Shown in pieces: positions 1 to 64,000 of a DNA stretch of 64,000 bases (within the stretch, counting starts at the first letter, position 1; each line of letters starts with the position of its first letter). Source of the DNA: Ignavibacteria bacterium (lineage in GTDB: Bacteria > Bacteroidota > Ignavibacteria > UBA10030 > SZUA-254); contig JACOSX010000017.1 in NCBI GenBank assembly GCA_016178625.1, positions 6,213 through 70,212 on the forward strand. Reading direction: 5' to 3'. The position numbers and the translations under genes are program-made. The notes under the pieces were generated by a model. The model had not been told where the DNA came from. It did not search any database and worked only from the letters and a program-made list of their open reading frames with translations.

Positions 1-210
1 ATGGCCGGGAGGGACTGTATCACTATCTCGAATTTTTCCATCAAGACCATGAATACGGACTTCACCGCCGCCTGAGTTGGCAGACATTTGCTTCGCGATG
101 TGTTCTGCCTCCCCTTGTGTATCTGCAAACGCACTTACACGGTCAGCGCCTTCTTTAGTTACGCGCCACTGACCCGAATCTTTGTCTTTCGAAACGTGGT
201 AGTTCGACAT
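1..210 (-). CDS. DUF2188-like small protein, 3' end runs off the window (MSNYHVSKDKDSGQWRVTKEGADRVSAF...)
   Basis: Reverse-strand ORF starting at ATG 208-210 with a GGAG RBS; N-terminus matches the DUF2188 pattern common in phage/ICE genes. Confidence 0.5.
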   Translation of the reverse strand, partial: MSNYHVSKDKDSGQWRVTKEGADRVSAFADTQGEAEHIAKQMSANSGGGEVRIHGLDGKIRDSDTVPPGH

Positions 211-241
211 GTTCAATTTACTCCTCAAAGTATTATGGTTA

Positions 242-961
242 CTAATTATTAAGTGATTTGGTCTTTGGTTTTTTCATAACCTGAATAACCTTACCGTTAA
301 TCATGAAGTCGTCATTCTCATGTATGTGAATCGGTGGAAAGCTCTGTGTTGATTCTGACATAAGAACGATTTGGTTATTGCTTCTGTCCCAATGAAACTT
401 TTTGATATTTGCCATGCCGTCGATTACAGAAATGACGACATCTCCCTCCTTGGGTTCACGGGGTACGCTATCAATGATTACATAGTCTCCGTCTTCTATA
501 GATTTGCCTGCAACATTCGTCCGATTCATTGATGGGCCATTAACTTTCAGTGCGAAAAGCTTATGAGTCGCTGGCACATTAACGAACGTACTTGACACAC
601 GAAGAAATCCCTCGATGTTTTCTTCTGCAAAAAGTTGTGCCGGACCTGCATTTGCTGAACCAAGGACTGGTATTGCCAAGAGGCGAGCCTTCTTGAGAAG
701 ACCAGACAGTGATTTTTGACCAGTCCTTTCGATCAAACCCCTTTTGCGATCAATTCGGATCAAGCCTTTTCTTTCAAGTTGATTTAAGTGATGCTTAATG
801 AGCTGGGGGGACTCTTCGCCAACAAACTTACCGATTTGTCGAAGGGTATACTGTCCAATATTTTTTTCTTGAGCGAGCTTGAGTAGTTTTTCTTGGAGTA
901 TATGCATGGCCATTTCAATATAATCCTTTCGTTTATGAAAGTCAAATTTAACTCTTGACAA
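242..961 (-). CDS. LexA-like S24 peptidase family repressor (N-terminal wHTH, Ala-Gly cleavage site, Ser/Lys dyad)
   Basis: 239 aa. The N-terminus resembles the LexA DNA-binding domain, ANAG supplies the Ala-Gly site, GPSM the Ser nucleophile, and the IKKF lysine the general base. Confidence 0.8.
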   Translation of the reverse strand: MSRVKFDFHKRKDYIEMAMHILQEKLLKLAQEKNIGQYTLRQIGKFVGEESPQLIKHHLNQLERKGLIRIDRKRGLIERTGQKSLSGLLKKARLLAIPVLGSANAGPAQLFAEENIEGFLRVSSTFVNVPATHKLFALKVNGPSMNRTNVAGKSIEDGDYVIIDSVPREPKEGDVVISVIDGMANIKKFHWDRSNNQIVLMSESTQSFPPIHIHENDDFMINGKVIQVMKKPKTKSLNN

Positions 962-1401
962 GACTTAAATCAATATGATCAAGATTGAACTCATTCCGTA
1001 AGGGAGTCAATCTCAGGGAAGTATCGGATTTCTTTCAACACGAAAGGTGACATAGAGAAGACCTCTTGTAGCCTCACACTGGAGGTGAAAACAAATAAAA
1101 AGGAAGCAGCATTTTGCCACTTCCTTTACCCACGTTTCTTACCAACGCAGGTTTCGTCGCCTCCCGACGACAGATAACTTCAGCTCCTTCGTGAACTGCC
1201 GACGACTCATACGCCATGTTCTGCTTTCCGCCTAACAAACCCTTTCGTTCTGTCCTGCGTAAGGGGGTTACTCGGAATATGCCTCAATGGACTGCTACTT
1301 TCGTACCAGATGATTCTATACTCTATATACATGCACAAGGGCCTATGCTAAACTTCATCTGAGAGTAGGAAGTTCAAATTAGTCTGTAACCTCATGGATT
1401 A

Positions 1402-2067
1402 ATGCATACTGTCAAGTTGAATGACGATGCCTTGATTGTTATCCAATCCATCGTCGAGCACCACGTAGAAATCGTGTCATTACAACTAATCGCTCATACG
1501 GTCGGATTAAACTGGCGGCAAAGATACGCCACCAGTAAGCTGCAGCTGTCTAACTTGGAGAGCGCCTTTTACCAAGACAAGCCGCTCCAGCGATTAAATT
1601 ATCAACGTGAGGAATTCAGGAATCTAAGCCTTGATAATCTTCCCGAAGTTGAATCTCACGTCGTGTGGTCCATGACCTCGAAGGTCTTGTGCTCCGACGC
1701 GCAGTTTCGCCATATCCCTATGATGAATTTCCACCCCACATTCGGAAGTCTATTGGATATTATTAAGGCGATCAGGTTGGTCTGCGGTACTGAGCCAGGC
1801 TTTCTACTAGCGAGTGGACGTTACTTCCATTATTACGGAAACTTTCTCCTCAATGAAAGGGAGTGGGAAAAATTCCTGGCATCCTTTCTGATGCCTTGCT
1901 GCTTAGTAAGTCCGCGTTATATAGGCAATCGTCTTCTCGCCGGAGAGTGTACCTTGCGATTGACAACGAACGCTATGTACAAGCCCGTGATCCCTCGTGT
2001 GGTGTTCGCATTCGATGGCGGCTCTAAATGGACAAAGTTATCAGAAGCTCCGTTCGTGCTCCACTAG
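1402..2067 (+). CDS. hypothetical protein, 221 aa, divergent from the LexA-like gene
   Basis: Long ORF with no recognisable motif; sits in the divergent promoter region shared with the LexA-like gene. Confidence 0.45.
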   Translation: MHTVKLNDDALIVIQSIVEHHVEIVSLQLIAHTVGLNWRQRYATSKLQLSNLESAFYQDKPLQRLNYQREEFRNLSLDNLPEVESHVVWSMTSKVLCSDAQFRHIPMMNFHPTFGSLLDIIKAIRLVCGTEPGFLLASGRYFHYYGNFLLNEREWEKFLASFLMPCCLVSPRYIGNRLLAGECTLRLTTNAMYKPVIPRVVFAFDGGSKWTKLSEAPFVLH

Positions 2068-2208
2068 TTACGACCATAACCGTTACTGCCGACGCGGTGC
2101 AGGGTTGTCATCCGGCAAGATTAAAGGCAAATCACAGCGAGAACTGGCTCGCAGCTCAACAGTCATTTGAGTCGTTAATAACCTCACAATGTTGCTGTCT
2201 GGCGGAAA

Positions 2209-3147
2209 TCACACAGTTGCCTTTCTGACCAGGAACGTACACGAGGAGGGTGAACTCTTGGGATTTATTTTTGCCTGTAGACTGAACTTCTGTCCTCGGT
2301 GATCGAACTCCCGAATGTGCATATTGACGCCTGTTCGCAGGTAGGAAATCGTATTCTTAATCGCTGAAACGAGAGAGGATTGAAGGTGACCACCCCTTCG
2401 AAGGGATTCATGAGGGGACTTCAAGGAGGGGAAGCTAGCATGTTCTGCCACCAATTTTGGAACGATCCATCCTCGGAATGAGGCTCCCTTAAAAATGAAG
2501 GAACCGTTTGTCTTGATTGATCCGTCGGATTCGATTACGGATTTGAATATAAGGCAATCCCAAAGCCGCAGTTCTCTGACGAGTCGATGGCAAATAACAT
2601 CTGCTGATGCCATGTAAACTTTGGAGAGCCTAGCCAAAGCTTCAAGTGACGGATCCAGTCGTCTCTCCTGAATTACCTCTCGAAGTGATGCTTCTGGAAG
2701 GAGTATCGCACCGGCAACAAAATTCGCGAAATCTTCTTCGACCCAGTACCGACTTCTGACAAATTTTCTTGTGGGAATCTCTTGGTCGATATCATAAAAA
2801 AAAGTATGGCCCACCTCATGTGCGATAGTGAATCGTTTTCTTAATTTAGGCACCTCGGCCCTGATCTTCATCAAAAATCCTCCACGCACCGGAATCAAGA
2901 TTCCTAAGTGAGAAGACGGCAATGCCTTTTCTGATTTTTCCAGGATTCTTCGACACTTGAACAGATTCTCAGGCTGGAATGGTGGTCCGTTCCATTGCTG
3001 CCTTTGCAATTCCTGGCAGATGTAGTCGCTAATCCGTTGCTTAGTTTGCGAAAGAAGTGACTGGCGATCCAGATAAACATAGGTCTCGCCCAGCCACGAT
3101 TTCGCGAGCCACTTGACGGAGGGATCGATCATTTTGGATTCTGTCAT
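2209..3147 (-). CDS. ImmA/IrrE family (COG2856) zinc metallopeptidase with a C-terminal extension
   Basis: HEVGH (HExxH) inside TIAHEVGHTFFYD, typical of the ImmA/IrrE/CapP family. 312 aa, about 150 aa longer than minimal ImmA. Its start overlaps the stop of the HD gene (ATGA). Confidence 0.75.
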   Translation of the reverse strand: MTESKMIDPSVKWLAKSWLGETYVYLDRQSLLSQTKQRISDYICQELQRQQWNGPPFQPENLFKCRRILEKSEKALPSSHLGILIPVRGGFLMKIRAEVPKLRKRFTIAHEVGHTFFYDIDQEIPTRKFVRSRYWVEEDFANFVAGAILLPEASLREVIQERRLDPSLEALARLSKVYMASADVICHRLVRELRLWDCLIFKSVIESDGSIKTNGSFIFKGASFRGWIVPKLVAEHASFPSLKSPHESLRRGGHLQSSLVSAIKNTISYLRTGVNMHIREFDHRGQKFSLQAKINPKSSPSSCTFLVRKATV

Positions 3148-4829
3148 GCTAAGCGAATTCTGGAGTACTCATCGAATGAGAGACTTATAACGCTAGACAA
3201 ATCGTCCGACACGGCGGGTATATTCACTCTTGCGGCGATTCCGAGTACTGAATCATGATCGAGATGTGTCAACTCAGGATGCTGTCCCGTCAATCTGTCC
3301 TCGAACCGGAGTAAATAATGCACGTGTGAGGGATTGAAAAAGGGGCGACAATCTTCAACGTCGCTCTGCAGTCTGAACATAATTTGACAATCACCATGCA
3401 CGAGAGTCTTGACAGAATCATCAATATCTGGATCCACAAATACATACATACACCATAATTCTTTGTGCTTCTGAGTGATTGATGATCTTATTTCTTCGGC
3501 CACACGCGAGGGCGCCTTTTCATCTAAAGGGCCAATGATGTGGCCATCGATATTCACTAACGCCTTAACTGCTTTGTATCCCATGCCCTCACCAGGACAA
3601 TAAATTACTACGCTTCCTTCAGGTAGGTCATTTTGTTTCTCAAGTGACCTCTCCGCTTGCCAACGTACTTCTTTTTTGGCAAGACGTTTGCGAAGAGTTT
3701 CCTTATCCGAATAAACTGGATCCTCTCCACTTTCCCCGCCGAACCGCAATCCGTATACAGGTTTGAAAAGCTTGTGTCTTGATAAATTGCTGGTGAGACG
3801 CTTGGCAATGCTGGTGCCTTCATTTTTCATGTACTCTAAAAGCGAGTCATCGGACATCGAATACAACCGGCTTTTATCAATCTTTTCCCTGTGAAACATG
3901 TCAGTTACTGCGGAGATAATCATCGCGGAGCTTGAAATTTTTGCATGGTGAAAATAGACCTTCTCCGCTAATGAATATCTGAGTCTGAGGAGGTGCAGGA
4001 GTTCGGATTGGACATCGCGTCTAATTTTTTTGGTCGACGGTTTGTGCAACCTCAGTACAAGCCGAGGTTTTCCATTATACGTCGTCACGTAAAGGTAGGA
4101 GAGAAATCGATCATCGTACCCCTCTTCAAGTCCACAAAAATAAAGATCCCTCCGGATGTAGTCCAGCAGATCGGCACACAAGGTGTTCCCAATTATATCT
4201 CCAATGAAGGGTCTGACGAGTCCTTCGACAGTGTGTTCCTCGATGGCTTGAATTGTTGCTCTAAGGTCCCGAAGCACCATTATTGGCTCGTATTGCGTGG
4301 CGCCGCTGTTACTCATTCGTTGTAAACTTTCCGATGTCCTAATGATTTGAGCAACCTCGCTCTTATCTCCCAAGAACCTCTCGGTCCGCTCGGCGTCTTT
4401 CCACTGGCTCATCAACAGGCCACCCTCGTCCTCGATTGTATGTCCGAAGGGGATGTGCGCGAGGTCATGCAACAGCGCACTCAGGCGAATCAGAAGATGA
4501 TCGTAATGGTCGATTTTGATATCAGGATATGGATTGCTATTAACCAATCTGACAAGTTTTTCGGCTACATGAAGACACCCAATAGCATGATCAAATCGTG
4601 TATGCATTGCGCATGGATAAACAAGATGCGTAGTACCTAACTGTCGCAGACCACGCAGACGCTGAAAACATTCAGTATCTATAATTCTTACTTCAAGCTC
4701 TGTAAGCATGATATCACCATGCACGGCGTCGCGAATAGTTTTGTGCGGCTTAAATAAACGCTCTAAATGGCCATCGGGATCTGCTTTCTTACTGTCAAAG
4801 ATAGTTGCCTGAGAAATAGATTTTCTCAT
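3144..4829 (-). CDS. SAMHD1-like HD-domain dNTP triphosphohydrolase (dGTPase family)
   Basis: IRDAVHGDIML..RIIDT..FQRLR..QLG, HTRFDHAIG (H..HD), LLHDLAHIPFGH and DLLDYIRRD line up with the conserved blocks of SAMHD1/Dgt/EF1143; 561 aa. Confidence 0.85.
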   Translation of the reverse strand: MRKSISQATIFDSKKADPDGHLERLFKPHKTIRDAVHGDIMLTELEVRIIDTECFQRLRGLRQLGTTHLVYPCAMHTRFDHAIGCLHVAEKLVRLVNSNPYPDIKIDHYDHLLIRLSALLHDLAHIPFGHTIEDEGGLLMSQWKDAERTERFLGDKSEVAQIIRTSESLQRMSNSGATQYEPIMVLRDLRATIQAIEEHTVEGLVRPFIGDIIGNTLCADLLDYIRRDLYFCGLEEGYDDRFLSYLYVTTYNGKPRLVLRLHKPSTKKIRRDVQSELLHLLRLRYSLAEKVYFHHAKISSSAMIISAVTDMFHREKIDKSRLYSMSDDSLLEYMKNEGTSIAKRLTSNLSRHKLFKPVYGLRFGGESGEDPVYSDKETLRKRLAKKEVRWQAERSLEKQNDLPEGSVVIYCPGEGMGYKAVKALVNIDGHIIGPLDEKAPSRVAEEIRSSITQKHKELWCMYVFVDPDIDDSVKTLVHGDCQIMFRLQSDVEDCRPFFNPSHVHYLLRFEDRLTGQHPELTHLDHDSVLGIAARVNIPAVSDDLSSVISLSFDEYSRIRLA

Positions 4830-4950
4830 CGATCCACAACTCCTTCCATCGGTTGATTACGTTTGACTCGCGATATGAAGAATATCTAACGGAATAAGAT
4901 AGTGATATCCAATACAAAATTCAATACCACTGCCGACGCGGGAACAGTTC

Positions 4951-4995
4951 GGCAGAAAAACACGCCCGCTTTGATATTATTCAAAAACGGGCGTG
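4951..4995 (-). terminator. Rho-independent terminator after the DUF932/SymE/108-aa operon
   Basis: CACGCCCG...CGGGCGTG stem followed by TTTTTCT on the minus strand. Confidence 0.55.
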
Positions 4996-5000
4996 ATTAG

Positions 5001-5327
5001 TTATGTTTTGATTGTGTCTATTTCCACCAAGAATCGTTCGTATTCGTCCTTGGTAAACCAGTCCACCAGCGGCCTCCCGGTGCGGATGAAAGTGAAATTT
5101 CCATCACGCACCAGCACTGGTGGTTTGCTGGGCAGCTCCCATCGGATCGCGAGATAATAGAACTCGATGCGAGTTCCGTCAGAGAGCTTGTGTCTTGCTG
5201 CGATGTCAGCAGTTGCGACTATGCCAGTTGTACCTTTTGGCACGCCTGAGAATGCCACGAGAGTTCGAACTCTTCTTCCGATCTTCGCCAGAGCGGTCTG
5301 CTTGTCAAAGAGCATCTCATTATTCAT
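5001..5327 (-). CDS. hypothetical protein (108 aa) coupled to the SymE-like gene
   Basis: Starts at MNNEMLF with a GGAGG RBS. The ATGAATAA junction overlaps the SymE-like stop; the upstream part of track ORF 5001..5471 is probably not translated. Confidence 0.5.
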   Translation of the reverse strand: MNNEMLFDKQTALAKIGRRVRTLVAFSGVPKGTTGIVATADIAARHKLSDGTRIEFYYLAIRWELPSKPPVLVRDGNFTFIRTGRPLVDWFTKDEYERFLVEIDTIKT

Positions 5328-5583
5328 CGCATACCTCCGTAGATGTTGGACAGATTTTAGTGATGGTGATGCGATCAGGTTCGAGGTTGAGCGTGAACGA
5401 ATCACCGATGTTGAACCCAAAATCCTCAAGGTATTTTCCTCCCAATCGGATGTACGGATGAGGAGAGCCACTCTCGTAATCGTAGTAGCGCGAGCTAACG
5501 GTGCGGCTTCGCGGGATACGTTGATGGTTGTTATCTGATGTCTTGAAGTCTAGCTCGATCATCATTGCCTCGCTTTCCATCAA
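5320..5583 (-). CDS. SymE-like (type I toxin family, AbrB/SpoVT-like fold) protein
   Basis: RYYDY...PHPYIRLGGKYLEDFGFNIGDSF matches the SymE core (Y..Y..P.I.L.GKWLE.AGF..G). ATGA overlap with the DUF932 stop. Confidence 0.6.
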   Translation of the reverse strand: MMESEAMMIELDFKTSDNNHQRIPRSRTVSSRYYDYESGSPHPYIRLGGKYLEDFGFNIGDSFTLNLEPDRITITKICPTSTEVCDE

Positions 5584-6545
5584 TTTCTTGCCTGAACCAT
5601 GTCGAGTGCAAGCTTGAAAGCATCTTTCTTGATTCGCTCTCCTGAGCCGAACCAGATCGACTTCAGACGAGCCGAATCGTCCATGCTCGGCTGGCGATAA
5701 TAGTCCACGTACTCTGTTACTGCATTGTAGGCACTCCAGAGCGTATCTGGAGCGAGGTCGGCTCCTTTGCCGGTATGTGCCAGCTCGAACACCTTCTCTC
5801 GAACCGGATTTTTCCGATGGGGATGTCCGTTGGTAGGGGGATCGGGGAAGACCTTCTTCACGTAGTCGGTTAGCACACGCCCATCGATCCTGATGCTGCT
5901 CATTTGGTTGAAGATGAGGTCGAGTTCCTCGTAGAGCTTGTTAGTGAGCCCGAGAATCTCATGTGCTTCCTTCATCCGTTCAGAGGCATGTGCAGTATGC
6001 CGGATGCGGACTTCCTGTTCCGCACCACTCAAGGCGAGTGACAGAGTATTCTCGCACACGACACGTACAGGAGTCAGTTTGACCCTCACGACGCCGCTTC
6101 CGTCATGCGAGTTGGTGAGAAGCAGAAACTTCTCGACCAAGTCGTTGCCCTTTACACGGATATAGTCAGGCAACTTCGCCAAAAGCCAGATCCGTTCTCC
6201 TTTGCCGAAAGCTCCCGCGGTGTGGTAGATGGCTTCGCCTTCTCCGACCAATGCATCGAAGGTGGTGAAGGCCTGCTCGTTCTGGATCGGTACGTAGCGC
6301 GAGCCAACCACACCGAGCACTTGGTTAGTATCTGCACGTACCGTAGCGAAGTGGCTCTCGACTGGGAGATCAAGTGTCTCGGTCTTGAGCGGAATTTTAT
6401 CAACCGTGAAGCCCAAGCCCGCAGCTTCGATTGCTTCTTGAGCCGTAGCCGGATGGTCGAGCTTGGTGCCGAGCTTGTGCCACGGCACTTCACCGACGTA
6501 CATCATGGCAGCTTTGCCGTTTGTTTCATTGAGATTATGTCCCAT
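5580..6545 (-). CDS. DUF932 family protein (phage/plasmid/ICE associated)
   Basis: 321 aa; the LLLTNSHDGSGVVRVKLTPVRVVCENTL core is typical of DUF932 (TIGR03299-like). Confidence 0.7.
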   Translation of the reverse strand: MGHNLNETNGKAAMMYVGEVPWHKLGTKLDHPATAQEAIEAAGLGFTVDKIPLKTETLDLPVESHFATVRADTNQVLGVVGSRYVPIQNEQAFTTFDALVGEGEAIYHTAGAFGKGERIWLLAKLPDYIRVKGNDLVEKFLLLTNSHDGSGVVRVKLTPVRVVCENTLSLALSGAEQEVRIRHTAHASERMKEAHEILGLTNKLYEELDLIFNQMSSIRIDGRVLTDYVKKVFPDPPTNGHPHRKNPVREKVFELAHTGKGADLAPDTLWSAYNAVTEYVDYYRQPSMDDSARLKSIWFGSGERIKKDAFKLALDMVQARN

Positions 6546-6699
6546 AGTGATATTCTCCTTTCATGGGGTTTGTATTTCTGTTCAGTGAATTGCGTTTAAG
6601 ACAGCAGGCGAAAAGAAAGCCCGTGAAGTTTTTGTATTGCAACCTCACGGGCCTGTTTGAACGTACGATGCAGCGAAGAGTGAGCGTCATCCCGACGTA

Positions 6700-6912
6700 T
6701 CAGGACGAACAAACACCTGCCGCTTCATCGATCGCCTCCCGAAACTTCTCCACGTTCTCACCGAAGACGTTCAGGTACGAGCGTTTCCTCTCCTCGCCGT
6801 CGAATCTCGACTCGCAAATCGAGAGGTACTTGTTGCCGTTCTTCGCTTCCTTCACGTCGATGAAGTAGGTGGATTTTCCTGCCTTGATACTTTTGGAATA
6901 GATTGCGTCCAT
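6700..6912 (-). CDS. PUR-alpha-like (DUF3276-like) single-repeat nucleic-acid-binding protein
   Basis: 70 aa; KAGKSTYFIDVKEAKNGNKYLSI..SR resembles the PUR repeat; AAGGAG RBS. Confidence 0.45.
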   Translation of the reverse strand: MDAIYSKSIKAGKSTYFIDVKEAKNGNKYLSICESRFDGEERKRSYLNVFGENVEKFREAIDEAAGVCSS

Positions 6913-6981
6913 AGGTTTGCTCCTTGGATATTATGGTTAATTGTTGATGGCTTTTCGCCTGTGAATTACTTGAATAGCTGG

Positions 6982-7794
6982 TTAGGCTGATTTCCTCTGC
7001 CACAAGGGGCAGAGATTTGCGTACTCGCACTCCTTGCACCAGAAGCCGGCGCGAGGATAGAAGATTCCTTCGGTGATTGCCTTAAGAACCTGTTCGACGA
7101 GATGGAAGAACACTTCGTAATCTTCATCGACCCGCCGTGTCTCGGTCACTTCGATCCGTGGCTTCTTGTTCTTGATGAAGTTGATGACTTTGAACTTCTT
7201 GGGCGCCCGACCATAGAGACTCTTGAAGGCGTAGCCGTAGGCGGTGAGCTGCAGCATCGATTGGATGTCGAACGAGCTCATGACCTGCGCTGAGGTTTTG
7301 AACTCGACGATGGTGTCGTCGCGCTCCACGATGTCGAAGTACCCCTCCAGGTTTATTCCCAATTCCCTGCCATTCCTAGGATGTACCAACGGTATGACGA
7401 AGGGAATTTCGCTCCCCTTGACTTGAGGGCGTTGCGGATATCTGTGGTACAGTGACATCATTTCTCTCCCCATGACGACGAGTTTCATGTCGTCGTCGCT
7501 ATCCTTGTACCGGATGTCTTCATCGGCTTTCTGGCTGTACCAATCCGTCTCGAAGACCTTGGCGAGCTGTTCCTGAGAAACCTTCGCTCCTGTAAGCTCC
7601 GCCTTGTGAAACCACGACAGAGCCGAGTGGAGCGCGCTGCCGAAGGCAAGCGCGGAAGGGCGGAACGTTCGAGGTATGAGATCTATGTACTGAAACTGGT
7701 ACTTCTGAGGGCATTGGAGGTAGAGCCGTAGTTGGCTGTTGGATAAGTGATCAAGCGGCTGCATGGGATGGCCGACCTCCCTTCGCGTCTTCAA
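6982..7794 (-). CDS. Cas4-like PD-(D/E)xK nuclease (RecB-family, DUF83-like) with a four-Cys cluster
   Basis: D (YFDIV) and E-x-K (VEFKT) motifs; N-terminal LQCP Cys plus C-terminal CKECEYANLC, as in Cas4/AddB Fe-S nucleases. Confidence 0.65.
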   Translation of the reverse strand: MKTRREVGHPMQPLDHLSNSQLRLYLQCPQKYQFQYIDLIPRTFRPSALAFGSALHSALSWFHKAELTGAKVSQEQLAKVFETDWYSQKADEDIRYKDSDDDMKLVVMGREMMSLYHRYPQRPQVKGSEIPFVIPLVHPRNGRELGINLEGYFDIVERDDTIVEFKTSAQVMSSFDIQSMLQLTAYGYAFKSLYGRAPKKFKVINFIKNKKPRIEVTETRRVDEDYEVFFHLVEQVLKAITEGIFYPRAGFWCKECEYANLCPLWQRKSA

Positions 7795-8179
7795 GAAATC
7801 TCTCTATTGCACGGCTCGCTTCGAGCTTGGTGACTTCCTTCAGGGAATTCACCTGAAATTCCTTCTTGAGGCGCTCATGGGCTTGATCGCCTTCGACGCC
7901 TTGATCTGCCAAGAGGCGGAAGAGGAGTCGCTTTTGCGAATCACTCATGTGTGCCTCCACGTTTCCGGAGTTGGGCTTCGCGGATAGATGAGATTTGTCA
8001 TCCTCTTTTTTAGTTGAAGCATTAGACACGACGTGTAGTTTTGCTTCACCGTTATTCCCGCCAAGTTTCACCTGACCGGTTTGTGCAGGTGTGATTTCTG
8101 TCTCCGAGATCGTGACAGTGAACAGCAGGTTACCGCTGGCTGAGCGTACCTCTAGCCTAGCTGCTGGTTGCGGTTGCAT
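7751..8179 (-). CDS. hypothetical protein (142 aa)
   Basis: ORF with an AAAGGAG RBS, first gene of the minus-strand DNA-processing operon; its 3' end overlaps the Cas4-like start. Confidence 0.4.
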   Translation of the reverse strand: MQPQPAARLEVRSASGNLLFTVTISETEITPAQTGQVKLGGNNGEAKLHVVSNASTKKEDDKSHLSAKPNSGNVEAHMSDSQKRLLFRLLADQGVEGDQAHERLKKEFQVNSLKEVTKLEASRAIERFLEDAKGGRPSHAAA

Positions 8180-8338
8180 GTTGTCTTTCTCCTTTCTTGT
8201 GATGTTGTGAATGATCTGTGTTGTCTCTTATCCTCTAGTATTTCTCTAGAGCCGAACTGCTACAAGGCGGGAGAAATTGTCTCTGGCGTAAAGAATGCCC
8301 TACTTCGCTAGCTTCTAGGTTGTGGATATCATGGAAGT

Positions 8339-9664
8339 ATGGATGAACTACGTAATGACAAAGAACCGATCACCCCCTTGGCGGTTACCAATTGGCGAGA
8401 CATCAGACGAACGTTCGGCATCAAGCGGAAGAACCGGCGTGGACACATCTACGTCATTGGCAAGAGCGGGACAGGGAAATCGAGCTTGATGGGTAATATG
8501 GTCATCTCCGATATGGAGCAGGGCTACGGTTTAGCGCTCATCGACCCCCACGGGGATTTGGCTGAAGCTGTACTCACCTACGTGCCGGAAAAGAGACTAG
8601 CCGATGTTATTTATTTCAATCCGGCTGACGTAGCATGCCCGATTGCTTTTAATCCACTAAAGAATGTTGCCCCTGACCAGCGGTACCTCGTGGCCTCAGG
8701 ACTCATTTCCGTATTCAAGAAAATCTGGGCAGAATTCTGGGGACCGCGCTTGGAACACATCCTACGGTTTTCACTCTTGACGCTCTTGGAATATCCACAG
8801 AGCACCTTGCTTGACCTGCCGAGACTGTTGACGGACGCCCAGTTTAGAAAAGAGGTAGTCTCAGGAGTAACCCAGCGTGAGGTACAAGAATTTTGGTCTA
8901 ACGAGTTTGACCGTTATTCGGCCTACTTCAGGTCAGAAGCGGTCGCTCCCATACTCAACAAGATGGGGCAATTCCTCACCAGCCTCCCCTTGAGAAATAT
9001 CGTAGGTCAAAGGCAGACGAGCTTTACCATGCGCGAGGCAATGGATTCTGGGAAAATCCTGATTGCCAATGTATCGAAGGGAAGAATAGGTGAAGATACG
9101 AGCTCGCTCTTGGGGGCGATGCTCGTCACGGAGATTCAGTTAGCTGCCTTGAGCCGAGCCGACACGGAAGAACACCAGCGCAGGCCGTTCTACCTCTACA
9201 TCGATGAGGTACATAATTTCCTCACGACTTCTGTCGCCGACATGCTGTCAGAGAGCAGGAAATTCAACCTTAGCATTACGTGCGCGAATCAATTTACCAA
9301 TCAGTTGGATGACGATGTACGTTCAGCCATTCTCGGCAATGTGGGAACGATAATCTCGTTTCGCGTCGGTCCGGAAGATGCCGAGCTACTCGCCAAGGAG
9401 TTCTCTCCGGTCTTCACTGAATCAGATATCCTCAACCTCCCAAACCATAGCATCTACTTGAAGCTCATGATTGACGGTGTCACCTCCCTACCCTTCAGTG
9501 CCACGACACTCCCTTTGCCTGAGCCCGTATCTTTCTTGGTGGAAAAAATTATCGAAGCTTCACGTAAGCGATATACACGTCCAAGAAAAGAGGTGGAGGC
9601 AGAGATACTGTTGAAGGCCAGGAAAGAACAAAGACGAGAGATCGATCAGCCGAGCCTGTTCTGA
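8339..9664 (+). CDS. TraD/VirD4-like P-loop ATPase (T4SS coupling-protein-like, FtsK/HerA superfamily)
   Basis: Walker A VIGKSGTGKSS, Walker B FYLYIDEVHNF; 441 aa; divergent from the DNA-processing operon. Confidence 0.6.
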   Translation: MDELRNDKEPITPLAVTNWRDIRRTFGIKRKNRRGHIYVIGKSGTGKSSLMGNMVISDMEQGYGLALIDPHGDLAEAVLTYVPEKRLADVIYFNPADVACPIAFNPLKNVAPDQRYLVASGLISVFKKIWAEFWGPRLEHILRFSLLTLLEYPQSTLLDLPRLLTDAQFRKEVVSGVTQREVQEFWSNEFDRYSAYFRSEAVAPILNKMGQFLTSLPLRNIVGQRQTSFTMREAMDSGKILIANVSKGRIGEDTSSLLGAMLVTEIQLAALSRADTEEHQRRPFYLYIDEVHNFLTTSVADMLSESRKFNLSITCANQFTNQLDDDVRSAILGNVGTIISFRVGPEDAELLAKEFSPVFTESDILNLPNHSIYLKLMIDGVTSLPFSATTLPLPEPVSFLVEKIIEASRKRYTRPRKEVEAEILLKARKEQRREIDQPSLF

Positions 9665-9844
9665 ACACGAGCCGCACGGGGTGCAAATCGCCCTAAGGTT
9701 TTGTGTTGCTTTCGATATCAATACTTAGCCATAGTTGACGCCAAAGGAAATTTATCCCGTCATGACTAACACCTCTTGAGACGATATCCTTCTCCTTAGC
9801 TCTTTAACATATCAAACACAATCATAAGAGAAAGGAGAACAGAA

Positions 9845-10111
9845 ATGAACTGCTCGCACTGTGGTCGAGAAGTTACAGGGAGGGTTATCGTTCGAAGCCT
9901 CACCCTTGCTAAGGCACTTCCGGTGGTACAGATGGAATCGACACCGGAGCGTGACTGGATTTGCTGCGATGCCTGCAATACCATCATCTGCCACGACTGC
10001 TGCTGCTACCCGACGAGTGGCTATTGCGATACTTGTATCGAGAAGTACAAGCTCCACGATCACTTAGCTCAGATAGGGCTGATTCCGGGGAGGGAGGATC
10101 ACTGCTTATGA
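9845..10111 (+). CDS. Cys-rich Zn-ribbon-like small protein, copy A
   Basis: 88 aa with CxxC...DWIxCxxC...CxxCCxYPxSGxCxxCI...HLAQIGLIP, paralogous to 10874..11149; AAAGGAG RBS. Confidence 0.6.
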   Translation: MNCSHCGREVTGRVIVRSLTLAKALPVVQMESTPERDWICCDACNTIICHDCCCYPTSGYCDTCIEKYKLHDHLAQIGLIPGREDHCL

Positions 10112-10422
10112 ACACAAATACCCAAAGAGATAGAAGAAACGCTCCTAACGCAAATTTAGGGCTTACAGAAGGCTCTAACTGTGCCACTCGGATGGCCTCC
10201 GAGATGACGATAACACTTGATCCGACTAAGGTAAAAAAGCAGCGAAGAATTCCACGTCTGAGGAAGGTCTACTATGGTTACTATGACCGGGAATTTCAAG
10301 CTCCCCATCCTCTCATTCGTCTCCGTGGCAAATACCTTGAAGATTTCGGGTTCGCGATCGGTGATAAGATTGAGGTCGACTTTCAACCTCACTGCATCAT
10401 CATCACCAAGGTGTTGCCATGA
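10108..10422 (+). CDS. SymE-like protein (second paralog)
   Basis: Starts at MNTNTQ (internal Met of track ORF 9961..10422) behind a GGGAGGGAGGA SD; YYGYYDREFQAPHPLIRLRGKYLEDFGFAIGDKIEV matches the SymE core. ATGA overlaps on both sides. Confidence 0.6.
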   Translation: MNTNTQRDRRNAPNANLGLTEGSNCATRMASEMTITLDPTKVKKQRRIPRLRKVYYGYYDREFQAPHPLIRLRGKYLEDFGFAIGDKIEVDFQPHCIIITKVLP

Positions 10423-10877
10423 AACGCCCCAAAGTGGTATTTGAAACTCCAGTGTACAAGGTGCTGCTGGTGCAGGAGTCGACGGTCGAGGTATCCGAGA
10501 GACAGATCCGAAGTCCGGAAGACGCTGCCAAAATAGTTATGGACTATCTACGAGGTGTCGACCGTGAGCATTTCGTAGGTCTGTACCTCAATTCCGCCAA
10601 TCGGCTCATCGGGATTCACACGATTACGATCGGCATCCTCAACTCGTCGCTGGTTCATCCACGTGAGGTATTCAAGCTTGCTTACATGATGAACGCCGCA
10701 TCGATTATCGTCTCTCACAACCATCCCTCTGGCAATGTTGAACCGTCTAGCGAAGACATTACCCTGACGAAACAGCTTGCTGATGCGGGGAAAATCCTTG
10801 GCATACCTCTTCACGATCACGTAATTGTTACGGAGCAAAACGGTTTCATGAGCTTTGCAGAGAGGGGGTTGTTATGA
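10419..10877 (+). CDS. RadC-like JAB/MPN (DUF2466) protein
   Basis: Complete JAMM motif SHNHPSGNVEPSSED (HxHx7Sx2D); 152 aa. Confidence 0.8.
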   Translation: MKRPKVVFETPVYKVLLVQESTVEVSERQIRSPEDAAKIVMDYLRGVDREHFVGLYLNSANRLIGIHTITIGILNSSLVHPREVFKLAYMMNAASIIVSHNHPSGNVEPSSEDITLTKQLADAGKILGIPLHDHVIVTEQNGFMSFAERGLL

Positions 10878-11149
10878 AATGCGAAGTCTGCGGTCGGGAT
10901 CTGGTTGGTGACATTGTCGTTCGGGACCCGCTGCCGAATGAGAAGGCAAGCATACCAACGCTTGTGCCGATGCCGGAAGAGCGTGATTGGATTTGGTGCA
11001 ATGGCTGCGATCAGATTGTTTTTGTTTGTCACAACTGTTGCTTATGTCCAGTCTCTGGATTCTGCAATGCGTGCATTAATAACTTTAATCTGTCGGAGTA
11101 TCTTGCCCAAGTCGGTTTGATTCCGAAAAGGAAGGGACACTCCATATGA
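10874..11149 (+). CDS. Cys-rich Zn-ribbon-like small protein, copy B
   Basis: 91 aa, about 45% identical to copy A with the same Cys spacing; ATGA overlap with the RadC stop. Confidence 0.6.
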   Translation: MKCEVCGRDLVGDIVVRDPLPNEKASIPTLVPMPEERDWIWCNGCDQIVFVCHNCCLCPVSGFCNACINNFNLSEYLAQVGLIPKRKGHSI

Positions 11150-11245
11150 AAAGCCGGCAAGATCCTCGGGATCCGGCTTCACGATCATATCATCGTCACT
11201 GAACACAACGGGTACACGAGCTTCGCTGAACGAGGCTTGCTGTAG
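11150..11245 (+). pseudogene. RadC C-terminal remnant (31 codons) directly after, and in frame with, Zn-ribbon copy B
   Basis: KAGKILGIRLHDHIIVTEHNGYTSFAERGLL* against the RadC C-terminus DAGKILGIPLHDHVIVTEQNGFMSFAERGLL*. Confidence 0.6.
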
Positions 11246-11458
11246 CTGAAAGCCTAGTGCACAAAACACCGGGCTTTTTTATTGCCCGACTCGTATGGGT
11301 GGATGAACCAAGAATGTTTTCTTGACAGCTTTAGAGGGTTCTGATAGTGTGGGAAACATGGTTGTGAGGAAGTCCCCGCGCCGTTTGAGGCATCCCTTTG
11401 ATTTGTAACCAACAAAAAACAACTTAACAAGCAAAGGGGTTCTCCTAAGGAGGGAAAA

Positions 11459-11611
11459 ATGGAACTTTACTTTTGGGGTTTTGTAGCACTCCTTATCATT
11501 CTTTCGTATGTGTGGATTTACTTCTTCAACAAACTTAACCGAGAGGTGCTAAACCTCGAAGGGCGCATAAGCGAGCTCGAGGGAATTGTGGGGAAGGCAA
11601 CAAAACAATAA
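11459..11611 (+). CDS. small single-TM protein (50 aa)
   Basis: ORF MELYFWGFVALLIILSYVWIYFF... with an AAGGAGGG RBS; below the 60-aa track cutoff. Confidence 0.35.
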   Translation: MELYFWGFVALLIILSYVWIYFFNKLNREVLNLEGRISELEGIVGKATKQ

Positions 11612-11649
11612 TGAAAACCAGGGGCTTCAGCCTGTTTCTCAACTCCAAC

Positions 11650-11681
11650 GTCATGAAAAGCGTTGGAGTTTTATTAACTCC
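11650..11681. terminator. 10-bp perfect hairpin (AACTCCAACG/CGTTGGAGTT) between convergent genes
   Basis: Inverted repeat between the end of the small ORF (+) and the end of the UbiA gene (-). Confidence 0.4.
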
Positions 11682-11684
11682 AAC

Positions 11685-12530
11685 CTACAGTAATATCGCA
11701 GGTACCAGACAGAGAAAAGCGAACCGTGTCAACAGCAAAAAACGCTCAATGCCTAATGCACTCGGCTGAGACCGGCAAAGTACTATACCTATCCAGAGTA
11801 ATAAATTTAATAAAACGCCAACAAATAGTGTGAACCACACAGTACTCCACATTATTGAAGAGACTATGAACAAAAGTGAGCTGACCCCGAACAGATATAT
11901 ACATATGTCCAAAGCTCGTTCAATTCCAAGGCGGATCGGCACCGATGTTTTTCCGATCGACTTGTCAGCGAGGAGATCCCTAATATCTAAGACAATCTCC
12001 CGTCCGAATATCATAAAGAAAGTGCCTCCTGCTGCTATCATCAACGGCAGTGAGAAAGTTCCAATACTCATACCAAATACGATGGTCAGGGAACTACTCA
12101 CGGCAGTGATACCGTTTGCCCAGATTCCATACCTGTTATTCACAAAGGAGTAGATGCTTAACAGTAGAACTGTTCCAACATCAACCAGGAGCGCCGTGGT
12201 GTTAAGATTGAACGAAAGAAAAATCGAAGCTGCAGCAAACAAGAACGCTATAAATAACGCTTGTTTCTTGGACAACCTACCACTCACCAGCGCACGATCA
12301 GGATGGTTGATCCTATCCTTCTCTGTGTCAACGCAATCATTTACAACAAACCCGAATCCAGAAGTCAGCAGGATAACCGCGAAGCCGCAGAAAGCTGTTT
12401 TCAAGGAACCAACTGAGGCAGTAGCCAGATAGACACTTGCTCCAATAATTCCCGCTACCGAGGAGACGAACAACCGAAGTGTTGAGATGACCGCCGTCGA
12501 CGTTGTAATGACGCTATTAGTCATCACCAT
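11685..12530 (-). CDS. UbiA-family prenyltransferase
   Basis: NDCVDTEKDRINHPDRAL (NDxxDxxxD) and multiple TM helices. Confidence 0.7.
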   Translation of the reverse strand: MVMTNSVITTSTAVISTLRLFVSSVAGIIGASVYLATASVGSLKTAFCGFAVILLTSGFGFVVNDCVDTEKDRINHPDRALVSGRLSKKQALFIAFLFAAASIFLSFNLNTTALLVDVGTVLLLSIYSFVNNRYGIWANGITAVSSSLTIVFGMSIGTFSLPLMIAAGGTFFMIFGREIVLDIRDLLADKSIGKTSVPIRLGIERALDICIYLFGVSSLLFIVSSIMWSTVWFTLFVGVLLNLLLWIGIVLCRSQPSALGIERFLLLTRFAFLCLVPAILL

Positions 12531-13377
12531 TCTCCTTTGGATTAGATTTGGCGTACTCGTTAAGGTCTACCAACACATCGTGGAAGCTTAGGTGCTTCAT
12601 TAAAACTTCCTGGTAGGCAGTATAAATGGCAAGAAGAAGTCCAATAAAAATTACTCCGTAAGAAAGAGTATTATTATTGTCCGTAGCTTCTGTCCAACCT
12701 CCGTACAACAATTTGACCTCTTTCTTGAGCGAAACCACAGCGGAAGAATCTTTTGCAATAGCGCTCGAATCCTGGGCAATAATCTGGTCAATCGTACCAC
12801 TAGCAGCATTATATACAGACGATGCTTGCTCTTTAGAAAAGGCAAGCATTTTCCCTCCATCCACCTTCCAACTAAGCCACAGTATAAGTAATGAAACACA
12901 ACTGTAGACTATAAGAATTTTTTCAAAATACTTTACTGCGTTCTTGCCGTAGCCTTCCGTTTTAGAATCGAAGTAGAGCTGCACCGACTTTGTAGCAATG
13001 CATACAATGCCAATTCCTACCAGCAAAAACCTGGGGCGCGAAAAAACGTTAACTCCCAGAAGTCCAAGCTGTGCAATTAGTAATCCGACCGAAAAGATTG
13101 TTCCACGTATATTCTCTCTCATCCTTCTCAAAATCTTGAAGTAGAATCGCAAACTTTGCGCGGCAAGGATTACAACAATAATAGAGACAATCGCTGCTTT
13201 GACCAGTACGCCTTCAGGAGAGGGCACTTCCACTATAGAAAGATCGTGAACTAATGGGACCGCCGTCGCAAAGGCACAACCTATAACAACACCTACTGTC
13301 ATGCCCCTGTTTTCCCTTGTAACCTTCGTCAACTCCGGAAAACTATCCAGCTCATGCTTTGACTTCGTTTCGTTCAA
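12517..13377 (-). CDS. hypothetical integral membrane protein
   Basis: Several hydrophobic helices; overlaps the UbiA start by 14 nt, so probably one operon. Confidence 0.5.
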   Translation of the reverse strand: MNETKSKHELDSFPELTKVTRENRGMTVGVVIGCAFATAVPLVHDLSIVEVPSPEGVLVKAAIVSIIVVILAAQSLRFYFKILRRMRENIRGTIFSVGLLIAQLGLLGVNVFSRPRFLLVGIGIVCIATKSVQLYFDSKTEGYGKNAVKYFEKILIVYSCVSLLILWLSWKVDGGKMLAFSKEQASSVYNAASGTIDQIIAQDSSAIAKDSSAVVSLKKEVKLLYGGWTEATDNNNTLSYGVIFIGLLLAIYTAYQEVLMKHLSFHDVLVDLNEYAKSNPKENGDD

Positions 13378-13806
13378 GATGGGATCCTCACAAAGTTTTT
13401 AGATGGTAAAGATATTGAATTTTCTACTTCAATTCAAACTTCAATTCAAGCCGAAGTGAGGTTAGCAAACCACATTTTGATAAGCAAGAGCAATGCCGTA
13501 AACTCGATTGGTTCTGGACACACCCTCGCTGTTGCGAGGCCCTCAGCCCTCCGTAACAGACAGCCACGCTTCCTGCGGGGCTGTCTGCACCCCTGATCCG
13601 ATCGCACCCGGAACGTTCAACGCAGGTAAAACTGGATTGCATAGCGGTTGTGTGTTTGATCCGCTCAGCGACTAAGCCATGCGTTGTGGCGTTCCCTGCG
13701 ATGAGGTGTGCCATTGGGCTCCAACGAGGTTGGCAGGGGTGGAAATATCTTGAACGAACTAGGGATAGAAAGCAAAGGTTGTCGTTCGTTAGTTTGGATG
13801 TAGGGC

Positions 13807-14598
13807 TTAGAATAATTTGTACAAGTGTGACGGCTGGGGAATTTCTTTTATTTGAATGTGTTGGATTAATTTCTCAAGCTTATCCATGAAGGCGTGGAAA
13901 TCATCATGACGATCGACCGCGAAGCCCCAGTAAAACGATAGATTGTGTCCCAGAGAATAGGACTTGCCCTGCACGAGTTGAATATCCATCCAAGTGAGGT
14001 TAAACCAATTATCACGAAGCACCCCGTTTAACTGAATGATGGTTTCAGCATCGAGGTATCCTGCATAAGTACTGAGGGTAGAGATAAGCTCATTGTTAGC
14101 ACTCTGCGCTTGATCTGTAAGAAACTGTGAGACGTAGGGATATTCTAAGCCAAGATATGCCCGCCACGATGAATCGTATAAGGGCACTTGCGACCTCACG
14201 TCTATCTGGCCGAGACTGGAAATAAAAGATGAGTCCAATATCCTTTTGAAAAGGGCAATAAAGGTAAAACTGCTATCCCATTCAGAAGTGGACATGGGTT
14301 TGGTTCTGTTTACTGCATTAATCGAAAAAACGAGATGTCCAATTCCTTGGGCAATCTCATGATATGCGATTTGGCGGACTGTGTCTCTCTGTCTTTCTTG
14401 CCACTCGGAATGCCGGCGATTTTCATTGGAGGAAAGGACAGAAAGGATAGCAATAGTAACAGCAGTTAGAAGAGCAATTCTCCCCACTAGAGTAAGTCTT
14501 CTAAGACCCCTTTTTTGGGAGTTCCATGTATTACCTACAATCCCGACCACAGCAGTGACAAGGCCGGCCAAGTGCAAAAGCAAATCCCTATCAATCAA
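13807..14598 (-). CDS. hypothetical membrane-anchored protein (2 N-terminal TM helices plus a roughly 200-aa soluble domain)
   Basis: 263-aa ORF directly downstream of the TIR gene. Confidence 0.5.
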   Translation of the reverse strand: MIDRDLLLHLAGLVTAVVGIVGNTWNSQKRGLRRLTLVGRIALLTAVTIAILSVLSSNENRRHSEWQERQRDTVRQIAYHEIAQGIGHLVFSINAVNRTKPMSTSEWDSSFTFIALFKRILDSSFISSLGQIDVRSQVPLYDSSWRAYLGLEYPYVSQFLTDQAQSANNELISTLSTYAGYLDAETIIQLNGVLRDNWFNLTWMDIQLVQGKSYSLGHNLSFYWGFAVDRHDDFHAFMDKLEKLIQHIQIKEIPQPSHLYKLF

Positions 14599-14779
14599 AG
14601 CAGGCCCACGGGTGTACTACTATCTGCGTAGAGCCAAATTGGTTCAAGGATCCGATTGACTTGTTGGAAGTCAAACGTGTCGGCGTGAGTGAACATGAGC
14701 GCTTTCCGGATCCTCGAATGGTTGCGAACTTCCTTCAATGGTTTACGTCTGAATTGGTAGGGCATAAAGATTTACATCT

Positions 14780-15250
14780 TTAGCTCTTAGATGAGAGTAT
14801 AGCGATGCCAATGAGTACGCCAAGTGCTATCAGAAGTGCTCGGTCGTTCTCTTTCGCCATCCTGAGACGCTGAAGATAAGAGAGCAATGTCGATAAACTG
14901 CCAGGGGGATTGCCGAAGTCAAATGGGTTGTACTCTCGACCTTGTAGCATCGCTAAGCTTCGATCCGGTATACCAGGTTGAACGAGCGGAATGATCAACT
15001 TACCAGAGGCTTCTGCAAAACCGACTTCTTGTTGAACGTAAGGAGAGAGATGACTGGTAAGCGTGAGAAGAACTACAACCGCATCGGCGACTTGAATGGC
15101 TTGCTTTACCTTTCCAGCGAGTAAGGTTCCGGGCTGCGGATCGTGCTCAAACAGATATGTTTCTATCCCAATGCTTGTAGCATTAGACGCGATCCACTTA
15201 ACCCACTCTGAATCGCTGGCACTGTGACTGAGGAAAACTTTGTAACCCAT
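14780..15250 (-). CDS. TIR-domain protein with a C-terminal transmembrane anchor
   Basis: KVFLSHSASD N-terminal TIR motif and conserved Glu in YVQQEVGFA; C-terminal ALLIALGVLIGIAILSS helix; 156 aa. Confidence 0.7.
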   Translation of the reverse strand: MGYKVFLSHSASDSEWVKWIASNATSIGIETYLFEHDPQPGTLLAGKVKQAIQVADAVVVLLTLTSHLSPYVQQEVGFAEASGKLIIPLVQPGIPDRSLAMLQGREYNPFDFGNPPGSLSTLLSYLQRLRMAKENDRALLIALGVLIGIAILSSKS

Positions 15251-15433
15251 TCGATAAGGGGACCTGTTTTGTTTCGCTAATTATACGGATTGCGACCGCG
15301 AAACGCAAGTGGAGAAACTAGATTTTGAAAAACAGTGACGTTCGAGAGAGTGGGGAATTAGTGCTGTCGCACTCTTAGCAGACGGAAGGCGACATCGAGG
15401 AGTTTAGCTAACCTGTTGGAATGAGTTGAGTGT

Positions 15434-15793
15434 TCAGTACCTCCGTCCACCTGACCTCATAGAACCAAACATCCGCGGGAGAAATCTGGGTCGAAAAGGA
15501 CGATGAATAAAGACCCGCCGATGGAACGGCGTAACAAGCGATACACCGAACCGTCTGCACCCAAATGAAGGACGGTAAAATGGCGCCGGGTAAAAATAAG
15601 GTCTAGGGTAGTATGGCCCCCCACCACCGTAATAGTTATTAATGACCACTTGTTTCGAGGAGTCTTGATCTGTGGAATATTCCTTGGCTTGCGCCAACAT
15701 CACCCCTGAAGCAACGACCCAAATTGCCCCTGCGCTAAACACGAGCAGCATATTCCTTCTCACTTGCATTGCTCTGTTTAATTTGTATTGCAT
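15434..15793 (-). CDS. secreted Gly/Pro/Tyr-rich hypothetical protein
   Basis: Signal-peptide-like N-terminus (likely start at MQVRRNMLL); low-complexity YYGGGGPYYPRPYFYPAPFYRP. Confidence 0.4.
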   Translation of the reverse strand: MQYKLNRAMQVRRNMLLVFSAGAIWVVASGVMLAQAKEYSTDQDSSKQVVINNYYGGGGPYYPRPYFYPAPFYRPSFGCRRFGVSLVTPFHRRVFIHRPFRPRFLPRMFGSMRSGGRRY

Positions 15794-16101
15794 TGTTAGT
15801 CCGTCAAGAATTTCAACAAAAGTCGTGCCGAGAAAATTTTCGATTCATGAGGGGGGCAAAGCGGAATTAGACCAAACAATGCGTGTTAGAGAGAGGACAA
15901 CGCGGAGTGCTGTGTATCAAAAAGGGGACTTTTAGTTTATGGTAAAGTGTGCTGGCTAGACTCACTTGGCTGTCGAAAGATACGGAGAAAAGAAGATTTT
16001 TCAAGGATTGCACGAACCAAAAATGCTGGGGTTCGTTGACGTGAAGTAAGGGAGTGAACGTGTCGCACTATCAGACGGAAAGCGACAGGTAGCTTCGGAA
16101 T

Positions 16102-16452
16102 TCATACGCTCAGTACTTTGATGACAACACTGAGCAGCTCCTCTGGGTCATACGGCTTGGTGATGTAGTCATTCGCTCCAAGCTTTATGCACTCAAGCGC
16201 TGTTGAGATGTCCCGCATCACCGTGAGCATGATTACCCTCGGATGCTTATGAACTTTTTGCATCTCCTTAAGCACGGCCAAGCCATTCATCCGACGCATC
16301 TTCATATCGAGCAAAACAATATCGTAGTCAAGCTGCTTGATTTTCTCTAGGGCAACATCGCCATCATCTGCCACGTCCACCACAAAGTCTTCATTGGTGA
16401 ACTGCTCATAGAGTGACTGTCTCAATTCCACACTATCATCAACCACGAGCAT
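16102..16452 (-). CDS. stand-alone CheY-like response regulator receiver
   Basis: VVDDS...D...LLDMKM...K receiver signature; 116 aa. Confidence 0.8.
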   Translation of the reverse strand: MLVVDDSVELRQSLYEQFTNEDFVVDVADDGDVALEKIKQLDYDIVLLDMKMRRMNGLAVLKEMQKVHKHPRVIMLTVMRDISTALECIKLGANDYITKPYDPEELLSVVIKVLSV

Positions 16453-16522
16453 TTTTGGTTTTACCGTACGACTCTCCGATGGCGTAATGAAACAGAGCTA
16501 TCGTATACTGCCTTCGTTTGCC

Positions 16523-16888
16523 TCACGATGAAATCCGCTCGATTGTTGCCAGGAGGTCCTGGATGTCGTACGGTTTGCTGATAAAATCTTCGGCACCATA
16601 CTGCTTCGCTTCCATGGCTTGTTTGAGGTCAGCAAAAGCGGTCAGCATGATCACCTTCGTCTCGGGGCTTTGCTGCTTGATGAACCTCAGTACCTCCAAG
16701 CCGTCAACCATCGGCATGCGCACGTCGAGGATTGCAAGGTCAAAGTGTTCACCTTGGACGAGGGCTATGGCTTCACCACCACCGGCAGCGGTGGTGACCT
16801 CATAGCCAGCAGCCGAGAGCACGTCGCTCAAGGTACTCCTGATGTTCTCCTCATCATCAACTATGAGGAGGTGAAGGTTGTGAGCCAT
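16523..16888 (-). CDS. stand-alone CheY-like response regulator receiver
   Basis: LIVDDEENIR, ILDVRMP and KP receiver signature; 121 aa. Confidence 0.8.
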   Translation of the reverse strand: MAHNLHLLIVDDEENIRSTLSDVLSAAGYEVTTAAGGGEAIALVQGEHFDLAILDVRMPMVDGLEVLRFIKQQSPETKVIMLTAFADLKQAMEAKQYGAEDFISKPYDIQDLLATIERISS

Positions 16889-17053
16889 CCGTTATTGTTC
16901 GTACTGTCTAGTAAACGATTGGAGAGTGAACGGCATAAAAATACGAAAGAAAGTTACGAATTCCAAGCGATATTTTGTTGCAGACGTACTTTTAAATGGA
17001 AGGCAACAAGAAGGCTCGGAAATTTTCCGAGCCTTCTCCAGTTCATGGGAATA

Positions 17054-17206
17054 CCTCTACTTACCACAGGCTCGATAGTCTGGGCAGGCCGGGGTTCCGC
17101 ACAAGGGACAACCCCCTCGATCAACCTTGGGGCTTGTTCCGGAGAACCCTAACGCAGTGACCACCAGTGCAAGCACGGTAAGCAGCAGCGTGAGTTTCTG
17201 TTTCAT
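17054..17206 (-). CDS. small secreted Cys-rich peptide (50 aa), start overlaps the CsoR-family stop (ATGA)
   Basis: MKQKLTLLLTVLALVVTALGFSGTSPKVDRGGCPLCGTPACPDYRACGK; signal peptide plus CxxC and CxxxxxC; not in the ORF track. Confidence 0.4.
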
Positions 17207-17658
17207 CGTTTCATCTCCTTTCGAGGTTTTGGTTGTTGTACGGCGTTCAGTGAATTACGCAACCAGGCGAGCTCGTCGATGAGCCCCTTGAGATCCAACT
17301 TGGAAAATTCGTGACGTAAAAACTGCAATCGCTCAGCGTCATCGCAGTCCCCAGGACAGAGAGCGAGCCGTTCGGTGAGCACTTCAGCAAAATGTGCCTT
17401 GAGGTGGTCATTCAGGACGACGTAGAGAGCTTGATGGAGCCCTCGCTCAGCAGCTTTGAGTTGTCCATAGATTTCCTTCACTGACCGATCGCTGGTCATC
17501 ATTCGCTCAATGCCGTCGAGCTGACCTTTGACGAAGTGGATACGTTTGAGAAGCTCTCGTTTTTCTTTCTGACCAAGTGGCGGACGATCATTTTTCACGT
17601 TAGCAATGTAAGAACGTACAGGGGTGTTTGTCAAATTCTTAGGTGAAAGGCAACGCAC
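17203..17658 (-). CDS. CsoR/RcnR/FrmR family (DUF156) transcriptional regulator with atypical ligand residues and a C-terminal CPGDC
   Basis: LLKRIHFVKGQLDGIERMM helix typical of the family; the canonical Cys/His ligand positions are not conserved. Confidence 0.55.
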   Translation of the reverse strand: MRCLSPKNLTNTPVRSYIANVKNDRPPLGQKEKRELLKRIHFVKGQLDGIERMMTSDRSVKEIYGQLKAAERGLHQALYVVLNDHLKAHFAEVLTERLALCPGDCDDAERLQFLRHEFSKLDLKGLIDELAWLRNSLNAVQQPKPRKEMKR

Positions 17659-18192
17659 TCAGGCAGGGGCAACAGCGGGGGTAATTGATTTCACAAATGA
17701 GTTCACATCCCCGAGGCAGCATTCGCCCTTGGGATTCTTGATGTCGCAGGCGCAGTTGCCGGCTTTGACTTCTTTAGCAATCTGCAGGGAGGCTGTTGAT
17801 TTTCCTGTGCTGACGAGCTCTTGTTTGATTCGGGCGCGCGTCCAATCGAAGCAATAGCAGACGCTCACATCTTCGCCCTTGTCCTTCGCGAAAGCCTTAA
17901 CCCTAACATCATCGATGGTGAAATATGGAACACTTTCATTGGAGAAGTAGACAACTCTACAGTTCGAATCAGCGCAGTAATAGTATTGCACGTTTTGAAT
18001 TGAGCCAATTTTTTCGGGCTTCAAGAGATGCTCAAGGGTACGCTTTTGTACCTTCTTCGAGACCGTTCGTGAAACCGGACACTGGGCTCGTGCAGGGGCA
18101 GGAGTGGTATCCGTGACTAAACAACACTCATCACCGACTTTATGTTTATCTTCTGCAATTACCTCGATCGGTTGGACGCAGCAGTTATTCAT
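17659..18192 (-). CDS. vicinal-cysteine-rich hypothetical protein (CC, CxxC, CYC, CAC, CC motifs)
   Basis: Starts at MNNCCVQP (internal Met of track ORF 17659..18264), directly after the MerT-like stop. Confidence 0.45.
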   Translation of the reverse strand: MNNCCVQPIEVIAEDKHKVGDECCLVTDTTPAPARAQCPVSRTVSKKVQKRTLEHLLKPEKIGSIQNVQYYYCADSNCRVVYFSNESVPYFTIDDVRVKAFAKDKGEDVSVCYCFDWTRARIKQELVSTGKSTASLQIAKEVKAGNCACDIKNPKGECCLGDVNSFVKSITPAVAPA

Positions 18193-19247
18193 CGTTTTGT
18201 TCCTTTCGTTTGCGGAGAGCAACATTCGGACTTGCTTTTCTCTTTGCTCTCTTTGGAACAACATGCATCTTCATTTCCCGATGGTACACTTTCCCTTTTG
18301 AGTATTTGCAGATCGGGCATATTTCCTTTGCCAAGATACTTTTCACCAGCGGCAACGACATCCCGTTCAATCCGATGGTACAATGAATCATCAAGTTCGT
18401 TGAACGATTGGAGGGACAGGAAGCCGCGTTGGATTATCGCTTTGACATCTTCACGAAACGCCTGCTTGTCTTCGCCCGTTTTGAACTTAACATGTGGACT
18501 AACGCCCGTGAGAATCCGGTCAGCGATAACGCCCGCTTCCTCAATACTCAGCGCATCAACGTCTGAACCTTTATACCACATATCCTTCGCTTTGAAGTCC
18601 TCGAGAAGGGTAGTTCGATCCTGCTCACTTACTTGCTCAATCGGTAGTTCATGTCGAGAGAACACCGACTTGAGCACCGTTTGGTGTGCTGTGGCACTCG
18701 TGCCTTCATTCCATACCACAGCCATGACGGTTCCCCGCCGGTTCAGCCAAGCTCCTTTCACGGTTGAGTCTTTCATGAGATCAAGCAAGATGAACTTTGC
18801 CCTGCTGCCACAACCGATACTCGGCGCGGCATTACACACCAGAGGCACATCGAAGAAGCTAATGTCCCGGTCAAGGATCAGGGAACTGTTCTCGGAAGGC
18901 TTCGACGGTGAAGATGACGCTGTGAATCCAAAATATGGAAAGGCGATTGCGCCGGCCGCAACAAGAGTTGCGCACCACACGCCGATTTTGTTCCAGAGGC
19001 TGGAACTTTGAACCTTGCAGCTCCCGTCTTCACACTTCACCTCGCGTTTACGATAGGCGAAGTAGAACGCAAGACCGAGAAGAAGTACCGTAAGACCGAT
19101 CAGGTATGAGCGGTAAGGTTCAAGCATGGAAAACAGGCCGATACTACCAACCCCGATCAGTGCCAACGCCACGGGTCCGATACAACACAGGGACGCAATG
19201 ATTGCGGCAATTACTCCACCCGTGCTTGAGAAGGTTGCTTTACTCAT
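18189..19247 (-). CDS. MerT-like membrane transporter fused to a C-terminal domain ending in paired CC motifs
   Basis: First TM carries SLCCIGP (MerT-type vicinal Cys), the loop has CEDGSC, and three TM helices are followed by a soluble domain with CC...CC. Confidence 0.55.
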   Translation of the reverse strand: MSKATFSSTGGVIAAIIASLCCIGPVALALIGVGSIGLFSMLEPYRSYLIGLTVLLLGLAFYFAYRKREVKCEDGSCKVQSSSLWNKIGVWCATLVAAGAIAFPYFGFTASSSPSKPSENSSLILDRDISFFDVPLVCNAAPSIGCGSRAKFILLDLMKDSTVKGAWLNRRGTVMAVVWNEGTSATAHQTVLKSVFSRHELPIEQVSEQDRTTLLEDFKAKDMWYKGSDVDALSIEEAGVIADRILTGVSPHVKFKTGEDKQAFREDVKAIIQRGFLSLQSFNELDDSLYHRIERDVVAAGEKYLGKGNMPDLQILKRESVPSGNEDACCSKESKEKSKSECCSPQTKGTKR

Positions 19248-19264
19248 ATCCTATATTCTTTCAT

Positions 19265-19654
19265 TTAGTGTAACAGGGCTTGTTCTGTTGTTTCTTTTGC
19301 GGTGAACATCTTCAACAAGGCTTTGGTAAGTGTACGCTCCACCAAGGAGTAAAATATGGTTTGTCCTTCGCGACGTGCGGTCACGAGCTTTTTGTCTTTG
19401 AGTCTACGGAGGTGTTGAGACACAGCGGAATCAGTGATCTCCAACACTTCGGCGAGATCGCACACGCACATTTCCCGATGGGCATGAAGGAGATAGAGGA
19501 TACTAAGCCTCTGCGGATTCCCTACCGCAGAGAGGAGATCCGCCAAAGTGTGCAATGGTTTTTGTTGTGCAAGATTTCGTTTGATGAGGAGCAGCTCAGC
19601 CTGCGAAAACGTTGGACCAACACAGAGCTTGCCGTCGATGTAGATTTTCTTCAT
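19265..19654 (-). CDS. ArsR/SmtB family metalloregulator
   Basis: CVCDLAEVLEITDSAVSQHLRRL metal-binding and HTH signature. Confidence 0.8.
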   Translation of the reverse strand: MKKIYIDGKLCVGPTFSQAELLLIKRNLAQQKPLHTLADLLSAVGNPQRLSILYLLHAHREMCVCDLAEVLEITDSAVSQHLRRLKDKKLVTARREGQTIFYSLVERTLTKALLKMFTAKETTEQALLH

Positions 19655-19668
19655 GATTTGATGAGTTA

Positions 19669-19697
19669 ATAGTTTAGTTACTGCTTAAATACTAAAC
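19669..19697. promoter_or_regulatory. inverted repeat GTTTAGT-N11-ACTAAAC upstream of the ArsR start (candidate operator)
   Basis: Palindrome 15 to 45 nt upstream of the arsR-like ATG. Confidence 0.3.
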
Positions 19698-19804
19698 AAT
19701 ATATGAACCAGAAAGTTCCAAATCAAGTTGCAGACCCGGTCTAAAACGAGGTTGCGAAAGTAGAAAAGCGGTCGTCTTCTTAGATGGAAGAAGACAGAGA
19801 AGGA

Positions 19805-19872
19805 AACAAAAAACCCGCTTCGGGAGGCAGCTCCAGGCTGGGGGAGGCGCCAGCCTCGGAACTAAAGCGGGT
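19805..19872 (-). terminator. long GC-rich hairpin plus T-run (minus strand)
   Basis: ACCCGCTT...AAGCGGGT outer stem with inner AGGCTGG/CCAGCCT; rc is followed by TTTTTTGTTT. Confidence 0.5.
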
Positions 19873-20020
19873 ATGAAAAGATATGAAGTCTTCTTTACAA
19901 AGTCAAACTGTGAATACTCCTCATCCTCGCTGGACTCCATTGAACCCTTGAGTCCAGCGAGGCATATTTGGTAAGGGCTTAGGCCCTCGGGCAGAGCCAG
20001 AAAACAAAAAGGCCGGCGAT

Positions 20021-20056
20021 GGGCCGACCTTTTCCTTGATACTGTGACCCTTCATC
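20021..20056 (-). terminator. Rho-independent terminator of the BNR/T9SS gene
   Basis: GGCCGGC..GCCGACC hairpin flanked by A-run/T-run about 40 nt past the stop. Confidence 0.5.
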
Positions 20057-20092
20057 ATGAAGTGGGATTCAGGGCGAACCGCCAAAGGTGCA

Positions 20093-23000
20093 TCACTTCA
20101 TCAACAGTAACTTCTTGGTAGCCTGATATGTCTGCTTGCCCGATCCATCGGTAACATTCATCCTGACGTAGTAGATGCCGCTCGATGAACTTCCAGCGTC
20201 CCAAGTTGCGTTGTAGAACCCTGCATCGAGTTCCGCTTCCACGAGGTGAGCCACCTCCTCGCCGAGCACGTTGTACACGCCCATACGCACAAGCGCGGGC
20301 GTTGCGAGCTGATAAGAGATAGTTGTGACCGGATTGAACGGGTTGGGATAGTTTGCATTAAGTCTCGTTTCTGTTGGTAGCGGGAGTTCATTTCCTTCAT
20401 TCCCATCTCTTCGTTGCTTCGTCACGACCGGTCCAGAGCCAGAGTTCACTGATATAATGTTAGAGTTTGGAGAGCTCTGGCAGAAGTTATCAAGAGCGGC
20501 AACGTAGTACGAGAAAACCGATGTTGGAGTAAGATTTCCAGAAGTTTTCTGGAAGACCGTGATGTCGTGGTCGGTGTAGCTTGTGTTTGGACCAGTGAAA
20601 ATGAGTGAGGCAGCTGGTTGACATTCGGTACTCGCCCACGGGCACGAGTATCGCCACAGTTGGTAGGACAACGCTCCAGCCACCGTCGTCCAGCTGAGCG
20701 TCGGATTAGTCCCGGGTGCGCACGCACTGCACGAAAGCATTGGCGCGGGCAGTAGATCCGGAGAGATCGAGGGAAGCTGAATATTCTTGATCCTGAACGG
20801 CGGGCCGGTGGCATCCACGTATTCAACGTAACGATCATCCTGACTATTAAACGTCGTGGTAATGCTGGCTTGACGACCGGTCGCATCAAGAACACCGGGA
20901 AGACTCCAGGTGTTGTGATATTGTGCCCACGATGTTCCATTGTTTGCGCTGTACCAAACGAGCGCGAAGTCGTTACCCTTCGTCGACGAGGATCGGTAGT
21001 CAGTGATGGTCGGTGAGTAAGGGTAATTCGGGGTGCCGGAACAATTCGAAAAGGTGTAGTTGTACACTACATCTGCGAGCGTTGTACCAGCTCGCTGCTG
21101 CACTTTGATATTCCCCTGTGATATCGAGACGTCGCGATATTCCCATGCTATCGTAACTCTGTTGGATACGTCCACGGCAAGAGACGGTCTTGCGTTGGTG
21201 AGAATGCTTGAATTGCTGGCAACGGTGAACGGTCCATACCAGGTGATATTCGAAGCCTGAACAGCGGCGGAGTTGGGTAAATAGCCGAGCATGTACTTGA
21301 TGCCTCCCGTCGACCCTCGTACTTCCCATGCCAGGTAGAAGAGATAGCCCTTGCCGCCATCCGGTCCCGGACCGGTCGTGACGGCGAAGGTTGGATTTGT
21401 CGCTCCGACCCCCGGTGTGAGTGCGAGGTTGGTAAAGGCGTTGAAGGGATAGGCGCTCACCCCATACTTTAAGCCCACATCTTTATCACACCACACCGCC
21501 GCGAATATCGAGGAGACGGTCGGTCCGGTTTGCGGCTTCGTCATGACACCGACAGGCATCGACTGGAAAGAACTGTCCCCGGAAAAATAGCCGAGTTGTA
21601 AAACATTACCAGGACTCTTTTCCCAGAAAATGGTGTGGATGCCAACGCTGAGATCGGGATACTGCACCTGATCGTACAATTTGGATACGGTTACTCCTAC
21701 AGAGTCGCCCACGAGTGCCGGGTTGCGATAGATGATGGTCGATGTGGGGTAATCGCCCACGACAGTTTCGGGAGGCCAGGTGAATCCGTAGGTGTAAAAT
21801 ATTGTGCCTGCGCTTTCATACACCACGTGGATGCCTGTAGTCGTCTGCACAACTCTTCTCTGACCGGTCGGTGAGAGCGCAGCCAGTGTTGAGGTGCCTA
21901 AGTGCGCTTTGTACTGAGCCTTCGCATACATGAGATTTACCGGATCGCGGAAAATGACCGGTCCGCTTGCGCCACCCAGTGGGACGTCTGCGCCGATACC
22001 GATCCATTTGATGAAGTAAGAATCGAAACCCCCTATTGGCTGGGTTGAAAGGGCTTCAACTTCATAGAATGGCTTTAAGGGTTTATTTGGATCTGGCTCT
22101 TCTCCCAAGAACACTCCCTTGTAATCCGTCGTATGATCTCTCAACTTAAAAGGCGAGCCAAGAGGGTTCCGCGGTGCGCTCCCTCCCTGGTTCCGCGCGT
22201 TACTGCCGTAACTCGGGTCGTTAAAATCTATCAACCACGGATCTTTAAACTTGATCGTTCCCCCTTCAACCGCAGGCGCATCGATGAGCTCGTTGCGAAT
22301 AATCGTGTTGGCGTTTGAATATGATGAGATCGACTTGAAGTTGGACCTAAACGTATTTGTTTGTGCTGTAATCGGAAAAGCATGATGGTTGACCACGTCA
22401 GGATCGGTATTCCACCTGTTGTATTTCTCCGATCCCGAGACGCCCCCGAGCACGTCCTGAGTGCCTCGCAGCACCTCGGTGGAGGTCGGATTAACCGCAA
22501 AGATCGCTTGCTGAGATTGTGTCAATGTGAAGCTATAATTGTTGTAATCAGTATTCCAGAGTCCGGTGAACGAGCTTCCGTTCCAGCGCTTGGGTGTGTC
22601 ATACGTGAGATCCCCGCTGCTGAATATTTGATCGATGGTGGCGAGGATCGTGCTATGCTGCGCAAGGTAAATCCACTGATGCACCACGCCGCCTCCGTCA
22701 GTGCGTCTATCCGTCCAAACGGGGTACGCCATCTTGTTTGTTGCGGCAATACCGATGTAATCCCCCATCCTGGGGTTCGCCATTCCTAACGTGGACGTGG
22801 CAGAACTGACTTTCGCGTGGGTAAATGTTTTGCCCCGATCCGCGGAGGCTGCCACGAAGACGTTAACGGTGGTATCACCGGGAAGCACACCGTAGTACGC
22901 TACATACACCTTCTTGCCGTCCGGACTGACACTGACACGCGGAGCCCAAAATTTACCAGCCACGTTGTTTAGCCTCCGAAGCGGCCCTGTGAAGTCATAT

Positions 23001-23965
23001 CCCGTGCCATACGTCTGTGAGCTGGCAAAATAAATGTTTGGACCGCCGGTTCTATTGTCTGCCCATGCCATATACAGGTAGTCAGTTGTTCTGTCGATCG
23101 CGCAAGACGGATAGCTATTCACCTTGAGCGTGGAATTACCGATAGTGATAGAATTCACCTCTGAGATACCTTGTATCACGGCGCTCGCACCACTGGAGAA
23201 TGTTAGTCGATCCGTCGATAGGTTGAGCCTGATATTACCACCCGACTCAAACCATAACACATACACATAGCCCGAGCTGCGAACCACTATCGAAGGTCCC
23301 TTCGAGTCCACGGCGTCGTTGTAGCTGATCTTCAGTGGTGTTGTGAATGTTAAGCCACTCGGACCGTAGGTATCTGTTGCATAACAGATTTGACTCTTTG
23401 TGCCGTTATTAAATTTCTTCGTCCATGCGGTAAAAATCCCGTTCGTTGATCCCGTTGCCAGAGTAACTTCATCTTCAAAATCAGTTCCCCCGGAGGGCGA
23501 GTTGTGATCAACCACCGTGAAGAGATCGGGCCACGTCGCACCGTTGTTGACGGATCGCGCTGCGAAAATACCATTTTTGTCAAATTTGTTCGCCGTGTCG
23601 TATGAAACAAATGCATACCACGCTTCGCCGTTGTTTGCTGCAAAGGCGACCTGCGGTCGAGCGCTGAAGCTGCCATGAGGATTGTACCCCAGTGCATATT
23701 CGGTCCAACTGGCTCCTCCATCAACAGAGTACGAATAGTGAAGTTGTTCTTCACCGTTATTAAACTTCTCCGATCCGACGGCGAGCTTGCTCGAATCGTT
23801 CGGATTCACAGCGATGGTCGGATTCCACCACCAATAGATTGAATTGTCGTGACCGACGACCACGTTGGTGGGTTGAGCGATTACCTTAGATTGCACACTG
23901 AGCATGATGAATACAAGGACCACAAGCTCAACGAGCAGCATGCACTGAGTTCGAACGCGTATCAT
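20093..23965 (-). CDS. BNR/Asp-box repeat secreted protein with a T9SS C-terminal sorting domain
   Basis: Signal peptide; SxDxGxTW-like boxes (SVDGGASWT, SVNNGATWP, SADRGKTFT); C-terminus NYPNPFNP...GIYYVRM...KKLLLMK. Confidence 0.75.
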   Translation of the reverse strand: MIRVRTQCMLLVELVVLVFIMLSVQSKVIAQPTNVVVGHDNSIYWWWNPTIAVNPNDSSKLAVGSEKFNNGEEQLHYSYSVDGGASWTEYALGYNPHGSFSARPQVAFAANNGEAWYAFVSYDTANKFDKNGIFAARSVNNGATWPDLFTVVDHNSPSGGTDFEDEVTLATGSTNGIFTAWTKKFNNGTKSQICYATDTYGPSGLTFTTPLKISYNDAVDSKGPSIVVRSSGYVYVLWFESGGNIRLNLSTDRLTFSSGASAVIQGISEVNSITIGNSTLKVNSYPSCAIDRTTDYLYMAWADNRTGGPNIYFASSQTYGTGYDFTGPLRRLNNVAGKFWAPRVSVSPDGKKVYVAYYGVLPGDTTVNVFVAASADRGKTFTHAKVSSATSTLGMANPRMGDYIGIAATNKMAYPVWTDRRTDGGGVVHQWIYLAQHSTILATIDQIFSSGDLTYDTPKRWNGSSFTGLWNTDYNNYSFTLTQSQQAIFAVNPTSTEVLRGTQDVLGGVSGSEKYNRWNTDPDVVNHHAFPITAQTNTFRSNFKSISSYSNANTIIRNELIDAPAVEGGTIKFKDPWLIDFNDPSYGSNARNQGGSAPRNPLGSPFKLRDHTTDYKGVFLGEEPDPNKPLKPFYEVEALSTQPIGGFDSYFIKWIGIGADVPLGGASGPVIFRDPVNLMYAKAQYKAHLGTSTLAALSPTGQRRVVQTTTGIHVVYESAGTIFYTYGFTWPPETVVGDYPTSTIIYRNPALVGDSVGVTVSKLYDQVQYPDLSVGIHTIFWEKSPGNVLQLGYFSGDSSFQSMPVGVMTKPQTGPTVSSIFAAVWCDKDVGLKYGVSAYPFNAFTNLALTPGVGATNPTFAVTTGPGPDGGKGYLFYLAWEVRGSTGGIKYMLGYLPNSAAVQASNITWYGPFTVASNSSILTNARPSLAVDVSNRVTIAWEYRDVSISQGNIKVQQRAGTTLADVVYNYTFSNCSGTPNYPYSPTITDYRSSSTKGNDFALVWYSANNGTSWAQYHNTWSLPGVLDATGRQASITTTFNSQDDRYVEYVDATGPPFRIKNIQLPSISPDLLPAPMLSCSACAPGTNPTLSWTTVAGALSYQLWRYSCPWASTECQPAASLIFTGPNTSYTDHDITVFQKTSGNLTPTSVFSYYVAALDNFCQSSPNSNIISVNSGSGPVVTKQRRDGNEGNELPLPTETRLNANYPNPFNPVTTISYQLATPALVRMGVYNVLGEEVAHLVEAELDAGFYNATWDAGSSSSGIYYVRMNVTDGSGKQTYQATKKLLLMK

Positions 23966-24043
23966 TACGACCTCCTATATAGTGAACCCGCCAGAGAGGC
24001 GGGTGAATAGAACGTGTGAATTAAAAGTTCTCAATTCCAATGA

Positions 24044-25354
24044 TTACCGATACCCTCGCAGCACTACCGCACGATTACCAACTTGACCGACAGCAACGAC
24101 AAAATTTCCTTGGGTTTCAACTCGAAACAATGATCCGTTGATGTATGTCTCAGCTTGATAGTTTTTCCAGGAAGAACCATTGTAATGGAGGGTGACACCG
24201 TAAGCTCCTACGACAACAATGTCATTGCTGGCGTTTCCACGCACCGCATTGGTATAATAGGTCGTCAAGCCAAAATGCAATGCTCGCCATGGTGTTGTTG
24301 CATTCAGGTATGATTTAAAGAAGATACCATCACCGACGATATAATTTCTATAGACAGATGATGACCAGAGCCCGTGTAAGCTCCAGGGAAGCCCATTGTC
24401 GGGAAGAAGTGCAACATTTCCACTGTCGATCTCCAAGACCTTCGGCCCTTCACCAGTGTAGATATTGGATGCAACAGCAAGGATCTTATACTTACCGGAT
24501 CGAGAATCCCTGGTTCCATAGATGTCTTGAATATCGTACGTTGTTCCGCTTTCAAGCTTCTGCCAACGGGTGGCGTCGTAATGTGTCAAAGAACCACTTG
24601 AGCCGACAAGGTAGAAATTACTATCCGAGGATCCCCACATTTTGTCGATACTACCTGACCGTTCTGAGATCCAGCGACTGGACCATGTCAGTCCATTCCA
24701 CCGCCCAACAGCACCAACATCAGATGAGATCCAAATATCACTTTTGCTGAATGCAAAAATCGATGTCAAGGGAGTTACAATAATTCGTCCATCATATGTA
24801 ATGGTCTGGATTTTCAGAAGCTCCCAGGCACTCCCATTCCAGTGGGCTGCATTGTACGGAGGAAAAATGAAATGTCCAGTAGAATCTAATGTGTAAATTT
24901 CCCCGACAGCCCACACATCCGTCGGTGAGATGATCGCCACATCTCTCAAGTTACTCGAATTGCCAACACCGAGCGTATCCATCTGCCAGGTAAAGTTGTG
25001 GCTCGTGGTATCAAGTGTCGTCACCACAAGTGGTGCATCAGCAGGAACAAAGTTGCCATTGAATTCTTGCATCAGTTGATACGTGTATGTTTGTTTAGGA
25101 AGGAGCCCTCCATCCACCACAACGGTATCAATCGGTGCGGTAGCGGTGAAGATAGTTTGACCGTCTCGGGAGACTCTCAGGGGAGTGCTTGAGCGCAGTA
25201 TCGGTGTAACGTTTATGTGAAGGACAAAATCAATCGCACCAACGTCTTCTGTCGTGAGATGGGAAAATGGGATGGACGGTCCTGTTGGACTCTTCGTACA
25301 AGCAAAGCCACAGATGAGAATTGCACAGCAAACAACGACGGTGAGAATTCGCAT
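24044..25354 (-). CDS. hypothetical secreted/lipoprotein with beta-propeller-like repeats
   Basis: Signal peptide with Cys; recurring W/Y-rich repeat units. Confidence 0.45.
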   Translation of the reverse strand: MRILTVVVCCAILICGFACTKSPTGPSIPFSHLTTEDVGAIDFVLHINVTPILRSSTPLRVSRDGQTIFTATAPIDTVVVDGGLLPKQTYTYQLMQEFNGNFVPADAPLVVTTLDTTSHNFTWQMDTLGVGNSSNLRDVAIISPTDVWAVGEIYTLDSTGHFIFPPYNAAHWNGSAWELLKIQTITYDGRIIVTPLTSIFAFSKSDIWISSDVGAVGRWNGLTWSSRWISERSGSIDKMWGSSDSNFYLVGSSGSLTHYDATRWQKLESGTTYDIQDIYGTRDSRSGKYKILAVASNIYTGEGPKVLEIDSGNVALLPDNGLPWSLHGLWSSSVYRNYIVGDGIFFKSYLNATTPWRALHFGLTTYYTNAVRGNASNDIVVVGAYGVTLHYNGSSWKNYQAETYINGSLFRVETQGNFVVAVGQVGNRAVVLRGYR

Positions 25355-25517
25355 GTGAAATGATCTTATCGTTGTGATAGTGTAGAAAGATTTTAATTTA
25401 GAATCAAGATATTTTTCGTGATCGGGTAAGATTTATTTTGTCAACTCCCACGTTTTACCCGTTTCACCTTGGGGAGTGATGTAATGTACGCCACTCCCCA
25501 GCTTGACTAACGAGAAC

Positions 25518-26252
25518 TCAGTACACCTTTTTCTTCTTGATCTCCTCAGCCTGCTTCTTGACGAGCTTCATCTCCTCAGGATCGAGGTAGTTCCAGGCTG
25601 CCTGCATGACCTTGGTATAGATTGCTTCTAATTTAGGTCCGAGTACCTTGGTGATACCCGCGTCGTTGGGGTCTACACCGTTCGGTGGGGCCGGGTATTC
25701 CTTTTCACCTTCCCAGGAGACAACTTCGCGCGGAATGTCGATGCTCTTAAACCACATGCGCTCTTTCGACAGGCTCTCCGTCAGCGCGAGCGTGATCCTG
25801 CCACCAATGGCGGCTTGACCGTTGAGCGTGTAGCTGTCCGGTCCCAAGATGCCGACGTGCTTCCTCGCTTCGGGATTGACAATGTCCAGCCGTACGTCGA
25901 GCGTCGGTTGCAGGACGAGGTCGCTCCCCTTCTTGTCGGGAAAGGTGAGCTCGTCGTACGAACCGAAAGGACCCTTGACCGTGAAGCCGCGTGCGCTCAA
26001 GATCTGTTGGAAGTCCAAGCCCATGTTCTTGGAGAAATCGGTGAACGGCCAGACGGTTGTCCACGGTTGGTTCTCAGAGTACGAGGCATTGACAACGGCA
26101 AAGGTAACCTCGGCTGAGGCTACGGGTGCATTGGCCGTAGGTGTGAAGTGGAACGACGGCACGTAGGCCTGTTCGCTCTTGGTTGCCTTGGGCGCGCAGC
26201 CGATAAAACCGACCGTCAGGCAGAGGGTGGTAACGTAGAAGAAGTGCTTCAT
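25518..26252 (-). CDS. hypothetical lipoprotein
   Basis: Likely start MKHFFYVTTLCLTVGFIGC (lipobox); track ORF extends to 26324. Confidence 0.45.
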   Translation of the reverse strand: MKHFFYVTTLCLTVGFIGCAPKATKSEQAYVPSFHFTPTANAPVASAEVTFAVVNASYSENQPWTTVWPFTDFSKNMGLDFQQILSARGFTVKGPFGSYDELTFPDKKGSDLVLQPTLDVRLDIVNPEARKHVGILGPDSYTLNGQAAIGGRITLALTESLSKERMWFKSIDIPREVVSWEGEKEYPAPPNGVDPNDAGITKVLGPKLEAIYTKVMQAAWNYLDPEEMKLVKKQAEEIKKKKVY

Positions 26253-26307
26253 GATACAACCTCCTATGGAGTTGTGAATGATGGATAGTGAATTAGGTAG
26301 AAACGAA

Positions 26308-26342
26308 AAAACCTCTTCCAGCACAATGGCTGACAGAGGTTT
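26308..26342 (-). terminator. hairpin AAACCTCT/AGAGGTTT followed by a T-run on the minus strand
   Basis: rc reads stem-loop then TTTTTTCGTTTC; it lies upstream of the lipoprotein gene start, so it would end a minus-strand transcript coming from the recombinase upstream region. Confidence 0.4.
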
Positions 26343-26404
26343 CTATATTCACTGGCCGACTCACCAATAGAAACCCCGGTAGCAAGCGTGCTGGGGTCTA
26401 TCTG

Positions 26405-26532
26405 ATTGCCAAACCAGTATAGATCATCCCGTACGTATTTGCGTACCGGGGCACAATGTCGTGCCCCAGCGCGTTGCCAACGTACGGGGAGAACCCTATA
26501 AAATAAAAAACGATCTACTACTGGTTTGGCAA
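26405..26532. repeat. nested palindromic element: 14-bp outer IR (TTGCCAAACCAGTA / TACTGGTTTGGCAA) enclosing GTACG/CGTAC and GGGGCAC/GTGCCCC hairpins
   Basis: Read directly from sequence, about 110 bp upstream of the serine recombinase start. Confidence 0.6.
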
Positions 26533-26644
26533 AAATAAGGTAGGAAGAAATTCGCAATGAGTCAAGTTTTTTCTTGGTGAATGAAACTTTTATTCTTACC
26601 TTTGATGAGTATCATTTCCACAAATTGTCCTGAGGAGTATTCAG

Positions 26645-28138
26645 ATGGAGAAAGAAAAATCGGTCGGTATTTGGATTAGAGTCTCGACAGAAGATCAAGC
26701 CAGAGGTGAAAGCCCGGAGCATCACGAGAAGCGCGCCCGCTACTACGCGGAATCGAAGGGATGGTCTATCAAAGAAGTCTATCGTCTTGAGGCGGTTAGT
26801 GGTAAGTCGGTGATGGAACATCCCGAGACGAAACGGATGCTGGCTGACGTACGATCGCACAAGATTACAGGAATTATCTTTTCCAAGTTGGCACGATTAG
26901 CTCGTAACACAAGAGAGCTTCTGGACTTCGCCGATATCTTTCGTGAATGTGACGCAGACCTAGTAAGTTTGCAAGAATCGATTGACACTTCAACCCCAGC
27001 TGGACGGCTCTTCTATACTATGATTGCTGCTATGGCGCAGTGGGAGCGAGAAGAAATAGCGGAACGTGTAGCAGCGTCAGTGCCGATACGTGCCAAGCTT
27101 GGCAAACCCCTCGGAGGTGCTGCTCCGTTTGGATACCAATGGGTAGACAAAAAACTGCTGATTGATCCAAAGGAAGCTCCGGTACGAAAACGAGTCTACG
27201 AACTATTCCTTGAACATCGACGCAAGAGAACGGTCGCCCGTCTACTGAACGAATCAGGATATCGCACCCGGAATGGTGGCCGGTTCTCGGATACCACAGT
27301 GGATCGTCTCTTGCGTGATCCAGTAGCCAAAGGGAAACGCCGAATGAACTATACGAAGAGCTTGGGACAGAAGAAAAAATGGATCATAAAGCCTGAGGAC
27401 GAATGGGTACATATAAATGTTGAGCCGATTGTGAGCGATGAGGTATGGGCACACTGCAACCAAATCCTGGGTGAACAATACCAAAAGCAGAATCGGCGCC
27501 CGGCTGAACACCTTTTTACCGGTATAGTGCTCTGTCACTGCGGTAACAAAATGTACGTCCCACACAAATCGCTGAAGTACACGTGCTACAAATGCCACAA
27601 TAAAATCCCCACCTCTGACTTGGAAGGGATATACCATGAGCAACTGAAAACGTTCTTTTTTTCAAATGACGAAATTTCAACTTACCTGAATAAGGCTGAT
27701 GAACTTATAAATGATCGGCAAAATCTATTCGTTTCACTTGAGGAGGAAGCCAAGAGGCTAAAGCGAGAGATGGACAAGTTGGTCCGACTACACCTTGATG
27801 GAGAGATGCCTAAAGAGGGATTCGGGAACCACTACCGGCCGCTGGAAGACAGGCTGAAACAAATAGAGAATCAACTCCCCGAACTGCAGGGTGAGATCGA
27901 TTACCTCAAAATCCAGTATCTATCAAGCGACGAGGTACTTAGCGAGGCTAAGGATCTACATCAGCGATGGCCTACACTCGAACTTTCTGAAAAAAGAAGT
28001 ATCGTAGAAACAATCACCCAAAAAATAACTATTAGCAATGACGAGGTTTCAATCAATCTATCGTACATGCCATCCTCGGCAGAAATGGCAACAGAAATGC
28101 AACACAACGTCAGGGATTCATTGCACACACCAGCATGA
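26645..28138 (+). CDS. large serine recombinase (resolvase/invertase catalytic domain, recombinase domain, zinc ribbon, coiled coil)
   Basis: [11 protein letters not shown] catalytic-Ser motif, CHCGNKMY...CYKCHNK zinc ribbon; 497 aa; 3' end overlaps the comM remnant. Confidence 0.85.
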
Positions 28139-29171
28139 AGTTGGCTGGATAATCGATCGACATTTTCGACCGGCTGATCGTAACGTGAGCATCCTCCAGA
28201 GGTTGACGAAGAACTTCGAGGACGTTGCGGGCGAATTCCGGAAGCTCATCGAGAAATAACACGCCATGGTAAGAAAGAGAAATCTCGCCCGGTCGAGGCA
28301 CTGTTCCACCGCCGACAAGAGCGCTATCGGAGATTGTATGATGCGGAGAGCGGAATGGACGCGTTGAGATCAGCGCTGAGTCGGGCGGCAACAGACCGGC
28401 GACAGAATGAATCTTGGTTGTCTCAATCGCCTCGTCAAATGTGAGAGGGGGGAGAATGGTTGGCAAGCGTTTGGCAAGCATAGTTTTCCCGGACCCGGGC
28501 GGACCGATCATGATGATGTTATGTCCCCCTGCAGCAGCTACCTCCAGAGCGCGCTTCACATTCTCCTGTCCTTTGACATCGTCAAAGTCGATTGGATATC
28601 GCTGATCCTGATTGAACACTTCACGGAGATCAACACGAAACGGCTTGAGCATTGTGTGTTCGCCATTGAGGAAGGAGACCGTTTCAACAAGAGACTCCAT
28701 CGGATAGACTTCAAGTTCTCCGACCATCGCCGCTTCCTTCGCGTTCTCTCGTGGAACGATCATGCCGCGGATGCCATTCTTTCTTACCTCAACCGCGATC
28801 GGCAGGGTTCCATGCACGGGGCGGAGAGTGCCGTCGAGAGCGAGTTCCCCGAGCATGACGAAGTCTTTCAATATGTCGGGAAGTACTTGGCCTGTCGCCG
28901 CGAGAATACCAACGGCGATCGGGAGATCGAACGCCGAGCCTTCTTTCTTAATGTCGGCAGGCGCGAGGTTCACCGTGATGCGTTGACCCGGAGGGAATCG
29001 AAAGCCTGTTGTTTTAATGGCTGCATAGACGCGATCGCGGCTCTCCTTCACGGCATTATCCGGCAATCCAACAACATTAAACGCATTGCTGGATGCCACA
29101 ATGTGTGTCTCTACCTGAATGAGATGTGCCTTGATGCCTATTGTTGAAGCGCTGAGTGCGTGAGAAAACAT
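28110..29171 (-). pseudogene. comM: comM/yifB Mg-chelatase-like AAA+ gene, truncated after the ...LVCAMNP sensor motif (C-terminal third missing)
   Basis: N-terminal [21 protein letters not shown], Walker A GPPGSGKT, Walker [10 protein letters not shown]; ends at AMNP, where full-length ComM continues with a Cys-rich region. Confidence 0.7.
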
Positions 29172-29237
29172 AGGAACAATTCCTCCCGGAAGTTCTTTCA
29201 ACATACGGAACGGATGAATGAACTGCAACTCGAAAAA

Positions 29238-29290
29238 ACGAAACTCCGACTTCCACTGAATCTGAAAGCCGGAGTTTCTTTTTGGGGGGC
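29238..29290 (-). terminator. Rho-independent terminator after the giant PKD/T9SS gene
   Basis: AAACTCCG...CGGAGTTT hairpin; rc followed by CGTTTTTTCG; plus-strand side has CTTTTTGG. Confidence 0.55.
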
Positions 29291-29298
29291 GAATATGC

Positions 29299-32200
29299 TT
29301 ACTTCATGAACAGCATCTTCCTCACGCTCATGAATCGCTGGCCCGGCGTACCTTCCTCATCGTCACCGATACTCTCGGCTGTGAGATGATAGAAGTACAC
29401 TCCCGAAGAAAGGCTGCCCGCATCGAACAGCACTTCCTGTGTTCCATCGTCCACTAACTCGTGGTTCAGTAATCGTGCAACTTCCTGACCGAGCACATTG
29501 TAAATCTTCAGGGTGACAAATGCCCGTTCAGGGAGATAGAACTGAATCGTCGTCGTTGGGTTGAACGGATTGGGATAGTTCTGCTCAAGCGTGAAGACAT
29601 CAGGTTGCTCTTCAATAACCTGACGGGGAGTATTCTTCGGCGATGTTCCACCTATCCGTATGAGGAATGGAACTTCGGAGAGCGCCTTCGTGCCGGTGAG
29701 AGCGAGTTTGTTGGCAACCATCCATGTGGCTGTGTCTTGCGCCGTCAGAGGCAGCGCACCGGCGAATGCAGCATTGATGGTTGTTATGATTGCGTCAAGA
29801 TCGGCATACTCCTGATAGGAGACACCTTCCCAGTTTGTGAGCATCGAGTCTGCCATCTCTGCAATCATCCCGACTGTACATTCGGGTCCATCGACGAACC
29901 ACGGTGAGCCGCCGGCTGGTGGTAAGTACACCAGATCACCAAAACCCGTCGGAGTTTTCCTGAATTCGCTGGCAGCGATATTGATCTTTAGCGCAAGAAG
30001 ATTCGCAAGGAAATGATTGTTATGCTTGATTGCCGGTACGCTCTTTTGTCGTTTCAAGATCGGCTTGCCTTTGACATCGAAGTCAAGACCACGAGGTGTT
30101 CCGGTGTGTGGAACGCCTTTGGTGTTGAATGTCTTGAAGACGTCGGACTGCTTCGCCGGATGCAAGTATCCCTTGATCTTCTGACCGCTATTCAGTTGAT
30201 TCGGGAGACCCGCAATCAACATACCACCTTGTCGCAAGACTTCGTCGATGACGTTGGCAGTGTTCGGCAGGGGGACAGGTTTGCCGGGCTTCGGCCGCTT
30301 GACCGGTTTTGCTTGATCGCTTTGCGCAAGCTGTTCCGGTGTGAACGTACGGAATCTCACAGTTGTATCCGGCTTGAAGACATTCAGGAATAATATCGTC
30401 GCCCCGCCTGTTGAATCGGCGATATCAACGATCACTGAGTCTGCATTGTCCGAACGTAGAGTATCGTTGACATACACGCGGTCAAATAGGTAGTTTGCTA
30501 CCGGGAAACGCCGGATAGCATACTTCCCTTTGTAGCAAATCGGAAGAGCTACATTGTCCGTCAGAATTCCAGAGAATACCGATTGGAATGGTGTGGTTGG
30601 ATCACTCTGGTACGAAATGCTGATGGGCCAAGGATAACAAATCGGCAGGATAATTGACGGTGTCAGCACGGGAACCTGAGGCACGCCAACCGTATCGTGA
30701 CTCAACCAAATATGGATCCATTTGAATCGGTTGCCGAAATCGAGACCCATGATTGACTGGCTGTCTTTAACAGTCACACAATAATAGGGTGGACTGATTG
30801 GCCAGGTCTGCTGCCAGCCTGGTCTGTGCTCTTCGTACACACAATAGCATCCGCAAGGTATATTCATGAAGCAATAGAAGCCGGCAGAGTCTGTTAAGGT
30901 GCATGCTACTGTGTCTTTACCGGGATATCCATCGGAATTGCACTTTACAAGACAGATCCTCCAATTCGGGATTCCGAACTCGGTGCCGTAGTTGAACTTG
31001 TGGTTGCCGTTTTTGTCGTTCCATTTCCTGCCATAGATGCGTCCCTTACAACTGTCGCAGTCCTTGAGTGTCAGATGATACACGTTCGACGTATCTTTAC
31101 AGAAGGAAGGACCTGGACCTGTGAGGATGAGCGAATAGTTTCCGCTTCCGACTGGTGTCAGTGTATCATTCGTGCCGTTGGTTGGTGAAATTGGATTTCC
31201 ATTGAACAACCATTGATAGGTATAGTATCCAATGTAAGGACCAACTGGGCCGGGAATTTTTACGGTATCGCATAGCGTATCGCATCCGAAAGGAAACAGC
31301 GTAAAATCCGGATCAGTGGATAACGTTACAGTGATGCTTGCGCTGCTTGTGCATCCGTTTGGATCAGTATAGGTAACCGTGTAGACTCCCGAAGTGTGGA
31401 CGGTGATGCTCTGGCTCGTCGCACCGGTATTCCAGAGATTGTTTGTCGCATACGAGCTGGTCAATGTCACGGAATCGCCCTTGCAAAACGTCGTTGGACC
31501 GCTGGCAGTAATTACAGGAGGTAGCGGAACACCATACACGTTGATTGTAATTGGTGCAGATGTCGCAAAACATCCGGTGCTCGGGTCTGTTACCGTTACA
31601 GAGAATGTATACGCGCCAGGGGTGTTGGAAAAGAAGAAGAGCGTCTGATTCGTTGAGGCGTCGGACCAGAGGTAGGTGTATGGACCAGCCGGTGCGGAAA
31701 GTATGACGAAACCACTACCGCAGATAGTCTGAGAACCATTCACAGTAATCACCGCTGGCGGCAACGGGTTTACAATCACAACGACAGGTTGGGTTGTGCA
31801 CTTACAACCGGTAGCCGGATCCGTGACAATGACAGTGTAGCTGCCCGGTTGCGTCGCAACGTAAGATTGGGAGGTTGCGCCTGAGATATTTGTTCCATTG
31901 AGCAGCCACTGGTACGCGCTGCCGGATGTTGCCGTAAGTACTACTGATCCTCCTGCGCAGAATGGCGGAGGATTGGAAGGTGAGATCGAGCACGTGTTAC
32001 TCGGCGCATAGATCGTGATCGTGTGTGTGACCGTATCTGCACAGCCGGTAGCATCCTTGACAATCAGCGTTACGGTATACGTTCCGGCTGCACTCCACGC
32101 GTGAGACGTATTTTGCAGTGCCGAGGTTGCCCCGTCTCCGAAATCCCACGACCATGAGAATGCGGGTCCTGCAGACATCGGAATATCATCGCCCAGGCAT

Positions 32201-35190
32201 GCTGTCGCAGGAAGTGAGAATGCGGCTGATGGTGGCGATGTAATGGTTACCGGAATCGTGATCGTCGACGTGCAGCTTCCGTTCGATATTGTGAGAGTCA
32301 CGTTATGGATGCCGGGCGAAGAGAATGTGACCGTCGGTGGATTCTGTCCGATAAATGATGAAGGGGTGCCGCCGAGGAATGTCCACGACCATGAGGTGAT
32401 ACTCGTGCCCGACACATACGTCGAGATGTCGGTGAAATTCACCGAACCACATGTTGTGACGAAGCTGAAGTTCGCGGCTATGGGTATCAGAATAGTCTTT
32501 GTTGTGCAGACTTGACAAGTTCCAGAAGGTACGGCTGGAACCGAACCACACACTGTTACCTGGTAATAGCCCGCCTGTGCGTAGACGTGAGTGGGACTCG
32601 ACCCGCTTCCAGTTCCGCCATCACCAAACGTCCAACTGAAACCACTCACGTTCGATGAGATTTCATTGAACTGGATGTTGTTGCACTCACCGCTGATGTT
32701 ACTCGTCGTAAAATCGAGCGTGTAAGATTGTGGAGTGCAGGGTGTTGGAGGAGGGCACGGTCCCGCCGTGATCGTGATAACGTTTGATGTATCCTTGCAT
32801 CCGTTGGCATCAGTGACGATGACGGTATAGCTTCCCGTCTGGGTTGCAGTGTATGTAGCGGATGTCGCGCTGGGGATGTTAACCCCATTTAATTGCCATT
32901 GATATGAATATCCAGTGCCTACAAGTGCATATAATGTGGTATTGATGGTCGGGGTCGGCGGGGTGCAGAAATTTATCGGATCCGGTGTAGAAATGCTCGC
33001 GGTTGGGCCCGGTGTGTGCGGAACATCGATGCACACTGAGGCGGTACAACCTGCTGCAGTCGTGACCGTCACGCAATACTGTCCGCTCGATGTCACGATG
33101 ATGGACTGCGTGTTGGCGCCATTCGACCAAGCATAGGAGGCGAAACTTGGGTTCACCGTGAGGATAACCGAGCCACCCGGATCGCAAACATGTCCCGTCA
33201 TCGAGATCGTCGGTGTTGGTTTGGGATTGATTGTCACGGGGAAGTTATATGTCATGCCGCAAACGGAAAGATGAACGACAGCAGTTCCGCCCGGTCCGTG
33301 CCAAAGCACGGAGATTGTACTCGTGCCTTGTCCGCCTGTAATAGATCCCGCTGATGACAAATTACCAAACCCATCTTCAATCGTCCACACATAGTTGATA
33401 TTGGGATTTGGAGATCCAACCGTATATGCGACGGTTTGATCCATGCAGACGGTACTTGGTCCGCTGATCGATGAGATTGCCAGGACGTTGACAGGCAGAC
33501 TGATCGGCGGTGACTTACAGAATGGTGGAGTGGTCATTACCTGTTGCACGGAGATCGTTCCCGATCCAGTCCACTGCACGGTGACACTCGCTCCGGTATT
33601 CGAACCAATGATCGTGCCGCCTGTGACTGACCAGAGATATGTGAATCCAGTACCAGAAGGAGTTACGGTATATTGGTATGTGAAACTCCCTCCCGTACAC
33701 ACTGTCTGTGGGCCGACGATAGCAACCGCGGGAGGTACCGCCACCACTGTTACTACTTGTGACGCGCTCGCGTTGCACCATGCATTTGGATTCACCGGTG
33801 TTGCTGTGACGGTTTGGGTGCCTGCGCTTGTCCAGACAATTGTTCCTGACGTTGTGCCGTTACCTGCAATGACCGTTCCGCCAGTTGCTGACCAGTTCGC
33901 GTTGTCGTTCGCGTAGAAAGTAGAGGTGTCTCCTACACAGAAAGGACCTGGTTGTCCGGCCATAATAAACTCTGGTTTCACCTTCACTTTGATGGTGTCG
34001 GCGCCACCACAACCAAGCAGAATATTATTCCAAGTAGCGATGATGAAGCAATTACCCGGGGTAGTTGGCCAGTTGATTTGTATCGTATAGTTATTTGGAT
34101 TTGTGATGATTGTGCCGCAAGTTGTCGTCCATGTGTAGTATGTACCGGGCCACAAGGGGAGCGTGTAAATAGAAGTTGATCCGGGACAGACAGTCGTTGG
34201 GCCACTGATCGGGCCATTGTTATTGATAATCGGAACGATCACCGTTGTTGTATCCTGACATACGTTTGTGCATCCGGTGACGTAGAGTGAAATGGTCCCT
34301 TGCGGACCCGAGCCCCATTGTACACAGATACTTTGAGTGTTCCCCGGAGGAAGGATCGTTCCACCATTGACAATCCAATGGTACACAGGAGTTGTGCAGC
34401 CTGGTGGCAACGTTGCGGAGTAACAAGCCTTGGCACCTGCGCAGACGGTTGCCGGACATTCAATGCCCGGTCCCTCGAGATTACTCACGGTGATGGTATG
34501 TGTAACGGAATCTGAACAGCCGCACTTGTTGTACGCTACCAGCGTGACCGTGTATGTGCCGGCGACCAAGTATGAATTTGAAGGATTGACCTGCGTGGAA
34601 GTGTTGCCGTCGCCGAAGTTCCAAAAATATGAGATGGCATTGATCGATTGGTTGATAAAGTTGACGACTTGCTTCTTACAGACGCTACTTGGTGCGCTGA
34701 ATGCGGCGATAGGGGAGTTGATGATTTTCACGCACCGCTCGTCTTTGCCGACACAGTGGTTCGTATCAGTCTCAACGACGGTGATCTGCCCTGAACCCGC
34801 CGATCCCCAGAGCACGGTAACGCAGTTGCTCGTCGAACTGCCGATGATCGTTCCCCCAGAGACAGTCCACACATACGTGTTGCCCAGATGAAGCGCGACG
34901 CAATATGTCGCATATTGGTTCTCACAGGCGATGAGGCAGCCACCTTTGTGGTCTGGTCCCCCCACAGTACCTTGCGTCGTATCGAGACAACTCGAATCAG
35001 CCTGGAACGACGAGACGATTGTCGGATGCGGTGGTATGCTATTGGGAGGACAATTCTGGCTCAATCCTCCGGCAACGCACAAAAGTATCAGAATGAACGC
35101 GCTGAACAGTGCCCAACTTGTTTTCATATTGGTTCCTTTCTTGAAATTGGACCGTGAAAAAATGTCGATTAGTGTGTTCGTCTTAATCAT
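29299..35190 (-). CDS. 1963-aa secreted PKD/Ig-like repeat protein with a T9SS C-terminal sorting domain
   Basis: Signal peptide, many PKD-like units (WNFGDGNTS...[11 protein letters not shown]), C-terminal [14 protein letters not shown]...GVYFYHL...KMLFMK. Confidence 0.8.
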
Positions 35191-35213
35191 TGTAGGAGGT
35201 CTATTTCCCGATT

Positions 35214-35507
35214 ACGATTCTCTTTGTATCCACAAAACATTTTCCGCCCGATTCGACTTCCAGCCGGTAGAAATACACTCCATCAGCAAAGCCACGCGTT
35301 GTGAAATCAACGACATGTATACCCGTTTCATACAAGGTGTGATCGATCAGCATCGAGATCTCCAGACCATCTTTGTCGAACAGAGTGAGTGTAACATACG
35401 CCTCGAAAGGCAGATTGAACTCTATACCCGATGGCTCAAAAGGATTCGGATACGTAGGTCGCGATGTAAATTCAGTCTTGATAAGTGATACCCCTATAAG
35501 GTCAGTT
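35214..35507 (-). pseudogene. orphan T9SS C-terminal sorting-domain fragment without a start codon
   Basis: Translates to ...TYPNPFEPSGIEFNLPFEAYVTLTLFDKDGLEI...GVYFYRLEVESGGKCFVDTKRIVIGK*, open from an upstream stop with no Met before the domain. Confidence 0.55.
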
Positions 35508-35688
35508 TTAAACTGTTACCATAATACACGGTAATTGAAGAAAGGTCAATCGTGGAATCCATGATTTTGGGGTTTAAAATTCATGACTTCAGAAGATATG
35601 GGTGGAAGGAAGAAGGTAGGAGGGGAGTATACTCTGTCTGCTTCCGGCAGTCAGAGTCAAATGATCTCAGTTCACCCGCCGTAGTGGA

Positions 35689-36339
35689 TTATTCCAGCGA
35701 GGTCAGACCTTCTCTGATAGCGTACTTCGTCAGCTCGGCGACTGTGAAGAGGTTGAGTTTTTCCATGATGTGTTGCCGATGTGTGTCGATTGTAGGGATA
35801 CTGACATGCAGGATGGTGGCGATCTCTTTTGTCGATGTTCCCTCGGCGATGAGTTGCAATATCTCACGCTCTTTCGGCGTGAGGGGAGCCGACTCTGATG
35901 ACTTTGCCGATGAGAGGTGACGCAGGTAATCCTGAATCACAACGCCGGCAACGTCAGGACTTACGAAGATCTTATTCGATAAGACTGTTTGGATTGCTTG
36001 GTGCAATTCATCGAGGGCACAGTGCTTCAATAAATATCCTGATGCACCTGCATTAAGCATCTCCGCGACGTATCGCTTGTCGGAGTGCATTGAGAGTGCA
36101 ATCACCTTGATGTTTGGCAGTTCGCTGAGGATCTGACGTGTCGCCTCGATGCCATTGAGATCCGGCATTGTGATATCGATAATTACGATGTCAGGATGTA
36201 GCGTTTTCGCTAATTCAACACTTGTTCTTCCATTTTCTGCCTGACCCACGACGGTCATATGGAGTTCGTTCTCAAGGATACTCCGGAGTCCTTCGCGAAC
36301 AATCTTGTGGTCGTCTGCCAAGAGAACACGCGTATTCAT
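35689..36339 (-). CDS. NarL/FixJ-type response regulator (receiver plus LuxR HTH)
   Basis: LLADDHKIVREG...IIDITMPDLNG receiver; LTPKEREILQLIAEGTSTKEIA LuxR HTH. Confidence 0.85.
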   Translation of the reverse strand: MNTRVLLADDHKIVREGLRSILENELHMTVVGQAENGRTSVELAKTLHPDIVIIDITMPDLNGIEATRQILSELPNIKVIALSMHSDKRYVAEMLNAGASGYLLKHCALDELHQAIQTVLSNKIFVSPDVAGVVIQDYLRHLSSAKSSESAPLTPKEREILQLIAEGTSTKEIATILHVSIPTIDTHRQHIMEKLNLFTVAELTKYAIREGLTSLE

Positions 36340-39300
36340 GAATGAATATCCCTTCTCGTATCTGGTTGCGGGTTCGATCTGTCGGTACTGACTCCATCAA
36401 CGTTCAGCGGAGCTTTTATCGTCACAGTCGTTCCTGCATGGGGCCATGATGAGATCTCAACTTTTCCACCGAGATAGGCGAGTCGCTCGCGGATATTGAA
36501 TAAGCCGAACCCACCACCGGCATCTGTGCTATTTGTTTGTGCCGAGCTGTCGAACCCTATGCCGTTGTCCTGAATATCTATTCTTATATTCGTATTCTCC
36601 TTCAAAACGCCCACGGTGACTCGTTGGGCATTAGCGTGCTTGATCACGTTCATAAATACCTCTCGCACTGCCTGGAACAAGACGATGCGTAGTTCGTCTA
36701 CGACCGGTTTCGCCTGTTTGTCATCAATAAATCGGAATTCGATCTTGTGCTGTTGTTGCATTTGCTCGCTCAGCCATTCGATAGCTGCCTCGAGGCTAAG
36801 CTCATAAAGGATAGGTGGACAGAGCTCGAACGTCAATGATTGTGTATCATAAATCGATTGCTCGACCAGTTCGCGCAACTCCTGAAGTAAGGTAGTGCCG
36901 TTTCCTAAGGAAACAGACCGTTGTAATGAGCGAATCTTTATTTTGCAGAGGGCAAGTGTTTGTCCGATTACATCATGAAGATATGATGCCATTTGCCGAC
37001 GTTCGCGTTCCTCGGTCAAAGAAAGTTCAGAAGCGAGTAGCCGTAGTTTCTCTTCGGCTTGTTTTCTCTCGGTGATATCCAGTGCTGTTCCGAGGCGCAC
37101 CGGGATACCTTGGAACTTAATCCATCCCGAAGTGAAATCGACCCACCGGATATCGCCCCGTTTGGTCGTGATTTTGTATTCGTACCGACTGGGGACCGAC
37201 GTGTTGCCTGAACGGTCCATCTCGCGTACTCGCAACAACTCTTGGTCAGACGGATGAACGATATCGAAAAGATCTTTACCGAGGAGCTCTGCTTTCGAAT
37301 AACCGGTCAGGATTTCTGCACCCGAGTTCACGAAGAGAAGTTTCGATTTGTGGTACATCCAAATCGCCGTTGGAGTCATCTCCGCTACAGTCCGGAATTT
37401 TTCCTCACTCTTCCGAAGCTCAAGATCGTGCTGTCTTTTCCGGCTTAGAATCGTAAAACCAAGAACAATCACGATGAGTGTGAGGGCTCCCGTTGGGATG
37501 AGAAAGAAGGGACGGAGATGCAGAGGCAATGGGATCGAGAATGAACCTCGAGCACCTTCTTCATCGAAATTGCCGAACAATCCTTTTGCCTGCACTTGAT
37601 AAACATAGTCTCCCGGCATGAGGTCGCGAAGTATGATTTCATATTTCTTCTCCCACGCGGACCAGGATCCGTCGTTAATTCTTATTCGTGTGAGAACGTC
37701 TGAGGGTGAAAGCTCACCCAAATACGCGAATGCTTTCCATCGCAATACAACATTCTTGCCTTCCATGAGCGGCTTGTCGAGTAAAATTCTCGGGTTTGGT
37801 GTCGTGCTCTCATCGCGGTGCAGGATCGCGACTCCTTTTCCCATTGTTCCAACGTACACTTCGTCTTTCAATGGGAGGACGGGCCACAATGAAAGTTGCC
37901 GTAATCCAGATTTCTCATCAAAAGTAGACCAAACCCCGTGATCGTAGCAAGAAAGTCCACCCCTTGTCGTGATCCAGAGTTTTCCAAAGTCATCTGCCTT
38001 TAAGTCCCATATCTTATCGTTGATCAAGCCGTCTGCAGTTGTCAGGTAACGAACAGAATCGTTTGGATCAATGAAGGCAAGCCCATTACGTTCGTTACGG
38101 TCACCGAACCAAACGGTGTTCTTGTCATCAATGTCAAGCGTAAAAACTCTCAAGGAGTGTAATCCCTGGTTCGTCGTCCAGTGTGTCCACTCGCCGTTCC
38201 GCCATCGACTCAGTCCCCCGAACGTGCCGAACCACCGTGTGCCGTCCTTCCCTTCTGCGAATGAATAGACTCTGCCGTTGATCAATCCTTCATCTGTTCC
38301 CCATCGAGTGAAATGACCCTTTTCCAAAACATAAGCACCCGGCTGTTTGTCTTCGAGAGGTGGATAGTACTTTCCGATGCCGAGGAACCATAATCTTCCC
38401 TTACGGTCTTTTCGAATCTTGTGGATTCTGATTCCGCCGGGATCGTCGCTCACATTGTAATGCTTCCACTGCGATCCGTCCCAGCGATACGCTCCAGAGA
38501 AGGATGATCCGCTTGAAACCCACATATTACCGTCAGCGTCTTCATTCAGACCAGTGATCACATACAAGGGTTTACGATTCATCGCGTTGATCATTTCAAC
38601 CGTTCCATTGCTGTGATGGACTTCTATCCCATCACTTGTACCTACCCATAAGCTGCCATCGTGAGCTTTGAAAAGCTCATTAACAGAGTTTCGAAGATCG
38701 GGGGACTCATGTCTCCAATAGGTCCAGCGCGACGAAGATCGTTTGTACAGAAAGAGTCCGTGCTCCGTTGCAATCCACAGATCACCGTTGGCCCGAATTG
38801 TTACGGTGAGAATCTCTCGGATTTGTGATTGTCCGAGGATGAGGGGGTGCCATATACCTTCACGTCGAATTCGCAGTTCGTCGGATTGATAAACAGCGAT
38901 CGCCTCATCATTCGGTCCGATATCAAGTGACTTGATATTGTCAACCTTCTCGCTGCGGTCGTGAAGTAGGGGAGAGTTCTTCTGCCATTCCCACAAGCCT
39001 CTCTTCTCGGACGGGAAATTAACCCATGCGATCCCACTTCCTCGTGCGTTTTCCACCACGCCCATTACTCCGATGATTGTGGAATCTGCTTTCATCTTGC
39101 ATTTCCACGACCCATCTTCCCGCTTGTATAATCCATCAACAAAGCTTGCCCAGATTCCTCCCCCGAGAGTTCTCCAGAGGCTCATGCTTTTTCCTTCGGT
39201 GAGAGCGCTCCCTGGCTCAAAAGGTTTCAGGTGGTTGTTCTCATATTGAAAGAGGCTGGCGTTTTCTTGGGCGAGGATTGATCGTCCTGAAAAGGGAATT

Positions 39301-39707
39301 GCTCCCATGACTTGTTGGAGTTCAGTGATCTGTCGAAATCCGGTCTTCGTCCCGAGATAGTACTGACCGCATTTAATGAATAGGCTGTCGCCCACCTGAT
39401 CAAAGATATTGACTGAACGGTTCTGAGGGAGACCATACATACTGTCGGTTGTCACCCATTGGAATCCGTCGTACCAAGCCAAACCCGCTGCGGTTGCAGC
39501 CCATACCGTTCCATCGGTCGCTTCAAACACTTGAGAGACGTAATTCGATGGGAGACCCGATTCGACAGTGAAATGCACCCATCGCCACGGCTCATCGAAG
39601 GTCTCCGATTGACTGCACAACTTGCTCAGAGTCGCTCCAAGTAGGAGAAGAAAGATCGCGATATCTCTTATCAGCAGTTTCATGATGGTGAACAAGGCAT
39701 TGATCAA
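36336..39707 (-). CDS. sensor histidine kinase with a periplasmic two-component-regulator-propeller/Y_Y_Y domain, PAS, HisKA_3 and HATPase
   Basis: N-terminal signal/TM, repeated WxxTxxGL propeller units, TM, PAS, HDVIGQTL dimerisation/H box, DNGIGF ATPase; 4-nt overlap with the LuxR regulator. Confidence 0.8.
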   Translation of the reverse strand: MINALFTIMKLLIRDIAIFLLLLGATLSKLCSQSETFDEPWRWVHFTVESGLPSNYVSQVFEATDGTVWAATAAGLAWYDGFQWVTTDSMYGLPQNRSVNIFDQVGDSLFIKCGQYYLGTKTGFRQITELQQVMGAIPFSGRSILAQENASLFQYENNHLKPFEPGSALTEGKSMSLWRTLGGGIWASFVDGLYKREDGSWKCKMKADSTIIGVMGVVENARGSGIAWVNFPSEKRGLWEWQKNSPLLHDRSEKVDNIKSLDIGPNDEAIAVYQSDELRIRREGIWHPLILGQSQIREILTVTIRANGDLWIATEHGLFLYKRSSSRWTYWRHESPDLRNSVNELFKAHDGSLWVGTSDGIEVHHSNGTVEMINAMNRKPLYVITGLNEDADGNMWVSSGSSFSGAYRWDGSQWKHYNVSDDPGGIRIHKIRKDRKGRLWFLGIGKYYPPLEDKQPGAYVLEKGHFTRWGTDEGLINGRVYSFAEGKDGTRWFGTFGGLSRWRNGEWTHWTTNQGLHSLRVFTLDIDDKNTVWFGDRNERNGLAFIDPNDSVRYLTTADGLINDKIWDLKADDFGKLWITTRGGLSCYDHGVWSTFDEKSGLRQLSLWPVLPLKDEVYVGTMGKGVAILHRDESTTPNPRILLDKPLMEGKNVVLRWKAFAYLGELSPSDVLTRIRINDGSWSAWEKKYEIILRDLMPGDYVYQVQAKGLFGNFDEEGARGSFSIPLPLHLRPFFLIPTGALTLIVIVLGFTILSRKRQHDLELRKSEEKFRTVAEMTPTAIWMYHKSKLLFVNSGAEILTGYSKAELLGKDLFDIVHPSDQELLRVREMDRSGNTSVPSRYEYKITTKRGDIRWVDFTSGWIKFQGIPVRLGTALDITERKQAEEKLRLLASELSLTEERERRQMASYLHDVIGQTLALCKIKIRSLQRSVSLGNGTTLLQELRELVEQSIYDTQSLTFELCPPILYELSLEAAIEWLSEQMQQQHKIEFRFIDDKQAKPVVDELRIVLFQAVREVFMNVIKHANAQRVTVGVLKENTNIRIDIQDNGIGFDSSAQTNSTDAGGGFGLFNIRERLAYLGGKVEISSWPHAGTTVTIKAPLNVDGVSTDRSNPQPDTRRDIHS

Positions 39708-39892
39708 TAAGCGTCAGGCTTGTAGAACAGAACATGCTATCTAGAGATAGCGATAGTTAGAGATTAATGTATAGCAAAACTTCCCGAATATCAAGGCAGC
39801 TTATCCGAAACTCAAGGTGGAATTATTTCCGTTTTTCCGACGTTGGATAAGGCACGAGACGACCCCCGACGACCGGAGGCATATCGGAAGAC

Positions 39893-42388
39893 ATGGTATT
39901 TTTACAGACTGTTGCATTTCCGGCAATTATTATGTATGTTTACAGTGTTCGCAAGTTCATGGTGCCGATGACATTTTCCCATAGACATTCCTTTTTAAAC
40001 CGCAAGACTCTCTTCAAAATTTGCGCTTTCGCCTTCATCACTTTGTTCCCTAGTTGTTCAACGTATCAGAATATCACTAGCTATTTCAATACCTACTACA
40101 ACGCGAGCAAGCTGTTCGATGACGCGGTGACGGAGATAGAGAAGGCTCCGCAAAAAGATCGGGATACGAATTACTTCGCCGCCTACACCATCTCAAAAGG
40201 GGTGGAGGACAAGCTGGATAAAGTGATTGAGAAATGTTCCAAACTTATCCAATTCTACCCTCAAAGTAAGCTCATTGATGATGCGATCCTGATGATCGGC
40301 AAAGCCTACGTTTATAAAGGCGAGAGCGAATCCGCTTTGCGAAAGTTTAATGAGTTGTTACAGAATTTCCCTTTGAGTGATCAGCGCTTTGCAGCGAAGT
40401 TATGGTCGGCGAAGGCGCACTACCATGCAAAGCAGGATGATGAAGTATTAAAGATTGTCAAGGAATTATTTCCCGAGGCTCGAGCTGAAGGGAAGAACGA
40501 TATCCTGCTCGAAACGCTGATGCTCGAGGCGCAAACCTTTTTCGACAGAAACGAATATGACCAGGCTGCCGCGACATATAGCCTTGCCATTGAAGTTTCA
40601 GGAGACGATCACCTTCGCGCAATTGCTGCATATCAACTCGGGTTATGTTATGAACGGCTCAGAGAGTACGAGAAAGCTGGTGAAGCGTATGGCAGGGTAA
40701 AGAAATTCAGCCCTGAATTTGCCGTGGAGTTTCGCGCCCGGCTCAAGCAGGGATCGATGTTGTCTACGAACGGTCATTACGATAGTGCTCTTAAAAGATT
40801 TGATGAGCTCAAGGATGAGGCACTCAAGAATGATGAGTTAGGCTTGGTCGAGTTGGAAATTGCCAACACGTTCAGACGGATGGGCGATACCTCGCGAGCG
40901 TTTGCAATTTACAATAACATCGACACGACGTTTAAACACACCGAAGCATCCGCTAAAAGTTTTTATCAAAGAGCTCGGGTCTTCGAGACCGAGTATCTCG
41001 ATTTCCAAACCGCACGGATGTACTATGACAAAGCAAAATCCGAATTTCCGACGGCAGAGATCACTCCGCTCGCCCAACAAAAGGCTGCCAGTTTCTCCAG
41101 CTATTTTACGTCCTACGACAATCTTCACAGATACGATAGCATACTCTTTATCACGCTTCACCCCGAGTCCATCAAGGTAAAGCACGATTCATTAAAAGTC
41201 GCGATTGATTCGTTACACTCAAAAGCTGACTCAGGGAAATCAAACACTGCTACGCTTCGTTTGCCTGATTCTCTCGACAGCAAAGTTGATTCGTTGAAAT
41301 CTCAAAAATCGCCGGTGGTTCATGAACAACGAGCGCCAAATTACCGTCCACCCGATATTCCCAATGAACTGATGGCGCCACCTGTGGAAAAGACCGGAGG
41401 TAAGATTACTCGAGAAAGCTCTCCAGATACAGTTGGTGAAGACTCTCTCGTTCAATCGGGATCCGTCACTGATAGTTTGAGGGCATTAGCGCGTGGTCAT
41501 CGACCGAGGGTCGATTCACTTGCACGTGGGGTGGATTCACTCAAGCGGGCGGCAACATTCCGTACCGCCCCGGCTCAAGAAAAGTTATCGCCAGATTCGC
41601 TTCGGGCGCTCATTGTCCGAACAAAGTTTGAACTTGCAGGGCTATTCTTGCTCGAGTTGAATCATCCAGATTCGGCACTGTTCTGGTATCGAGAGGTGGT
41701 ACGGAGCGATTCGTCCTCTCGATTGGTTCCTCGTGCGTTATATGCAATGGCGGAGATTTACCGGGAAAACAATGACTCATCTAACGTTGATTCGCTATAC
41801 ACAATCATTCTAGATCAATATAATCGCACGGACTATGCGGCTCAGGTGAGAAAAGTCAAGGGGATGGATACCGTCAAGACAGAAGTAGATCCCGCGATAG
41901 CGCAATACGAGATAGCAGAAAATCTTCTCCAATCCGGCAAGGCTAAGGAGGGGTTGGACCATCTTAGATTACTTGTTGATACGTACCCGACATCTTCCAT
42001 AGCTCCAAAAGCGCTTTATGCTGTTGGATGGATTTATGAAAGTATTCTTGTGCAGCAAGACAGCGTGTACAATGATAGTGCTGCCGTGTGGTACAAGAAA
42101 CTCATCAAGGCATTCCCTTCGAGTGTGTACGCGACGGTGGCACAGCCAAAGGTGGCTGTGAAGGATGATCCAAAGAGTCTTTCACAGTATGTAAAAATTA
42201 AAGAAATACCAACCTTTGGAAAACAAGAACCAGCAACACGTCAGCGGCAGAATATCCAGAGCGATTCGAACAAGAATCAAGGGCAGGAAGAAGACCTCCA
42301 ACGCAACAGGCGTCTGAACAGAGATGAAGAAGACGATGAGAAGGATGACGAAGAGGAAGAGCCACCAGACCCTGATGACAATAACTGA
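39893..42388 (+). CDS. TPR-repeat protein with an acidic C-terminal tail (true start probably internal, near 39959)
   Basis: Multiple TPR-like helices; signal/lipoprotein-like segment FAFITLFPSCS; C-terminal DEEDDEKDDEEEEPPDPDDNN. Confidence 0.55.
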   Translation: MVFLQTVAFPAIIMYVYSVRKFMVPMTFSHRHSFLNRKTLFKICAFAFITLFPSCSTYQNITSYFNTYYNASKLFDDAVTEIEKAPQKDRDTNYFAAYTISKGVEDKLDKVIEKCSKLIQFYPQSKLIDDAILMIGKAYVYKGESESALRKFNELLQNFPLSDQRFAAKLWSAKAHYHAKQDDEVLKIVKELFPEARAEGKNDILLETLMLEAQTFFDRNEYDQAAATYSLAIEVSGDDHLRAIAAYQLGLCYERLREYEKAGEAYGRVKKFSPEFAVEFRARLKQGSMLSTNGHYDSALKRFDELKDEALKNDELGLVELEIANTFRRMGDTSRAFAIYNNIDTTFKHTEASAKSFYQRARVFETEYLDFQTARMYYDKAKSEFPTAEITPLAQQKAASFSSYFTSYDNLHRYDSILFITLHPESIKVKHDSLKVAIDSLHSKADSGKSNTATLRLPDSLDSKVDSLKSQKSPVVHEQRAPNYRPPDIPNELMAPPVEKTGGKITRESSPDTVGEDSLVQSGSVTDSLRALARGHRPRVDSLARGVDSLKRAATFRTAPAQEKLSPDSLRALIVRTKFELAGLFLLELNHPDSALFWYREVVRSDSSSRLVPRALYAMAEIYRENNDSSNVDSLYTIILDQYNRTDYAAQVRKVKGMDTVKTEVDPAIAQYEIAENLLQSGKAKEGLDHLRLLVDTYPTSSIAPKALYAVGWIYESILVQQDSVYNDSAAVWYKKLIKAFPSSVYATVAQPKVAVKDDPKSLSQYVKIKEIPTFGKQEPATRQRQNIQSDSNKNQGQEEDLQRNRRLNRDEEDDEKDDEEEEPPDPDDNN

Positions 42389-42417
42389 CCCGTATTGCCA
42401 GACTTCCTCTAAACCTC

Positions 42418-43185
42418 ATGCTCCAATCCTTTTGTCCTATTACCTCACGGCAGACTGTCGGAGCGAATATCTATGTGCTGAGCTTTCGGTCACCTCAGAT
42501 TGCCTCCACACTGCAGCCGGGTCAATTTGTTAATATTAAAGTGAGTGAAAGCGGTATCCCGTTACTGAGACGCCCATTTAGCGTGTACCACACCGACGGC
42601 GATGATATCAAGATTATTTTTAATGTGATTGGAGTGGGCACGAAGGTATTGGCATCAAAGAACGTGGGGGACGTACTTGATGTTCTTGGTCCGTTAGGAC
42701 GTTCATACAATGTTAGTGACGGATATGAGACCGCCGTGCTGGTCGCCGGCGGGCTGGGTGTTGCACCTCTTCCGATGATTACGAAGTCCCTTGATCGGAG
42801 GTCGAAGGTACTGGTCACGTTTCTCGGTGCCCGCAGTCGCGATCACTTGGTGACAACCTTTCTTGAGAATGTCCACACTGCGACCGATGATGGCAGCGAG
42901 GGTTTCCGCGGCACGGTCGTCGAGTTACTCCGATCAATCCTTTCAGCCAATAGTTTTCCACAGCCTAAGATATTTGGCTGTGGACCAAACGTAATGTTGA
43001 GCAACCTCTCACGGCTCGCGGAAGAGCTCAGTATTCCCTGCGAGGTTTCCATCGAATGTGCGATGGCGTGCGGCATCGGAATCTGTCAGGGGTGCCCGAT
43101 AGAGAAAGTGAATGGTGAACAGAAGTACGCGCTCGTTTGCAAGGAAGGACCCGTGTTCAATTCACGATCAGTTCTCATAGTGTAG
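42418..43185 (+). CDS. pyrK: dihydroorotate dehydrogenase electron-transfer subunit
   Basis: FAD/NAD-binding oxidoreductase fold; RRPFS and GGLGVAPL motifs; C-terminal 2Fe-2S CxxGxCxxC. Confidence 0.8.
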   Translation: MLQSFCPITSRQTVGANIYVLSFRSPQIASTLQPGQFVNIKVSESGIPLLRRPFSVYHTDGDDIKIIFNVIGVGTKVLASKNVGDVLDVLGPLGRSYNVSDGYETAVLVAGGLGVAPLPMITKSLDRRSKVLVTFLGARSRDHLVTTFLENVHTATDDGSEGFRGTVVELLRSILSANSFPQPKIFGCGPNVMLSNLSRLAEELSIPCEVSIECAMACGIGICQGCPIEKVNGEQKYALVCKEGPVFNSRSVLIV

Positions 43186-43190
43186 ATTCT

Positions 43191-44135
43191 ATGGTCGATA
43201 CTCAAACTGTCATAGGAGACCTTATCCTAAAGAATCCCGTACTCGTCGCTTCGGGAACGTTTGGTTACGGAGATGACTGCAAAGACGTCGTCAACATCAA
43301 CCAACTGGGCGGCATTGTAACAAAGTCACTCTCATTGAAACCACGAGATGGAAATCCCCCACCGCGAATTGTCGAGACCGCCAGCGGTATGCTCAACTCC
43401 ATTGGTCTGGCGAATATCGGTGTCAGGAAGTTTATCGTGGAAAAACTTCCATACCTTCGGACAACACAAACGAAGATCATCGCGAATATTGCCGCAAGCA
43501 CGATCGAAGAATACTGTATTGTCCTTTCGATGCTGGACGAGGAGGAGGGTATTGATGGCTATGAAATTAACGTGTCTTGTCCGAATGTAAAGGAAGGCGG
43601 ACTGAGTTTCGGTACGAGCTGTGAGATGACCGCAGAGATTACGCGTCGGCTGCGCACGCTCACGAAGAAAACTCTCATTATCAAACTTACTCCGAATGTT
43701 ACACACATCTCAGAGTTTGCGCGGGCTGTCGCCGACGCCGGGGCTGACGCTGTTTCGGTCATCAATACGCTTGTTGGAATGGCAGTTGATATTCGAATTC
43801 GAAAACCAAAACTCTCTACTGTTACTGGCGGACTGTCCGGCCCTGCAATCAAGCCGATTGCACTGGCGAAAGTGTACGAAGTTGCTCAATCGGTGAACAT
43901 ACCTGTTATCGGCATCGGCGGGATCATGACAGCGGAAGACGCCATTGAGTTTCTTCTCGTAGGCGCTTCAGCGGTCCAGATTGGTACGGCAAATTTCATT
44001 GACCCGGCTGCCAGTGTGAACGTCGCTGATGGAATCGTACGATACTGTGAACAGAACAAGATCGAGAGCGTCAGGTCGATTGTTGGTACACTTCAGGCTT
44101 CTAAGGAACTCTCGGTAGTACGAAGCTGGCAATAG
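43191..44135 (+). CDS. pyrD: dihydroorotate dehydrogenase catalytic subunit (class 1B)
   Basis: NPVLVASGTFGYG..., GGIVTKS, NVSCPN and GIGGI motifs; start taken at MVDTQTV. Confidence 0.85.
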   Translation: MVDTQTVIGDLILKNPVLVASGTFGYGDDCKDVVNINQLGGIVTKSLSLKPRDGNPPPRIVETASGMLNSIGLANIGVRKFIVEKLPYLRTTQTKIIANIAASTIEEYCIVLSMLDEEEGIDGYEINVSCPNVKEGGLSFGTSCEMTAEITRRLRTLTKKTLIIKLTPNVTHISEFARAVADAGADAVSVINTLVGMAVDIRIRKPKLSTVTGGLSGPAIKPIALAKVYEVAQSVNIPVIGIGGIMTAEDAIEFLLVGASAVQIGTANFIDPAASVNVADGIVRYCEQNKIESVRSIVGTLQASKELSVVRSWQ

Positions 44136-44159
44136 TTCCCTCTCTACTATTTCTTTTCC

Positions 44160-45455
44160 GTGACTCAGTTCGATAAGACGCTACAGTTTCTGTATGATCT
44201 TCAGTTGTTCGGCATCAAGGTCGGATTACATAATATTCGCACGTTACTCCGTTATCTTGGACATCCTGAGCGACAATTTCCTTCCATCCATATCGCAGGA
44301 ACAAATGGCAAAGGGTCTACCGCGGCGATGCTCGCAGCAATCCTTTGTGCATCCGGATACAAGACCGGGTTATACACTTCTCCCCATTTGGTGCATTTCT
44401 CGGAGAGGATCAGGATTAATGGAAAGAAAATCTCTGAAGAGGAAATCGTTAGATATACGCGATATCTCCAGCCAGCAATTAGGAAAACTAAAGCAACGTT
44501 CTTTGAAGCAACGACGGCGATCGCCTTTCAATATTTTGCAGATCAGCGTGTCGATGTTGCAGTCATCGAGACCGGTCTCGGTGGGCGTCTCGACGCGACA
44601 AATGTCCTAACCCCCATTCTGAGCATCATTACAAACGTCGGGCTTGATCACATGGAGTATCTCGGGTCGACGTATTCAAGTGTAGCTTTTGAGAAAGGGG
44701 GGATCATTAAACCTTCGATCCCGTGTCTGGTTGGCGATATGAACACTGACGCGCTGACACTCTTGCAAAGGATTGCAAGAAAGATGAATGCATCTCTATT
44801 CAGGTGCAATAAGCTTTCCACTGTCAGGATCAACGATAATACATTGGCGGGGCTACGCGTTGCCTTGGAGACGGATCGAGATCACTATAATGATGTATTT
44901 CTCCCATTGGCTGGTGAACATCAATCGAAGAACCTGCAACTTGCTGTGCTTGCCGTTGAGCGTGTACGGGAATCGCTCGGGTTCTATCGTATTACTAAGG
45001 AAACGATCACTGCGGGGTTATGTAGTCTTCAGCGATACTCAGGACTGAGGGGGAGGATCGACGTGTTGAGTACGAAACCTCTGGTCGTAGCCGATGTGGC
45101 TCATAATCCAGCCGCAATAAAAACGCTGCTCCGTTCGTTGAAAGATTTGCTGGTGGGGAGAGTGGTGATAGTGTTTGGAGTTATGAAGGATAAGTCATAT
45201 GGGGAGATGATTGATCTTCTCGCACCGATGACCAGGCTTGCCATAACCGTTGAGCCACACACGGACCGCGCACTCGGTAGTGATGCCATCATGACTGAAT
45301 TTCATCATCGATCGACCCGAGCCATTGACGGCGGAGACGTCAATCAAGGATTTGCCCGTGCGTTGGATGAGCAAAGGAATCTTGAAACCGTCCTCGTTAC
45401 GGGCTCGCATTATGTGGTGGGCGAGGTATTAAATTTCCTTAATATGATCGCATAA
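44160..45455 (+). CDS. folC: bifunctional folylpolyglutamate synthase/dihydrofolate synthase
   Basis: Mur-ligase P-loop HIAGTNGKGST. Confidence 0.8.
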   Translation: MTQFDKTLQFLYDLQLFGIKVGLHNIRTLLRYLGHPERQFPSIHIAGTNGKGSTAAMLAAILCASGYKTGLYTSPHLVHFSERIRINGKKISEEEIVRYTRYLQPAIRKTKATFFEATTAIAFQYFADQRVDVAVIETGLGGRLDATNVLTPILSIITNVGLDHMEYLGSTYSSVAFEKGGIIKPSIPCLVGDMNTDALTLLQRIARKMNASLFRCNKLSTVRINDNTLAGLRVALETDRDHYNDVFLPLAGEHQSKNLQLAVLAVERVRESLGFYRITKETITAGLCSLQRYSGLRGRIDVLSTKPLVVADVAHNPAAIKTLLRSLKDLLVGRVVIVFGVMKDKSYGEMIDLLAPMTRLAITVEPHTDRALGSDAIMTEFHHRSTRAIDGGDVNQGFARALDEQRNLETVLVTGSHYVVGEVLNFLNMIA

Positions 45456-45672
45456 AACTTGACTTTCAGGGATAAAGCTTTTATATTACCGATGAACTTA
45501 CAGAGGAAGCACGACATTTCGTGCGATCGTAACGTAATCTACCGCTTAGCACATCATTTTTTTATCCTCGATTTTGTAATATTGTAACAGAGCATCGCCA
45601 AGCATTTAAGACTGTTGCTGGAGGATATTCACACATCATTATTTATTAATCTTTCAAGAAGGTGAATTCATC

Positions 45673-46926
45673 ATGCCCATGGACATTGCGGAGCTGAAAT
45701 CTAAAAAGATTTCTGAGCTCTCAAAAATTGCCAAGGATCTGAATATCACGGGCTATACCGACCTGCGTAAACAGGATCTGATATTCAAGATTCTCGAGGC
45801 ACAAACGGAAAAAGACGGCCTCACATTCAGCAAGGGAGTACTCGAAGTGTTACCAGATGGATACGGCTTCCTGCGTTCCGTCGACTATAACTATCTACCC
45901 TCACCTGATGACATCTACGTATCACCGTCGCAAATAAAAAAGTTCAATCTCCGAACCGGTGACACCGTGAGCGGCCAAGTTCGCCCGCCGAAAGAGGGCG
46001 AACGCTTTTTTGCGCTCTTGCGTGTTGAAGCTGTCAACGACGAAAATCCTGATGCAATCCGCGATCGTGTTCTATTCGACAATCTCACGCCTCTCTATCC
46101 TAACAATCCCATTAAGCTTGAAACCTCTCCCGGCGAATACTCAATGCGAATTATGGATTTGCTGACTCCCCTCGGGAAGGGGCAACGTGGCATGATCGTA
46201 TCGCCACCCAAAGCTGGCAAGACTATTCTCCTCCAAAAAATTGCCAACAGCATTCTCCGTAATCACCCCGAGGTGTTCCTCATTGTTCTCTTGATTGATG
46301 AGCGTCCGGAAGAAGTGACCGACATGGAGCGATCAGTCAATGCCGAAGTTGTCAGCTCCACGTTTGATGAACCACCTGAACGTCACGTCCAAGTTGCGGA
46401 CATGGTTCAGGAAAAGGCAAAGCGGCTTGTGGAAGCCAAAAAGGATGTCGTTATTTTGTTGGATAGCATTACGCGTCTTGCTCGTGCGCATAACACTGTC
46501 GTGCCTCATAGTGGCAAGATCCTTTCTGGTGGTGTTGATGCAAATGCACTCCATCGACCAAAACGGTTCTTCGGTGGAGCCAGAAACGTTGAAGAGGGTG
46601 GAAGTCTTACCATTATTGCAACAGCATTAATCGAGACCGGCAGCAGAATGGACGAAGTCATTTTTGAGGAGTTCAAAGGAACAGGGAATATGGAAATTAT
46701 CCTCGACCGGAAGTTGAGCGATAAACGTATGTTTCCCGCCATTGATGTGAACCGGTCCGGCACGCGAAAAGAGGAACTGCTTCTGGAGTCGGAAGAACTT
46801 AACCGCGTCTGGATCTTACGAAAGTTCCTCAGCGATTTCTCGACGGTTGAGGCGATGGAATTCCTCACCGAAAAAATGCGTGGAACCAAGACGAATAAAG
46901 AATTTCTCCGCGTCATGAATACGTAA
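45673..46926 (+). CDS. rho: transcription termination factor Rho
   Basis: N-terminal [14 protein letters not shown]-fold, Walker A SPPKAGKT, RecA-like core; 417 aa with no Bacteroidetes-type N-terminal insertion. Confidence 0.9.
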
Positions 46927-47038
46927 GCCTACTCAATTCAATCATTTTCATTTGATTTGAGGGTCTGGTGAATTCAGGCTTGACTTTATCGCTCCCAACT
47001 CTTACATTGGCTTAGCATTTCTATCTCTGCACCACCGC

Positions 47039-48559
47039 ATGATTAAGCCCATACATTTCCTGTATCTAACAATACTATGTGGTATTGTTATATCCAGTGG
47101 CATCGCCCAAGACAAAACCGATGCATTTGGTGTCGGTGCGTCGTTCGGCAATGCTTATCCAAAAACCGACATCAACCAATCTAAAGATTCACCTTTCGCA
47201 CGAGCCTTTTTTCGCTACTACCCCACAGAGAATTTTGCGATTGAAACTGGAGTCGGAGTCGGAACACTCTCATCGGAAGTAGGTAGCCAGTTTTTCTCCT
47301 CCTACATCTACCCGGTTGATGTGCGTTTTATGGTCCAACCTGTCATTGAGGGAGCCTTCATTCCGTATCTTTTCGGTGGGGCTGGTTTTTTGTTTTTTAA
47401 CCCCAAAGATAAATATGATCAGGAATTACCGCGGAACGCACGGAATGACTATAAACGAGTCGCCCCCTATTTTCCGGTTGGGTTGGGTGGGAATGTTTCT
47501 GTTACAAAAAACACTCTCCTTGGTATAAGCGGCAGCTACAATCTGACAGCAACTGAGAATCTGGACGATATAAAGTCCGGGTCAAAGGATGCTTATTGGA
47601 GTATTACCCTTAATGTGTTTGCATTTCTCAGAGCGGAGAACGATGATCTTGATGGTGATGGGCTGAAGAATGACGAAGAGAAATTAATAGGCACAGATCC
47701 GCTCAACCCCGACACCGATGGAGACGGACTCCGAGACGGCGAGGAAGTTCGCACGTACAAGACCGATCCACTAAATCCTGATACTGATGGTGATGGGTTG
47801 CGCGATGGAGAAGAGGTGGTCAAGTATCATACCGATCCATTGAAGAAAGACACCGATGGCGATCAGCTCACCGATGGCGAGGAAGTGCTGACGTACCACA
47901 CTGATCCACTGAAGACGGATACAGATGGAGACGGATTAAGCGATGGTGATGAAGTATTGAAATATCATACCGATCCGTTAAAGATCGACACAGATGGTGA
48001 CTCTCTCAGCGATGGTGACGAAGTGCGGAAATATCGCACCGACCCGTTGAAGATCGACACCGATGGGGATGGCTTAAGTGATGGAGACGAACTGAAAAAG
48101 TACAAAACCGATCCTCTAAAGGTGGATACCGATGCTGGTGGCATGCCCGATGGAAAGGAAATCCAGCTTAGTTTGAATCCCCTTGATCCAGCTGATGACG
48201 TTCCCATCATCAAAGTTGGCGAGAGGATTATTCTTGAAGGTGTCAATTTCGAGACAGCCAAGACGACTCTGCTGCCCGGAGCAAAGGGTATTCTCGACCA
48301 GGTTGCGTCGAGTTTAGCGAACTATCCATCGGCAGAGGTTGCGATTCATGGACATACCGATAATGTCGGCGGCGCCAAGTTCAACATGACACTATCCCTC
48401 GGTCGTGCGGAAGCCGTAAAAGCGTATCTGGTGAGTAAAGGTATCTCACCGAATCGCGTCACGACGAAGGGGTTCGGCTTCACCAAGCCGATCGGTGATA
48501 ATTCAACACAGGCAGGTAAGGCGCGGAATAGACGTATTGAATTCGTTCGGCTGAAGTAA
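47039..48559 (+). CDS. OmpA-family outer membrane protein with thrombospondin type-3 (DTDGDG) repeats
   Basis: Signal peptide, beta-barrel-like N-domain, about 7 TSP3 repeats ([13 protein letters not shown]), C-terminal OmpA domain (GHTDNVG...NRRIEF). Confidence 0.8.
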
Positions 48560-48588
48560 CATCTTTCACGATCAGTATTATTCGTACG

Positions 48589-48628
48589 CATCCCGATGAA
48601 GAGTTTTTTTTATCGGGATTTTTTTTTG
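48589..48628 (+). terminator. Rho-independent terminator after the OmpA/TSP3 gene
   Basis: ATCCCGAT...ATCGGGAT hairpin followed by TTTTTTTTT. Confidence 0.65.
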
Positions 48629-48690
48629 CATTTCGGTTCTAATTATTGTAAATTCCGACCGATATAACCTATAACCCTCTGAGTTCGTAA

Positions 48691-49869
48691 ATGAATAAAG
48701 AAGTTGTGATCGTAAGTGCCTGCCGGACACCGATTGGATCCTTTGGTGGTGTGCTCAGTACTCTCCCTGCACCGAAGCTTGGTTCCATCGTCATCGAAGA
48801 AGCACTCAAGCGAGCGCGGGTGGCGAAAGATCAAGTCAACGAAGTCATCATGGGATGTGTTCTTACTGCCGGTGTGGGCCAAGCGCCTGCACGCCAGGCA
48901 GCGATCTTTGCGGGTCTCCCAACGTCAGTCGAGTGTATGACTGTCAACAAAGTCTGTGGCTCAGGGTTGAAAGCAATCATGCTCGGGACGCAGGCGATCT
49001 TGCTTGGGGACGCAGAGATTGTTGTAGCAGGAGGAATGGAGAGCATGTCTAACTCTCCGTACCTTCTCGAGAAAGCACGCACTGGGTACAGAATGGGAAA
49101 CGCCCAGCTCGTTGACTCGATGGTTAAAGATGGCTTGTGGGATGTCTACAATGATTTCCATATGGGAAACGCAGCAGAATTGTGTGCGAAAGAGTGCAAC
49201 GTCCCGAGAGACGTGCAGGATGAATTTTCAATTATGAGTTACAAAAAGGCTCTTGAGGCGCAAAAAAATTGTTCCTTCAAAGATGAACTTGTCCCTGTGA
49301 CCATCCCACAGAAAAGTGGTGACCCGATCATCGTCACGGAGGATGAAGAGCCAAAGAAAGTGAAGTTTGATAAGATCGGCACACTGAAACCTGCATTTCA
49401 GAAGGATGGTACGGTTACTGCGGCGAACGCGTCCAAGATTAATGACGGGGCAGCCGCCGTTGTGCTCATGTCAGTGGAGAGAGCACATCAGATGGGAATA
49501 CCACCCCTTGCGCGGATCGTCTCCTATGGGTCGGCTGCGAAGAGGCCAGAACAGTTCACCACTGCTCCGGCAGATGTCATTCCCAAAATCTTAGGGCGCG
49601 CAAGTCTCAAGAAAGAAGACATAGATCTGTTTGAAATTAATGAGGCTTTCGCGGTTGTAAATCTTGCTGTCAATAAAATACTCGGATTGGATCAAAGCAA
49701 GGTAAACGTAAATGGCGGTGCAGTGGCTCTCGGTCATCCGATCGGGGCGAGTGGCGCACGCATTCTCGTGACACTGTTGCACGCGATGCGCGCTCGGCAA
49801 GCGAAGCGCGGCATGGCGGCAATCTGTATCGGAGGTGGAGAAGCAAGCGGAATGATTGTAGAACGCTGA
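48691..49869 (+). CDS. acetyl-CoA C-acetyltransferase (thiolase II)
   Basis: VIVSACRTPIG, active-site Cys in NKVCGSG, C-terminal GGGEASGMI. Confidence 0.85.
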   Translation: MNKEVVIVSACRTPIGSFGGVLSTLPAPKLGSIVIEEALKRARVAKDQVNEVIMGCVLTAGVGQAPARQAAIFAGLPTSVECMTVNKVCGSGLKAIMLGTQAILLGDAEIVVAGGMESMSNSPYLLEKARTGYRMGNAQLVDSMVKDGLWDVYNDFHMGNAAELCAKECNVPRDVQDEFSIMSYKKALEAQKNCSFKDELVPVTIPQKSGDPIIVTEDEEPKKVKFDKIGTLKPAFQKDGTVTAANASKINDGAAAVVLMSVERAHQMGIPPLARIVSYGSAAKRPEQFTTAPADVIPKILGRASLKKEDIDLFEINEAFAVVNLAVNKILGLDQSKVNVNGGAVALGHPIGASGARILVTLLHAMRARQAKRGMAAICIGGGEASGMIVER

Positions 49870-49881
49870 ACATGCAGGCAG

Positions 49882-50739
49882 ATGGATATTAAGAATGTAA
49901 CAGTCATCGGCGCAGGGACCATGGGCAACGGTATCGCGCATGTGTTTGCACAATATGGATTTTCGGTTACTCTCAATGACATCAAACAGGATTTCATCGA
50001 CCGTGGCTTGAAAACGATCTCATCGAATCTGGATCGGCAAGTAAAAAAAGCGATTATCACGGAGCAACAGAAACAAGAGACTCTTTCCCGCATTTGTTCT
50101 ACAACTTCCCTTGAAGAATCCGTGAAGGTTGCAGACATTGTTGTAGAGGCGGCTACGGAAGACCAATCCATCAAGAAACAGATCTTCAAGACTATTGATG
50201 CCGCGTCTCCACAACGATCTCTTTTGGCATCCAACACCTCGTCGATCTCCATCACCGAACTTGCTGCTTCAACCAAACGACCCGGGAACGTCATCGGAAT
50301 GCATTTCATGAATCCGGTGCCTCTCATGAAATTGGTGGAAATTATTCGTGGTTTGGCGACTACCGATGAAACGCTTCACGCTGTTACGGCACTCGCGCAG
50401 AGGTTAGAAAAAGTCCCAATCGAAGTGCACGATTATCCTGGATTTATTTCAAATCGGATTTTACTGCCGATGATCAACGAAGCAATCTACTGTGTGATGG
50501 AAGGAGTTGCAACCCCGGAGGCGATTGATACTGTCATGAAATTAGGTATGAATCACCCGATGGGACCGCTCGCGCTTGCTGATTTCATCGGTTTGGATGT
50601 TTGCCTCTCGATCATGAAAGTTCTCCACGAAGGGCTTGGAGACGCAAAATATCGCCCGTGTCCTCTCCTGAAAAAGATGGTTGCAGCGGGTCATTTGGGA
50701 AGGAAAACAGGACGAGGATTCTATGAGTATAAACCATAG
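49882..50739 (+). CDS. 3-hydroxybutyryl-CoA dehydrogenase
   Basis: [12 protein letters not shown] Rossmann motif; 3-hydroxyacyl-CoA dehydrogenase signature. Confidence 0.85.
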
Positions 50740-50780
50740 CAAGCCGTTGGCTCGAATAACGGCTATATCTCTCATCTTCC

Positions 50781-51938
50781 TTGATCAGCATACGTATGAA
50801 TTTTGACTTTAGTGAAACACAGCTCATGATTAGGGAGACAGCTCGAAAGTTCGCGGAGGAAGAGATCGCTCCTTCGGCATCAGAGCGTGATGAAAAAGAA
50901 GAGTTTCCCACCGAAGCTGTCAAGAAACTCGGTGAGCTTGGGTTTATGGGTATGATGGTCCCAGAACAGTATGGTGGTTCATCGCTCGATACGGTTAGCT
51001 ATGTTCTTGCCATTGAAGAGGTCTCCAAAGTTGATGCTTCGTGCGGTGTCATCATGTCGGTGAACAATTCGTTGGTCTGCTTTGGATTAAATCAGTGGGG
51101 ATCGGAAGAACAGAAGCAAAAGTATTTGGCTCCATTGGCGGTTGGCAAGAAACTGGGAGCCTTTGCACTTTCTGAACCGGAGGCAGGGAGCGATGCGTCA
51201 AATCAGCGGACGAGGGCAACGCGCGACGGCGACTATTATGTCTTAAATGGGACTAAGAACTTTATTACAAATGGCGCGAATGCTGATGTTGTGCTCGTAA
51301 TGGCGACAACTGATAAATCGAAAGGTGCCAATGGTGTCAGCACCTTTATTGTGGAAAAGGAAACACCCGGCTTCTCAGTTGCAAAGAAGGAAAAGAAGCT
51401 TGGCATCAGAAGTTCAGATACGGTTTCTCTTGCCTTTCAGGATTGCCGTGTTCCGGTCGCGAATCGAATTGGAGAGGAAGGGTTTGGTTTCAAATTCGCG
51501 ATGAAGACGCTTGATGGAGGTCGAATCGGGATTGCCGCACAGGCATCGGGAATCGCCAAGGCGTCATTGGAAGCGTCAATCAGATATGCAAAGCAACGAA
51601 AGGCATTCGGTAAATACATCGCTGAATTTCAGGCAATCCAGTTCAAGCTCGCTGATATGGCGACGAACATCGACGCTGCCCGGATGTTGATCTTCAAAGC
51701 TGCTGCATTAAAAGATGCTGGACAACCGTACGCTCTGGTCGCAGCGATGGCGAAGTTGTATGCTTCCAAGGTCGCGGTCGGATCCGCTCTTGAGGCAATC
51801 CAAATTCATGGCGGATATGGATATATTAAAGATTACTCAGTCGAGCGGTATTTACGAGATGCAAAGATTACTGAAATCTATGAGGGAACGTCAGAGGTGC
51901 AGCGGATTGTCATTTCACGCGCATTATTGAGAGATTAG
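50781..51938 (+). CDS. acyl-CoA dehydrogenase (butyryl-CoA dehydrogenase-like)
   Basis: ACAD family motifs; catalytic Glu in YEGTSEVQ. Confidence 0.85.
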   Translation: MISIRMNFDFSETQLMIRETARKFAEEEIAPSASERDEKEEFPTEAVKKLGELGFMGMMVPEQYGGSSLDTVSYVLAIEEVSKVDASCGVIMSVNNSLVCFGLNQWGSEEQKQKYLAPLAVGKKLGAFALSEPEAGSDASNQRTRATRDGDYYVLNGTKNFITNGANADVVLVMATTDKSKGANGVSTFIVEKETPGFSVAKKEKKLGIRSSDTVSLAFQDCRVPVANRIGEEGFGFKFAMKTLDGGRIGIAAQASGIAKASLEASIRYAKQRKAFGKYIAEFQAIQFKLADMATNIDAARMLIFKAAALKDAGQPYALVAAMAKLYASKVAVGSALEAIQIHGGYGYIKDYSVERYLRDAKITEIYEGTSEVQRIVISRALLRD

Positions 51939-51975
51939 AAATAGGTAACATATACTCACTCATGAGGGAGTTCCA

Positions 51976-52461
51976 ATGAATCGACCCGTACACCTTTTGC
52001 TTTTGTTTTCTCTTCTTCTTTTTACACAAATTGTCTGCTCGCAGACCTTATCTATCGGAGGTAGGGCTGGACTTTCGATTTTTAGTTACGGGGGGTCGTC
52101 TGCTGGGATCCAACTGGGTCCCACCTTTGACTATGAGTTCTCTAAAGGGATGTTAGTCGGCTCCGATCTTCTTCTCAATACTCAGGATGGCACTCCCATC
52201 GAATGGTCTAACTATTACAAATATTTCATTGATATTCCCAAAACCGATATTAAACCTTATGTGAATGGAGGTTTCGGCCTTTGGTTTTATTCAGGGGGAT
52301 CAGCGTTCGGATTACAAATAGGTGGCGGGTCTTATTTTAGAATCGCCCCGAATCTTTATGTGCCGGCAGATATTCAGTTTGGACCCGTCTTCACTTCTGG
52401 GTCATCGACATTTTTCTTCGCTATGTCATCAGGGATTCGGTATATTCTCCCAAATAAATGA
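51976..52461 (+). CDS. small outer-membrane beta-barrel protein
   Basis: Signal peptide; alternating hydrophobic beta-strands; C-terminal aromatic residue. Confidence 0.5.
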   Translation: MNRPVHLLLLFSLLLFTQIVCSQTLSIGGRAGLSIFSYGGSSAGIQLGPTFDYEFSKGMLVGSDLLLNTQDGTPIEWSNYYKYFIDIPKTDIKPYVNGGFGLWFYSGGSAFGLQIGGGSYFRIAPNLYVPADIQFGPVFTSGSSTFFFAMSSGIRYILPNK

Positions 52462-52789
52462 CGTTATAGTACGGTTTATAGAGGTTCGCTTTACTCTTGG
52501 TCAGATTTTTTGATGAGAATTCCACTCGAGTTTCAAGCTAATGAAAGCCAGGGAGCTTCTGCTGTCGGATAATATTTCGGGATCTCGAACAGGTATAGTT
52601 CATTGAATTTTTGTTGAAAGATTATCATTTTTGCCTCTTTCAGATGCCTAAAGCTCTTATCTGATTCACTTCAAGCAAGAGGTGAAAATAACACTTGACA
52701 AATGTTTAAATTTTTACTATACTCTAACCGTTCTTTTAGAAATGGTATATAATTCACTAATTCCAAATATTTTCTTGGAAGGATTACTC

Positions 52790-53374
52790 ATGAGAAAACT
52801 TTTTTTACTTCTTGTAGCCGCAATACTAGTGCTTAATTTACCCATGTTCGGTCAGGATGCAACGACTGGCGGATGGACCTTGACGGTAGGCGCTGGTGGT
52901 GGGGTTCCAGTAGGCGATTTCAATAATGCCTCGAATTTTGGAATCGGTGGGGTAGCATCGTTGGGTTATGTCGCTGATCCAAACTTCACAGTTTCCGCTA
53001 CGTCTGGGTATCTGCATTTTAGTGGGAAGGATGTTACGTCAGGCGGCTATACTTTTTCAACAGCAGTGAACATTGTTCCCATCTTGGTTGGTGGTCAGTA
53101 CTTCTTCATGCCACCGGGAGATGTTCGTGTTTATGGTGCCGCCAATGCTGGGCTTTATCTCTTGAGCTACAGTGCGAGTACGAATGTCAGCGGGGTAAGT
53201 GTTAGTGGAAGCACCAGCGAATCAAAGTTCGGAGTTTCACCAACATTAGGTGCCCAATTCAAGGCTGGCGACAAGATGAACGTTGATGTGAACGCAAACT
53301 ACACGGCAGTGTTCACTGACAACACAACTACAAGCTGGGTCGGGTTTGGCATCGGTTTGGAGTTTGGATTGTAA
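52790..53374 (+). CDS. outer-membrane beta-barrel (porin-family) protein
   Basis: Start at MRKLFLLLVAAIL signal peptide (internal Met of the track ORF); ends ...GLEFGL. Confidence 0.5.
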   Translation: MRKLFLLLVAAILVLNLPMFGQDATTGGWTLTVGAGGGVPVGDFNNASNFGIGGVASLGYVADPNFTVSATSGYLHFSGKDVTSGGYTFSTAVNIVPILVGGQYFFMPPGDVRVYGAANAGLYLLSYSASTNVSGVSVSGSTSESKFGVSPTLGAQFKAGDKMNVDVNANYTAVFTDNTTTSWVGFGIGLEFGL

Positions 53375-53491
53375 AAATATATAGTTAAAAGCTATTGTTG
53401 AAGGCGGCCTTTTGGTCGCCTTCTATGTATAAAGATCATGGTAAGTCGAGATATACAAATAACTAATTTTCCACATTTTCAGAGGAGTCGT

Positions 53492-54898
53492 ATGAAACAA
53501 TTTGCTATCGTAGCAGTGCTTGTGGTGGCAATGGGAAGCATTGCGTTATCACAAGCGAAGCCCGGTGGTATTGCGCGCCAGGTCGCTATGGGTGGTTCTC
53601 AAGCTGGTACAGGGCTTGTCCTCAATCCCTTCATTATGGATGACCCTGCAGTCATGCTCGTAAACCCCGCGTACCAGGCGATGTATAAAGACTATGGGTG
53701 GTCAAACGTTGCGGGAGGTGGTCTGACCGGACTTTCAACGGCTGGTGGTCCGATCGGTAACGATGGTTATGGCCATCAGTCTGCTGGAATTGCTTTCGGA
53801 CTAAACAGTGATTGGAATCTCGGGGCAATTCTGAGCTATGACCCATCAGCAGTGAATTTTGTTAACACGCTGATTTCTAATTCCAGTGGTTTATTCCCTG
53901 CTTCGATCGTGAGAAGTACCAATGGTCGATTTCCTCAGGGTATTCCTCCAGTCGCAAACGTTTGGGAAGTAGTTATATCGAATCATATGAGTTCAGCGGA
54001 TTGGGGATTCGGAGTGATGTATGGTTGGTCGAACACGGATACAAAAGCTACCGCTGCTGGTCCACCAGCCTCCTCTGGGAGTTCAGAAGCCTCTTCAAAC
54101 GTGTGGGGATTCAGGGCTGGTGTGAATGTTCCTTTTGGATCTGGTAATTCTTTTGACGCGAGTGCATCGCTTCGATTGGATAAGGCAAATGACAAGAAGT
54201 CTACTTCGCCAATTGTCGCTGCGAACACCGGTGATTTTTCAGCGTCAGGAACTGAATTTCAGGTTAACGCTCGTGCCAAGTTCAATGTATCCAGCAAGTT
54301 TAATTTCATCCCCTACGGAACTCTCGTCACGGTTTCTGCGGAGCCGAAGGAGGATGTTCCCCCAAGTGGATTGACGGCAACAACCGTGAGTGAGAAGGCA
54401 AGTGTGTTAGCGTACGCGGTAGGTGCGGGGGGTGAATATAAGACCTCTACATTCTACTTCGCCGGTGGAGTCAGTTGGCAGTCTGCACGGATCAAAGCTG
54501 AGTCTACAGCCCCGCCGACACCAACTGCCACCACTACTGCTACCTACACCGCACTTCCCGTGTTCAACCTGGGCGGCGAGTGGTGGTTTACAGATTGGCT
54601 TGCTGGGCGTGCGGGGTATTACCGATCGATCGGGAATTTCAATTTAAAAACCGAATCAGCCTCGGGGACGTTCGAAGGGAATCTCACTGTCCCGAACAGT
54701 GCCATTGCAATCGGCGCGATCAGCCCTACCAATTTCGATGGTCTGGTTACGTTGGGTCTCGGCTTTAAGTTCGGTGGTGCCGCAATTGATGCCACGGTAA
54801 GCGAAGAAGCCCTTCGTCGCGGTCTCGGGCTCATCGGTGCATCGGATAATATCAACACGTTTGGTTACATGACTGCAAGCTATTATTTCGGCGAGTAA
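53492..54898 (+). CDS. outer-membrane beta-barrel protein (hypothetical porin/transporter)
   Basis: Start at MKQFAIVAVL with a GGAG RBS; Gly/aromatic-rich; C-terminal ...SYYFGE. Confidence 0.5.
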   Translation: MKQFAIVAVLVVAMGSIALSQAKPGGIARQVAMGGSQAGTGLVLNPFIMDDPAVMLVNPAYQAMYKDYGWSNVAGGGLTGLSTAGGPIGNDGYGHQSAGIAFGLNSDWNLGAILSYDPSAVNFVNTLISNSSGLFPASIVRSTNGRFPQGIPPVANVWEVVISNHMSSADWGFGVMYGWSNTDTKATAAGPPASSGSSEASSNVWGFRAGVNVPFGSGNSFDASASLRLDKANDKKSTSPIVAANTGDFSASGTEFQVNARAKFNVSSKFNFIPYGTLVTVSAEPKEDVPPSGLTATTVSEKASVLAYAVGAGGEYKTSTFYFAGGVSWQSARIKAESTAPPTPTATTTATYTALPVFNLGGEWWFTDWLAGRAGYYRSIGNFNLKTESASGTFEGNLTVPNSAIAIGAISPTNFDGLVTLGLGFKFGGAAIDATVSEEALRRGLGLIGASDNINTFGYMTASYYFGE

Positions 54899-54921
54899 TT
54901 TTGTACGCCTCGCTGTTTCTT

Positions 54922-54956
54922 GGGCGACCGCGTTTCTCGGTCGCCCTTTTTATTTT
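54922..54956 (+). terminator. Rho-independent terminator
   Basis: GGGCGACC...GGTCGCCC hairpin followed by TTTTTATTTT. Confidence 0.65.
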
Positions 54957-55026
54957 CTGTTTGTGCACGAGGTGAATTATTTGTACATTTTATTGAAGTA
55001 GGTTATCTTTAGTACATGTCTTTCTG

Positions 55027-58000
55027 ATGGCAACGAGACGGTTCTCGACAGGTCTTCCAAAGCTTGACAACTATATAGGTGGACTCCTTCCCGGCGATGC
55101 CTTACTCACCTTTGTCTCTCAGAACGCTCACGGCAATGATCTCATCTCGTCAATCATAGGTTATGCAAGCGCTTCACATATTCCCCTTCTGTACATTTCA
55201 CTGGATGATTGCTATAAGAGGGAGATCGGTCAATATTCAAAGCTAAAATACATCAACATCTCGCCGACACTAAAGCCGCCCACCATCGTTAAGACTGTCA
55301 AGCGCTTTCTCTCGAAATATGCCAGAGACGGATATCTTATTACGGATGATCTTTCCTCGTGGAAGAAATACCTACACAGCGATCGAAAGGTGAACGATCT
55401 TTACACTGTTCTGACAGCATTTGCTGAACAGAGGCGCATAGTTCTCGCGTGCACTGCCTCCCGTGGGGCTTTTTCAAGGGAGACCCTTGCGAATCTCAAG
55501 GATGTATCCACAATCTGCCTTGACTTCATTAGATACGGAGGCAACGAATATTGCGTTCCACTTTCATTGAGAGGAAGATACATTTCCCATGGAATCCTTC
55601 CGCTCCGTTTTCAGCTATACGAGCTGACGAGTCCCGTTCGAGAGAATCCATCCTCTGAAGTGGAATTGTCCTCCTTGCTCACCGAAAAACAATCCAAAGA
55701 GCTTGATGCGCTCTTGATGAATGATGAGCGAAAATACCTGCAGATATTTCATGGGTCTGCCGAGGCGATGGTCTTATTTGATCTCGATGGAGATTATCGA
55801 GAGATCAATAAACAGATGGAAACCATTTTGGGATATTCGAGTGCGGAATTTCGCCTCATTCCACCGACATCTATTGTGCTTCCGTCAGAACGCATCCGAT
55901 TTCTTCGAAAGATCGTTGAGCTTCAGCGACGAAAGCGGGGTTTCATCACTCTTACAGTTGCAAAGAAAAATGGGAAGCATCTTCCCATAGAGTTTCATGC
56001 GTCGAATATCTCTGATGATTTATACCTCGGTATCCTACACGACATCACCGAATCTCAGCAAAGAGAGATGGCTCTCCTCCAACGAGAAGAAGAATATCAA
56101 AGGCTCGTCGAAGGTCTCCCATTCCCGATCATTGTATCTCACAATCGGAAGATACTTTTTGTGAACAGCGCGTTTTTCAAGATGTTCGGATACTCGAAAG
56201 ACGATGGTATGGGAGTGTGGGCAATAAACGATCTGCTCACTCCCGAATCGATGAGAACATATCAGAAGACACTTCGAGAGCGAACTTCATTTGTTGAACC
56301 GTTCACCTTCGAGGTCCATTGCTTACGCCGTGATGGGACCGTATTCGAAAGCGAACTGACGCTGACAGACATTCCATTTCGCGGGAAGAAGTGCCTTCAC
56401 CATAGCCTGGTCGATATCTCCACGACGAAAGGTCTTGTCGAGAAATTAACCGCTTCGGAGGAACGATATAGAACACTTGTGGAAACATCGAGCCAACCGG
56501 TGACGATAATCCGCGAAGGGAAATTTATTTTTGCGAATAAAGCATTCTATGAATTGTTTGGATTTGAAACAGATCAACAAGTCATCGACCATGACATCTC
56601 ACTTGTTGTGGCTGATGATGAGCGTGAACGATTTGCTGAGACAATGCGCAAACGCTTATCTTCCAAGGGATTGTCGACGATTGAGTTTGGAGGAGTTCGC
56701 ACTGATGGAAAGAACATCACCATAGAGCTTGTTTTGCATCCGGTGCAAGAGCACGAGAGCCCAGTTCTTCTTGGATTTTATTATGATCGGACCACGGATC
56801 AGCAGATCAAGAGAGAACTTCACCAACGGACAAGTGAGATGGCTCTTCTCAAGGAAGTCCTGCCGGCTCTTCAAAGTTCCTTGGATGCTCACCGCCTTGA
56901 GCAGGCGGCAATGCATAGGATTATGGATGTATTGTCGTGGGCGAGTGGTGGAATCTATACCATCGATGAGAAGAGCAAACAGTTCGTCTTGGGATATCAT
57001 CGAAACATGTCTGACGTGCTTGTACGAAAGCTCTCTTCCATGAGTGTTGATGAAGGGATAGGCGGCTATCTCTACAAGACACTTGAGCCACGAGTGTTTT
57101 CCACGGACCACTATCCCAGTTATCTACCGCATCGTTCCAGTTTCCGCGATGCGGGATTCCAGAAGGTATGCTTTCTTCCTTTGGTCTCTCACGAGAAGCT
57201 TGTGGGGTTGATCATCCTAGGGGCAAAAAAGGACACTCCCGCTCTTGCGTCAGAGTCAGTAGATCTTCTCACGGCGATTGGCAACTATTTGGGAAACGCA
57301 CTCGCGACGGCTAAGGCACATCGCGAGATCAGCGAATCAGAAAAGAAGAAACACCGACTCATTGACTCAAGTCCGAATGTGTTGTATATCGCTTTACCAA
57401 CCGGGTCTTTCGTCAGCGTCAACGCGGGAATCGAACGGCTTGTGGGATATTCACCAAAAGATTTCTCTCGTAATCCCTCCCTATGGTTAAAAGTTGTTCA
57501 CCCGGATGACAAGAAGATTCTTCTGGAGCGTACTACTCAACTACATGGCTTGGGTGAACGCTCTGTGACTGAATACCGCGTTCTTCCAAAAGGGAAGGCA
57601 TTGTACCGTTGGGTTCAAGATGTCGTTTCGATTGTTCGCGATGACTCAGGGAACGTCACGGAATTACTTGGAGAGATCTGTGACATCACGGAACAAAAGG
57701 TGTTGATCGATCAACTGAGAGATGAAAGCGTGCTTCATACGAATATTCTCTTCAGCGTCCCTGAAGGTGTGGTTGTGTTTGATCGCAGTCTCAAATGCTT
57801 GAAGTGGAACAATGCGATGGAAAACATCACGAGTATCCGAGAGGAAGACGTTCTGGGGAAAGATGTCGTGAAGTCTCTCCCAGGTGTTGATGGGCAGGAA
57901 TTCGAGCAAATGATTCGCACGGTGATGCGCGGGGAAGTTGTAACTTCGCGCGATCTCCCCTACACCGTCTCCGGAACGAAGAATGTCGGCTACCTTTGGG

Positions 58001-61000
58001 GTAGATTTTCCCCTTTGCACAACGCCGAAGGCAACATCACGGGTATCATTGGTGTGTTCACTGACATTAGTGCGCGGAAGAGCCTTGAGACTGAGATGCG
58101 AGAATCGGAACAAGTCCTCACCAATGTCATCGACACGATGGGTGATATTTTGGTCGTCACGGACCTACGAGGCAAGGTTCTCCAGGTCAATCGTGCATTC
58201 CTTCGGACTCTCGGTTATGCGAGAGCTGATGCAGTAGGAGTAGAGTTTCCGTATCCATGGTTGATTGAAGAGGAGATGGGTCGCTTCGTCCTTTGGATTT
58301 CCAACCTTCGGGAACGGAATTGGCTCCATGATTTTGACATGACCTGGAAAGCGATGGACGGTCGCCTCATTTCGATGAGCTTGAGCACAACGCTCTTGAG
58401 GAATTCACTCGGAGAGCCAATCGCGATGCTCAATATTGCTCGAGATATCACCGAACGCACCCTCCTCACCAAAGACTTGGAAAAGCGGACCAAGCAAATT
58501 GAGATGATCAATCGGATCATTAGCAAGGCGAACCAAACGTTGGATTTCGATGAGATTTTTGGTGTCATCGCCAAGGAGATCATGACGATTATCCCTGCCG
58601 ACGTCATTAGTGTGGGCGTATTAAACGACGATCATGTGTCGCTTCGGGTTCGCGCACTCACAGGGCATAATTTGTTCTGGAACCGGGATGTTATTCCGGT
58701 TGACCAGAGCATCTCACAGTATGCAATCCGGGATCAGAAACCGGTGATCATCCACGATTTGTTGACTCATTCTTACCACACACGTTTTGTCTCTCTCGAT
58801 AAGGGATTAAGGTCCCACGTCTCCCTTCCAATTCTCTTGAAAGGAAAAGCATTCGGCACGCTCAATGTGGGAAGCAAAGAGCCACATTCCTTCTCCGATG
58901 ACCATGTCAAAATTCTGGCGCCAATAGCACAACAGATTGGTGCTATCATTGACCGGATAAGTTTGTTTAATCAAGTGACGGAAGATGCCTCCTATATCCA
59001 CAATCTTCTGGATTCGATCGATAGCATCGTGTACACTGTTGATACGCATTTAAGTATCCGGGAGGTCAATAAGGCGTGGGATGTGTTCATGCATGAGCAG
59101 GGTGTTCAGAGGTTGGTTGAGTATCACGGGAAACATCTCTTCGATATGTTGCCCAGCGAGACACTCAAGGTCACATATCAGAATGTGGTCGATCGGTTAT
59201 TGAATGGAACGCTGCACATTTTTTCCCAGGAATACGTGCACCGAGGTCCTTCCGGCGAACGAGTCTATCAGCTTACAATCAATCCCATGATCATCGACAC
59301 GAAAATCACGGGCTTGGTGTTTACCCATACTGATATTACAGCATTGAAGAAGTCTGAGGAGGAGCTCAAGAAAGGAAACGAACAACTCCTCGCGCTCAAT
59401 GAAATTTCTTCCCTCATCAGCACATCGTTTGATCTGGATGAAATGCTCCATGCCGCACTCCCGTTAATCAGAAAAGTCATTGACGCAACAGCGGTAATTG
59501 TCTATCTTCAAGAATCCGTCGGTGATCTCGTCTGCGCGCATCAGGTCGGATTCAGCACGGAACGGCTTGAGATGATTCGCCGCCTGAGTCCAACAGAGTC
59601 GGCGACCGGTGAGGTCATAAGAACCAAACAACCCCTCTACATTTCAGAACAGGTGTACATTGATTACCGCATCCTCCCACAAAACCGGGCTGTATTGAAG
59701 GAGGATCACCTTGAAGCGATGGCCGTGATACCGCTCATTTCGAAGGATAAGGTACTTGGCGCGCTTGATATCTTCTTCGATAGCCGGCATGTATTCACCG
59801 CGCATGAGCAGCAGCTCCTCACACTCATCGGGAATCAGCTTGGCGCCGCGATCGAAAATGTGCAGCTTTACTCTGAGTTACGCTTTCAGATCGATCGGTT
59901 GACCGTGCTCTTTGAATTTAGCCAGCAGTTGACCTCAACGCTGAACATCGATGAGATTTTCCGTGTTGTGTACGAGAATGTTCATCACATCATCCCCTAT
60001 GAGCGATTCTCTATTGATCTCTACGACGACGCGGCAAAAACAAAGAGCCCCGCGTTCTGCATCGAGTCAAGAGATGGCGAGCAGATTTTCATCACCACAC
60101 TCTCTGAGCCAACTGTCATCGTGACCAAAAGCCCTGAGTGGAATGTTGTCTCGAGGAAACACTCATTTCAGTCGGGAGACAAACGAGCAATGTATGTCCC
60201 GATGCTTTCAAAGGGGAGTATCATCGGTATCATGTCGGTGCGTGCCGGTCAGCAGACTACGTATACCGATATTCATCTGAAGTTGCTAGAAAGTATCAGC
60301 AATCTTGCCGCAATCGCTCTCGAAAAAGGAAAGCTGTATGAAGAGACAGTTCAGAAATCTCTCGAGATCCAACGACGCAATAAGGAGCTTGATGACTTCA
60401 CCTACGTCGTCTCACACGATCTGAAAGAACCTCTCATCAGCATCGAAGGGTTCAGTCGGATACTACAAGCCGATTATCACGAGATCATTCAACCTGAAGG
60501 TAAAGAGTACTTCGACTCGATTGTCGGCGCCACGACGCGAATGAAGGGCTTGATTGACGACTTGCTCTTGCTCTCTCGTATCAGTCGGCCCTCGGAATCG
60601 TTCAAGCCGGTCGATCTCAAGACTGTTATCAACGACATCGCGACCGACCTAGAGTTCACGATACGGCAAAAAGGCGCCCAAATCGTCATTCCAGATGAAT
60701 TACCAACAATTTTCGGCAATGAAACTCACCTGAAAATCGTGTTCCGAAACTTGATTGGGAATGCAATCAAATTCAATGACAAACCCAATCCCCGCGTCGA
60801 GATCGGATTTCAAAATGCGGAAAATAATTCTTATCTTTTCACTATAAAGGACAATGGCATAGGCATTGACAAAGACTTTCACGAGAAAATCTTCGTGATC
60901 TTTCAACGCCTCCATCGTCGAGAAGAGTATGAAGGAAGTGGGGCTGGTTTAGCTATTGTTAAGAAAATCATCGAATTACATAAAGGGAGCATTTGGGTTG

Positions 61001-61068
61001 ATTCAGAACCGGGCAAAGGCTCAACGTTCTCCTTCACGCTGCCGAAATTGCAATCACATGAATCATAG
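55027..61068 (+). CDS. 2013-aa multi-sensor histidine kinase: degenerate KaiC/RecA-like N-domain, multiple PAS and GAF domains, HisKA, HATPase
   Basis: N-terminal STGLPKLDNYIGGLLPGDALLTF resembles the KaiC/RAD55 ATPase fold but lacks a GxxxxGK(T/S) P-loop; H box YVVSHDLKEPL; DNGIGI and GSGAGLAIV ATPase motifs. Confidence 0.75.
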   Translation: MATRRFSTGLPKLDNYIGGLLPGDALLTFVSQNAHGNDLISSIIGYASASHIPLLYISLDDCYKREIGQYSKLKYINISPTLKPPTIVKTVKRFLSKYARDGYLITDDLSSWKKYLHSDRKVNDLYTVLTAFAEQRRIVLACTASRGAFSRETLANLKDVSTICLDFIRYGGNEYCVPLSLRGRYISHGILPLRFQLYELTSPVRENPSSEVELSSLLTEKQSKELDALLMNDERKYLQIFHGSAEAMVLFDLDGDYREINKQMETILGYSSAEFRLIPPTSIVLPSERIRFLRKIVELQRRKRGFITLTVAKKNGKHLPIEFHASNISDDLYLGILHDITESQQREMALLQREEEYQRLVEGLPFPIIVSHNRKILFVNSAFFKMFGYSKDDGMGVWAINDLLTPESMRTYQKTLRERTSFVEPFTFEVHCLRRDGTVFESELTLTDIPFRGKKCLHHSLVDISTTKGLVEKLTASEERYRTLVETSSQPVTIIREGKFIFANKAFYELFGFETDQQVIDHDISLVVADDERERFAETMRKRLSSKGLSTIEFGGVRTDGKNITIELVLHPVQEHESPVLLGFYYDRTTDQQIKRELHQRTSEMALLKEVLPALQSSLDAHRLEQAAMHRIMDVLSWASGGIYTIDEKSKQFVLGYHRNMSDVLVRKLSSMSVDEGIGGYLYKTLEPRVFSTDHYPSYLPHRSSFRDAGFQKVCFLPLVSHEKLVGLIILGAKKDTPALASESVDLLTAIGNYLGNALATAKAHREISESEKKKHRLIDSSPNVLYIALPTGSFVSVNAGIERLVGYSPKDFSRNPSLWLKVVHPDDKKILLERTTQLHGLGERSVTEYRVLPKGKALYRWVQDVVSIVRDDSGNVTELLGEICDITEQKVLIDQLRDESVLHTNILFSVPEGVVVFDRSLKCLKWNNAMENITSIREEDVLGKDVVKSLPGVDGQEFEQMIRTVMRGEVVTSRDLPYTVSGTKNVGYLWGRFSPLHNAEGNITGIIGVFTDISARKSLETEMRESEQVLTNVIDTMGDILVVTDLRGKVLQVNRAFLRTLGYARADAVGVEFPYPWLIEEEMGRFVLWISNLRERNWLHDFDMTWKAMDGRLISMSLSTTLLRNSLGEPIAMLNIARDITERTLLTKDLEKRTKQIEMINRIISKANQTLDFDEIFGVIAKEIMTIIPADVISVGVLNDDHVSLRVRALTGHNLFWNRDVIPVDQSISQYAIRDQKPVIIHDLLTHSYHTRFVSLDKGLRSHVSLPILLKGKAFGTLNVGSKEPHSFSDDHVKILAPIAQQIGAIIDRISLFNQVTEDASYIHNLLDSIDSIVYTVDTHLSIREVNKAWDVFMHEQGVQRLVEYHGKHLFDMLPSETLKVTYQNVVDRLLNGTLHIFSQEYVHRGPSGERVYQLTINPMIIDTKITGLVFTHTDITALKKSEEELKKGNEQLLALNEISSLISTSFDLDEMLHAALPLIRKVIDATAVIVYLQESVGDLVCAHQVGFSTERLEMIRRLSPTESATGEVIRTKQPLYISEQVYIDYRILPQNRAVLKEDHLEAMAVIPLISKDKVLGALDIFFDSRHVFTAHEQQLLTLIGNQLGAAIENVQLYSELRFQIDRLTVLFEFSQQLTSTLNIDEIFRVVYENVHHIIPYERFSIDLYDDAAKTKSPAFCIESRDGEQIFITTLSEPTVIVTKSPEWNVVSRKHSFQSGDKRAMYVPMLSKGSIIGIMSVRAGQQTTYTDIHLKLLESISNLAAIALEKGKLYEETVQKSLEIQRRNKELDDFTYVVSHDLKEPLISIEGFSRILQADYHEIIQPEGKEYFDSIVGATTRMKGLIDDLLLLSRISRPSESFKPVDLKTVINDIATDLEFTIRQKGAQIVIPDELPTIFGNETHLKIVFRNLIGNAIKFNDKPNPRVEIGFQNAENNSYLFTIKDNGIGIDKDFHEKIFVIFQRLHRREEYEGSGAGLAIVKKIIELHKGSIWVDSEPGKGSTFSFTLPKLQSHES

Positions 61069-61076
61069 GATCGTAC

Positions 61077-61754
61077 ATGGAAAATAATAAAATTCGCATC
61101 CTTCTTGTTGAAGACAACAAAGACTTTGCAAAACTTGTTCAGGTCTACCTCCAGCGATTCGAAAAAGATCGGTTCGAGGTGACGTGGAAAGAGAATTATG
61201 CTGAAACGATGGCAGAGTTGAAGTCACACCAAAACAATTTCGATATTATTCTTATGGACTACTTTCTCCCGGGCAAGAACGGCTTGGAGATCACACGGGA
61301 ATTGTTGGAAAAAAGATTCCGGATACCAGTCGTCTTTCTGACTGTGAACAAAGATTTCGATCTCGCGCTCGACGTGATGAAGCTTGGAGTGGATGACTAT
61401 TTGGTGAAAGAGGAAATCTCGTCGCCAGTCCTTCCGAAGACAGTCTTGAATGTCGTAGAGAAACATCGTCTGAAGACTCAACTGGCTGAACTGGAGATTA
61501 GTCAACAGCGGTTAAAAGCAATCCGTGATACACTCTCCGGCATGGTACATGATTTTGAAGTTCCACTGAGAGAAATGAAGTCGCTGGCAGTAGAGTTCAA
61601 AGAACGTTTTGAATCGGATGAGCTGAAAAACTACACAAGGATTATCGATGAGAACGTCGACCGCATTATGGATAAATTGGAAAAGCTCAAGACGCTCAAA
61701 GTCGACAAGACTGTTCGGTACATTAAAGACATCAAGATGCTTGACCTTTCATGA
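61077..61754 (+). CDS. response regulator (receiver plus C-terminal coiled-coil domain)
   Basis: ILLVEDNKDF...ILMDYFLPGKNG receiver signature. Confidence 0.8.
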   Translation: MENNKIRILLVEDNKDFAKLVQVYLQRFEKDRFEVTWKENYAETMAELKSHQNNFDIILMDYFLPGKNGLEITRELLEKRFRIPVVFLTVNKDFDLALDVMKLGVDDYLVKEEISSPVLPKTVLNVVEKHRLKTQLAELEISQQRLKAIRDTLSGMVHDFEVPLREMKSLAVEFKERFESDELKNYTRIIDENVDRIMDKLEKLKTLKVDKTVRYIKDIKMLDLS

Positions 61755-61896
61755 CACTGGATGTTACGCTGCTCATACTACCATGTCCTTCGAACCTGTA
61801 GCGGGAGATCGGCAAACCCTACAAATAGTGCGTGGTGATCTCATTTAATCCGTATATTTTCATATTATTGGGTTTAGTACAATTGGGAGACCGCTT

Positions 61897-62838
61897 ATGA
61901 CCAAAGCGCTAAGATGGATTGCATTTGGCATACCTATCATGATAGGTGGGAGATGTCTTATCATTTGGATTCATCGGATCGAAGAACCGGCTTGGATTAC
62001 CTTTTTGCTCTGGCTTTTTATTTCCTCCCTCGCGCTCATCGAGATCGCGTGGTCGCGATCGCGATTCCAAAAGCTAGAACAGGTTATCTGTTCGTTCATC
62101 AGACAGCCTGAAAAGGCTGTTGTGCATCGATGGTACCTAAGGTCGGTGGATCAGATGTATAACTTACGAAAATCTGCCGTGACGGGAAGCCTCTTCTCTC
62201 TACTTGTGGCGGGGATCCTGTGGTATACGCAGTGGAATTCTTGGGAAGACGACGCCTTACTTCGCTGGTATGATAACATTGTGATTATTTGCGTGATGTC
62301 GATGGCAGCGGCGTCACAATGGCCCTTTGCCAACATCAGCATTTTTGTTTCTAGGCTGGCGAGAAAAAATCTATCAATCAATTTTTATGCACATCATCAT
62401 GATAATCTTATGTCGGTAGGATCGTTCCTTATGAAAATTGATCTCGGTGGAGTGCTTCTCACATTCTTGGTGGGGTTGAATTTATATCTAGCACCAACTT
62501 TGATCCCAATGACCGTCTACATTGTTCTGCTCATCGTATTCATATGGGCGATCATATGGTTCTTTCTGACACAGTACAATGTCCATCTCTGTATGATGAA
62601 CGAGAAACGGGATAAGCTTAACACGATTTCGAAGCGCATGATGGTTGCGCTAGAGATCCTCTTGAAGGAACCTGACGAGGTGAATATGGCAACGTTCGAT
62701 CGCATGAAGAAAACGTTTGACGAAGTCGCTGTGTTGCCCGAGTGGCCCTTCAACACTCAGAATCTTGTGACATTGCTGACGGGGATCATTGTCCCAATCA
62801 CTTTAACGCTTCTTCAGCTCTTAATGGTGAAAAAATGA
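61897..62838 (+). CDS. hypothetical integral membrane protein
   Basis: Multiple TM helices and no catalytic motif. Confidence 0.45.
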   Translation: MTKALRWIAFGIPIMIGGRCLIIWIHRIEEPAWITFLLWLFISSLALIEIAWSRSRFQKLEQVICSFIRQPEKAVVHRWYLRSVDQMYNLRKSAVTGSLFSLLVAGILWYTQWNSWEDDALLRWYDNIVIICVMSMAAASQWPFANISIFVSRLARKNLSINFYAHHHDNLMSVGSFLMKIDLGGVLLTFLVGLNLYLAPTLIPMTVYIVLLIVFIWAIIWFFLTQYNVHLCMMNEKRDKLNTISKRMMVALEILLKEPDEVNMATFDRMKKTFDEVAVLPEWPFNTQNLVTLLTGIIVPITLTLLQLLMVKK

Positions 62839-62938
62839 GAATCTTCGGCCACGTTGGAAACTACAAACGCCGAAGAAAGTCTAATTGGTTCCATCTATTA
62901 CTTCACCATCTTGTATATCCTCTTGCGGCCGGTATCGC

Positions 62939-63790
62939 ATGAAATTTACCATCGCTCTTGCTCAAGTCGATAATGTCCTCGGTGATCTTCACCGCAACAT
63001 CAAGCATCACCTCGATTTTGTCCGACGGGCAAAGGATGGTGGAGCCGATCTCGTCGTTTTCCCTGAGCTGAGCCTTAGCGGTTACTCTATTCGCGACATC
63101 AATTGGGAAGTTGCCATCCGTCCCGATGACGAAAAGCTTCTGGCAGAGCTGATCAAAGAGAGTCGTGAGATTTCCATTCTCCTCGGATGTGTAGAAGAAT
63201 CGAAAGAATACAACATTCACAATGCGGCGTTCTTGTTTGAGAAGGGAAGCGTGCGATCCGTCCATCGCAAGATCTATCCACCGACGTACGGCATGTTCGA
63301 GGAATTGCGCTACTTCAGTCCTGGCGGCAGTGTGCGAGCGGTTGATGCGAATGTTGGACGACTCGGCGTCCTTATCTGTGAAGACCTCTGGCATCTTCCG
63401 TTGCCGTATATCTTAGCGCAGGATGGTGCACAGGTTATCATCGGCATGTCGGCAAGCCCGACACGGCTGACAGGAGAGAAGGCAATTCAGATCGCGAAAA
63501 TAAACTCCGAGCAGCACAGAGCATTTGCCCGACTGCTGAGCTCATACGTGATCTTCTGCAACCGGGTTGGCTTCGAGGATGGCGTAAATTTCTGGGGTGG
63601 CTCGGAGATCGTTGGACCGGATGGCGAGGTGATTGTCCAGGCGAAATTGTTTGAAGAAGACTTGGTCTTCGCCGAGATCGACGGCAACGAGGTGCGCCGC
63701 GCGCGACGATTCTCGCGGCATTTCTTGGATGACGATGTGCGATTGGTGATTGCGGAGTTGGAGAGGGTGAGTCGCCGGGACAAGGGCTGA
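62939..63790 (+). CDS. carbon-nitrogen hydrolase (nitrilase superfamily) amidohydrolase
   Basis: Start at MKFTIALAQ; catalytic triad context FPELSLSGY (Glu), K, and LICEDLWH (Cys). Confidence 0.75.
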   Translation: MKFTIALAQVDNVLGDLHRNIKHHLDFVRRAKDGGADLVVFPELSLSGYSIRDINWEVAIRPDDEKLLAELIKESREISILLGCVEESKEYNIHNAAFLFEKGSVRSVHRKIYPPTYGMFEELRYFSPGGSVRAVDANVGRLGVLICEDLWHLPLPYILAQDGAQVIIGMSASPTRLTGEKAIQIAKINSEQHRAFARLLSSYVIFCNRVGFEDGVNFWGGSEIVGPDGEVIVQAKLFEEDLVFAEIDGNEVRRARRFSRHFLDDDVRLVIAELERVSRRDKG

Positions 63791-64000
63791 TTCTCTGATC
63801 TCGTTCTGCCGCTCTTGCAACGGAACGTAATCCCTGTCGACCGCTTCCACGCTGAGCGTGGGAGCGAGGAGGGTTACTCTGAACTCGAAGGCTCATCTGC
63901 TTTTCTCCTCGTTCCGATGGTCTCCGTTAGAATGGATAAGGTGTTCCGATGCAGAGCGTAGGGGGAGCGGAGCCCATCCTTTTTGTACATTCCCTTTTTC

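Follow-up and report, generated by a model that had tools for sequence, protein, structure and literature searches.

What does a gene for a putative sensor protease do when it overlaps a gene for a SAMHD1-like HD enzyme, and which of the surrounding genes belong with the two? The locus lies in a 64,000-nt stretch of Ignavibacteria DNA, here called the window, for which an earlier note had proposed that a SAMHD1-like dNTPase, a CapP/IrrE-like protease, and a LexA-like repressor form an undescribed system. The four open reading frames that it named are present with the coordinates and strands in Table 1. The motifs that it listed are all seen in the translations (HGDI, RIIDT, FQRLR, RFDH, LLHDLAHIPFGH, and DLLDYIRRD in the HD protein; HEVGH in the protease), and the stop codon of the HD gene overlaps the start of the protease gene as ATGA. 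The unit is a self-contained two-gene cassette of 2.6 kb (2209-4829, minus strand), known from about 16 loci in bacteria and archaea, and is a candidate for an undescribed antiviral or dNTP-control switch. In agreement with the note, no published description of the pair was found in the literature searched, and PADLOC has no model for it.

Table 1. Features of the HD-protease cassette and its neighbours in the window
Feature	Coordinates	Strand	Basis
Long-form SAMHD1-family HD phosphohydrolase, 561 aa	3144..4829	-	Pfam HD + HD_assoc_2, phmmer, AlphaFold/Foldseek
CapP/IrrE-type M78 zinc metalloprotease, 312 aa	2209..3147	-	Peptidase_M78 1.6e-10, CapP/IrrE fold
AEP-primase-like gene, 221 aa, convergent with protease gene	1402..2067	+	PF24387 AEP-like 9.3e-26
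LexA/CI-like S24 autoprotease repressor	242..961	-	Peptidase_S24 3e-20 + LexA_DNA_bind 6.8e-07
Non-coding region upstream of HD gene, GGAAGGAG ribosome-binding site	4830..4957	-	Sequence read
Terminator-like hairpin, 15-nt arms then T run, after preceding gene	4958..4998	-	Inverted repeat scan
Weak terminator-like hairpin, just 3' of protease stop	2137..2152	-	Consensus scan

The HD protein is predicted from its sequence to be a dNTP triphosphohydrolase and the effector of the cassette. Pfam domains HD (8.7e-08) and HD_assoc_2 (1.9e-10) were identified, and phmmer searches of the PDB recovered SAMHD1 (3e-23) and a fungal SAMHD1 (9mr6, 1e-23). The AlphaFold model (pLDDT 91.5) bears out the resemblance, as the top 50 PDB matches found with Foldseek are all SAMHD1 (E ~1e-16, TM ~0.65 on the target). 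Residues H81, H121, D122, and D220 are invariant in an alignment of 45 homologues and align with the SAMHD1 motif residues, giving the H...HD...D metal site of the HD superfamily. Residues D51, Q56, and R59 align with conserved positions that we take to be D137, Q142, and R145 of the SAMHD1 allosteric site in human numbering, and counterparts of what are presumably R164, Y315, D319, and R366 of SAMHD1 are also conserved in the alignment. The hallmark of the protease-partnered long form is a conserved C-terminal extension of ~95 aa (residues ~466-561), in which no similarity to CapH, DdrO, or other solved proteins was detected. Identity as a Dgt-type antiphage dGTPase was rejected, all family models scoring far below cut-off: 19.5 bits for NF041026 (cut-off 400), 33.8 for TIGR01353 (cut-off 152.35), and a PADLOC dGTPase match (9e-08) confined to residues 47-134.

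In the cassette, the M78 protease is predicted to act as sensor and regulator. It comprises an N-terminal two-helix hairpin, a peptidase domain, a helical domain, and a C-terminal GAF/PAS-like domain, and H110, E111, H114, and E138 are invariant across members. Profile matches and fold uphold its assignment as CapP/IrrE-like, with the HExxH motif plus glutamate and the peptidase, helical, and GAF domains that mark CapP. The C-terminal domain reported as an extra ~150 aa is present, but it is ~120 aa long and GAF/PAS-like, as is normal for CapP/IrrE. The protease lacks the cysteine switch found in some CapPs, as its translation has no cysteine between H114 and E138. Two other identities were rejected. 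RmrA, the RosmerTA antitoxin, is an XRE HTH fused to M78 (~370-400 aa) with RmrT adjacent; here the PADLOC matches (~1e-06) cover the M78 core only, Pfam detects no HTH, and the adjoining gene encodes an HD enzyme. For an ImmA/ImmR element regulator, no adjacent XRE gene was identified in the window, and the conserved neighbour is again the HD gene.

The pair recurs in other genomes, usually translationally coupled, as the note had suggested should be checked. Thirteen distinct long-form HD loci have ~0.9 kb or more of downstream sequence, a count that takes locus L020 as reclassified, and every one has an M78 partner within 0.5 kb; the two genes share a strand in 10 of these loci (seven with overlapping ends) and are convergent in the remaining three. 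Only one of 95 short-form HD loci has such a partner, and it looks like a frameshifted long form. Conversely, look-ups from the four best M78 representatives (P0135, P0137, P0139, and P0141) found a long HD gene directly upstream in every case, although that from P0139 led back to an already known locus, L001. The two proteins co-diverge, their identity matrices being correlated (r = 0.87, Mantel p <= 2e-4). Hosts include Ignavibacteria, a Saccharibacteria MAG, and Bathyarchaeia, and a 70%-identical copy is common to an Ignavibacteria and a Saccharibacteria MAG. In the neighbourhoods of the pair-bearing loci, neither an HTH nor a LexA gene is a conserved companion of the pair. More distant M78 relatives (P0126, P0128, and P0132) are paired with small upstream genes, one of which encodes an XRE HTH and precedes a CRISPR-cas locus.

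The LexA-like gene is judged not to belong with the pair, contrary to the original proposal. The protein scores 97.5 bits against TIGR00498 (cut-off 110.95), and its translation displays an Ala-Gly site and a GPSM serine motif. Its reading frame probably begins at an internal ATG (~907-913), giving ~221-223 aa, because a promoter-like site (945-917) falls inside the longest open reading frame and the protein is 221 aa long in the public record. The gene has its own promoter-like site and also an operator-like 23-bp palindrome (947-969), found once in the 64 kb and absent upstream of the HD gene. Immediately upstream, the intergenic region contains a terminator-like hairpin (1099-1127), and a convergent AEP-like gene separates the LexA-like gene from the cassette. 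In the public record of the window's genome the LexA-like gene is the first of a DUF2188-SMODS-SLATT_4-like operon, to which we judge it to belong; this placement, together with its position on a mobile element, argues for an element-borne LexA/CI-like repressor. The AEP-like gene, left as unknown in the earlier note, has a clear profile match (Table 1). It lies beside the pair in the window and in one further locus only (L009, 1.6e-78) and is judged to be outside the core cassette.

Boundaries of the transcription unit can be proposed on both sides. The hairpin preceding the HD gene, whose arms (4958-4972 and 4984-4998) are 87% complementary, marks the upstream boundary, and the non-coding region that follows is presumed to hold the promoter. 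No sigma-70-type consensus scored in that region, an uninformative result in a Bacteroidota-like organism. The weak hairpin beyond the protease stop is a possible end of the unit; the number of such sites in the scan was not above that in shuffled sequence.

The neighbourhoods of the cassette are otherwise highly variable. In the window it is carried on an integrated mobile element, as had been suspected, with conjugation-type genes (T4CP-like, DUF932, and serine recombinase) and SMODS/SLATT-like and SymE-like genes. Elsewhere the pair is found in defence loci, beside a HinfI-type restriction-modification system or beside a short pAgo with TIR-APAZ. In Bathyarchaeia it lies among ribosomal protein genes, and other housekeeping surroundings include pheT and a prephenate dehydratase. 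At three independent loci it directly follows DCD-like, GIDA-like FAD, and MPG glycosylase or AP endonuclease genes; the DCD-like, glycosylase, and endonuclease neighbours fit a role in repair or dNTP homeostasis equally well.

The explanation that we favour, tentatively and at slightly less than even chances, is that a CapP-type sensor protease controls the dNTPase post-translationally and that dNTP depletion halts the replication of phage or other invaders. The trigger would be ssDNA, or another cue of infection or DNA damage, binding in the groove that separates the peptidase domain from the GAF-like domain. CapP, IrrE, and ImmA cut a neighbouring HTH repressor. The pair considered here travels without a repressor, and the protease is therefore proposed to act on the dNTPase itself. 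It may cut a family-specific extension, either the helical domain at the C terminus or the disordered tail at the N terminus, and the cut would switch dNTP depletion on rather than off, stopping replication of the invading DNA. In favour are the conserved, co-diverging pair, the invariant active sites within SAMHD1 and CapP/IrrE folds, the lack of a conserved repressor, the defence loci among its contexts, and the CapP and Clover precedents described below. Weighing against it are the failure of the C-terminal extension to resemble CapH or DdrO, the missing cysteine switch, the housekeeping and repair-type neighbours, the lack of a PADLOC model, and the weak scores with antiphage dGTPase models. 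A bolder version, which we consider possible yet on balance doubtful, is that an ssDNA-sensing CapP/IrrE-type protease has exchanged its repressor substrate for an enzyme and gates a SAMHD1-type dNTPase directly by proteolysis, providing bacteria and archaea with a transcription-independent immune switch that is triggered by proteolysis and depletes nucleotides. That would make it the first M78 sensor protease whose target is an immune effector instead of a transcription factor.

It is unlikely that the cassette manages dNTP pools for repair rather than immunity, with the dNTPase keeping dNTPs low until damage activates the protease via ssDNA, the dNTPase is destroyed, and dNTPs rise for repair synthesis. 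This logic is akin to that of IrrE/DdrO, and it draws on a protease fold shared with the IrrE/CapP damage sensors, on the DCD-like, GIDA-like, and repair-type genes preceding the pair at three loci, and on the several housekeeping neighbourhoods. Set against it are the patchy distribution, the 70%-identical copy shared across hosts, the mobile element in the window, the restriction-modification and pAgo neighbours, and the variable surroundings, all of them typical of defence cassettes. If it were nevertheless true, the cassette would represent a new coupling of DNA-damage sensing to dNTP supply. An addiction module resembling toxin-antitoxin systems, in which the dNTPase is a growth-arresting toxin that the protease neutralizes by binding or constant turnover and the main role is stabilization of the element, appears quite improbable. 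Two overlapping genes forming an autonomous cassette on an element that also carries SymE-like toxins would suit such a module, as would the occurrence of M78 domains in antitoxin-type proteins (besides RmrA, the spr1629 model matches the protease at 2.3e-05) and the restraint that the Clover partner exerts on its dNTPase. However, both proteins are large, every protease member keeps an intact catalytic site and the sensor domain, and some pairs lie on chromosomes among housekeeping genes. The genes are moreover convergent at three loci, so co-translation is not obligatory.

The three-part damage circuit of the earlier note, in which loss of the LexA-like repressor, to the protease or to RecA-stimulated self-cleavage, induces the dNTPase, is very improbable. 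Repressors are classic targets of M78 proteases, this one is encoded on the same strand at a distance of ~1.25 kb, and L009 encodes a protein with two HTH_3 domains at the equivalent position. Yet no other pair-bearing locus has a LexA-like gene, the palindrome occurs only at the repressor gene, and the convergent AEP-like gene and a terminator-like hairpin intervene. Furthermore, the LexA-like gene heads its own operon, and Lau et al. (2022, bioRxiv 10.1101/2022.04.27.489752) describe a class of DUF2188 operons under the control of damage-responsive regulator pairs. Hardest to credit, and already strongly disfavoured, is the reading in which adjacency means nothing for the HD gene and the protease is the ImmA-type regulator of the mobile element, its repressor substrate being encoded elsewhere. 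The conjugation-type genes of the element are compatible with it, as are the distant M78 relatives paired with small upstream genes, one an XRE HTH. But HD and protease are linked in every assessable locus, whatever the element context and including archaeal chromosomes, and they co-diverge. The note had named an ImmA-like protease paired with a separate XRE repressor as one finding that would overturn its proposal; the conserved neighbour of the protease is instead the HD gene.

Among characterized systems, CapP/CapH is one of the closest to the protease-controlled dNTPase that we favour. The two proteins regulate defence operons, CBASS among them, in response to DNA damage (Lau et al. 2022; Calloji et al. 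2026, PMC13228613), and ssDNA activates CapP by binding at a site flanked by the peptidase and GAF domains (PMC13228613). The CapP gene lies upstream of the regulated operon on the opposite strand (Lau et al. 2022), whereas the cassette protease gene is downstream of the effector gene and usually overlaps it. The cassette protease also differs from CapP in lacking the cysteine-switch loop and in having the additional N-terminal hairpin. No CapH-like HTH substrate gene lies beside the cassette, and the presumed target would be an enzyme rather than a repressor. Likewise, IrrE/PprI-DdrO of Deinococcus and ImmA-ImmR of ICEBs1 and prophages each include an XRE-family substrate, which the cassette does not encode; those pairs control transcription of a regulon or element, whereas the gene for the cassette protease is linked to that of a single enzyme. 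ImmA is not known to have a GAF-like domain. If the favoured explanation holds, the CapP/IrrE/ImmA sensor family would extend from transcriptional to direct effector control. RosmerTA and COG2856-Xre toxin-antitoxin-like pairs also place an M78 domain within a two-gene conflict cassette, but the similarity to RosmerTA is limited to residues ~100-190, the XRE domain is missing, and the partner is not RmrT.

The HD protein shares the HD fold and H..HD..D metal site of SAMHD1 and of prokaryotic SAMHD1-like dNTPases (COG1078; e.g., EF1143, 2o6i, and the Aquifex protein, 2hek). It differs from them in lacking a SAM domain and in adding ~30 aa at the N terminus as well as the C-terminal extension, and from ordinary short-form homologues in having a dedicated protease partner. 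The cassette could serve as a prokaryotic model for regulated SAMHD1 activity, and it is small, has clear active-site residues, and occurs in both bacteria and archaea, and therefore is directly testable. Predicted dNTP hydrolysis as antiviral nucleotide depletion is a feature shared with the single-gene antiphage dGTPase (Tal et al. 2022, bioRxiv 10.1101/2021.04.26.441389) and with Clover CloA/CloB, but those enzymes are Dgt-type, and the HD protein matches their models over only ~90 N-terminal residues. Clover is a precedent for a defensive dNTPase that needs a partner devoted to its regulation (PMC12265719); there the partner is a nucleotidyltransferase, here a protease. In Clover, the nucleotide-depleting immune enzyme is kept off in healthy cells by an inhibitory nucleotide signal; if true, gating of a SAMHD1 homologue by a protease would be a second and mechanistically different way of holding such enzymes in check.

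All four ORFs described in the earlier note were found at the positions it gave (see table), and the 221-aa gene that it had called unknown matches an AEP-primase-like family. The HD stop codon overlaps the protease start codon (ATGA). A hairpin followed by a T run (4998-4958) terminates the gene preceding HD, and a ribosome-binding site, GGAAGGAG, occurs 5' of the HD start. Based on this upstream hairpin and ribosome-binding site, the HD and protease genes are predicted to form a separate transcription unit.

Coordinates of features in the window and, where named, in retrieved homologue contigs (L003, L005 and L031; one of these three clusters is archaeal)
Feature	Position	Strand	Length	Remarks
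HD (SAMHD1-type) gene	3144..4829	-	561 aa	Pfam HD and HD_assoc_2
Protease gene	2209..3147	-	312 aa	Pfam Peptidase_M78
LexA-like gene	242..961	-		Pfam LexA_DNA_bind and Peptidase_S24
AEP-like gene	1402..2067	+	221 aa	PF24387 AEP-primase-like, 9.3e-26
SymE-toxin-like ORF	5320-5583	-		Annotated in public record
SymE-toxin-like ORF	9961-10422	+		Pfam SymE_toxin 2.5e-10
RadC-like JAB gene	10419-10877	+		Overlaps SymE-like ORF 9961-10422
MerT-like ORF	18189-19247	-	352 aa	N-terminal MerT mercuric-transport domain 1.7e-15; inside putative element
DCD/GIDA/glycosylase-type cluster with pair, L003	3605-7916
DCD/GIDA/glycosylase-type cluster with pair, L005	4739-7592
DCD/GIDA/glycosylase-type cluster with pair, L031	414-3178

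The pair recurs in other genomes, a point the earlier note had left to be checked, and is strongly conserved. In the contigs with the closest HD homologues (L001 and L003) the protease gene lies directly 3' of HD with a 4-nt overlap, and in a Saccharibacteria MAG (L009, HD identity 70%) the overlap is 14 nt. The protease gene of a Bathyarchaeia locus (L005-L008) is convergent with HD; it was recognized by profile (3e-77) and is absent from precomputed Pfam annotation. We tabulated HD length versus protease presence over 80 metagenome and 79 viral loci. A protease gene occurs within 0.5 kb of HD in 13/13 distinct long-form loci (HD at least 540 aa) that were assessable, i.e., that have at least ~0.9 kb of downstream sequence; five more were left out because their contigs end too early to judge. 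The short-form loci used for comparison numbered 95 (median HD length 411 aa), each flanked on either side by 1.2 kb or more of sequence; a single one, L035, has a protease match, which is weak. The HD gene of this locus is broken into 209 and 431 aa, suggesting a frameshifted long form. An apparently partnerless long HD (L020) was rejected as an over-extended ORF on a high-GC contig that is really a short form.

The association also holds when approached from the protease. Word-indexed protein searches recovered few protease relatives, so an exhaustive search was needed; it identified 142 at E <= 1e-30. A long HD gene is immediately upstream in all four of the best non-seed relatives inspected, one of which is the known L001. 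Pairwise identities of the HD and protease proteins are correlated (r = 0.87, Mantel p <= 2e-4, 15 loci), with faster divergence in the protease. None of the 150 best-scoring M78 relatives, out of 37,417, is a natural HD-M78 fusion, and none exceeds 446 aa. A contig scan of genomes with a single protein as query returned only one relative. In IMG/VR, one contig (L096) carries the pair. Phage carriage was otherwise rejected, as the remaining viral matches are short SAMHD1-like genes without the protease, many on giant-virus MAG contigs. A near-identity search of a plasmid database with window positions 1-10000 gave no match. Overall, the cassette is autonomous and co-inherited, and consists of two genes with intact catalytic sites.

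The earlier note had joined the LexA-like repressor to the pair as one damage-triggered system. We reject this gene as a component because it is not conserved with the pair (it was found at no other pair locus), has a unique operator-like palindrome, and belongs to a separate operon. The 23-bp palindrome (947-969) adjoins the promoter-like site of the LexA-like gene (945-917), occurs once in the window, and is not found upstream of HD. Upstream of this promoter-like site, between the LexA-like and AEP-like genes, a strong terminator-like hairpin with a 13-bp stem and a T run (1099-1127, minus strand) may insulate the LexA-like gene from read-through. The same genome has a public record, Ignavibacteria MAG GCA_016200425.1, in which the protease is 100% identical to that of the window. 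There, the genes after the LexA-like gene encode DUF2188, a SMODS nucleotidyltransferase of 307 aa, a 166-aa protein with a weak likeness to SLATT_4, and one of 712 aa without a Pfam match (L095, 2502-7193); the LexA-like operon reaches from window positions 1-961 past the left edge. DUF2188 operons are a class under damage-responsive regulator pairs (Lau et al.), and the best reading of the LexA-like gene is that it regulates the neighboring CBASS-like operon. Whereas described DUF2188 operons have a CapH/CapP pair, here a LexA-type autoprotease appears to be placed over a CBASS-like SMODS/SLATT-like system.

The AEP-like gene was rejected as a conserved third component, as it occurs in the window and L009 only, even using a two-sequence profile at E <= 1. 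In L009 the gene before it, in the position of the LexA-like gene, encodes two HTH_3 domains, and we read the AEP-like gene as part of a separate repressor and primase-like unit. The L009 trio (CAYITW010000006.1, 8001-12231) resembles that of the window (HD 70%, protease 53%, AEP-like 1.6e-78), implying either that the genes moved horizontally between phyla that are very far apart or that the MAG was misbinned. Across the pair loci there is no conserved HTH neighbor. An overlooked small HTH gene was also rejected, because none of the ten ORFs examined in six loci, which are small or adjacent, has an HTH match. An HTH repressor, the usual kind of substrate for such proteases, is missing from the cassette.

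As the earlier note supposed, the cassette is carried on what looks like an integrated mobile element, comprising the left ~28 kb of the window. A large serine recombinase gene (26645-28138, 497 aa) abuts a comM-like Mg-chelatase gene (28110-29228, minus strand) whose 3' part is missing; the latter is cut off inside the Mg_chelatase domain, exactly at the end of the recombinase gene. This junction is probably the right end of an element integrated in comM. The element continues beyond the left edge of the window. Its cargo includes a T4CP-like ATPase, DUF932, a PD-(D/E)XK nuclease, RadC, two SymE-like ORFs, and a MerT-like gene, the C-terminal two-thirds of which has no assigned domain.

Elsewhere, some cassette loci are surrounded by housekeeping genes, and one adjoins a HinfI-type restriction-modification system. 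L003 also encodes a short pAgo with a TIR-APAZ partner (432-3333; PADLOC pAgo_I 1e-184, Aga_TIR-PNTD 1e-120) ~4.7 kb upstream of the pair. In three independent loci the pair directly follows genes for a DCD-like protein (dCTP deaminase fold), a GIDA-like FAD protein (~450 aa), and an MPG glycosylase or AP endonuclease. The cluster proteins are homologous between L003, L005, and L031 (phmmer 1e-6 to 1e-54), and with the pair they may constitute a larger nucleotide or base-modification conflict or repair module.

The SAMHD1-like assignment made in the earlier note stands. By sequence, the nearest solved structure to the HD protein is SAMHD1 (3e-23; fungal SAMHD1 9mr6, 1e-23), and the top Foldseek PDB matches of its AlphaFold model (pLDDT 91.5, pTM 0.90) are all SAMHD1. 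The metal ligands H81, H121, D122, and D220 do not vary in a 45-homologue alignment, nor do D51, Q56, Q63, L64, R78, Y224, D228, and R284. The latter residues align with allosteric-site and substrate-site residues of SAMHD1. Models of Dgt-type antiphage dGTPases cover only ~90 N-terminal residues, with scores far under cut-offs. The HD protein falls in the SAMHD1/COG1078 branch rather than in that of Dgt.

Short-form HDs align only to approximately residues 30-470 of the window protein. Long forms have ~30 extra N-terminal residues, disordered in the model, and a second addition, a conserved helical C-terminal region of ~95 aa. This region is marked by a GDC..F.L.N motif, by R508, which hardly varies, and by an LSYDEFC-like terminal helix that lies beyond a variable, gap-rich linker. 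It has no PDB sequence match below E = 0.3, and on these grounds a likeness to the CapH/DdrO C-terminal domain was dropped. In precomputed annotation, some long forms (P0014/L175, P0055, and P0056) have N-terminal fusions to glycosyltransferase domains, HTH_17, or a weak ChaC-like domain, and therefore the N-terminus is suggested to be a variable input or accessory region.

The M78 core residues R105, H110, E111, H114, and E138 are identical in 16/16 partner proteases. The protease model (pLDDT 85, pTM 0.84) comprises an N-terminal two-helix hairpin, a peptidase domain, a helical domain, and a C-terminal beta/alpha domain, and the CapP/IrrE ssDNA-sensor architecture is present. Distant M78 relatives carry other partners (P0126 is behind an XRE gene, and a small gene lies upstream of P0128 and likewise of P0132), so the HD partnership is specific to this protease subfamily. 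P0126 (L090, 4602-10400; 21% identity to the window protease, same C-terminal domain) and its XRE HTH gene lie directly 5' of cas6, cas1, and cas3, i.e., a CapH/CapP-like regulator pair before a type I CRISPR-cas locus.

We tentatively prefer a model in which the substrate of the protease is the predicted dNTPase, whose family-specific extension would be the most plausible target, and an infection or DNA-damage cue would be converted into dNTP depletion; we rate its chances as slightly below even. The reverse outcome, in which damage triggers destruction of the dNTPase and raises dNTPs for repair, is favored by the repair-gene neighbors of the pair and seems unlikely overall. Operation as a toxin-antitoxin-like addiction module is less probable again. 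The three-part LexA circuit of the earlier note, involving a repressor absent from every other pair locus, is very improbable, and incidental adjacency of two genes that diverge in concert is hardly credible.

The pair was not recognized as a described system in the earlier note, and this still holds. PADLOC v2 has no model for it, and we found no description in the literature of a SAMHD1/HD_assoc_2/COG1078-type dNTPase with an ImmA/COG2856/CapP-type protease, including the CapP, dGTPase-survey, and Clover papers; literature coverage was incomplete, making this absence of evidence only. CapP starts to cleave its repressor, CapH, once ssDNA binds between the peptidase and GAF domains (PMC13228613). 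The window protease lacks a cysteine switch, as there is no Cys between H114 and E138; this switch is present in just a third of CapPs (Lau et al.). Each component is of a known kind; the novelty lies in their combination and in the different substrate that it implies for a CapP-type protease.

Follow-up and report, generated by a model that had tools for sequence, protein, structure and literature searches.

The locus described here lies in a stretch of 64,000 nucleotides from an Ignavibacteria bacterium (hereafter the window), and it raises the question of how two genes for cysteine-rich proteins (CysA and CysB), a SymE-like gene and two RadC sequences, one of them only a 3′ end, came to stand in one row, and of what such cysteine-rich proteins may do beside RadC. 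Few unexplained genes of plasmids, integrative elements and prophages are as common as those for RadC-like JAB proteins, for which we know of no established substrate; if a dedicated partner of RadC were indeed encoded here, it would offer the first experimental handle on the role of RadC in mobile elements. The locus is a rare eight-cysteine gene in two copies amid a mobile-element operon, and not a new kind of system.

1. Organization of the Locus

The four ORFs from CysA to CysB (Table 1) are linked by ATGA stop/start overlaps at 10108–10111, 10419–10422 and 10874–10877, and the ORF calls reproduce, in both coordinates and overlaps, the four coupled genes described in the first-pass annotation. 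The overlap between RadC1 and CysB has no counterpart in any other locus examined. On the 5′ side, a site scan found a terminator-like hairpin (9678–9694) 3′ of the ATPase gene, and about 70 nt upstream of the CysA start codon can be aligned as conserved across the window and the related loci L001 and L016; the Cys-SymE-RadC operon is terminated separately from the upstream ATPase gene. Rfam gave no match across positions 5000–21000, and a DNA search of the region against plasmids gave none either.

Table 1. Features of the locus in window coordinates.
Feature	Position	Strand	Description
DUF932 gene and second SymE-like gene	5320..6545	−	DUF932 5580–6545, SymE-like 5320–5583
PD-(D/E)XK (Cas4-like) nuclease and 142-aa protein	6982..8179	−	divergent from ATPase
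Soluble TrwB/HerA-like P-loop ATPase	8339..9664	+	directly 5′ of operon
Intergenic region, ATPase to CysA	9678..9844	+	hairpin, then conserved block and ribosome-binding site AAGGAG
CysA	9845..10111	+	88 aa, eight cysteines (4 × CxxC), predicted two-zinc finger, apparently undescribed family
SymE-like, AbrB-fold	10108..10422	+	ORF of 104 aa; conserved core from about 10192–10204; PF08845
RadC1	10419..10877	+	152 aa, JAB-only RadC, HxHx7SxxD intact; PF04002
CysB	10874..11149	+	91 aa, divergent CysA paralog
Deletion junction ATGAAAA/GCC	11146..11155	+	from comparison with L005 and L040
RadC remnant	11150..11245	+	final 31 codons and stop of second RadC, L005/L040 type
Intrinsic terminator	11248..11283	+	hairpin and U-run; fold and homology
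Conserved non-coding block	13513..13785	+	79–87% nt identity to L005, L040/41, L016/17
Relaxase and integrase stubs	14595..14765	−	tblastn

Further upstream, the DUF932 gene (DUF932 3.3e-60; TIGR03299) is coupled through a TTGATG overlap to the second SymE-like gene, whose product is a paralog 54% identical to the first, and the block of nuclease and 142-aa protein is syntenic in L001 and L016. The ATPase matches Pfam TrwB_AAD_bind (1.9e-13), DUF87 and phrog_5156 (5.7e-58), and ATPases of this TrwB/HerA-like kind are the most recurrent neighbour of the Cys family: the order of ATPase followed by Cys gene is also seen in L001, L016, L015, L030 and L034 (six loci with the window), and an ATPase gene lies nearby in L014 and L035.

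2. The Eight-Cysteine Family

Aligned from end to end, CysA and CysB share 41% identity (E 1e-26), slightly below the earlier estimate of about 45%, and the earlier view of them as paralogs of an unrecognised family is borne out. Judged from sequence searches, they appear to represent an undescribed family of about 85 residues with eight conserved cysteines. Pfam had no match in any of the 97 members, FYVE, PHD, RING and DUF3085 included, and NCBIfam, PADLOC and PHROG had none for the Cys proteins tested; a tblastn search with CysA through 72,556 plasmids and 50,697 phages found no homolog; a sequence-profile search of the PDB yielded nothing (E above 0.09), and neither did Foldseek with the model of the Cys protein against PDB and BFVD. 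The family forms nine clusters in a search of 5.8 billion proteins, compared with at least 120 clusters of the RadC clade in the same database, and a profile search recovered 91 clusters among 1.84 billion representative proteins, 62 of them below 1e-10. It is rare and patchy, and all its known members come from uncultured bacteria, which limits its practical reach. CysB keeps every family-invariant residue and has a unique insertion of two residues, and its best relative, which is not CysA, is merely 43% identical to it. Between CysA and its L001 ortholog pN is 0.11 and pS is 0.71, and purifying selection of this kind confirms that the Cys genes are coding.

The nine closest members share the cysteines C3, C6, C41, C44, C49, C52, C61 and C64 without exception; across all 97, C6 and C44 remain invariant, C3, C41, C52, C61 and C64 are conserved in at least 90%, and C49 in fewer than 90%. 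Since the eight cysteines are arranged in four CxxC knuckles, the name "Zn-ribbon" given in the first-pass annotation is too simple and a two-zinc module is indicated, in which two zinc ions are predicted to be bound in a compact finger loosely like FYVE or PHD. The AF2 model of CysB has a pLDDT of 79, with 84–93 in the zinc-knuckle core and 53–69 in the N-terminal hairpin. As in cross-brace fingers (FYVE, rabphilin/RIM, PHD, RING), there are eight predicted zinc ligands in four pairs, and an interleaved pairing (1+3, 2+4) is suggested by fold matches only; the FYVE signature R(R/K)HHCR and the PHD signature C4HC3 are absent from the family alignments. The longer members contain just tandem copies or other CxxC mini-domains, and these fusions give no clue to function.

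A small protein with predicted metal binding, whose gene is often the first one past a conserved upstream region, might be taken for a zinc-finger transcription regulator of accessory operons, akin to the regulators associated with anti-CRISPR genes. Such a role is improbable, because cross-brace fingers usually bind proteins or lipids, neither a helix-turn-helix nor another known DNA-binding fold was detected in the Cys protein, and the gene can also lie inside a coupled row, behind DUF2958 (L014 and L036) or, in the case of CysB, behind RadC1.

3. RadC1 and the SymE-Like Protein

RadC1 matches PF04002 with 4e-44 (149.8 bits; cut-off 22.1) and TIGR00608 with 139.5 bits (cut-off 133.85). Its translation contains the JAMM pattern E...HxHx7SxxD, composed of HPRE... 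and SHNHPSGNVEPSSED, with the motif HxHx7SxxD intact as HNHPSGNVEPSSED. Like other RadC-like JAB proteins, it is a full-length JAB-only protein in a mobile-element accessory region near DUF932, an arrangement that is presumably also that of the short JAB-only forms YeeS, YkfG and YfjY of E. coli. [quoted passage not shown] Its closest relative among the matches listed is P0099 (85%). Fusions of RadC JAB domains with DnaG-type primases, ArdC and DinG helicases have been reported, and a role in nucleic-acid processing has been proposed for these domains (PMC3239186); the link between primase and RadC genes in L005, L039 and L040 parallels these DnaG-RadC fusions. A coupled Cys-rich leader gene occurs in none of the described RadC contexts that were found.

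The SymE-like ORF matches PF08845 with 1.2e-10 (41.7 bits; gathering cut-off 29), while against the NCBIfam equivalog of SymE it scores 27 bits (cut-off 132), which does not support orthology with E. coli SymE. Orthologs of 71 aa are found in L001 and L016, and the conserved core begins at about residue 29–33. The Cys and SymE cores are separated by a stretch of about 100 nt, which extends the SymE-like protein at its N-terminus in the window, makes up an ORF of its own (42 codons) in L001 and lengthens the Cys protein at its C-terminus in L016; since this stretch varies between loci, the ATGA at 10108 is to be read as an overlap at the level of ORFs, with a putative start codon. E. coli SymE, a type I toxin of AbrB fold with which the domain (PF08845) is shared above the gathering score, is solitary and opposed by an antisense RNA, whereas the SymE-like gene is coupled within a protein operon and its paralog is coupled to DUF932. 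For an antisense RNA antitoxin, Rfam gave no match in 5000–21000, and the one weak antisense sigma-70-like site (10299–10271) is within chance expectation in a scan whose rules do not cover the promoters of this phylum.

The SymE_toxin domain above the Pfam threshold, and a small upstream gene coupled to a variable downstream gene as in the shuffling of type II systems, could point to a toxin–antitoxin or abortive-infection module, in which the SymE-like toxin would be neutralised by the Cys protein encoded upstream, in the position of an antitoxin, or by RadC. This is unlikely: Cys and SymE are paired in only 3 of about 24 family loci; SymE-like genes without a Cys gene are coupled to DUF932 or follow RadC (L039); other partners of the Cys gene are a 318-aa primase and RadC, which are no toxins; PADLOC had no match for CysA, CysB, the SymE-like protein or RadC; and the score of the SymE-like protein is far below the equivalog cut-off for E. 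coli SymE.

4. Origin of the RadC Remnant

The remnant translates to KAGKILGIRLHDHIIVTEHNGYTSFAERGLL*, which is identical to the intact RadC end at 25 of 30 residues (E 3e-17), and it stands in the frame of CysB directly past the TGA. It has no start codon and its catalytic domain is incomplete, the breakpoint falling downstream of the catalytic motif. The first-pass annotation was right to see here a true RadC 3′ end, derived by deletion and in frame after the CysB stop; its wording "nearly identical" to the intact RadC end holds for the protein and fails for the DNA, in which the identity to RadC1 is 68%, as against 90% to L005, 90% to L040, 84% to L016 and 83% to L039. The codons of the remnant differ from those of L005 by seven synonymous and two non-synonymous changes, so its divergence from L005 is mostly synonymous. 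The similarity continues through the terminator, with 86% identity between 11151–11282 of the window and 7121–7252 of L005; the terminator itself folds at −13.4 kcal/mol, was missed by a strict consensus scan and is common to L005, L040 and L001. At the junction, the left side matches the overlap of Cys stop and primase start in L005, ATGAAAAAAAA, and also the primase start of L040, ATGAAAAAGAA, and the right side is RadC from nt 364–366 onward. The ATG at 11146 opens only an out-of-frame ORF of 18 codons.

Readthrough or recoding of the TGA, by which CysB would be fused to the remnant, was considered and rejected: the TGA codons of CysA, the SymE-like gene and RadC1, each within an ATGA overlap, are functional stops, and a shared frame between CysB and the remnant is expected by chance in one case out of three.

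The first-pass annotation supposed an ancestral unit of Zn-ribbon plus RadC that had undergone duplication in place, with a recent partial deletion of the second copy. Two Cys genes and two RadC sequences do lie in tandem and in the same orientation, and a direct Cys-RadC pair is known in L019. Nevertheless, a duplication in place is very unlikely, and a recent one is contradicted by the low identity both between remnant and RadC1 and between CysA and CysB, whose pS of 0.71 is near saturation; the remnant resembles the RadC of four other elements far more (83–90%) and is followed by the terminator and downstream block of those elements, and the nearest relative of CysB is not CysA. The two Cys/RadC units are old paralogs or come from different elements.

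Since the window comes from a metagenome-assembled genome, and similar RadC genes are carried by related elements in nature, the junction might also be thought an assembly chimera of two co-occurring elements. The chance of this is very small indeed: the sequence common to both sides of the junction amounts to 2 nt at most, and with 68% identity between the two RadC sequences there appears to be no long exact match by which they could have been mis-joined there, and L016 independently has the same decayed-element architecture downstream.

It may further be asked whether the RadC tail has been kept because its DNA acts in cis, be it as a recombination or att-like site, for priming, or through an RNA structure. 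Across five related RadC genes, the third codon positions have an identity of 0.72 in codons 137–153 and of about 0.4 elsewhere; the identity between L005 and L016 rises from about 61% to 91% at RadC nt 362 or so, within 4 nt of the window junction; and a hairpin, AGCTTCG-CTGAA-CGAGGCT, which needs particular synonymous codons, is kept in related RadC genes and absent from RadC1, the 3′ end of which lacks the synonymous-site conservation present in the related genes compared. On the other hand, the comparison covers only five sequences and the onset of conservation differs by pair, the fold z-scores of L005, L016 and L040 do not reach significance, no second att-like copy occurs in any locus, and homologous recombination between tandem RadC copies could have produced the boundary in L016. 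Retention for a cis-acting site is on this balance rather unlikely. The last 100 nt or so of RadC that are conserved in nucleotide sequence start at about codon 122, at both the window junction and the mosaic boundary of L016. The conserved RadC 3′ sequence was looked for in viral contigs without a match. The idea that the remnant is the att-site duplicate of an element integrated in RadC was rejected, there being no second copy of the block in the window or in any locus.

5. A Probable Decayed Element Downstream

In L005 and L040, the conserved non-coding block follows the RadC terminator; in the window the two are separated by an insertion of 2.2 kb with a UbiA gene and a membrane-protein gene. 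The block has no Rfam match, and its predicted hairpins are without covariation support; it is a candidate oriT. Beyond it, tblastn found a stub of a Replic_Relax relaxase (14595–14744; the last 50 codons or so, 50–53% identity) and a stub of an L005-type integrase (14730–14765; the first 12 codons, 75% identity), and the same pair of stubs is found in L016. The island in the window carries a serine recombinase, its relaxase is lost except for the stub, and no conjugation machinery was identified in the annotated part of the window (about 1–29 kb). The greater closeness of the remnant to the RadC of other elements, together with the shared terminator, the downstream block and the stubs, argues for a decayed element and against duplication in situ. 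From these comparisons, CysB and the remnant appear to form the left end of a second mobilizable element of L005 type, the other genes of which would have been reduced to stubs; the interpretation that fits them best is a Cys-primase-RadC mobilizable element in decay, from which about 1.3 kb has been lost.

6. Contexts of the Family in Other Loci

All the informative loci recovered contain mobile-element genes. The Cys gene often stands 3′ of a TrwB/HerA-like ATPase or of DUF932, DUF932 or DUF2958 adjoins it at several loci, and it often leads a coupled pair, the partners of which vary: SymE-like proteins, RadC, DnaG primase and small CxxC proteins. The order Cys-SymE-RadC is found in the window and in L016, Cys-SymE with a 9-codon RadC stub in L001, Cys-primase-RadC in L005, a direct Cys-ATGA-RadC pair in L019, and Cys with a CHC2 primase finger in L021. 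Many partners are unknown small proteins, and the set of partners is heterogeneous.

The tight coupling of Cys to RadC claimed in the first-pass annotation is met with in L019, L016 and L005. As a conserved partnership it does not hold: RadC or a RadC stub lies within two genes of Cys in about 6 of 24 distinct family loci, and in the closest RadC relatives sampled (L039 and L040/L041) primase and RadC stand together without a Cys gene. RadC often accompanies the Cys gene but is no obligatory partner. A comparable case is DUF3085, a small unknown protein that often adjoins RadC in broad-host-range plasmids and for which a complex with RadC has been predicted (PMC12826799). The Cys protein, too, is small and often beside RadC; it belongs to a separate family (0 of 97 members match DUF3085), which, unlike DUF3085, is absent from sequenced plasmids.

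The genes found around the Cys family include DnaG-type primase, RadC, orphan N6/N4 methylases, DUF932, DUF2958, relaxase and coupling protein, the last two being present in L005, L019, L039 and L041. Conjugative elements must convert incoming single-stranded DNA to double-stranded DNA, and RadC and DnaG-primase domains are specific to the polyvalent proteins of such elements (PMC5512222); the repertoire around the Cys family matches the concept of establishment or leading-region gene sets drawn from that work, which comprise primases, ArdC, RadC, ssDNA methylases and anti-defence genes, with the difference that the island in the window has its relaxase only as a stub.

7. Proposed History and Function

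The explanation that best joins history and function, to which we assign a probability of roughly 0.55, combines an accessory block of an island, a Cys-SymE-RadC operon, a wrecked element of L005/L040 type and a zinc-dependent adaptor. The module would make up the distal portion of a block of accessory genes within an Ignavibacteria genomic island, a block whose order is DUF932-SymE, PD-(D/E)XK nuclease, soluble TrwB/HerA-like ATPase and the separately terminated operon. Most simply, the ancestral operon would have been the triad of CysA, SymE-like protein and RadC, as in L016, and behind it would have stood a second element of L005/L040 type, with Cys, DnaG-type primase, RadC, terminator, non-coding block, relaxase, coupling protein, ParA, methylase and integrase, which is now a wreck. 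A deletion of about 1.3 kb would have taken the primase and the first 121 codons of RadC and joined the CysB stop to RadC codon 122; further deletions would have left the relaxase and integrase stubs, and cargo genes would have been inserted. The anatomy of the module and the homology of each stub are directly observed. As for the order of events, we infer it from this anatomy, with which two courses would agree: a tandem cassette followed by deletion, or the insertion of a piece of RadC 3′ end and CysB into RadC at codon 122.

With regard to function, gene context suggests that the Cys protein may act as an adaptor that depends on zinc, binds either DNA or a partner protein, and cooperates with the translationally coupled protein, namely the RadC JAB hydrolase, the DnaG-type primase or CHC2 finger, or the SymE/AbrB-fold protein. 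By this means it would help the element to process or prime its own DNA and to establish itself after transfer, or would serve accessory operons. The words "establishment after transfer" are extrapolated from the related elements with relaxase and coupling protein, and the heterogeneity of the partners means that a single shared mechanism is not assured. A confidently predicted fold, and recurrent coupling to RadC, to a primase of the type fused to RadC and to the TrwB/HerA-like ATPase, lead to a testable hypothesis of a binding partner. It is conceivable, though doubtful, that the Cys protein is a dedicated zinc-finger partner by which RadC-type JAB enzymes, DnaG-type primases and SymE/AbrB proteins are recruited or regulated on incoming mobile-element DNA, a proposal to which is linked the use of the last 100 nt or so of RadC as a cis-acting site, for recombination or priming, at which the cassettes would be exchanged.

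The same neighbours may be viewed in another way. DUF932, DUF2958, orphan methylases, RadC and primase are typical of anti-restriction or leading regions, PMC11541004 describes plasmid leading regions as enriched in anti-defence genes, and the Cys family is rare and patchy, so that the Cys protein could be one of the many small variable proteins of mobile elements, with the role of inhibiting an immune protein of the host. Its lack of similarity to known anti-defence proteins, and of any suggested target, makes such a factor a rather doubtful proposition; it overlaps with the adaptor explanation given above. A ubiquitin-like system, composed of a RING-like finger and a JAB protein, was also considered and rejected: genes for E1, E2 or ubiquitin-like proteins are absent nearby, and RadC is held to be without the groove for the ubiquitin tail (PMC5512222).

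Taken side by side, three related elements present three states of one slot: the slot is intact in L016, RadC is replaced in L001 with a 5′ stub left behind, and in the window a second cassette persists as a 3′ stub. In this respect, the locus is a clean example of the turnover of accessory cassettes.

Anatomy of the Four-Gene Module

The module's four consecutive genes, CysA, SymE-like, RadC1 and CysB, have exactly the coordinates and ATGA overlaps assigned by the first-pass annotation, whose observation as a whole, that is, the reading frames, the paralogy of the Cys-rich proteins and the RadC tail, is real and was accurately seen. The second ORF encodes a SymE_toxin domain protein (Pfam, 1.2e-10, above threshold) and the third a RadC-like JAB protein (Pfam, 4e-44) with an intact HxHx7SxxD motif; Pfam has no family for either CysA or CysB. 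The two Cys-rich proteins align end to end with 41% identity (E 1e-26). Behind the CysB stop, 96 nt code for the final 31 residues of RadC and a stop, and a hairpin and U-run follow. No further RadC or Cys copy was found in the whole 64 kb window. A single predicted transcription unit, coupled in its reading frames throughout, runs from a terminator-like hairpin after the upstream ATPase gene to the terminator after the remnant. The conserved SymE core begins near residue 29–33 of the 104-codon ORF, and the spacer between the Cys and SymE cores, which has a different ORF assignment in each of three orthologous loci, always lies within an open, overlapping reading frame.

Coordinates of the features in the window and in the comparison loci (L numbers)
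Locus	Position	Strand	Feature
Window	242–4829		S24, AEP primase, IrrE/M78 and HD genes
Window	5320–5583	-	second SymE-like gene
Window	5580–6545	-	DUF932/TIGR03299 gene
Window	8339–9664	+	TrwB/HerA-like ATPase
Window	9845–10111	+	CysA
Window	10108–10422	+	SymE-like
Window	10419–10877	+	RadC1
Window	10782–10877	+	3′ end of RadC1
Window	10874–11149	+	CysB
Window	11150–11245	+	RadC remnant (codons ~122–153)
Window	11248–11283		hairpin and U-run
Window	11685–13377	-	UbiA and membrane-protein genes
Window	13513–13785		conserved non-coding block
Window	14595–14765	-	relaxase and integrase stubs
Window	14780–15250	-	TIR-domain protein
Window	16523–19654	-	metal-resistance cluster
Window	26645–29228		serine recombinase and comM-like gene
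L001	about 3922–3950		RadC stub
L005	7120–7215		RadC codons ~122–153
L005	7272–7535		conserved non-coding block
L016	5956–6051		RadC codons ~122–153
L016	7135–7405		conserved non-coding block
L016	8259–8662		relaxase and integrase stubs
L030	3551–3766		71-aa CxxC mini-protein
L039 and L040	6364–6459		RadC codons ~122–153
L040	6516–6780		conserved non-coding block

Origin of the RadC Remnant

The remnant had been described as nearly identical to the end of RadC1 and explained by a duplicated, partly deleted Zn-ribbon and RadC unit. The likeness stands at the protein level (25/30 identical, E 3e-17) but not at the DNA level, where only 68% of the nucleotides agree, so that the evolutionary interpretation needs revising. 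Over the same 96 nt, the remnant is 90% identical to both L005 and L040, 84% to L016 and 83% to L039. Extended by the terminator to 132 nt, it shares 86% identity with L005; RadC1 and the L005 RadC share 73%. The codon differences between the remnant and L005 comprise 7 synonymous and 2 non-synonymous changes; therefore, the gene diverged mostly while selection still acted on it, and its truncation is the more recent event.

The left side of the junction (ATGAAAA) is the overlap of Cys stop and primase start in L005, and also the primase start of L040, while the right side (GCCGGC) is RadC from nt 364–366 onward. The missing piece, about 1.31 kb in L005 coordinates, consists of the primase and 121 RadC codons. 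The simplest reading is that an L005-type mobilizable element came to sit behind the Cys-SymE-RadC operon and then decayed, an illegitimate deletion putting CysB against RadC codon 122; the anatomy and this evolutionary reading are jointly given a probability of about 0.8. As an alternative to deletion, a piece carrying the RadC 3′ end and CysB could have been inserted into RadC at codon 122. An assembly chimera at the junction is unlikely, because no more than 2 nt are common to the sequences on either side.

Downstream, a Replic_Relax relaxase gene survives as its last ~50 codons, adjoining an L005-type tyrosine integrase gene of which the first 12 codons are left; the same pair occurs in L016 with an integrase stub of 67 codons. 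These stubs are relics of a mobilizable element that has lost its backbone by deletion. The single RadC of L016 jumps in identity to L005 from about 61% (counted manually from the alignment) to 91% at nt ~362, and here a single gene may have arisen by recombination between two RadC copies.

A conserved non-coding block (220–270 nt, 79–87% nucleotide identity) is found in every case 3′ of the RadC terminator, immediately so in L005 and L040; in the window, a 2.2 kb insertion separates the two. It contains long predicted hairpins, e.g., ACAGACAGCCACGC...GCGTGGCTGTCTG, for which neither covariation support nor an Rfam match was found, and could serve the L005-type element as its oriT or as another cis site. 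Encoded in the insertion are a UbiA-family prenyltransferase and a multi-pass membrane protein of 286 aa without a family; its site is occupied by a DUF1579 gene in L016 and by nothing in L005.

In addition, the last 50–100 nt of RadC appear unusually conserved at synonymous sites among L005, L040, L016, L039 and L019, with a third-position identity of 0.72 in codons 137–153 versus about 0.4 elsewhere; seen in only five sequences, this is a lead rather than a finding. The hairpin AGCTTCG-CTGAA-CGAGGCT, which depends on specific synonymous codons, is kept in these genes, and RadC1 has neither the conservation nor a codon-dependent hairpin. No more than about 4 nt separate the window junction from the mosaic boundary of L016, both at the upstream end of the conserved RadC block. 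That the remnant was retained for a cis-acting site is improbable.

The Eight-Cysteine Family

The main value of the locus lies in the recognition of a rare, undescribed family of predicted zinc fingers in the RadC/primase/ATPase neighbourhood of mobile elements. In an Ignavibacteria metagenome-assembled genome, CysA and CysB carry the annotation hypothetical protein (HYR76_01170 and HYR76_01185). Among 5.8 billion proteins, a word-indexed search gave nine clusters; when 1.84 billion cluster representatives were searched with a full HMMER profile, there were 91, 62 of them below 1e-10. None of 97 members matched Pfam, the Cys proteins tested had no match in NCBIfam, PADLOC or PHROGs, and the family was not found in sequenced plasmids or phages. 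Most members have 70–115 residues; a small number consist of tandem duplications or include other mini-domains of CxxC type. The conserved positions are eight cysteines, arranged as four CxxC knuckles, plus G12, R36, I39, P56 and G59.

Compared with a 78%-identical ortholog, CysA has a pN of 0.11 and a pS of 0.71, and is therefore under strong purifying selection. In the AlphaFold2 model built with the family alignment (pLDDT 93.8), the N-terminus forms a long beta-hairpin, the knuckles carry short strands and the chain ends in helices. CysB keeps every invariant family residue and is an orphan (best relative 43%); its model is poor in the hairpin region (pLDDT 53–69 versus 84–93 for the predicted zinc core). 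Tandem pairs of the eight-cysteine domain in one polypeptide (P0016, P0020, P0021, P0032 and P0041) echo the two separate Cys copies of the window. Just downstream of the L030 Cys gene, a 71-aa CxxC mini-protein is encoded, which is homologous to the N-terminal domain fused to the Cys domain in protein P0040 (48% identity, E 2e-13). By sequence comparison, this gene fusion connects two small families of predicted zinc fingers; the fusion domain of P0027 resembles that of P0040 by eye only.

Gene Neighbourhoods and Proposed Function

About 24 distinct Cys-family loci were surveyed. The commonest neighbour is a soluble TrwB/HerA-like ATPase directly upstream (window, L001, L016, L015, L030 and L034), and in about six loci Cys is no more than two genes away from RadC or a RadC stub. 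Cys is followed by SymE-like and RadC in the window and L016; by SymE-like, a 9-codon RadC stub and a replacement gene in L001; by a DnaG-type primase and RadC in L005; by RadC through a direct ATGA overlap in L019; by a CHC2 primase finger in L021; and by unrelated small proteins, several themselves CxxC-rich, in L006, L022–L024, L029, L030 and L037. DUF2958 precedes Cys in L014 and L036, and DUF932 directly adjoins it in L012, L013, L015, L022, L024, L035 and L038. Gene replacement has a hot spot in the RadC slot. The L001 stub keeps only the first 9 RadC codons (ATGAAGCGCGGCAGGGTGGTATTTGAAA, MKRGRVVFE) 3′ of the SymE-like gene, and behind it stand an unrelated 253-aa gene and then the terminator that L001 shares with the window.

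The 152-aa RadC clade comprises at least 120 clusters, and its closest sampled relatives here are arranged as primase-RadC-SymE (L039) or primase-RadC (L040/L041), where tblastn found no Cys gene; therefore, Cys is a facultative member of the gene set rather than the fixed partner of RadC.

The locus is a mobile-element accessory operon, a known kind of system and no new category. RadC JAB domains occur in fusions with DnaG-type primases, ArdC and DinG helicases, and nucleic-acid processing has been proposed for them (PMC3239186); RadC and DnaG-primase domains are specific to the polyvalent proteins of conjugative elements, which must turn incoming ssDNA into dsDNA (PMC5512222). Because of this literature and the genomic context, the favoured, still tentative reading is an establishment or accessory operon in which Cys would act as a zinc-dependent adaptor and serve whatever nucleic-acid enzyme it is coupled with. 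That Cys is an anti-defence inhibitor is unlikely; a role as operon regulator is quite unlikely, and so, to a similar degree, is a toxin-antitoxin function of the module with its SymE_toxin domain protein.

The Surrounding Island

The 28 kb around the module look like an integrated island, with genes for a LexA-like S24 protein, AEP primase, IrrE/M78 peptidase, HD protein, DUF932, PD-(D/E)XK nuclease, the TrwB/HerA-like ATPase, a TIR protein and metal resistance. A comM-like Mg-chelatase gene is truncated (372 aa, Mg_chelatase domain cut at position 158 of 207), and its end overlaps with the gene of a large serine recombinase (Resolvase, Recombinase and Zn_ribbon_recom), which suggests integration of the island in comM. 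On the left, the LexA-like S24 peptidase/repressor, AEP-type primase, IrrE/M78 peptidase (weak capP-like match) and HD-domain protein (weak dGTPase-like match) are another accessory or defence-like cluster. Translational coupling (TTGATG) links the second SymE-like gene, which shares 54% identity with the first, to the stop of the DUF932/TIGR03299 gene, with no Cys gene involved. Within the decayed-element region, a stand-alone TIR-domain protein stands beside the metal-resistance cluster, which encodes a response regulator, a CsoR-like repressor, a CopZ zinc-finger protein, a MerT-like transporter and an ArsR regulator.

Follow-up and report, generated by a model that had tools for sequence, protein, structure and literature searches.

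The analysed stretch of 64,000 nucleotides from an Ignavibacteria bacterium, referred to here as the window, contains two neighbouring genes for membrane proteins on its minus strand. The first, located at 14780..15250 (−) including the stop codon, is an ATG-initiated ORF encoding a 156-aa protein, named TIR-TM here, in which a TIR domain is followed by a C-terminal transmembrane (TM) helix. The second, at 13807..14598 (−), starts with TTG; its product, named 2TM, is 263 aa long, contains two TM helices, and is a neighbour and not a conserved partner of TIR-TM. The 2TM gene lies downstream on the same strand, separated from the TIR-TM gene by a gap of 181 bp (14599..14779). In an initial annotation the two genes had been read as a candidate minimal NADase defence or signalling pair carried as cargo of a putative element. 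In the following sections, we describe the element, the two protein families and their genomic surroundings.

A probable integrative element inserted in comM

One end of the element is formed by a large serine recombinase gene (26645..28138, +) with Pfam Resolvase, Recombinase and Zn_ribbon_recom domains. Next to it lies the interrupted target, a truncated comM gene of the Mg-chelatase/ChlI family (28110..29228, −; Pfam Mg_chelatase). The comM ORF matches positions 1–158 of the 207 positions of the Mg_chelatase profile, the match runs up to its last residue, and the end of the ORF abuts the recombinase. The left part of the element encodes a LexA/S24 repressor, an AEP-type primase, a DUF932 protein, a PD-(D/E)XK nuclease, a TrwB-type coupling protein, a SymE-like protein and RadC, and also contains an IrrE-like M78 peptidase gene that overlaps an HD-domain gene. 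The stretch before the recombinase holds a metal-handling cluster (ArsR, MerT-like, zf_CopZ and CsoR), two receiver-domain genes, a UbiA prenyltransferase operon, and the TIR-TM and 2TM genes. The left end of the element was sought within the window and was not found there. With a recombinase that abuts a truncated comM, and with TrwB, DUF932, RadC and primase genes present, the locus is probably an integrative element that has entered comM and may be mobilisable, and the earlier proposal that it carries the TIR-TM gene as cargo is supported.

Sequence and predicted structure of the TIR-TM protein

The TIR-TM protein begins MGYKVFLSHSASD... and reads KVFLSHSASD from residue 4 onward, as originally described. 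Residues 5–113 (14912..15238, −) form the envelope of a match to Pfam TIR_2 (PF13676; E=1.2e-15, 58.5 bits against a cut-off of 28). Other Pfam matches remain below threshold, namely ThsB_TIR (19 bits against a cut-off of 21.2), CAP12-PCTIR_TIR (17 bits) and Nuc_deoxyrib_tr (13.8 bits), and the PADLOC ThsB models match weakly and partially (ThsB1, E=7.5e-8). The protein has a single strongly hydrophobic segment, which covers residues 134–156 (14783..14851, −), reaches a Kyte-Doolittle peak of 2.6 over 17 residues and is preceded by the basic linker RLRMAKENDR.

Residue 75 is a glutamate within YVQQEVGFAEASGK; direct reading of the sequence places its GAA codon, in the motif Y71-V-Q-Q-E75, at 15026..15028 (−). 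In sequence and profile searches of the PDB, Glu75 lines up with the glutamate of the W-x-x-x-E motif of solved TIR domains. In the WCxYE segment of TLR TIR domains, for example, the W...E residues pair with Y71...E75, and the NAD+ hydrolase AbTir was retrieved in the profile search. The catalytic Glu642 of SARM1 occupies the same W-x-x-x-E context. An aromatic-x-x-x-Glu feature of this kind is necessary, but not sufficient, for NAD+ cleavage by TIR domains (PMC7075850).

A confident AlphaFold2 model of the protein, built from the family alignment A1 described below (pLDDT 87.9), consists of a TIR-type alpha/beta core and one long helix at residues 115–154. In the core, strands at 3–8, 29–32, 57–62 and 85–90 alternate with helices, and the predicted structure corresponds to a flavodoxin-like alpha/beta TIR fold. 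A Foldseek search of PDB libraries returned SARM1, SPARTA TIR-APAZ, AbTir, TIR-STING, Cat1 and SpbK as best matches, with E-values of about 1e-6 to 1e-5 for the top NAD-processing TIR domains, a probability of 1.00 for many TIR structures and TM-scores of up to 0.71. The N-glycosidases BcmB (a CMP N-glycosidase) and DNPH1 are found among the more distant matches (E~1e-5). The ORF at 14780..15250 thus encodes a compact TIR protein with a glutamate at the catalytic position and a membrane anchor, in agreement with the initial annotation: the TIR_2 match lies above its cut-off, AlphaFold2 and Foldseek agree with it, and both the glutamate and the C-terminal helix recur throughout the aligned family.

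The TIR-TM family in Bacteria and Archaea

A word-indexed search of 5.8 billion proteins revealed an identical (100%) protein in an NCBI Ignavibacteria metagenome-assembled genome and, in addition, 187 homologs of TIR-TM. Most of them are 154–162 aa long and 55–70% identical, and the family is tightly conserved, with a norm of about 157 aa. Homologs with an organism name in their source belong to Acidobacteriota, Dehalococcoidia and a Methanosarcinales archaeon. At this level of identity, the family is present in Ignavibacteria, Acidobacteriota, Dehalococcoidia, Stahlbacteria and Methanosarcinales, and such similarity across distant bacterial and archaeal taxa indicates horizontal spread. The overall distribution is patchy and extends over many phyla of Bacteria and Archaea. 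Cultured plasmids yielded one weak match, IMG/VR one contig and the annotated phages searched none; the family is nearly missing from these sources, so that nothing can be transferred from characterised strains.

The alignment of 39 family members (A1) contains 20 invariant positions. These include F6, S8, H9 and D13, the P40-G41 of the BB-loop, and V72, Q74, E75 and G77 in the motif Y-V-Q-Q-E-(I/V)-G; Y71, four residues N-terminal of Glu75, is conserved in at least 90% of the members. For comparison of genomic loci, we assembled a set of 72, consisting of the window, 14 loci from individual homolog look-ups (L002–L015) and the loci L016–L072, taken from one genome per species. Clustering of their TIR-TM proteins at 95% identity yielded 62 distinct lineages. 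L016–L072 were found with the pattern YVQQE[IV]GxA, which makes the conservation of YVQQE in these loci partly circular, and A1 provides the independent evidence for conservation of the motif.

All 39 members of A1 have a C-terminal hydrophobic helix, as do the proteins at 62 of the 72 loci. Within A1 its position is constant and its sequence variable, which matches the expectation for a membrane anchor. Across the family, a basic linker precedes the helix and only 2–5 residues follow it, which, by the positive-inside rule, suggests a tail-anchored topology with a cytoplasmic TIR domain. In a subfamily of 244–273 aa, a soluble domain of ~100 aa replaces the anchor, suggesting that the C-terminal module is exchangeable and may serve in localisation or sensing.

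TIR-TM is not represented as a named family in Pfam, NCBIfam or PADLOC, and literature searches returned no paper describing it. The role of TIR domains in defence and the existence of single-gene TIR systems are already known; new, when set against these databases and the literature, are the minimal tail-anchored architecture of the family, its occurrence in Archaea as well as Bacteria, and the embedding of members in restriction-modification (RM) operons.

The adjacent 2TM protein

The hydrophobic helices of the 2TM protein are predicted from hydropathy at residues 4–24 and 34–59, and the TTG start agrees with the N-termini of its homologs (alignment A2). The size of the protein, its two N-terminal TM helices and its position relative to the TIR-TM gene all correspond to the earlier description, as does its unassigned C-terminal domain. 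Searches of Pfam, PADLOC and NCBIfam gave no match for the protein. The family is sparse and divergent. The word-indexed search found a single homolog (39% identity), located on a 1.5-kb contig without an informative neighbour, and an exhaustive HMMER scan of 1.84 billion cluster representatives revealed 91 relatives with E<=1e-3, of which 15 reach E<=1e-10. These proteins are mostly 230–280 aa long and align from the N-terminal TM region onward. They share a motif across both TM helices (VGIxGNTW...KKGxxKLTxxG) and a second one in the soluble part (KYxxYLDxET), and have no meaningful match to a Pfam family. The soluble part is predicted to be a generic all-helical bundle, with generic four-helix bundles as its sole structural matches; a SIR2, SLOG, Macro or STING fold was sought in it and not found. 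TIR products are sensed by effectors of the Macro, SLOG, SIR2, STING or caspase-like kind, and nothing ties the 2TM protein to any of these.

The initial annotation suggested that the 2TM protein may be the partner or sensor of TIR-TM, which would make the two a dedicated two-gene defence or signalling system with 2TM as sensor or effector. The arrangement at the locus fits this proposal, since the genes share a strand, are separated by 181 bp that contain no terminator-like site, and both encode membrane proteins, and the architecture loosely resembles type II Thoeris (a TIR protein and a TM-containing effector). The missing terminator-like site also makes co-transcription possible, at this locus only. 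Comparison of the two families in both directions gives a different picture. When the 72 TIR-TM loci were translated in six frames and searched with a 2TM-family HMM, the window alone was matched, and even at E<=10 with filters off the HMM retrieved only the window's own gene among all called neighbours. Reciprocally, the TIR-TM HMM matched none of nine loci with 2TM relatives, which comprise the 1.5-kb contig of the single homolog mentioned above (L001) and eight loci (L073–L080) from a metagenome scan with a 2TM alignment. The two genes are therefore adjacent in one of the 62 lineages and in none of the 61 others. Furthermore, the neighbours of the 2TM relatives are mutually unrelated and include genes for PIN-like and MutS-like proteins, a Ser/Thr kinase, a DNA ligase, NnrS, a histidine phosphatase and an amino-acid permease. 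The two families also differ in abundance, with at least 187 close homologs for TIR-TM and one for 2TM by the same method. Since the 2TM gene is not co-conserved with the TIR-TM homologs, the proposed pairing is close to refuted, and by comparative genomics 2TM is a chance, unrelated neighbour. The case serves as a caution, as two adjacent genes for membrane proteins resembled a pair until their relatives were compared.

Three related possibilities were considered and rejected. A type II Thoeris-like pair is contradicted by the all-alpha 2TM domain, which has no PADLOC match, and by the lack of co-occurrence with TIR. A conserved small membrane protein downstream of TIR-TM in other clades is not apparent either, as the TM proteins found at L010, L020, L023, L026 and L027 share no similarity, and TM proteins downstream of TIR-TM genes are no more frequent than expected for membrane proteins. 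Finally, two small ORFs were rejected as partners, a 56-aa ORF in the intergenic gap and an upstream 119-aa single-TM ORF, which are without homologs in any TIR-TM locus. The 56-aa ORF (14595..14765, −), which the earlier annotation missed, is a doubtful gene; its stop codon overlaps the TTG start of the 2TM gene, homologs were found in none of the fetched loci, and it matches no family. A structured RNA was also considered for the 430-bp gap 3' of the 2TM gene and rejected, as the gap gave no Rfam or tRNA match and has only a modest folding z-score.

Relation to TIR systems with a separate effector or sensor

Thoeris consists of the TIR protein ThsB and the effector ThsA, which in type II systems combines TM helices with a Macro domain. 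TIR-TM resembles ThsB in its weak similarity to the ThsB models, and the 2TM neighbour superficially resembles a type II ThsA. However, this neighbour is all-alpha, contains no Macro, SLOG or SIR2 domain and is not co-conserved, so that the defining two-gene architecture is absent. No ThsA effector of the SIR2-SLOG, TM-Macro or another described type was found among the neighbours of TIR-TM. TIR-TM also shares the TIR fold with Pycsar PycTIR and CBASS TIR effectors, including a weak match to CAP12-PCTIR_TIR below the cut-off, but neither TIR-TM nor its neighbours contain a cyclase, SAVED or cNMP-binding domain. In line with the earlier claim that no SIR2, SLOG, STING or cyclase partner is nearby, scans of the neighbouring genes for SIR2, SLOG, STING, SAVED, cNMP-binding and cyclase domains found none.

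The similarity to ThsB nevertheless suggests one further function, in which TIR-TM would generate an ADPR-derived second messenger for an effector encoded elsewhere. The partial PADLOC match and the sub-threshold ThsB_TIR score are consistent with such a role. We consider it unlikely, because the genes of known signalling TIRs adjoin those of their effectors, whereas no ThsA-type or other known effector is located near the window gene or recurs among the 62 lineages.

Genomic neighbourhoods and linkage to restriction-modification genes

We surveyed four genes on each side of every TIR-TM gene, clustered the encoded proteins and analysed them by Pfam, PADLOC and profile searches. No partner gene recurs across the 62 lineages. 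Most relatives of TIR-TM, however, reside in defence or RM contexts. An RM gene lies within two genes of TIR-TM on the same strand in about 19 of the 62 lineages, a raw count and a minimum, since many of the contigs are short.

Three kinds of RM enzymes are involved. In the closest relatives, TIR-TM follows 6–9 bp 3' of a gene for a type IIG restriction-methyltransferase of 908–1014 aa (L004–L007, L008/L009), and at L016, L017 and L014/L019 it lies one to three genes downstream of a type IIG enzyme. At L018, TIR-TM starts 2 bp after an MTase-Mrr fusion. In a distant clade with 25–35% identity, found mostly in archaea, TIR-TM is placed between the type I genes hsdM and hsdS (L052, L065, L055, L066 and others), often with overlaps of a few bases (L052, L065). 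Overall, the gaps between RM genes and TIR-TM often measure 2–9 bp, or the genes overlap. Furthermore, the identities of the TIR proteins and of the type IIG enzymes at the same loci vary together, amounting to 87% and 68%, respectively, for L014–L017 and to about 57–60% and 38–41% for distant pairs, which indicates a long-lived linkage.

Other contexts are diverse. Members of the distant clade also adjoin YhcG/DUF1016 (PADLOC candidate PDC-S02) and SLFN_AlbA_2 genes, and at L021 TIR-TM starts 1 bp after a gene for an E1-E2-JAB-patatin fusion. Elsewhere, it is found with a Shedu SduA_C gene and PIN/MazE, with Gabija-like OLD-TOPRIM and UvrD genes, on an island with a nuclease and a helicase, and on a conjugative element with genes of the metallo-beta-lactamase fold. 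In the window itself, Pfam and PADLOC detected no recognised defence gene adjoining TIR-TM, and IIG, HsdM and HsdS profiles found no match in the whole 64-kb sequence.

One member departs from this pattern. In Methanosarcinales Met12, a complete archaeal chromosome, TIR-TM lies amid housekeeping genes. This context, the name "nucleoside 2-deoxyribosyltransferase" given to relatives in some sources, and the structural matches to BcmB and DNPH1 would fit a role in cell physiology, either as a membrane-associated TIR-like scaffold or as a nucleotide/nucleoside N-glycosidase of the deoxyribosyltransferase/DNPH1 fold. Such a role outside defence seems quite unlikely, given that TIR_2 scores 58.5 bits and Nuc_deoxyrib_tr 13.8, that the family is patchily distributed and horizontally spread, and that its neighbourhoods are mostly rich in defence genes.

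The linkage to RM genes raises the most interesting alternative to the explanation that we prefer (see below). TIR-TM may be an accessory of RM systems, which an RM enzyme would hold inactive or with which it would be co-regulated, and which would be triggered when a phage inhibits restriction; in this case the window copy would be an orphan whose RM partner was lost. The tail-anchored TIR proteins would then form an unrecognised class of RM-linked guardians that are co-transcribed with genes for type IIG, type II-fusion or type I RM enzymes, are poised at the membrane and destroy NAD+ when a phage blocks restriction or injects its DNA through the envelope, with the window copy acting as a mobile orphan that works alone. 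The recurrence of the linkage, the tight gaps and overlaps, the three kinds of RM enzymes and the apparently ancient association with type IIG enzymes all argue for this possibility. A precedent for RM-linked abortive infection is PrrC, which is embedded in a type IC locus (PMC12707154). Many TIR-TM members are likewise located inside RM operons, including the prrC-type position between hsdM and hsdS, but PrrC is an anticodon nuclease with an ABC-ATPase-like domain and not a TIR protein, and the TIR-TM of the window has no RM gene. Indeed, most lineages, like the window, lack a nearby RM gene. Moreover, RM loci are known hotspots for unrelated defence genes, and YhcG and AlbA_2 genes occupy the same slots as TIR-TM; since such loci accumulate unrelated defence genes, the adjacency may reflect the structure of the islands and not a shared function. 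We therefore regard an accessory role in RM systems as a minority possibility, and a distinct guardian class built on it as correspondingly tentative.

A proposed stand-alone tail-anchored TIR effector

The explanation that we prefer, and to which we give about an even chance, is that TIR-TM acts as a stand-alone, tail-anchored TIR protein, a putative effector of anti-phage abortive infection that would consume NAD upon clustering. This proposal combines the sequence features, the predicted fold, the horizontal spread, the lack of a recurrent partner, the defence-rich neighbourhoods and the location in a probable integrative element with analogy to characterised systems. In the proposed mechanism, the single C-terminal helix would hold the cytoplasmic TIR domain at the inner face of the membrane and limit the TIR domains to the membrane plane. 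A cue linked to infection would drive clustering and head-to-tail assembly of the tethered TIR domains, which could then complete a composite active site around Glu75. Hydrolysis of NAD+, or its conversion into ADPR-type products, would halt the infected cell.

Clustering and NAD+ consumption are proposed here because of analogy with SpbK and with single-protein TIR systems. SpbK, an abortive-infection protein, is encoded by a single TIR gene on the integrative element ICEBs1 of Bacillus subtilis, and its NADase is turned on by a phage portal protein that clusters the TIR domains (PMC12847820). Like TIR-TM, SpbK is a single TIR protein that travels as cargo of an integrative element and has no gene for a dedicated partner. 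Foldseek matched the TIR-TM model to the filament structure of the SpbK TIR domain (9phb), among others, and activation by clustering is what we propose for TIR-TM as well. However, SpbK is soluble and binds the phage portal protein through its N-terminal domain, whereas TIR-TM consists of a TIR domain and a C-terminal anchor, and the sequence relationship between the two is undetectable beyond the TIR fold. Similarly, E. coli is protected against phages by TIR systems that consist of one protein, in some cases with little beyond a TIR domain, and this protection depends on the catalytic residues (PMC11350192). TIR-TM resembles them, by description, in being short and essentially TIR-only, but it comes from uncultured environmental bacteria and archaea and has a conserved tail anchor.

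Judged by sequence and gene context, the TIR-TM family likely takes part in phage defence, and its genes are often integrated into RM operons. It is a reasonable experimental target, whereas the claim of a two-gene system is wrong. If active in defence, TIR-TM would be among the smallest TIR immune modules known and common to bacteria and archaea, and would offer a clean system for studying how infection is detected by a TIR domain that lacks a sensor domain, and what it gains from a membrane tether. With the family repeatedly embedded in RM operons of three kinds, NAD-depleting effectors would furthermore join PrrC and PARIS under the "RM guardian" idea.

Genomic neighbourhoods of TIR-TM homologs

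In several loci fetched from other genomes (L-numbers, with coordinates internal to each locus), homologs of TIR-TM, the 156-aa tail-anchored TIR protein of the window (gene 14780..15250 (-)), are encoded downstream of type IIG restriction-methyltransferase genes, with zero to three variable genes in between (L004 3178..6474; L008 2950..6474; L016 5752..10474; L017 779..5796; L014 990..6480). Because TIR and type IIG identities co-vary between loci, these sequence comparisons suggest that the two form an old, persistent module.

More distant relatives (25–35% identity), mostly archaeal, are positioned between the hsdM and hsdS genes of type I restriction-modification operons (L052 8482..11805; L065, L055, L066, L047, L059, L060, L063, L067, L044, and L048), and frequently overlap both by a few bases. 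YhcG/DUF1016 (PADLOC PDC-S02) and SLFN_AlbA_2 genes accompany them in these loci.

Two further neighbourhoods were observed. In an actinomycete MAG (L021 6433..10510), a TIR-TM gene starts 1 bp past the end of a gene for an 1188-aa protein in which prokaryotic E2, ThiF/E1, JAB, and patatin domains are fused. In L010 (2508..6474), a TIR-TM gene lies in a conjugative-element setting with a TraG/TrwB-like gene and is preceded by amidohydrolase, metallophosphatase, and metallo-beta-lactamase-fold genes, the last of which weakly matches Anti-Pycsar Apyc1.

The homolog searches also retrieved a longer TIR subfamily of 244–273 aa (proteins P0041, P0057, P0062, P0072, P0104, and P0112), which keeps the TIR domain and carries a conserved soluble domain of ~100 aa, with the sequence LSPAEIEIL...LYRLTGRGFDLRK, instead of the C-terminal TM helix.

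The 2TM gene and its flanks

The window gene next to that of TIR-TM (13807..14598 (-)) encodes the 2TM protein, which has two N-terminal TM helices. No entry identical to its full 263 aa was found in the public protein collection. Since the sole find was a 143-aa protein with 99% identity to residues 121–263, this gene may have been called shorter in the public data, or the call may have been made on a truncated contig. The gap between the TIR-TM and 2TM genes is occupied by a 56-aa ORF (14595..14765 (-)), whose stop codon shares bases with the TTG at which the 2TM gene begins. No homolog of this ORF was found across all fetched loci, and it matches no family. On the 3' side of the 2TM gene lies a locally GC-rich, 430-bp non-coding gap (13378..13806). 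It holds a long near-perfect hairpin, and its predicted folding is more stable than that of shuffled sequences (z = -2.3 on the minus strand and z = -3.4 on the plus strand); Rfam and tRNA searches of the gap gave no match.

The probable integrative element

A large serine recombinase gene adjoins a comM gene (Mg-chelatase family) at 26645..29228. As this comM is truncated within its ATPase domain, the arrangement indicates that an integrative element has inserted into this gene; the second end of the element was not found within the 64,000-nt window. An IrrE-like M78 peptidase gene and an upstream gene for a 561-aa HD plus HD_assoc_2 protein overlap by 4 bp at 2209..4829 (-), close to genes for a LexA/S24 repressor and for an AEP-type primase, and may form a module that serves the element in regulation or defence. 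The element also contains a metal-handling cluster (17203..19654 (-)) encoding an ArsR-type regulator, a 352-aa MerT-like protein, a zf_CopZ protein, and a CsoR-type repressor, followed by two stand-alone receiver-domain genes at 16102..16888.

Follow-up and report, generated by a model that had tools for sequence, protein, structure and literature searches.

Mercury resistance is taught as a system centred on the mercuric reductase MerA, and a gene cluster from an Ignavibacteria bacterium raises the question of what a mer-type operon can achieve when this enzyme is not encoded in it. In the window, i.e. the whole 64-kb stretch of DNA that was analyzed, five open reading frames (17057-19654) follow each other on the minus strand in the order arsR, merT-X, zfCopZ, a CsoR-like gene and a small peptide gene. 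An earlier note, made from the sequence, had described them as a reductase-less operon for a thiophilic metal whose contiguous or overlapping genes all carry cysteine motifs. The ORF coordinates and motifs agree with this description, and searches with the MerT (PF02411) and DUF156 (PF02583) profiles both returned matches above the curated cut-offs. A regular-expression scan of all six frames of the 64 kb recovered neither an HMA motif (GMxCxxC) nor a MerA-type redox motif, and no Pyr_redox gene is called in the neighbourhood of the cluster on the public contig. The sequence inspected is 64 kb of a fragmented MAG, and a merA gene may lie elsewhere in the genome.

Regulator, promoter and operator

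The operon is headed by a regulatory region and a metal sensor gene:

19698..19726, minus strand: promoter-like site of the arsR-led operon, TTGATT-17-TATATT
19669..19700, no strand: inverted repeat with 10-nt arms, probable ArsR operator, overlapping the -10 region
19265..19654, minus strand: ArsR/SmtB-family metal sensor, 129 aa, with EMCVCDL (HTH_5/NF033788)

The sensor scores 94.7 bits against NF033788 (cut-off 55). A CVC at the alpha3 position (C63, C65) and an N-terminal Cys (C11) are invariant in 23 sequences, a layout that we take to resemble the alpha3N arrangement of CadC. The protein is 65-73% identical to the ArsRs heading ArsR-MerTP-MerA operons (L115, L116, L122, L124, L128, L130 and L143), with which it has the three Cys in common, and 57-60% identical to the ArsR of L148. 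The ORF in L116 scores 513 bits on the MerA model TIGR02053 (cut-off 454). By identity, Cys residues and a common operator box, the regulator is thus orthologous to those that control merA. ArsR-type regulators are known for Bacteroidetes mer operons (PMC3466566). MerR was detected as the regulator in sister loci, with a TIGR02051 score of 144 bits that falls just under the cut-off of 150.85.

The promoter layout TTGAC..GGAACTTT..TATATT recurs in front of 17 related arsR genes, some of which are linked to merA. An inverted-repeat operator had previously been proposed at 19669..19697; a repeat was indeed found, with arms at 19669-19678 and 19691-19700 that are 90% complementary and separated by a 12-nt spacer, and it falls within the conserved box GTTaCAGTATTTAAGCAnnTnCTAAAATA. 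The promoter/operator box of approximately 45 bp is common to operons linked to zfCopZ, to GDCCVxC proteins and to MerA.

A MerT importer fused to an undescribed domain

The second gene encodes a fusion protein with three recognizable parts:

18189-19247, minus strand: MerT-X fusion, 352 aa, with CC in TM1, a CEDGSC loop and the tail end ..ACCSKESKEKSKSECC..
18930..19238, minus strand: MerT domain (PF02411), aa 4-106, with CC in TM1 and C72/C77 in the loop
18288..18866, minus strand: domain X, aa 128-320, an HMA-like sub-domain with a helical bundle behind it, periplasmic by prediction
18192..18287, minus strand: Cys-rich tail, aa 321-352, with ..ACC..ECC.. and a pLDDT below 50

The MerT domain is matched by PF02411 with 57.5 bits (cut-off 32.9); the NCBIfam equivalogs remained below their cut-offs for the window protein (PRK13751, 52 against 150; MerTP fusion, 75.7 against 180). 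Residues C21 and C22 in TM1 and C72 and C77 in the TM2-TM3 loop are invariant in 39 homologs.

The absence of a MerP or HMA domain from the cluster had been pointed out before. This holds at the sequence level, as the fusion has no HMA match in Pfam or NCBIfam and no GMxCxxC, but the first approximately 75 residues of X are modelled as an HMA-like beta-alpha-beta-beta-alpha sub-domain with an invariant C138-x7-C146 loop at the place of the HMA CxxC. The model thus shows the ferredoxin-like beta-alpha-beta-beta-alpha-beta fold, and its beta1-alpha1 loop contains Cys. X differs from MerP and HMA domains in its C-x7-C spacing and in the approximately 120-aa helical bundle and CC tail that stand behind; the C329/C330 pair of the tail is nearly invariant in the family. 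The fused region of approximately 230 aa had been placed in the cytoplasm, which requires correction: X is most plausibly periplasmic because it follows TM3, because it is fused behind a MerP-like HMA domain in MerT-HMA-X proteins and because stand-alone copies bear signal peptides or lipoboxes. As many X proteins also hold a normal HMA domain, X is probably not simply redundant with MerP. X was also found in ArsR-MerTP-X-MerA operons (L036, L041, L044, L049, L060, L064 and L122) and behind merT2-merP2 on the Hg-resistance plasmid pMR68 (PMC3737084).

An iron-sulfur protein in the position of merA

The start of the third gene and the stop of merT-X overlap by ATGA:

17659..18192, minus strand: CopZ-N-terminal-type [2Fe-2S]/Zn protein (zfCopZ), 177 aa, starting MNNCC (NF047645, PF18423)

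The product exceeds the cut-offs of NF047645 (126.2 bits against 100), which NCBIfam labels 'putative iron-sulfur cluster-binding metallochaperone', and of zf_CopZ PF18423 (58.8 against 28.4). Its residues 38-160 align with the N-terminal domain of A. fulgidus CopZ (PDB 2HU9; E 1.7e-8) and keep the CxC...C...CC pattern; C112, C114, C149 and C158/159 align with Cys of 2HU9 and are conserved in 30 family members. The 2HU9 residues aligned with CYC, CAC and the C-terminal CC are presumably the [2Fe-2S] cluster ligands, and all four of them are kept. The earlier note had seen in this protein a series of vicinal Cys pairs of the Hg-binding kind. The pairs are present, but the protein belongs to the CopZ-N-terminal family; CYC, CAC and the C-terminal CC align with presumed cluster ligands and would hence not be free to bind Hg. 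At the zinc site C38, C73 and C78 align, and the fourth position is Ser in the subfamily, so that the aligned CPxC of 2HU9 reads CPVS; an upstream CC pair could substitute for the missing Cys. Unlike CopZ, zfCopZ is extended by 36 residues at its N-terminus, where two CC pairs lie, has no match to the C-terminal HMA domain with which full-length CopZ binds Cu(I), and is partnered with MerT and mer regulators rather than with a Cu-ATPase.

The distribution of the gene was followed in 154 loci that were retrieved by similarity to MerT-X and are thus not an unbiased sample of mer-type operons. zfCopZ stands directly behind merT(P/X) in 30 non-redundant loci, where it holds the operon position that merA has in sister operons. 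The two genes never occur together (0/154 loci), while approximately four such cases would be expected if they were independent. GDCCVxC proteins (NF041374) are encoded behind MerT-X, MerTP-X or MerT-HMA-X in 64 of the 154 loci, under the same ArsR. These (seleno)proteins fill the same slot as zfCopZ but are unrelated to it, small (approximately 70 aa) and Cys-rich, and none is present in the window. A selenoprotein form of zfCopZ was considered for the 526-bp gap after merT-X in L007 and rejected, as the gap holds an uncalled GDCCVxC gene. Among these similarity-retrieved loci the merA-less forms outnumber the MerA form, and in Ignavibacteria, Bacteroidota and allied uncultured lineages a common regulator, operator and importer are combined with one of three alternative cargoes: MerA, the [2Fe-2S] protein or a GDCCVxC protein. 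Outside this group, zfCopZ follows merR or merF without merA on unrelated plasmids of Bacillota, Deinococcus and cyanobacteria; on several plasmids, no merA is annotated within 4-5 kb of the merR-zfCopZ pair.

The gene order of the window recurs in other genomes, with all five genes in L093 and partial orders in L119, L154, L098, L101 and L005. It had been suggested that homologs lying consistently beside merA would mark the cluster as a fragmentary mer operon. Close homologs of ArsR, MerT, X, the CsoR-like protein and the peptide do adjoin merA elsewhere, so that the outcome is mixed, yet the merA-less form of the 30 non-redundant loci is a conserved alternative rather than a decayed remnant. 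A fragmentary mer operon was set aside as the principal explanation, since the genes of the merA-less form are intact, overlap by ATGA as in an operon and are kept together across divergent genomes.

A second unit with a CsoR-family regulator and a secreted peptide

The distal part of the cluster contains its own promoter-like site and ends in a hairpin:

17605..17634, minus strand: internal promoter-like site and probable CsoR-like operator, TTGACA-18-TACATT, 10/12 matches
17203..17598, minus strand: atypical CsoR-family regulator, 131 aa from a GTG start (PF02583), with CPGDC
17057..17206, minus strand: 49-aa precursor of a Cys-rich secreted peptide, signal peptide plus CPLCGTPACPDYRACGK, with AAGGAG 7 nt upstream of the ATG
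17008..17038, minus strand: terminator-like hairpin after the peptide gene, 14-bp stem, -27.8 kcal/mol

The regulator scores 53 bits against Trns_repr_metal PF02583 (cut-off 22.8). Its GTG start is matched by an ATG at the homologous position in L093; the longest possible ORF has 151 aa. The protein aligns with the alpha1-alpha2 core of Mtb CsoR (2HH7), in which the Cu(I) ligands Cys36-His61-Cys65 correspond to Val-His-His in the window protein and to Val-Gln-His in the family consensus. This alignment bears out the proposal of a DUF156/CsoR regulator that has CPGDC and lacks the canonical Cu ligands. Residues H55, C81 and C85 are invariant in 57 homologs. The C-terminal extension LCPGDCDDAERLQFL is invariant too, and in the AF2 model the CPGDC turn leads into two extra helices. 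The regulator probably senses through CPGDC. The internal promoter-like site contains a conserved box, TTGACA(A/G)ACACCCC, that was detected upstream of CsoR-like genes in seven loci, including merA-linked ones. This promoter-embedded C-tract resembles the G/C-tract operators that are typical of the CsoR/RcnR/FrmR family.

The peptide had been described as a 50-aa, signal-peptide-bearing product that is ATGA-coupled to the CsoR-like gene and missing from the ORF track. Coupling and signal peptide are as described; the length is 49 aa, and the public annotation does list the gene (HYR76_01235). The motif CPLxGTPxCPxYPxCCK is kept in at least 12 loci, from which the window peptide departs by having CGK in place of CCK. 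A word-indexed homolog search returned the query itself only, and an exhaustive phmmer search yielded six further representative sequences among 1.84 billion. A chance ORF was rejected because length and motif are conserved and dN/dS is 0.05-0.29. The hairpin behind the gene has a z-score of -4.76, and none of 200 shuffled sequences folded equally well.

Three parts of the cluster appear in none of the protein-family libraries and literature searched. Stand-alone X proteins and typical peptides gave no match in Pfam and NCBIfam scans, and the publications on GDCCVxC, on MerTP with ArsR in Bacteroidetes and on CsoR in mer operons do not describe these parts.

Function of the operon and competing explanations

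In model systems that express merT and merP without merA, Hg(II) import is harmful; a reductase-less importer would therefore need a sink, which counts against such a system. We nevertheless give a probability of roughly 0.6 to the reading that the cluster represents a mer-type operon variant which the Ignavibacteria/Bacteroidota lineage has assembled from exchangeable modules, and that it takes up Hg(II) and hands it to the Fe-S protein. From the operon association we infer that Hg(II) is both effector and substrate, and Hg(II)-inducible uptake with hand-off is the most likely activity. ArsR with its three-Cys site would sit on the operator and let go of the DNA upon Hg(II) binding. X may serve as a stand-in for MerP that captures Hg(II) on the C-x7-C loop, perhaps also on the CC tail, and passes it to the CC pair of TM1; MerT would move the ion across the inner membrane, and its loop Cys pair may hand the metal to zfCopZ on the cytoplasmic side, with the extra CC pairs of zfCopZ as the putative acceptor. 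The direction of this transfer is putative, as is the cytoplasmic fate of Hg. The CsoR-family regulator and the peptide, with their own promoter and C-tract operator, would form a second, self-contained unit in which the secreted 29-residue Cys-rich peptide is likely a periplasmic buffer or carrier of soft metal.

It is also conceivable, if rather unlikely, that the operon is accessory or partial, importing and chaperoning Hg(II) for a MerA encoded elsewhere, with the Fe-S protein as an NmerA-like shuttle. The limited stretch of MAG sequence available is compatible with this, as is the split layout of pMR68, where merT2-merP2-X lies apart from a full operon, and sister-operon MerAs without an N-terminal HMA (L175, 472 aa; L115, 468 aa) could use a separate chaperone. 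However, operons with such NmerA-less MerAs do not contain zfCopZ, zfCopZ was never found together with merA in the census, and the plasmid-borne merR-zfCopZ pairs argue in the same direction. The Fe-S protein might instead be the detoxifying enzyme itself, reducing CC-bound Hg(II) to Hg(0) via its [2Fe-2S] cluster as a flavin-independent replacement of MerA suited to anaerobes. The mutually exclusive occupation of the merA slot, the conserved cluster-ligand Cys and the existence of minimal merR-zfCopZ cassettes speak for such an enzyme, and the homologous N-terminal domain of A. fulgidus CopZ is reportedly redox-active and able to reduce Cu(II). MerA is, moreover, rare in obligate anaerobes (PMC3466566). 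Nevertheless, an electron donor is not encoded in the cluster, a one-electron cluster is set against a two-electron reduction, and no redox cofactor is evident in the GDCCVxC slot-mates, so that a binding role is the more plausible one for whatever occupies this position. A reductase is thus considered improbable, and Hg binding and hand-off are favoured over reduction.

Among the relatives of the Fe-S protein just one has been characterised, and it is a copper chaperone, an observation that counts against mercury. If the cluster served copper, silver or another soft metal, MerT-X would be an importer or exchanger of Cu(I), with the CopZ-like protein as chaperone of the ion and the CsoR-like regulator as its sensor. 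In L174 the genes around a 73%-identical CsoR-like homolog do point to copper, as they encode a P-type ATPase, a multicopper oxidase and CusB; RND metal-efflux genes occur near several homologous loci, and a multicopper oxidase stands behind merR-zfCopZ in Peribacillus. This assignment is nonetheless very unlikely, as primary regulator and operator are common to genuine merA operons, both Cys ligands for Cu(I) are missing from the CsoR-like protein and the pair of CsoR-like and peptide genes also ends MerR/ArsR-MerTP-MerA operons (L172, L173 and L175). To our knowledge, MerT is otherwise known only as an Hg(II) importer. The sulfur or persulfide trafficking offered as an alternative in the earlier note can practically be dismissed. 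Members of the CsoR family such as CstR do sense persulfides via Cys pairs, and ArsR resembles BigR weakly (46 bits, cut-off 155), but neither the cluster nor the homologous loci contain a rhodanese, TusA, DsrE or persulfide dioxygenase, and every association found is with mer genes.

Comparison with known mer systems

The diversity of mer systems has been surveyed with merA or merB as the starting point (PMC3466566, PMC8261052), and operons with neither gene are therefore invisible to such surveys. Should the Fe-S protein bind or reduce Hg(II) as proposed, estimates of which microbes transform or accumulate Hg in anoxic soils, sediments and groundwater would shift, and new parts for Hg biosensing and bio-accumulation would become available. 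If it were a reductase, an Fe-S-based catalytic core would exist in mer operons next to the MerA-based one, for use in lineages and habitats where MerA is rare, with X, the CPGDC regulator and the CCK peptide as further undescribed mer components. Domain X, the CPGDC CsoR-type regulator and the 49-aa CCK peptide are testable additions to the mer toolkit.

Like the canonical merR-T-P-A-D operons of Tn501 and Tn21, the window operon begins with the regulator and encodes a MerT with four transfer Cys and a predicted periplasmic Cys partner. Control by an ArsR-type protein is held in common with Bacteroidetes mer operons (PMC3466566), and the distal position of the second regulator corresponds to that of MerD in Tn21, although it is filled by a member of the CsoR rather than the MerR/MerD family. 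In contrast to the canonical operons, the place of MerP is taken by a fused 200-aa domain whose Cys motif is C-x7-C and not GMTCxxC, a secreted-peptide gene is added, and a [2Fe-2S]/Zn protein is encoded instead of MerA.

Gene organization of the mer-like cluster

Within 17057-19654, five minus-strand genes are arranged head to tail, as the earlier note had observed apart from small corrections that concern the peptide gene. Profile searches placed all four larger products above curated family cut-offs.

Genes and terminator of the cluster (positions in the window)
19265-19654, minus strand: arsR
18189-19247, minus strand: merT-fusion gene, 17 nt after arsR
17659-18192, minus strand: gene for the 177-aa Cys-rich protein (zfCopZ, of the CopZ N-terminal type); its ATG overlaps the merT-fusion stop (ATGA)
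17203-17598, minus strand: CsoR-family gene, GTG start, with ATG at the equivalent place in the related locus L093
17057-17206, minus strand: peptide ORF, 49 codons, ATGA-coupled to the CsoR-family gene
17008-17038: terminator-like hairpin closing the unit (14-bp stem, -27.8 kcal/mol, z -4.8)

A 60-nt spacer separates the zfCopZ and CsoR-family genes. The inverted repeat noticed upstream of arsR is real and spans 19669-19700, so that it covers part of a promoter-like site at its -10 region. The peptide ORF is also present, but it encodes 49 rather than 50 amino acids and, contrary to the earlier description, the gene is annotated in the public record.

Directly downstream of the cluster are two response regulators (121 and 116 aa; 16102-16888, minus strand) that consist of a stand-alone receiver domain, and no output domain or kinase was found nearby. 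A TIR_2-domain protein (14780-15250, minus strand; 58.5 bits, hydrophobic C-terminus) adjoins a 263-aa membrane protein without a Pfam match (13807-14598, minus strand), and the two may constitute an anti-phage defence pair (13807-15250). Very large ORFs are found at 20093-23965 (minus strand, 1290 aa), 29299-35190 (minus strand, 1963 aa) and 55027-61068 (plus strand, 2013 aa). The 1290-aa ORF weakly matches a type-IX-secretion C-terminal sorting domain (24.8 bits, slightly short of the cut-off of 27), which fits an Ignavibacteria/FCB-group origin.

The ArsR regulator is linked to mercury operons

For comparison, 171 related loci were gathered from genome and metagenome collections and annotated by a BLAST census. 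The ArsR of the window is 65-73% identical to the regulators heading most ArsR-MerTP-MerA operons and 57-60% identical to that of L148; the reductase of L116 scored 513 bits on TIGR02053 (cut-off 454). Three Cys residues, one N-terminal and two in a CVC at the alpha3 position, are invariant in 23 ArsR regulators whatever genes follow, and the upstream consensus ACTTGACTnGGAACTTT..TATATTGTTACAGTATTTAAGCAnnTnCTAAAATA is common to operons with MerA, the Fe-S protein or GDCCVxC, a small Cys-rich protein family. Other sister loci carry MerR in place of ArsR (144 bits on the MerR equivalog, cut-off 150.85), and ArsR-type regulators are already known from Bacteroidetes mer operons (PMC3466566). Taken together, these relationships would make Hg(II) the most economical effector of the regulator.

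A putative Fe-S protein in the position of MerA

The 177-aa protein is a member of NF047645 (putative iron-sulfur cluster-binding metallochaperone) and its sequence aligns to the CopZ N-terminal domain from A. fulgidus (2HU9). The vicinal Cys pairs that had been taken as a hallmark of mercury handling are present; CYC, CAC and the C-terminal CC align with residues of 2HU9 that are taken here to be the [2Fe-2S] ligands. Three of the four presumed zinc-ligand Cys residues align as well. An additional 36-residue N-terminal extension contains two CC pairs, the second of which is kept throughout the operon-linked family.

In 30 non-redundant loci the zfCopZ gene is located directly 3' of merT(P/X), the slot that merA occupies in sister operons. 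Both genes were together in none of the 154 non-redundant loci, compared to about 4 expected under independence for loci that were sampled by similarity and not at random. The association recurs in plasmid homologs from other phyla, and the PLSDB gene tables, which are incomplete, annotate no merA within 4-5 kb of them.

Plasmid gene arrangements with zfCopZ
Cohnella: merR1-zfCopZ
Peribacillus and Deinococcus: merR-zfCopZ
Stanieria: MerR-like-merF-zfCopZ
Enterococcus: ArsR-P-type ATPase-zfCopZ

In the Peribacillus, Deinococcus, Cohnella and Stanieria plasmids (L177, L180, L181 and L182), genes annotated as "(2Fe-2S)-binding / CopZ family" are immediately 3' of merR (annotated as Hg(II)-responsive) or merF; the next gene in Stanieria encodes a SAM-dependent methyltransferase. 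The only loci carrying both a GDCCVxC and a zfCopZ-type gene are L152 (7537-8205) and L155 (4204-4872), where a 222-aa protein with a distant zfCopZ domain and an HMA motif follows MerTP-X-GDCCVxC and matches the full architecture of A. fulgidus CopZ.

The MerT-fused domain X has a predicted HMA-like fold

MerT comprises residues 4-106 of the fusion protein, with invariant Cys pairs in TM1 and in the loop. The remaining approximately 245 residues have no match in Pfam or NCBIfam, yet they constitute a well-conserved family, here termed domain X, with the invariants C138 and C146 (VPLVCNAAPxIGCGS), WLNRxGT, W179, W224 and DVDxLSxEEA. AlphaFold models residues 128-320 (pLDDT mostly above 90) as a beta-alpha-beta-beta-alpha unit that leads into a helical bundle; it predicts the CC-rich tail to be disordered. 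HMA metal-binding domains were the sole recurring structural matches (Foldseek, Ccc2a, TM 0.71), and the two invariant Cys residues are modelled at the HMA CxxC position. Thus, the reported absence of an HMA domain holds for the sequence but not for the fold. The earlier note had considered the fused domain cytoplasmic. This is most likely wrong and X most likely resides in the periplasm, as it comes after TM3 of MerT, is fused behind a MerP-like HMA domain in approximately 40 proteins (MerT-HMA-X) and begins with a signal peptide or lipobox where it is free-standing.

X is present in about 109 genomes, mainly of Bacteroidota, and occurs within genuine ArsR-MerTP-(HMA)-X-MerA operons (L036, L041, L044, L049, L060, L064 and L122). 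An unrecognised homolog (39% identity over 136 aa, E 1e-28), annotated as a hypothetical protein, follows merT2-merP2 on the mercury resistance plasmid pMR68 of Pseudomonas K-62 (L176 5899-6600, corresponding to NC_019309.1 60403-61104); the published analysis lists merT2-merP2 only (PMC3737084). An ECF sigma/DUF1109 pair is located upstream of this cluster.

A modular mer system and possible fates of imported mercury

The mer system is modular, and the locus embodies one of its combinations.

Modules of the mer system
Regulator: ArsR or MerR
Transport: MerT with periplasmic HMA, X or both
Cytoplasmic partner: MerA (20 loci), zfCopZ (30 loci) or GDCCVxC (64 loci)
CsoR-like regulator and peptide: optional

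X-containing MerT transporters are most often followed by a gene for a GDCCVxC protein (NF041374, 89.9 bits; 64 of 154 loci, nearly all without merA; for example L011 9011-9226 and L007 8963-9205), and this gene is uncalled by the source annotation in L007 and L008. Genomes with a zfCopZ- or GDCCVxC-type operon include Flavihumibacter cheonanensis WS16, Chitinophaga japonensis DSM 13484 and a closed Reichenbachiella chromosome. The possibility that the cluster is a fragmentary mer operon, raised in the earlier note, is partly borne out in that its components belong to mer systems. It was nevertheless rejected, because the arrangement lacking merA is complete and conserved, with the full five-gene order kept in L093.

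Binding or hand-off of imported Hg(II) by the Fe-S protein is the preferred reading, with a probability of roughly 0.6 that includes the general interpretation as a mer variant. Dependence on a distant merA is considered unlikely, Fe-S-based reduction of Hg(II) less probable still, and a copper or other soft-metal role very improbable.

Only bioinformatic work has catalogued the Fe-S family (NF047645; selenoprotein surveys PMC9312934 and PMC13188914). A literature search found no publication on the placement of zfCopZ in the merA slot, on domain X, on CsoR proteins with the C-terminal CPGDC motif in mer operons or on the putatively secreted Cys-rich (CCK) peptide. With a small probability, the locus may encode a mercury-detoxifying protein of a new type.

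The distal CsoR-like regulator and peptide

The CsoR-family protein is devoid of the Cu(I) ligands of CsoR: compared to Mtb CsoR, Cys36 is replaced by Val and Cys65 by His, and the His61 position is usually Gln in the family. H55 is invariant in more than 100 close relatives, which also have in common the C-terminal extension LCPGDCDDAERLQFL..W, modelled as a turn and two additional helices. The spacer upstream of the gene holds TTGACA-18-TACATT, and the box TTGACA(A/G)ACACCCC is kept in seven loci; regulator and peptide therefore form a unit of their own, which is probably autoregulated. In L174 (5001-7599), a 73%-identical CsoR-like gene without a peptide gene lies beside genes for a Cu-type P-type ATPase, a multicopper oxidase and CusB-type efflux. 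This copper context indicates that the subfamily is not restricted to mer loci, and its effector may be broader than Hg.

The peptide is encoded in 12 loci, always with 49-50 aa, and consists of a signal peptide (MKRKL..ALAF) and the C-terminal motif CPLxGTPxCPxYPxCCK; the copy in the window deviates slightly from this pattern (..CPLC.. and ..ACGK). Across 1.84 billion representatives, an exhaustive search yielded six additional short members and no other convincing match. AAGGAG precedes the ATG, and dN/dS was 0.05-0.29 where estimable, synonymous sites being saturated in most pairs. The small ORF is thus conserved and represents a real gene. Another small protein ending in CCK, a 51-aa membrane-anchored His-rich peptide (..HKSGHGCCK; L172 1747-1902, minus strand), is encoded divergently from a MerR-MerTP-MerA-CsoR-like-peptide operon. 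In MerR-headed loci without zfCopZ and CsoR-like genes (L139 6592-6900, L145 and L147), an approximately 103-aa thioredoxin-like ORF (YFEGCPSY; weak Thioredoxin_3/DUF2703 matches) separates MerTP from the gene for the CCK peptide.

The Cys-rich part of the peptide would be periplasmic or secreted, with signal-peptide cleavage predicted to occur behind ALG/ALA. Its flexible C-terminus carries a vicinal CC that recalls the Hg-transfer CC of MerA, and by this analogy a role in periplasmic soft-metal buffering or delivery is proposed. The CsoR-like and peptide unit also ends MerR-MerTP-MerA operons (L172/L173, in 97 collection blocks) and an ArsR-MerTP-MerA operon (L175), where it holds a position analogous to that of merD.
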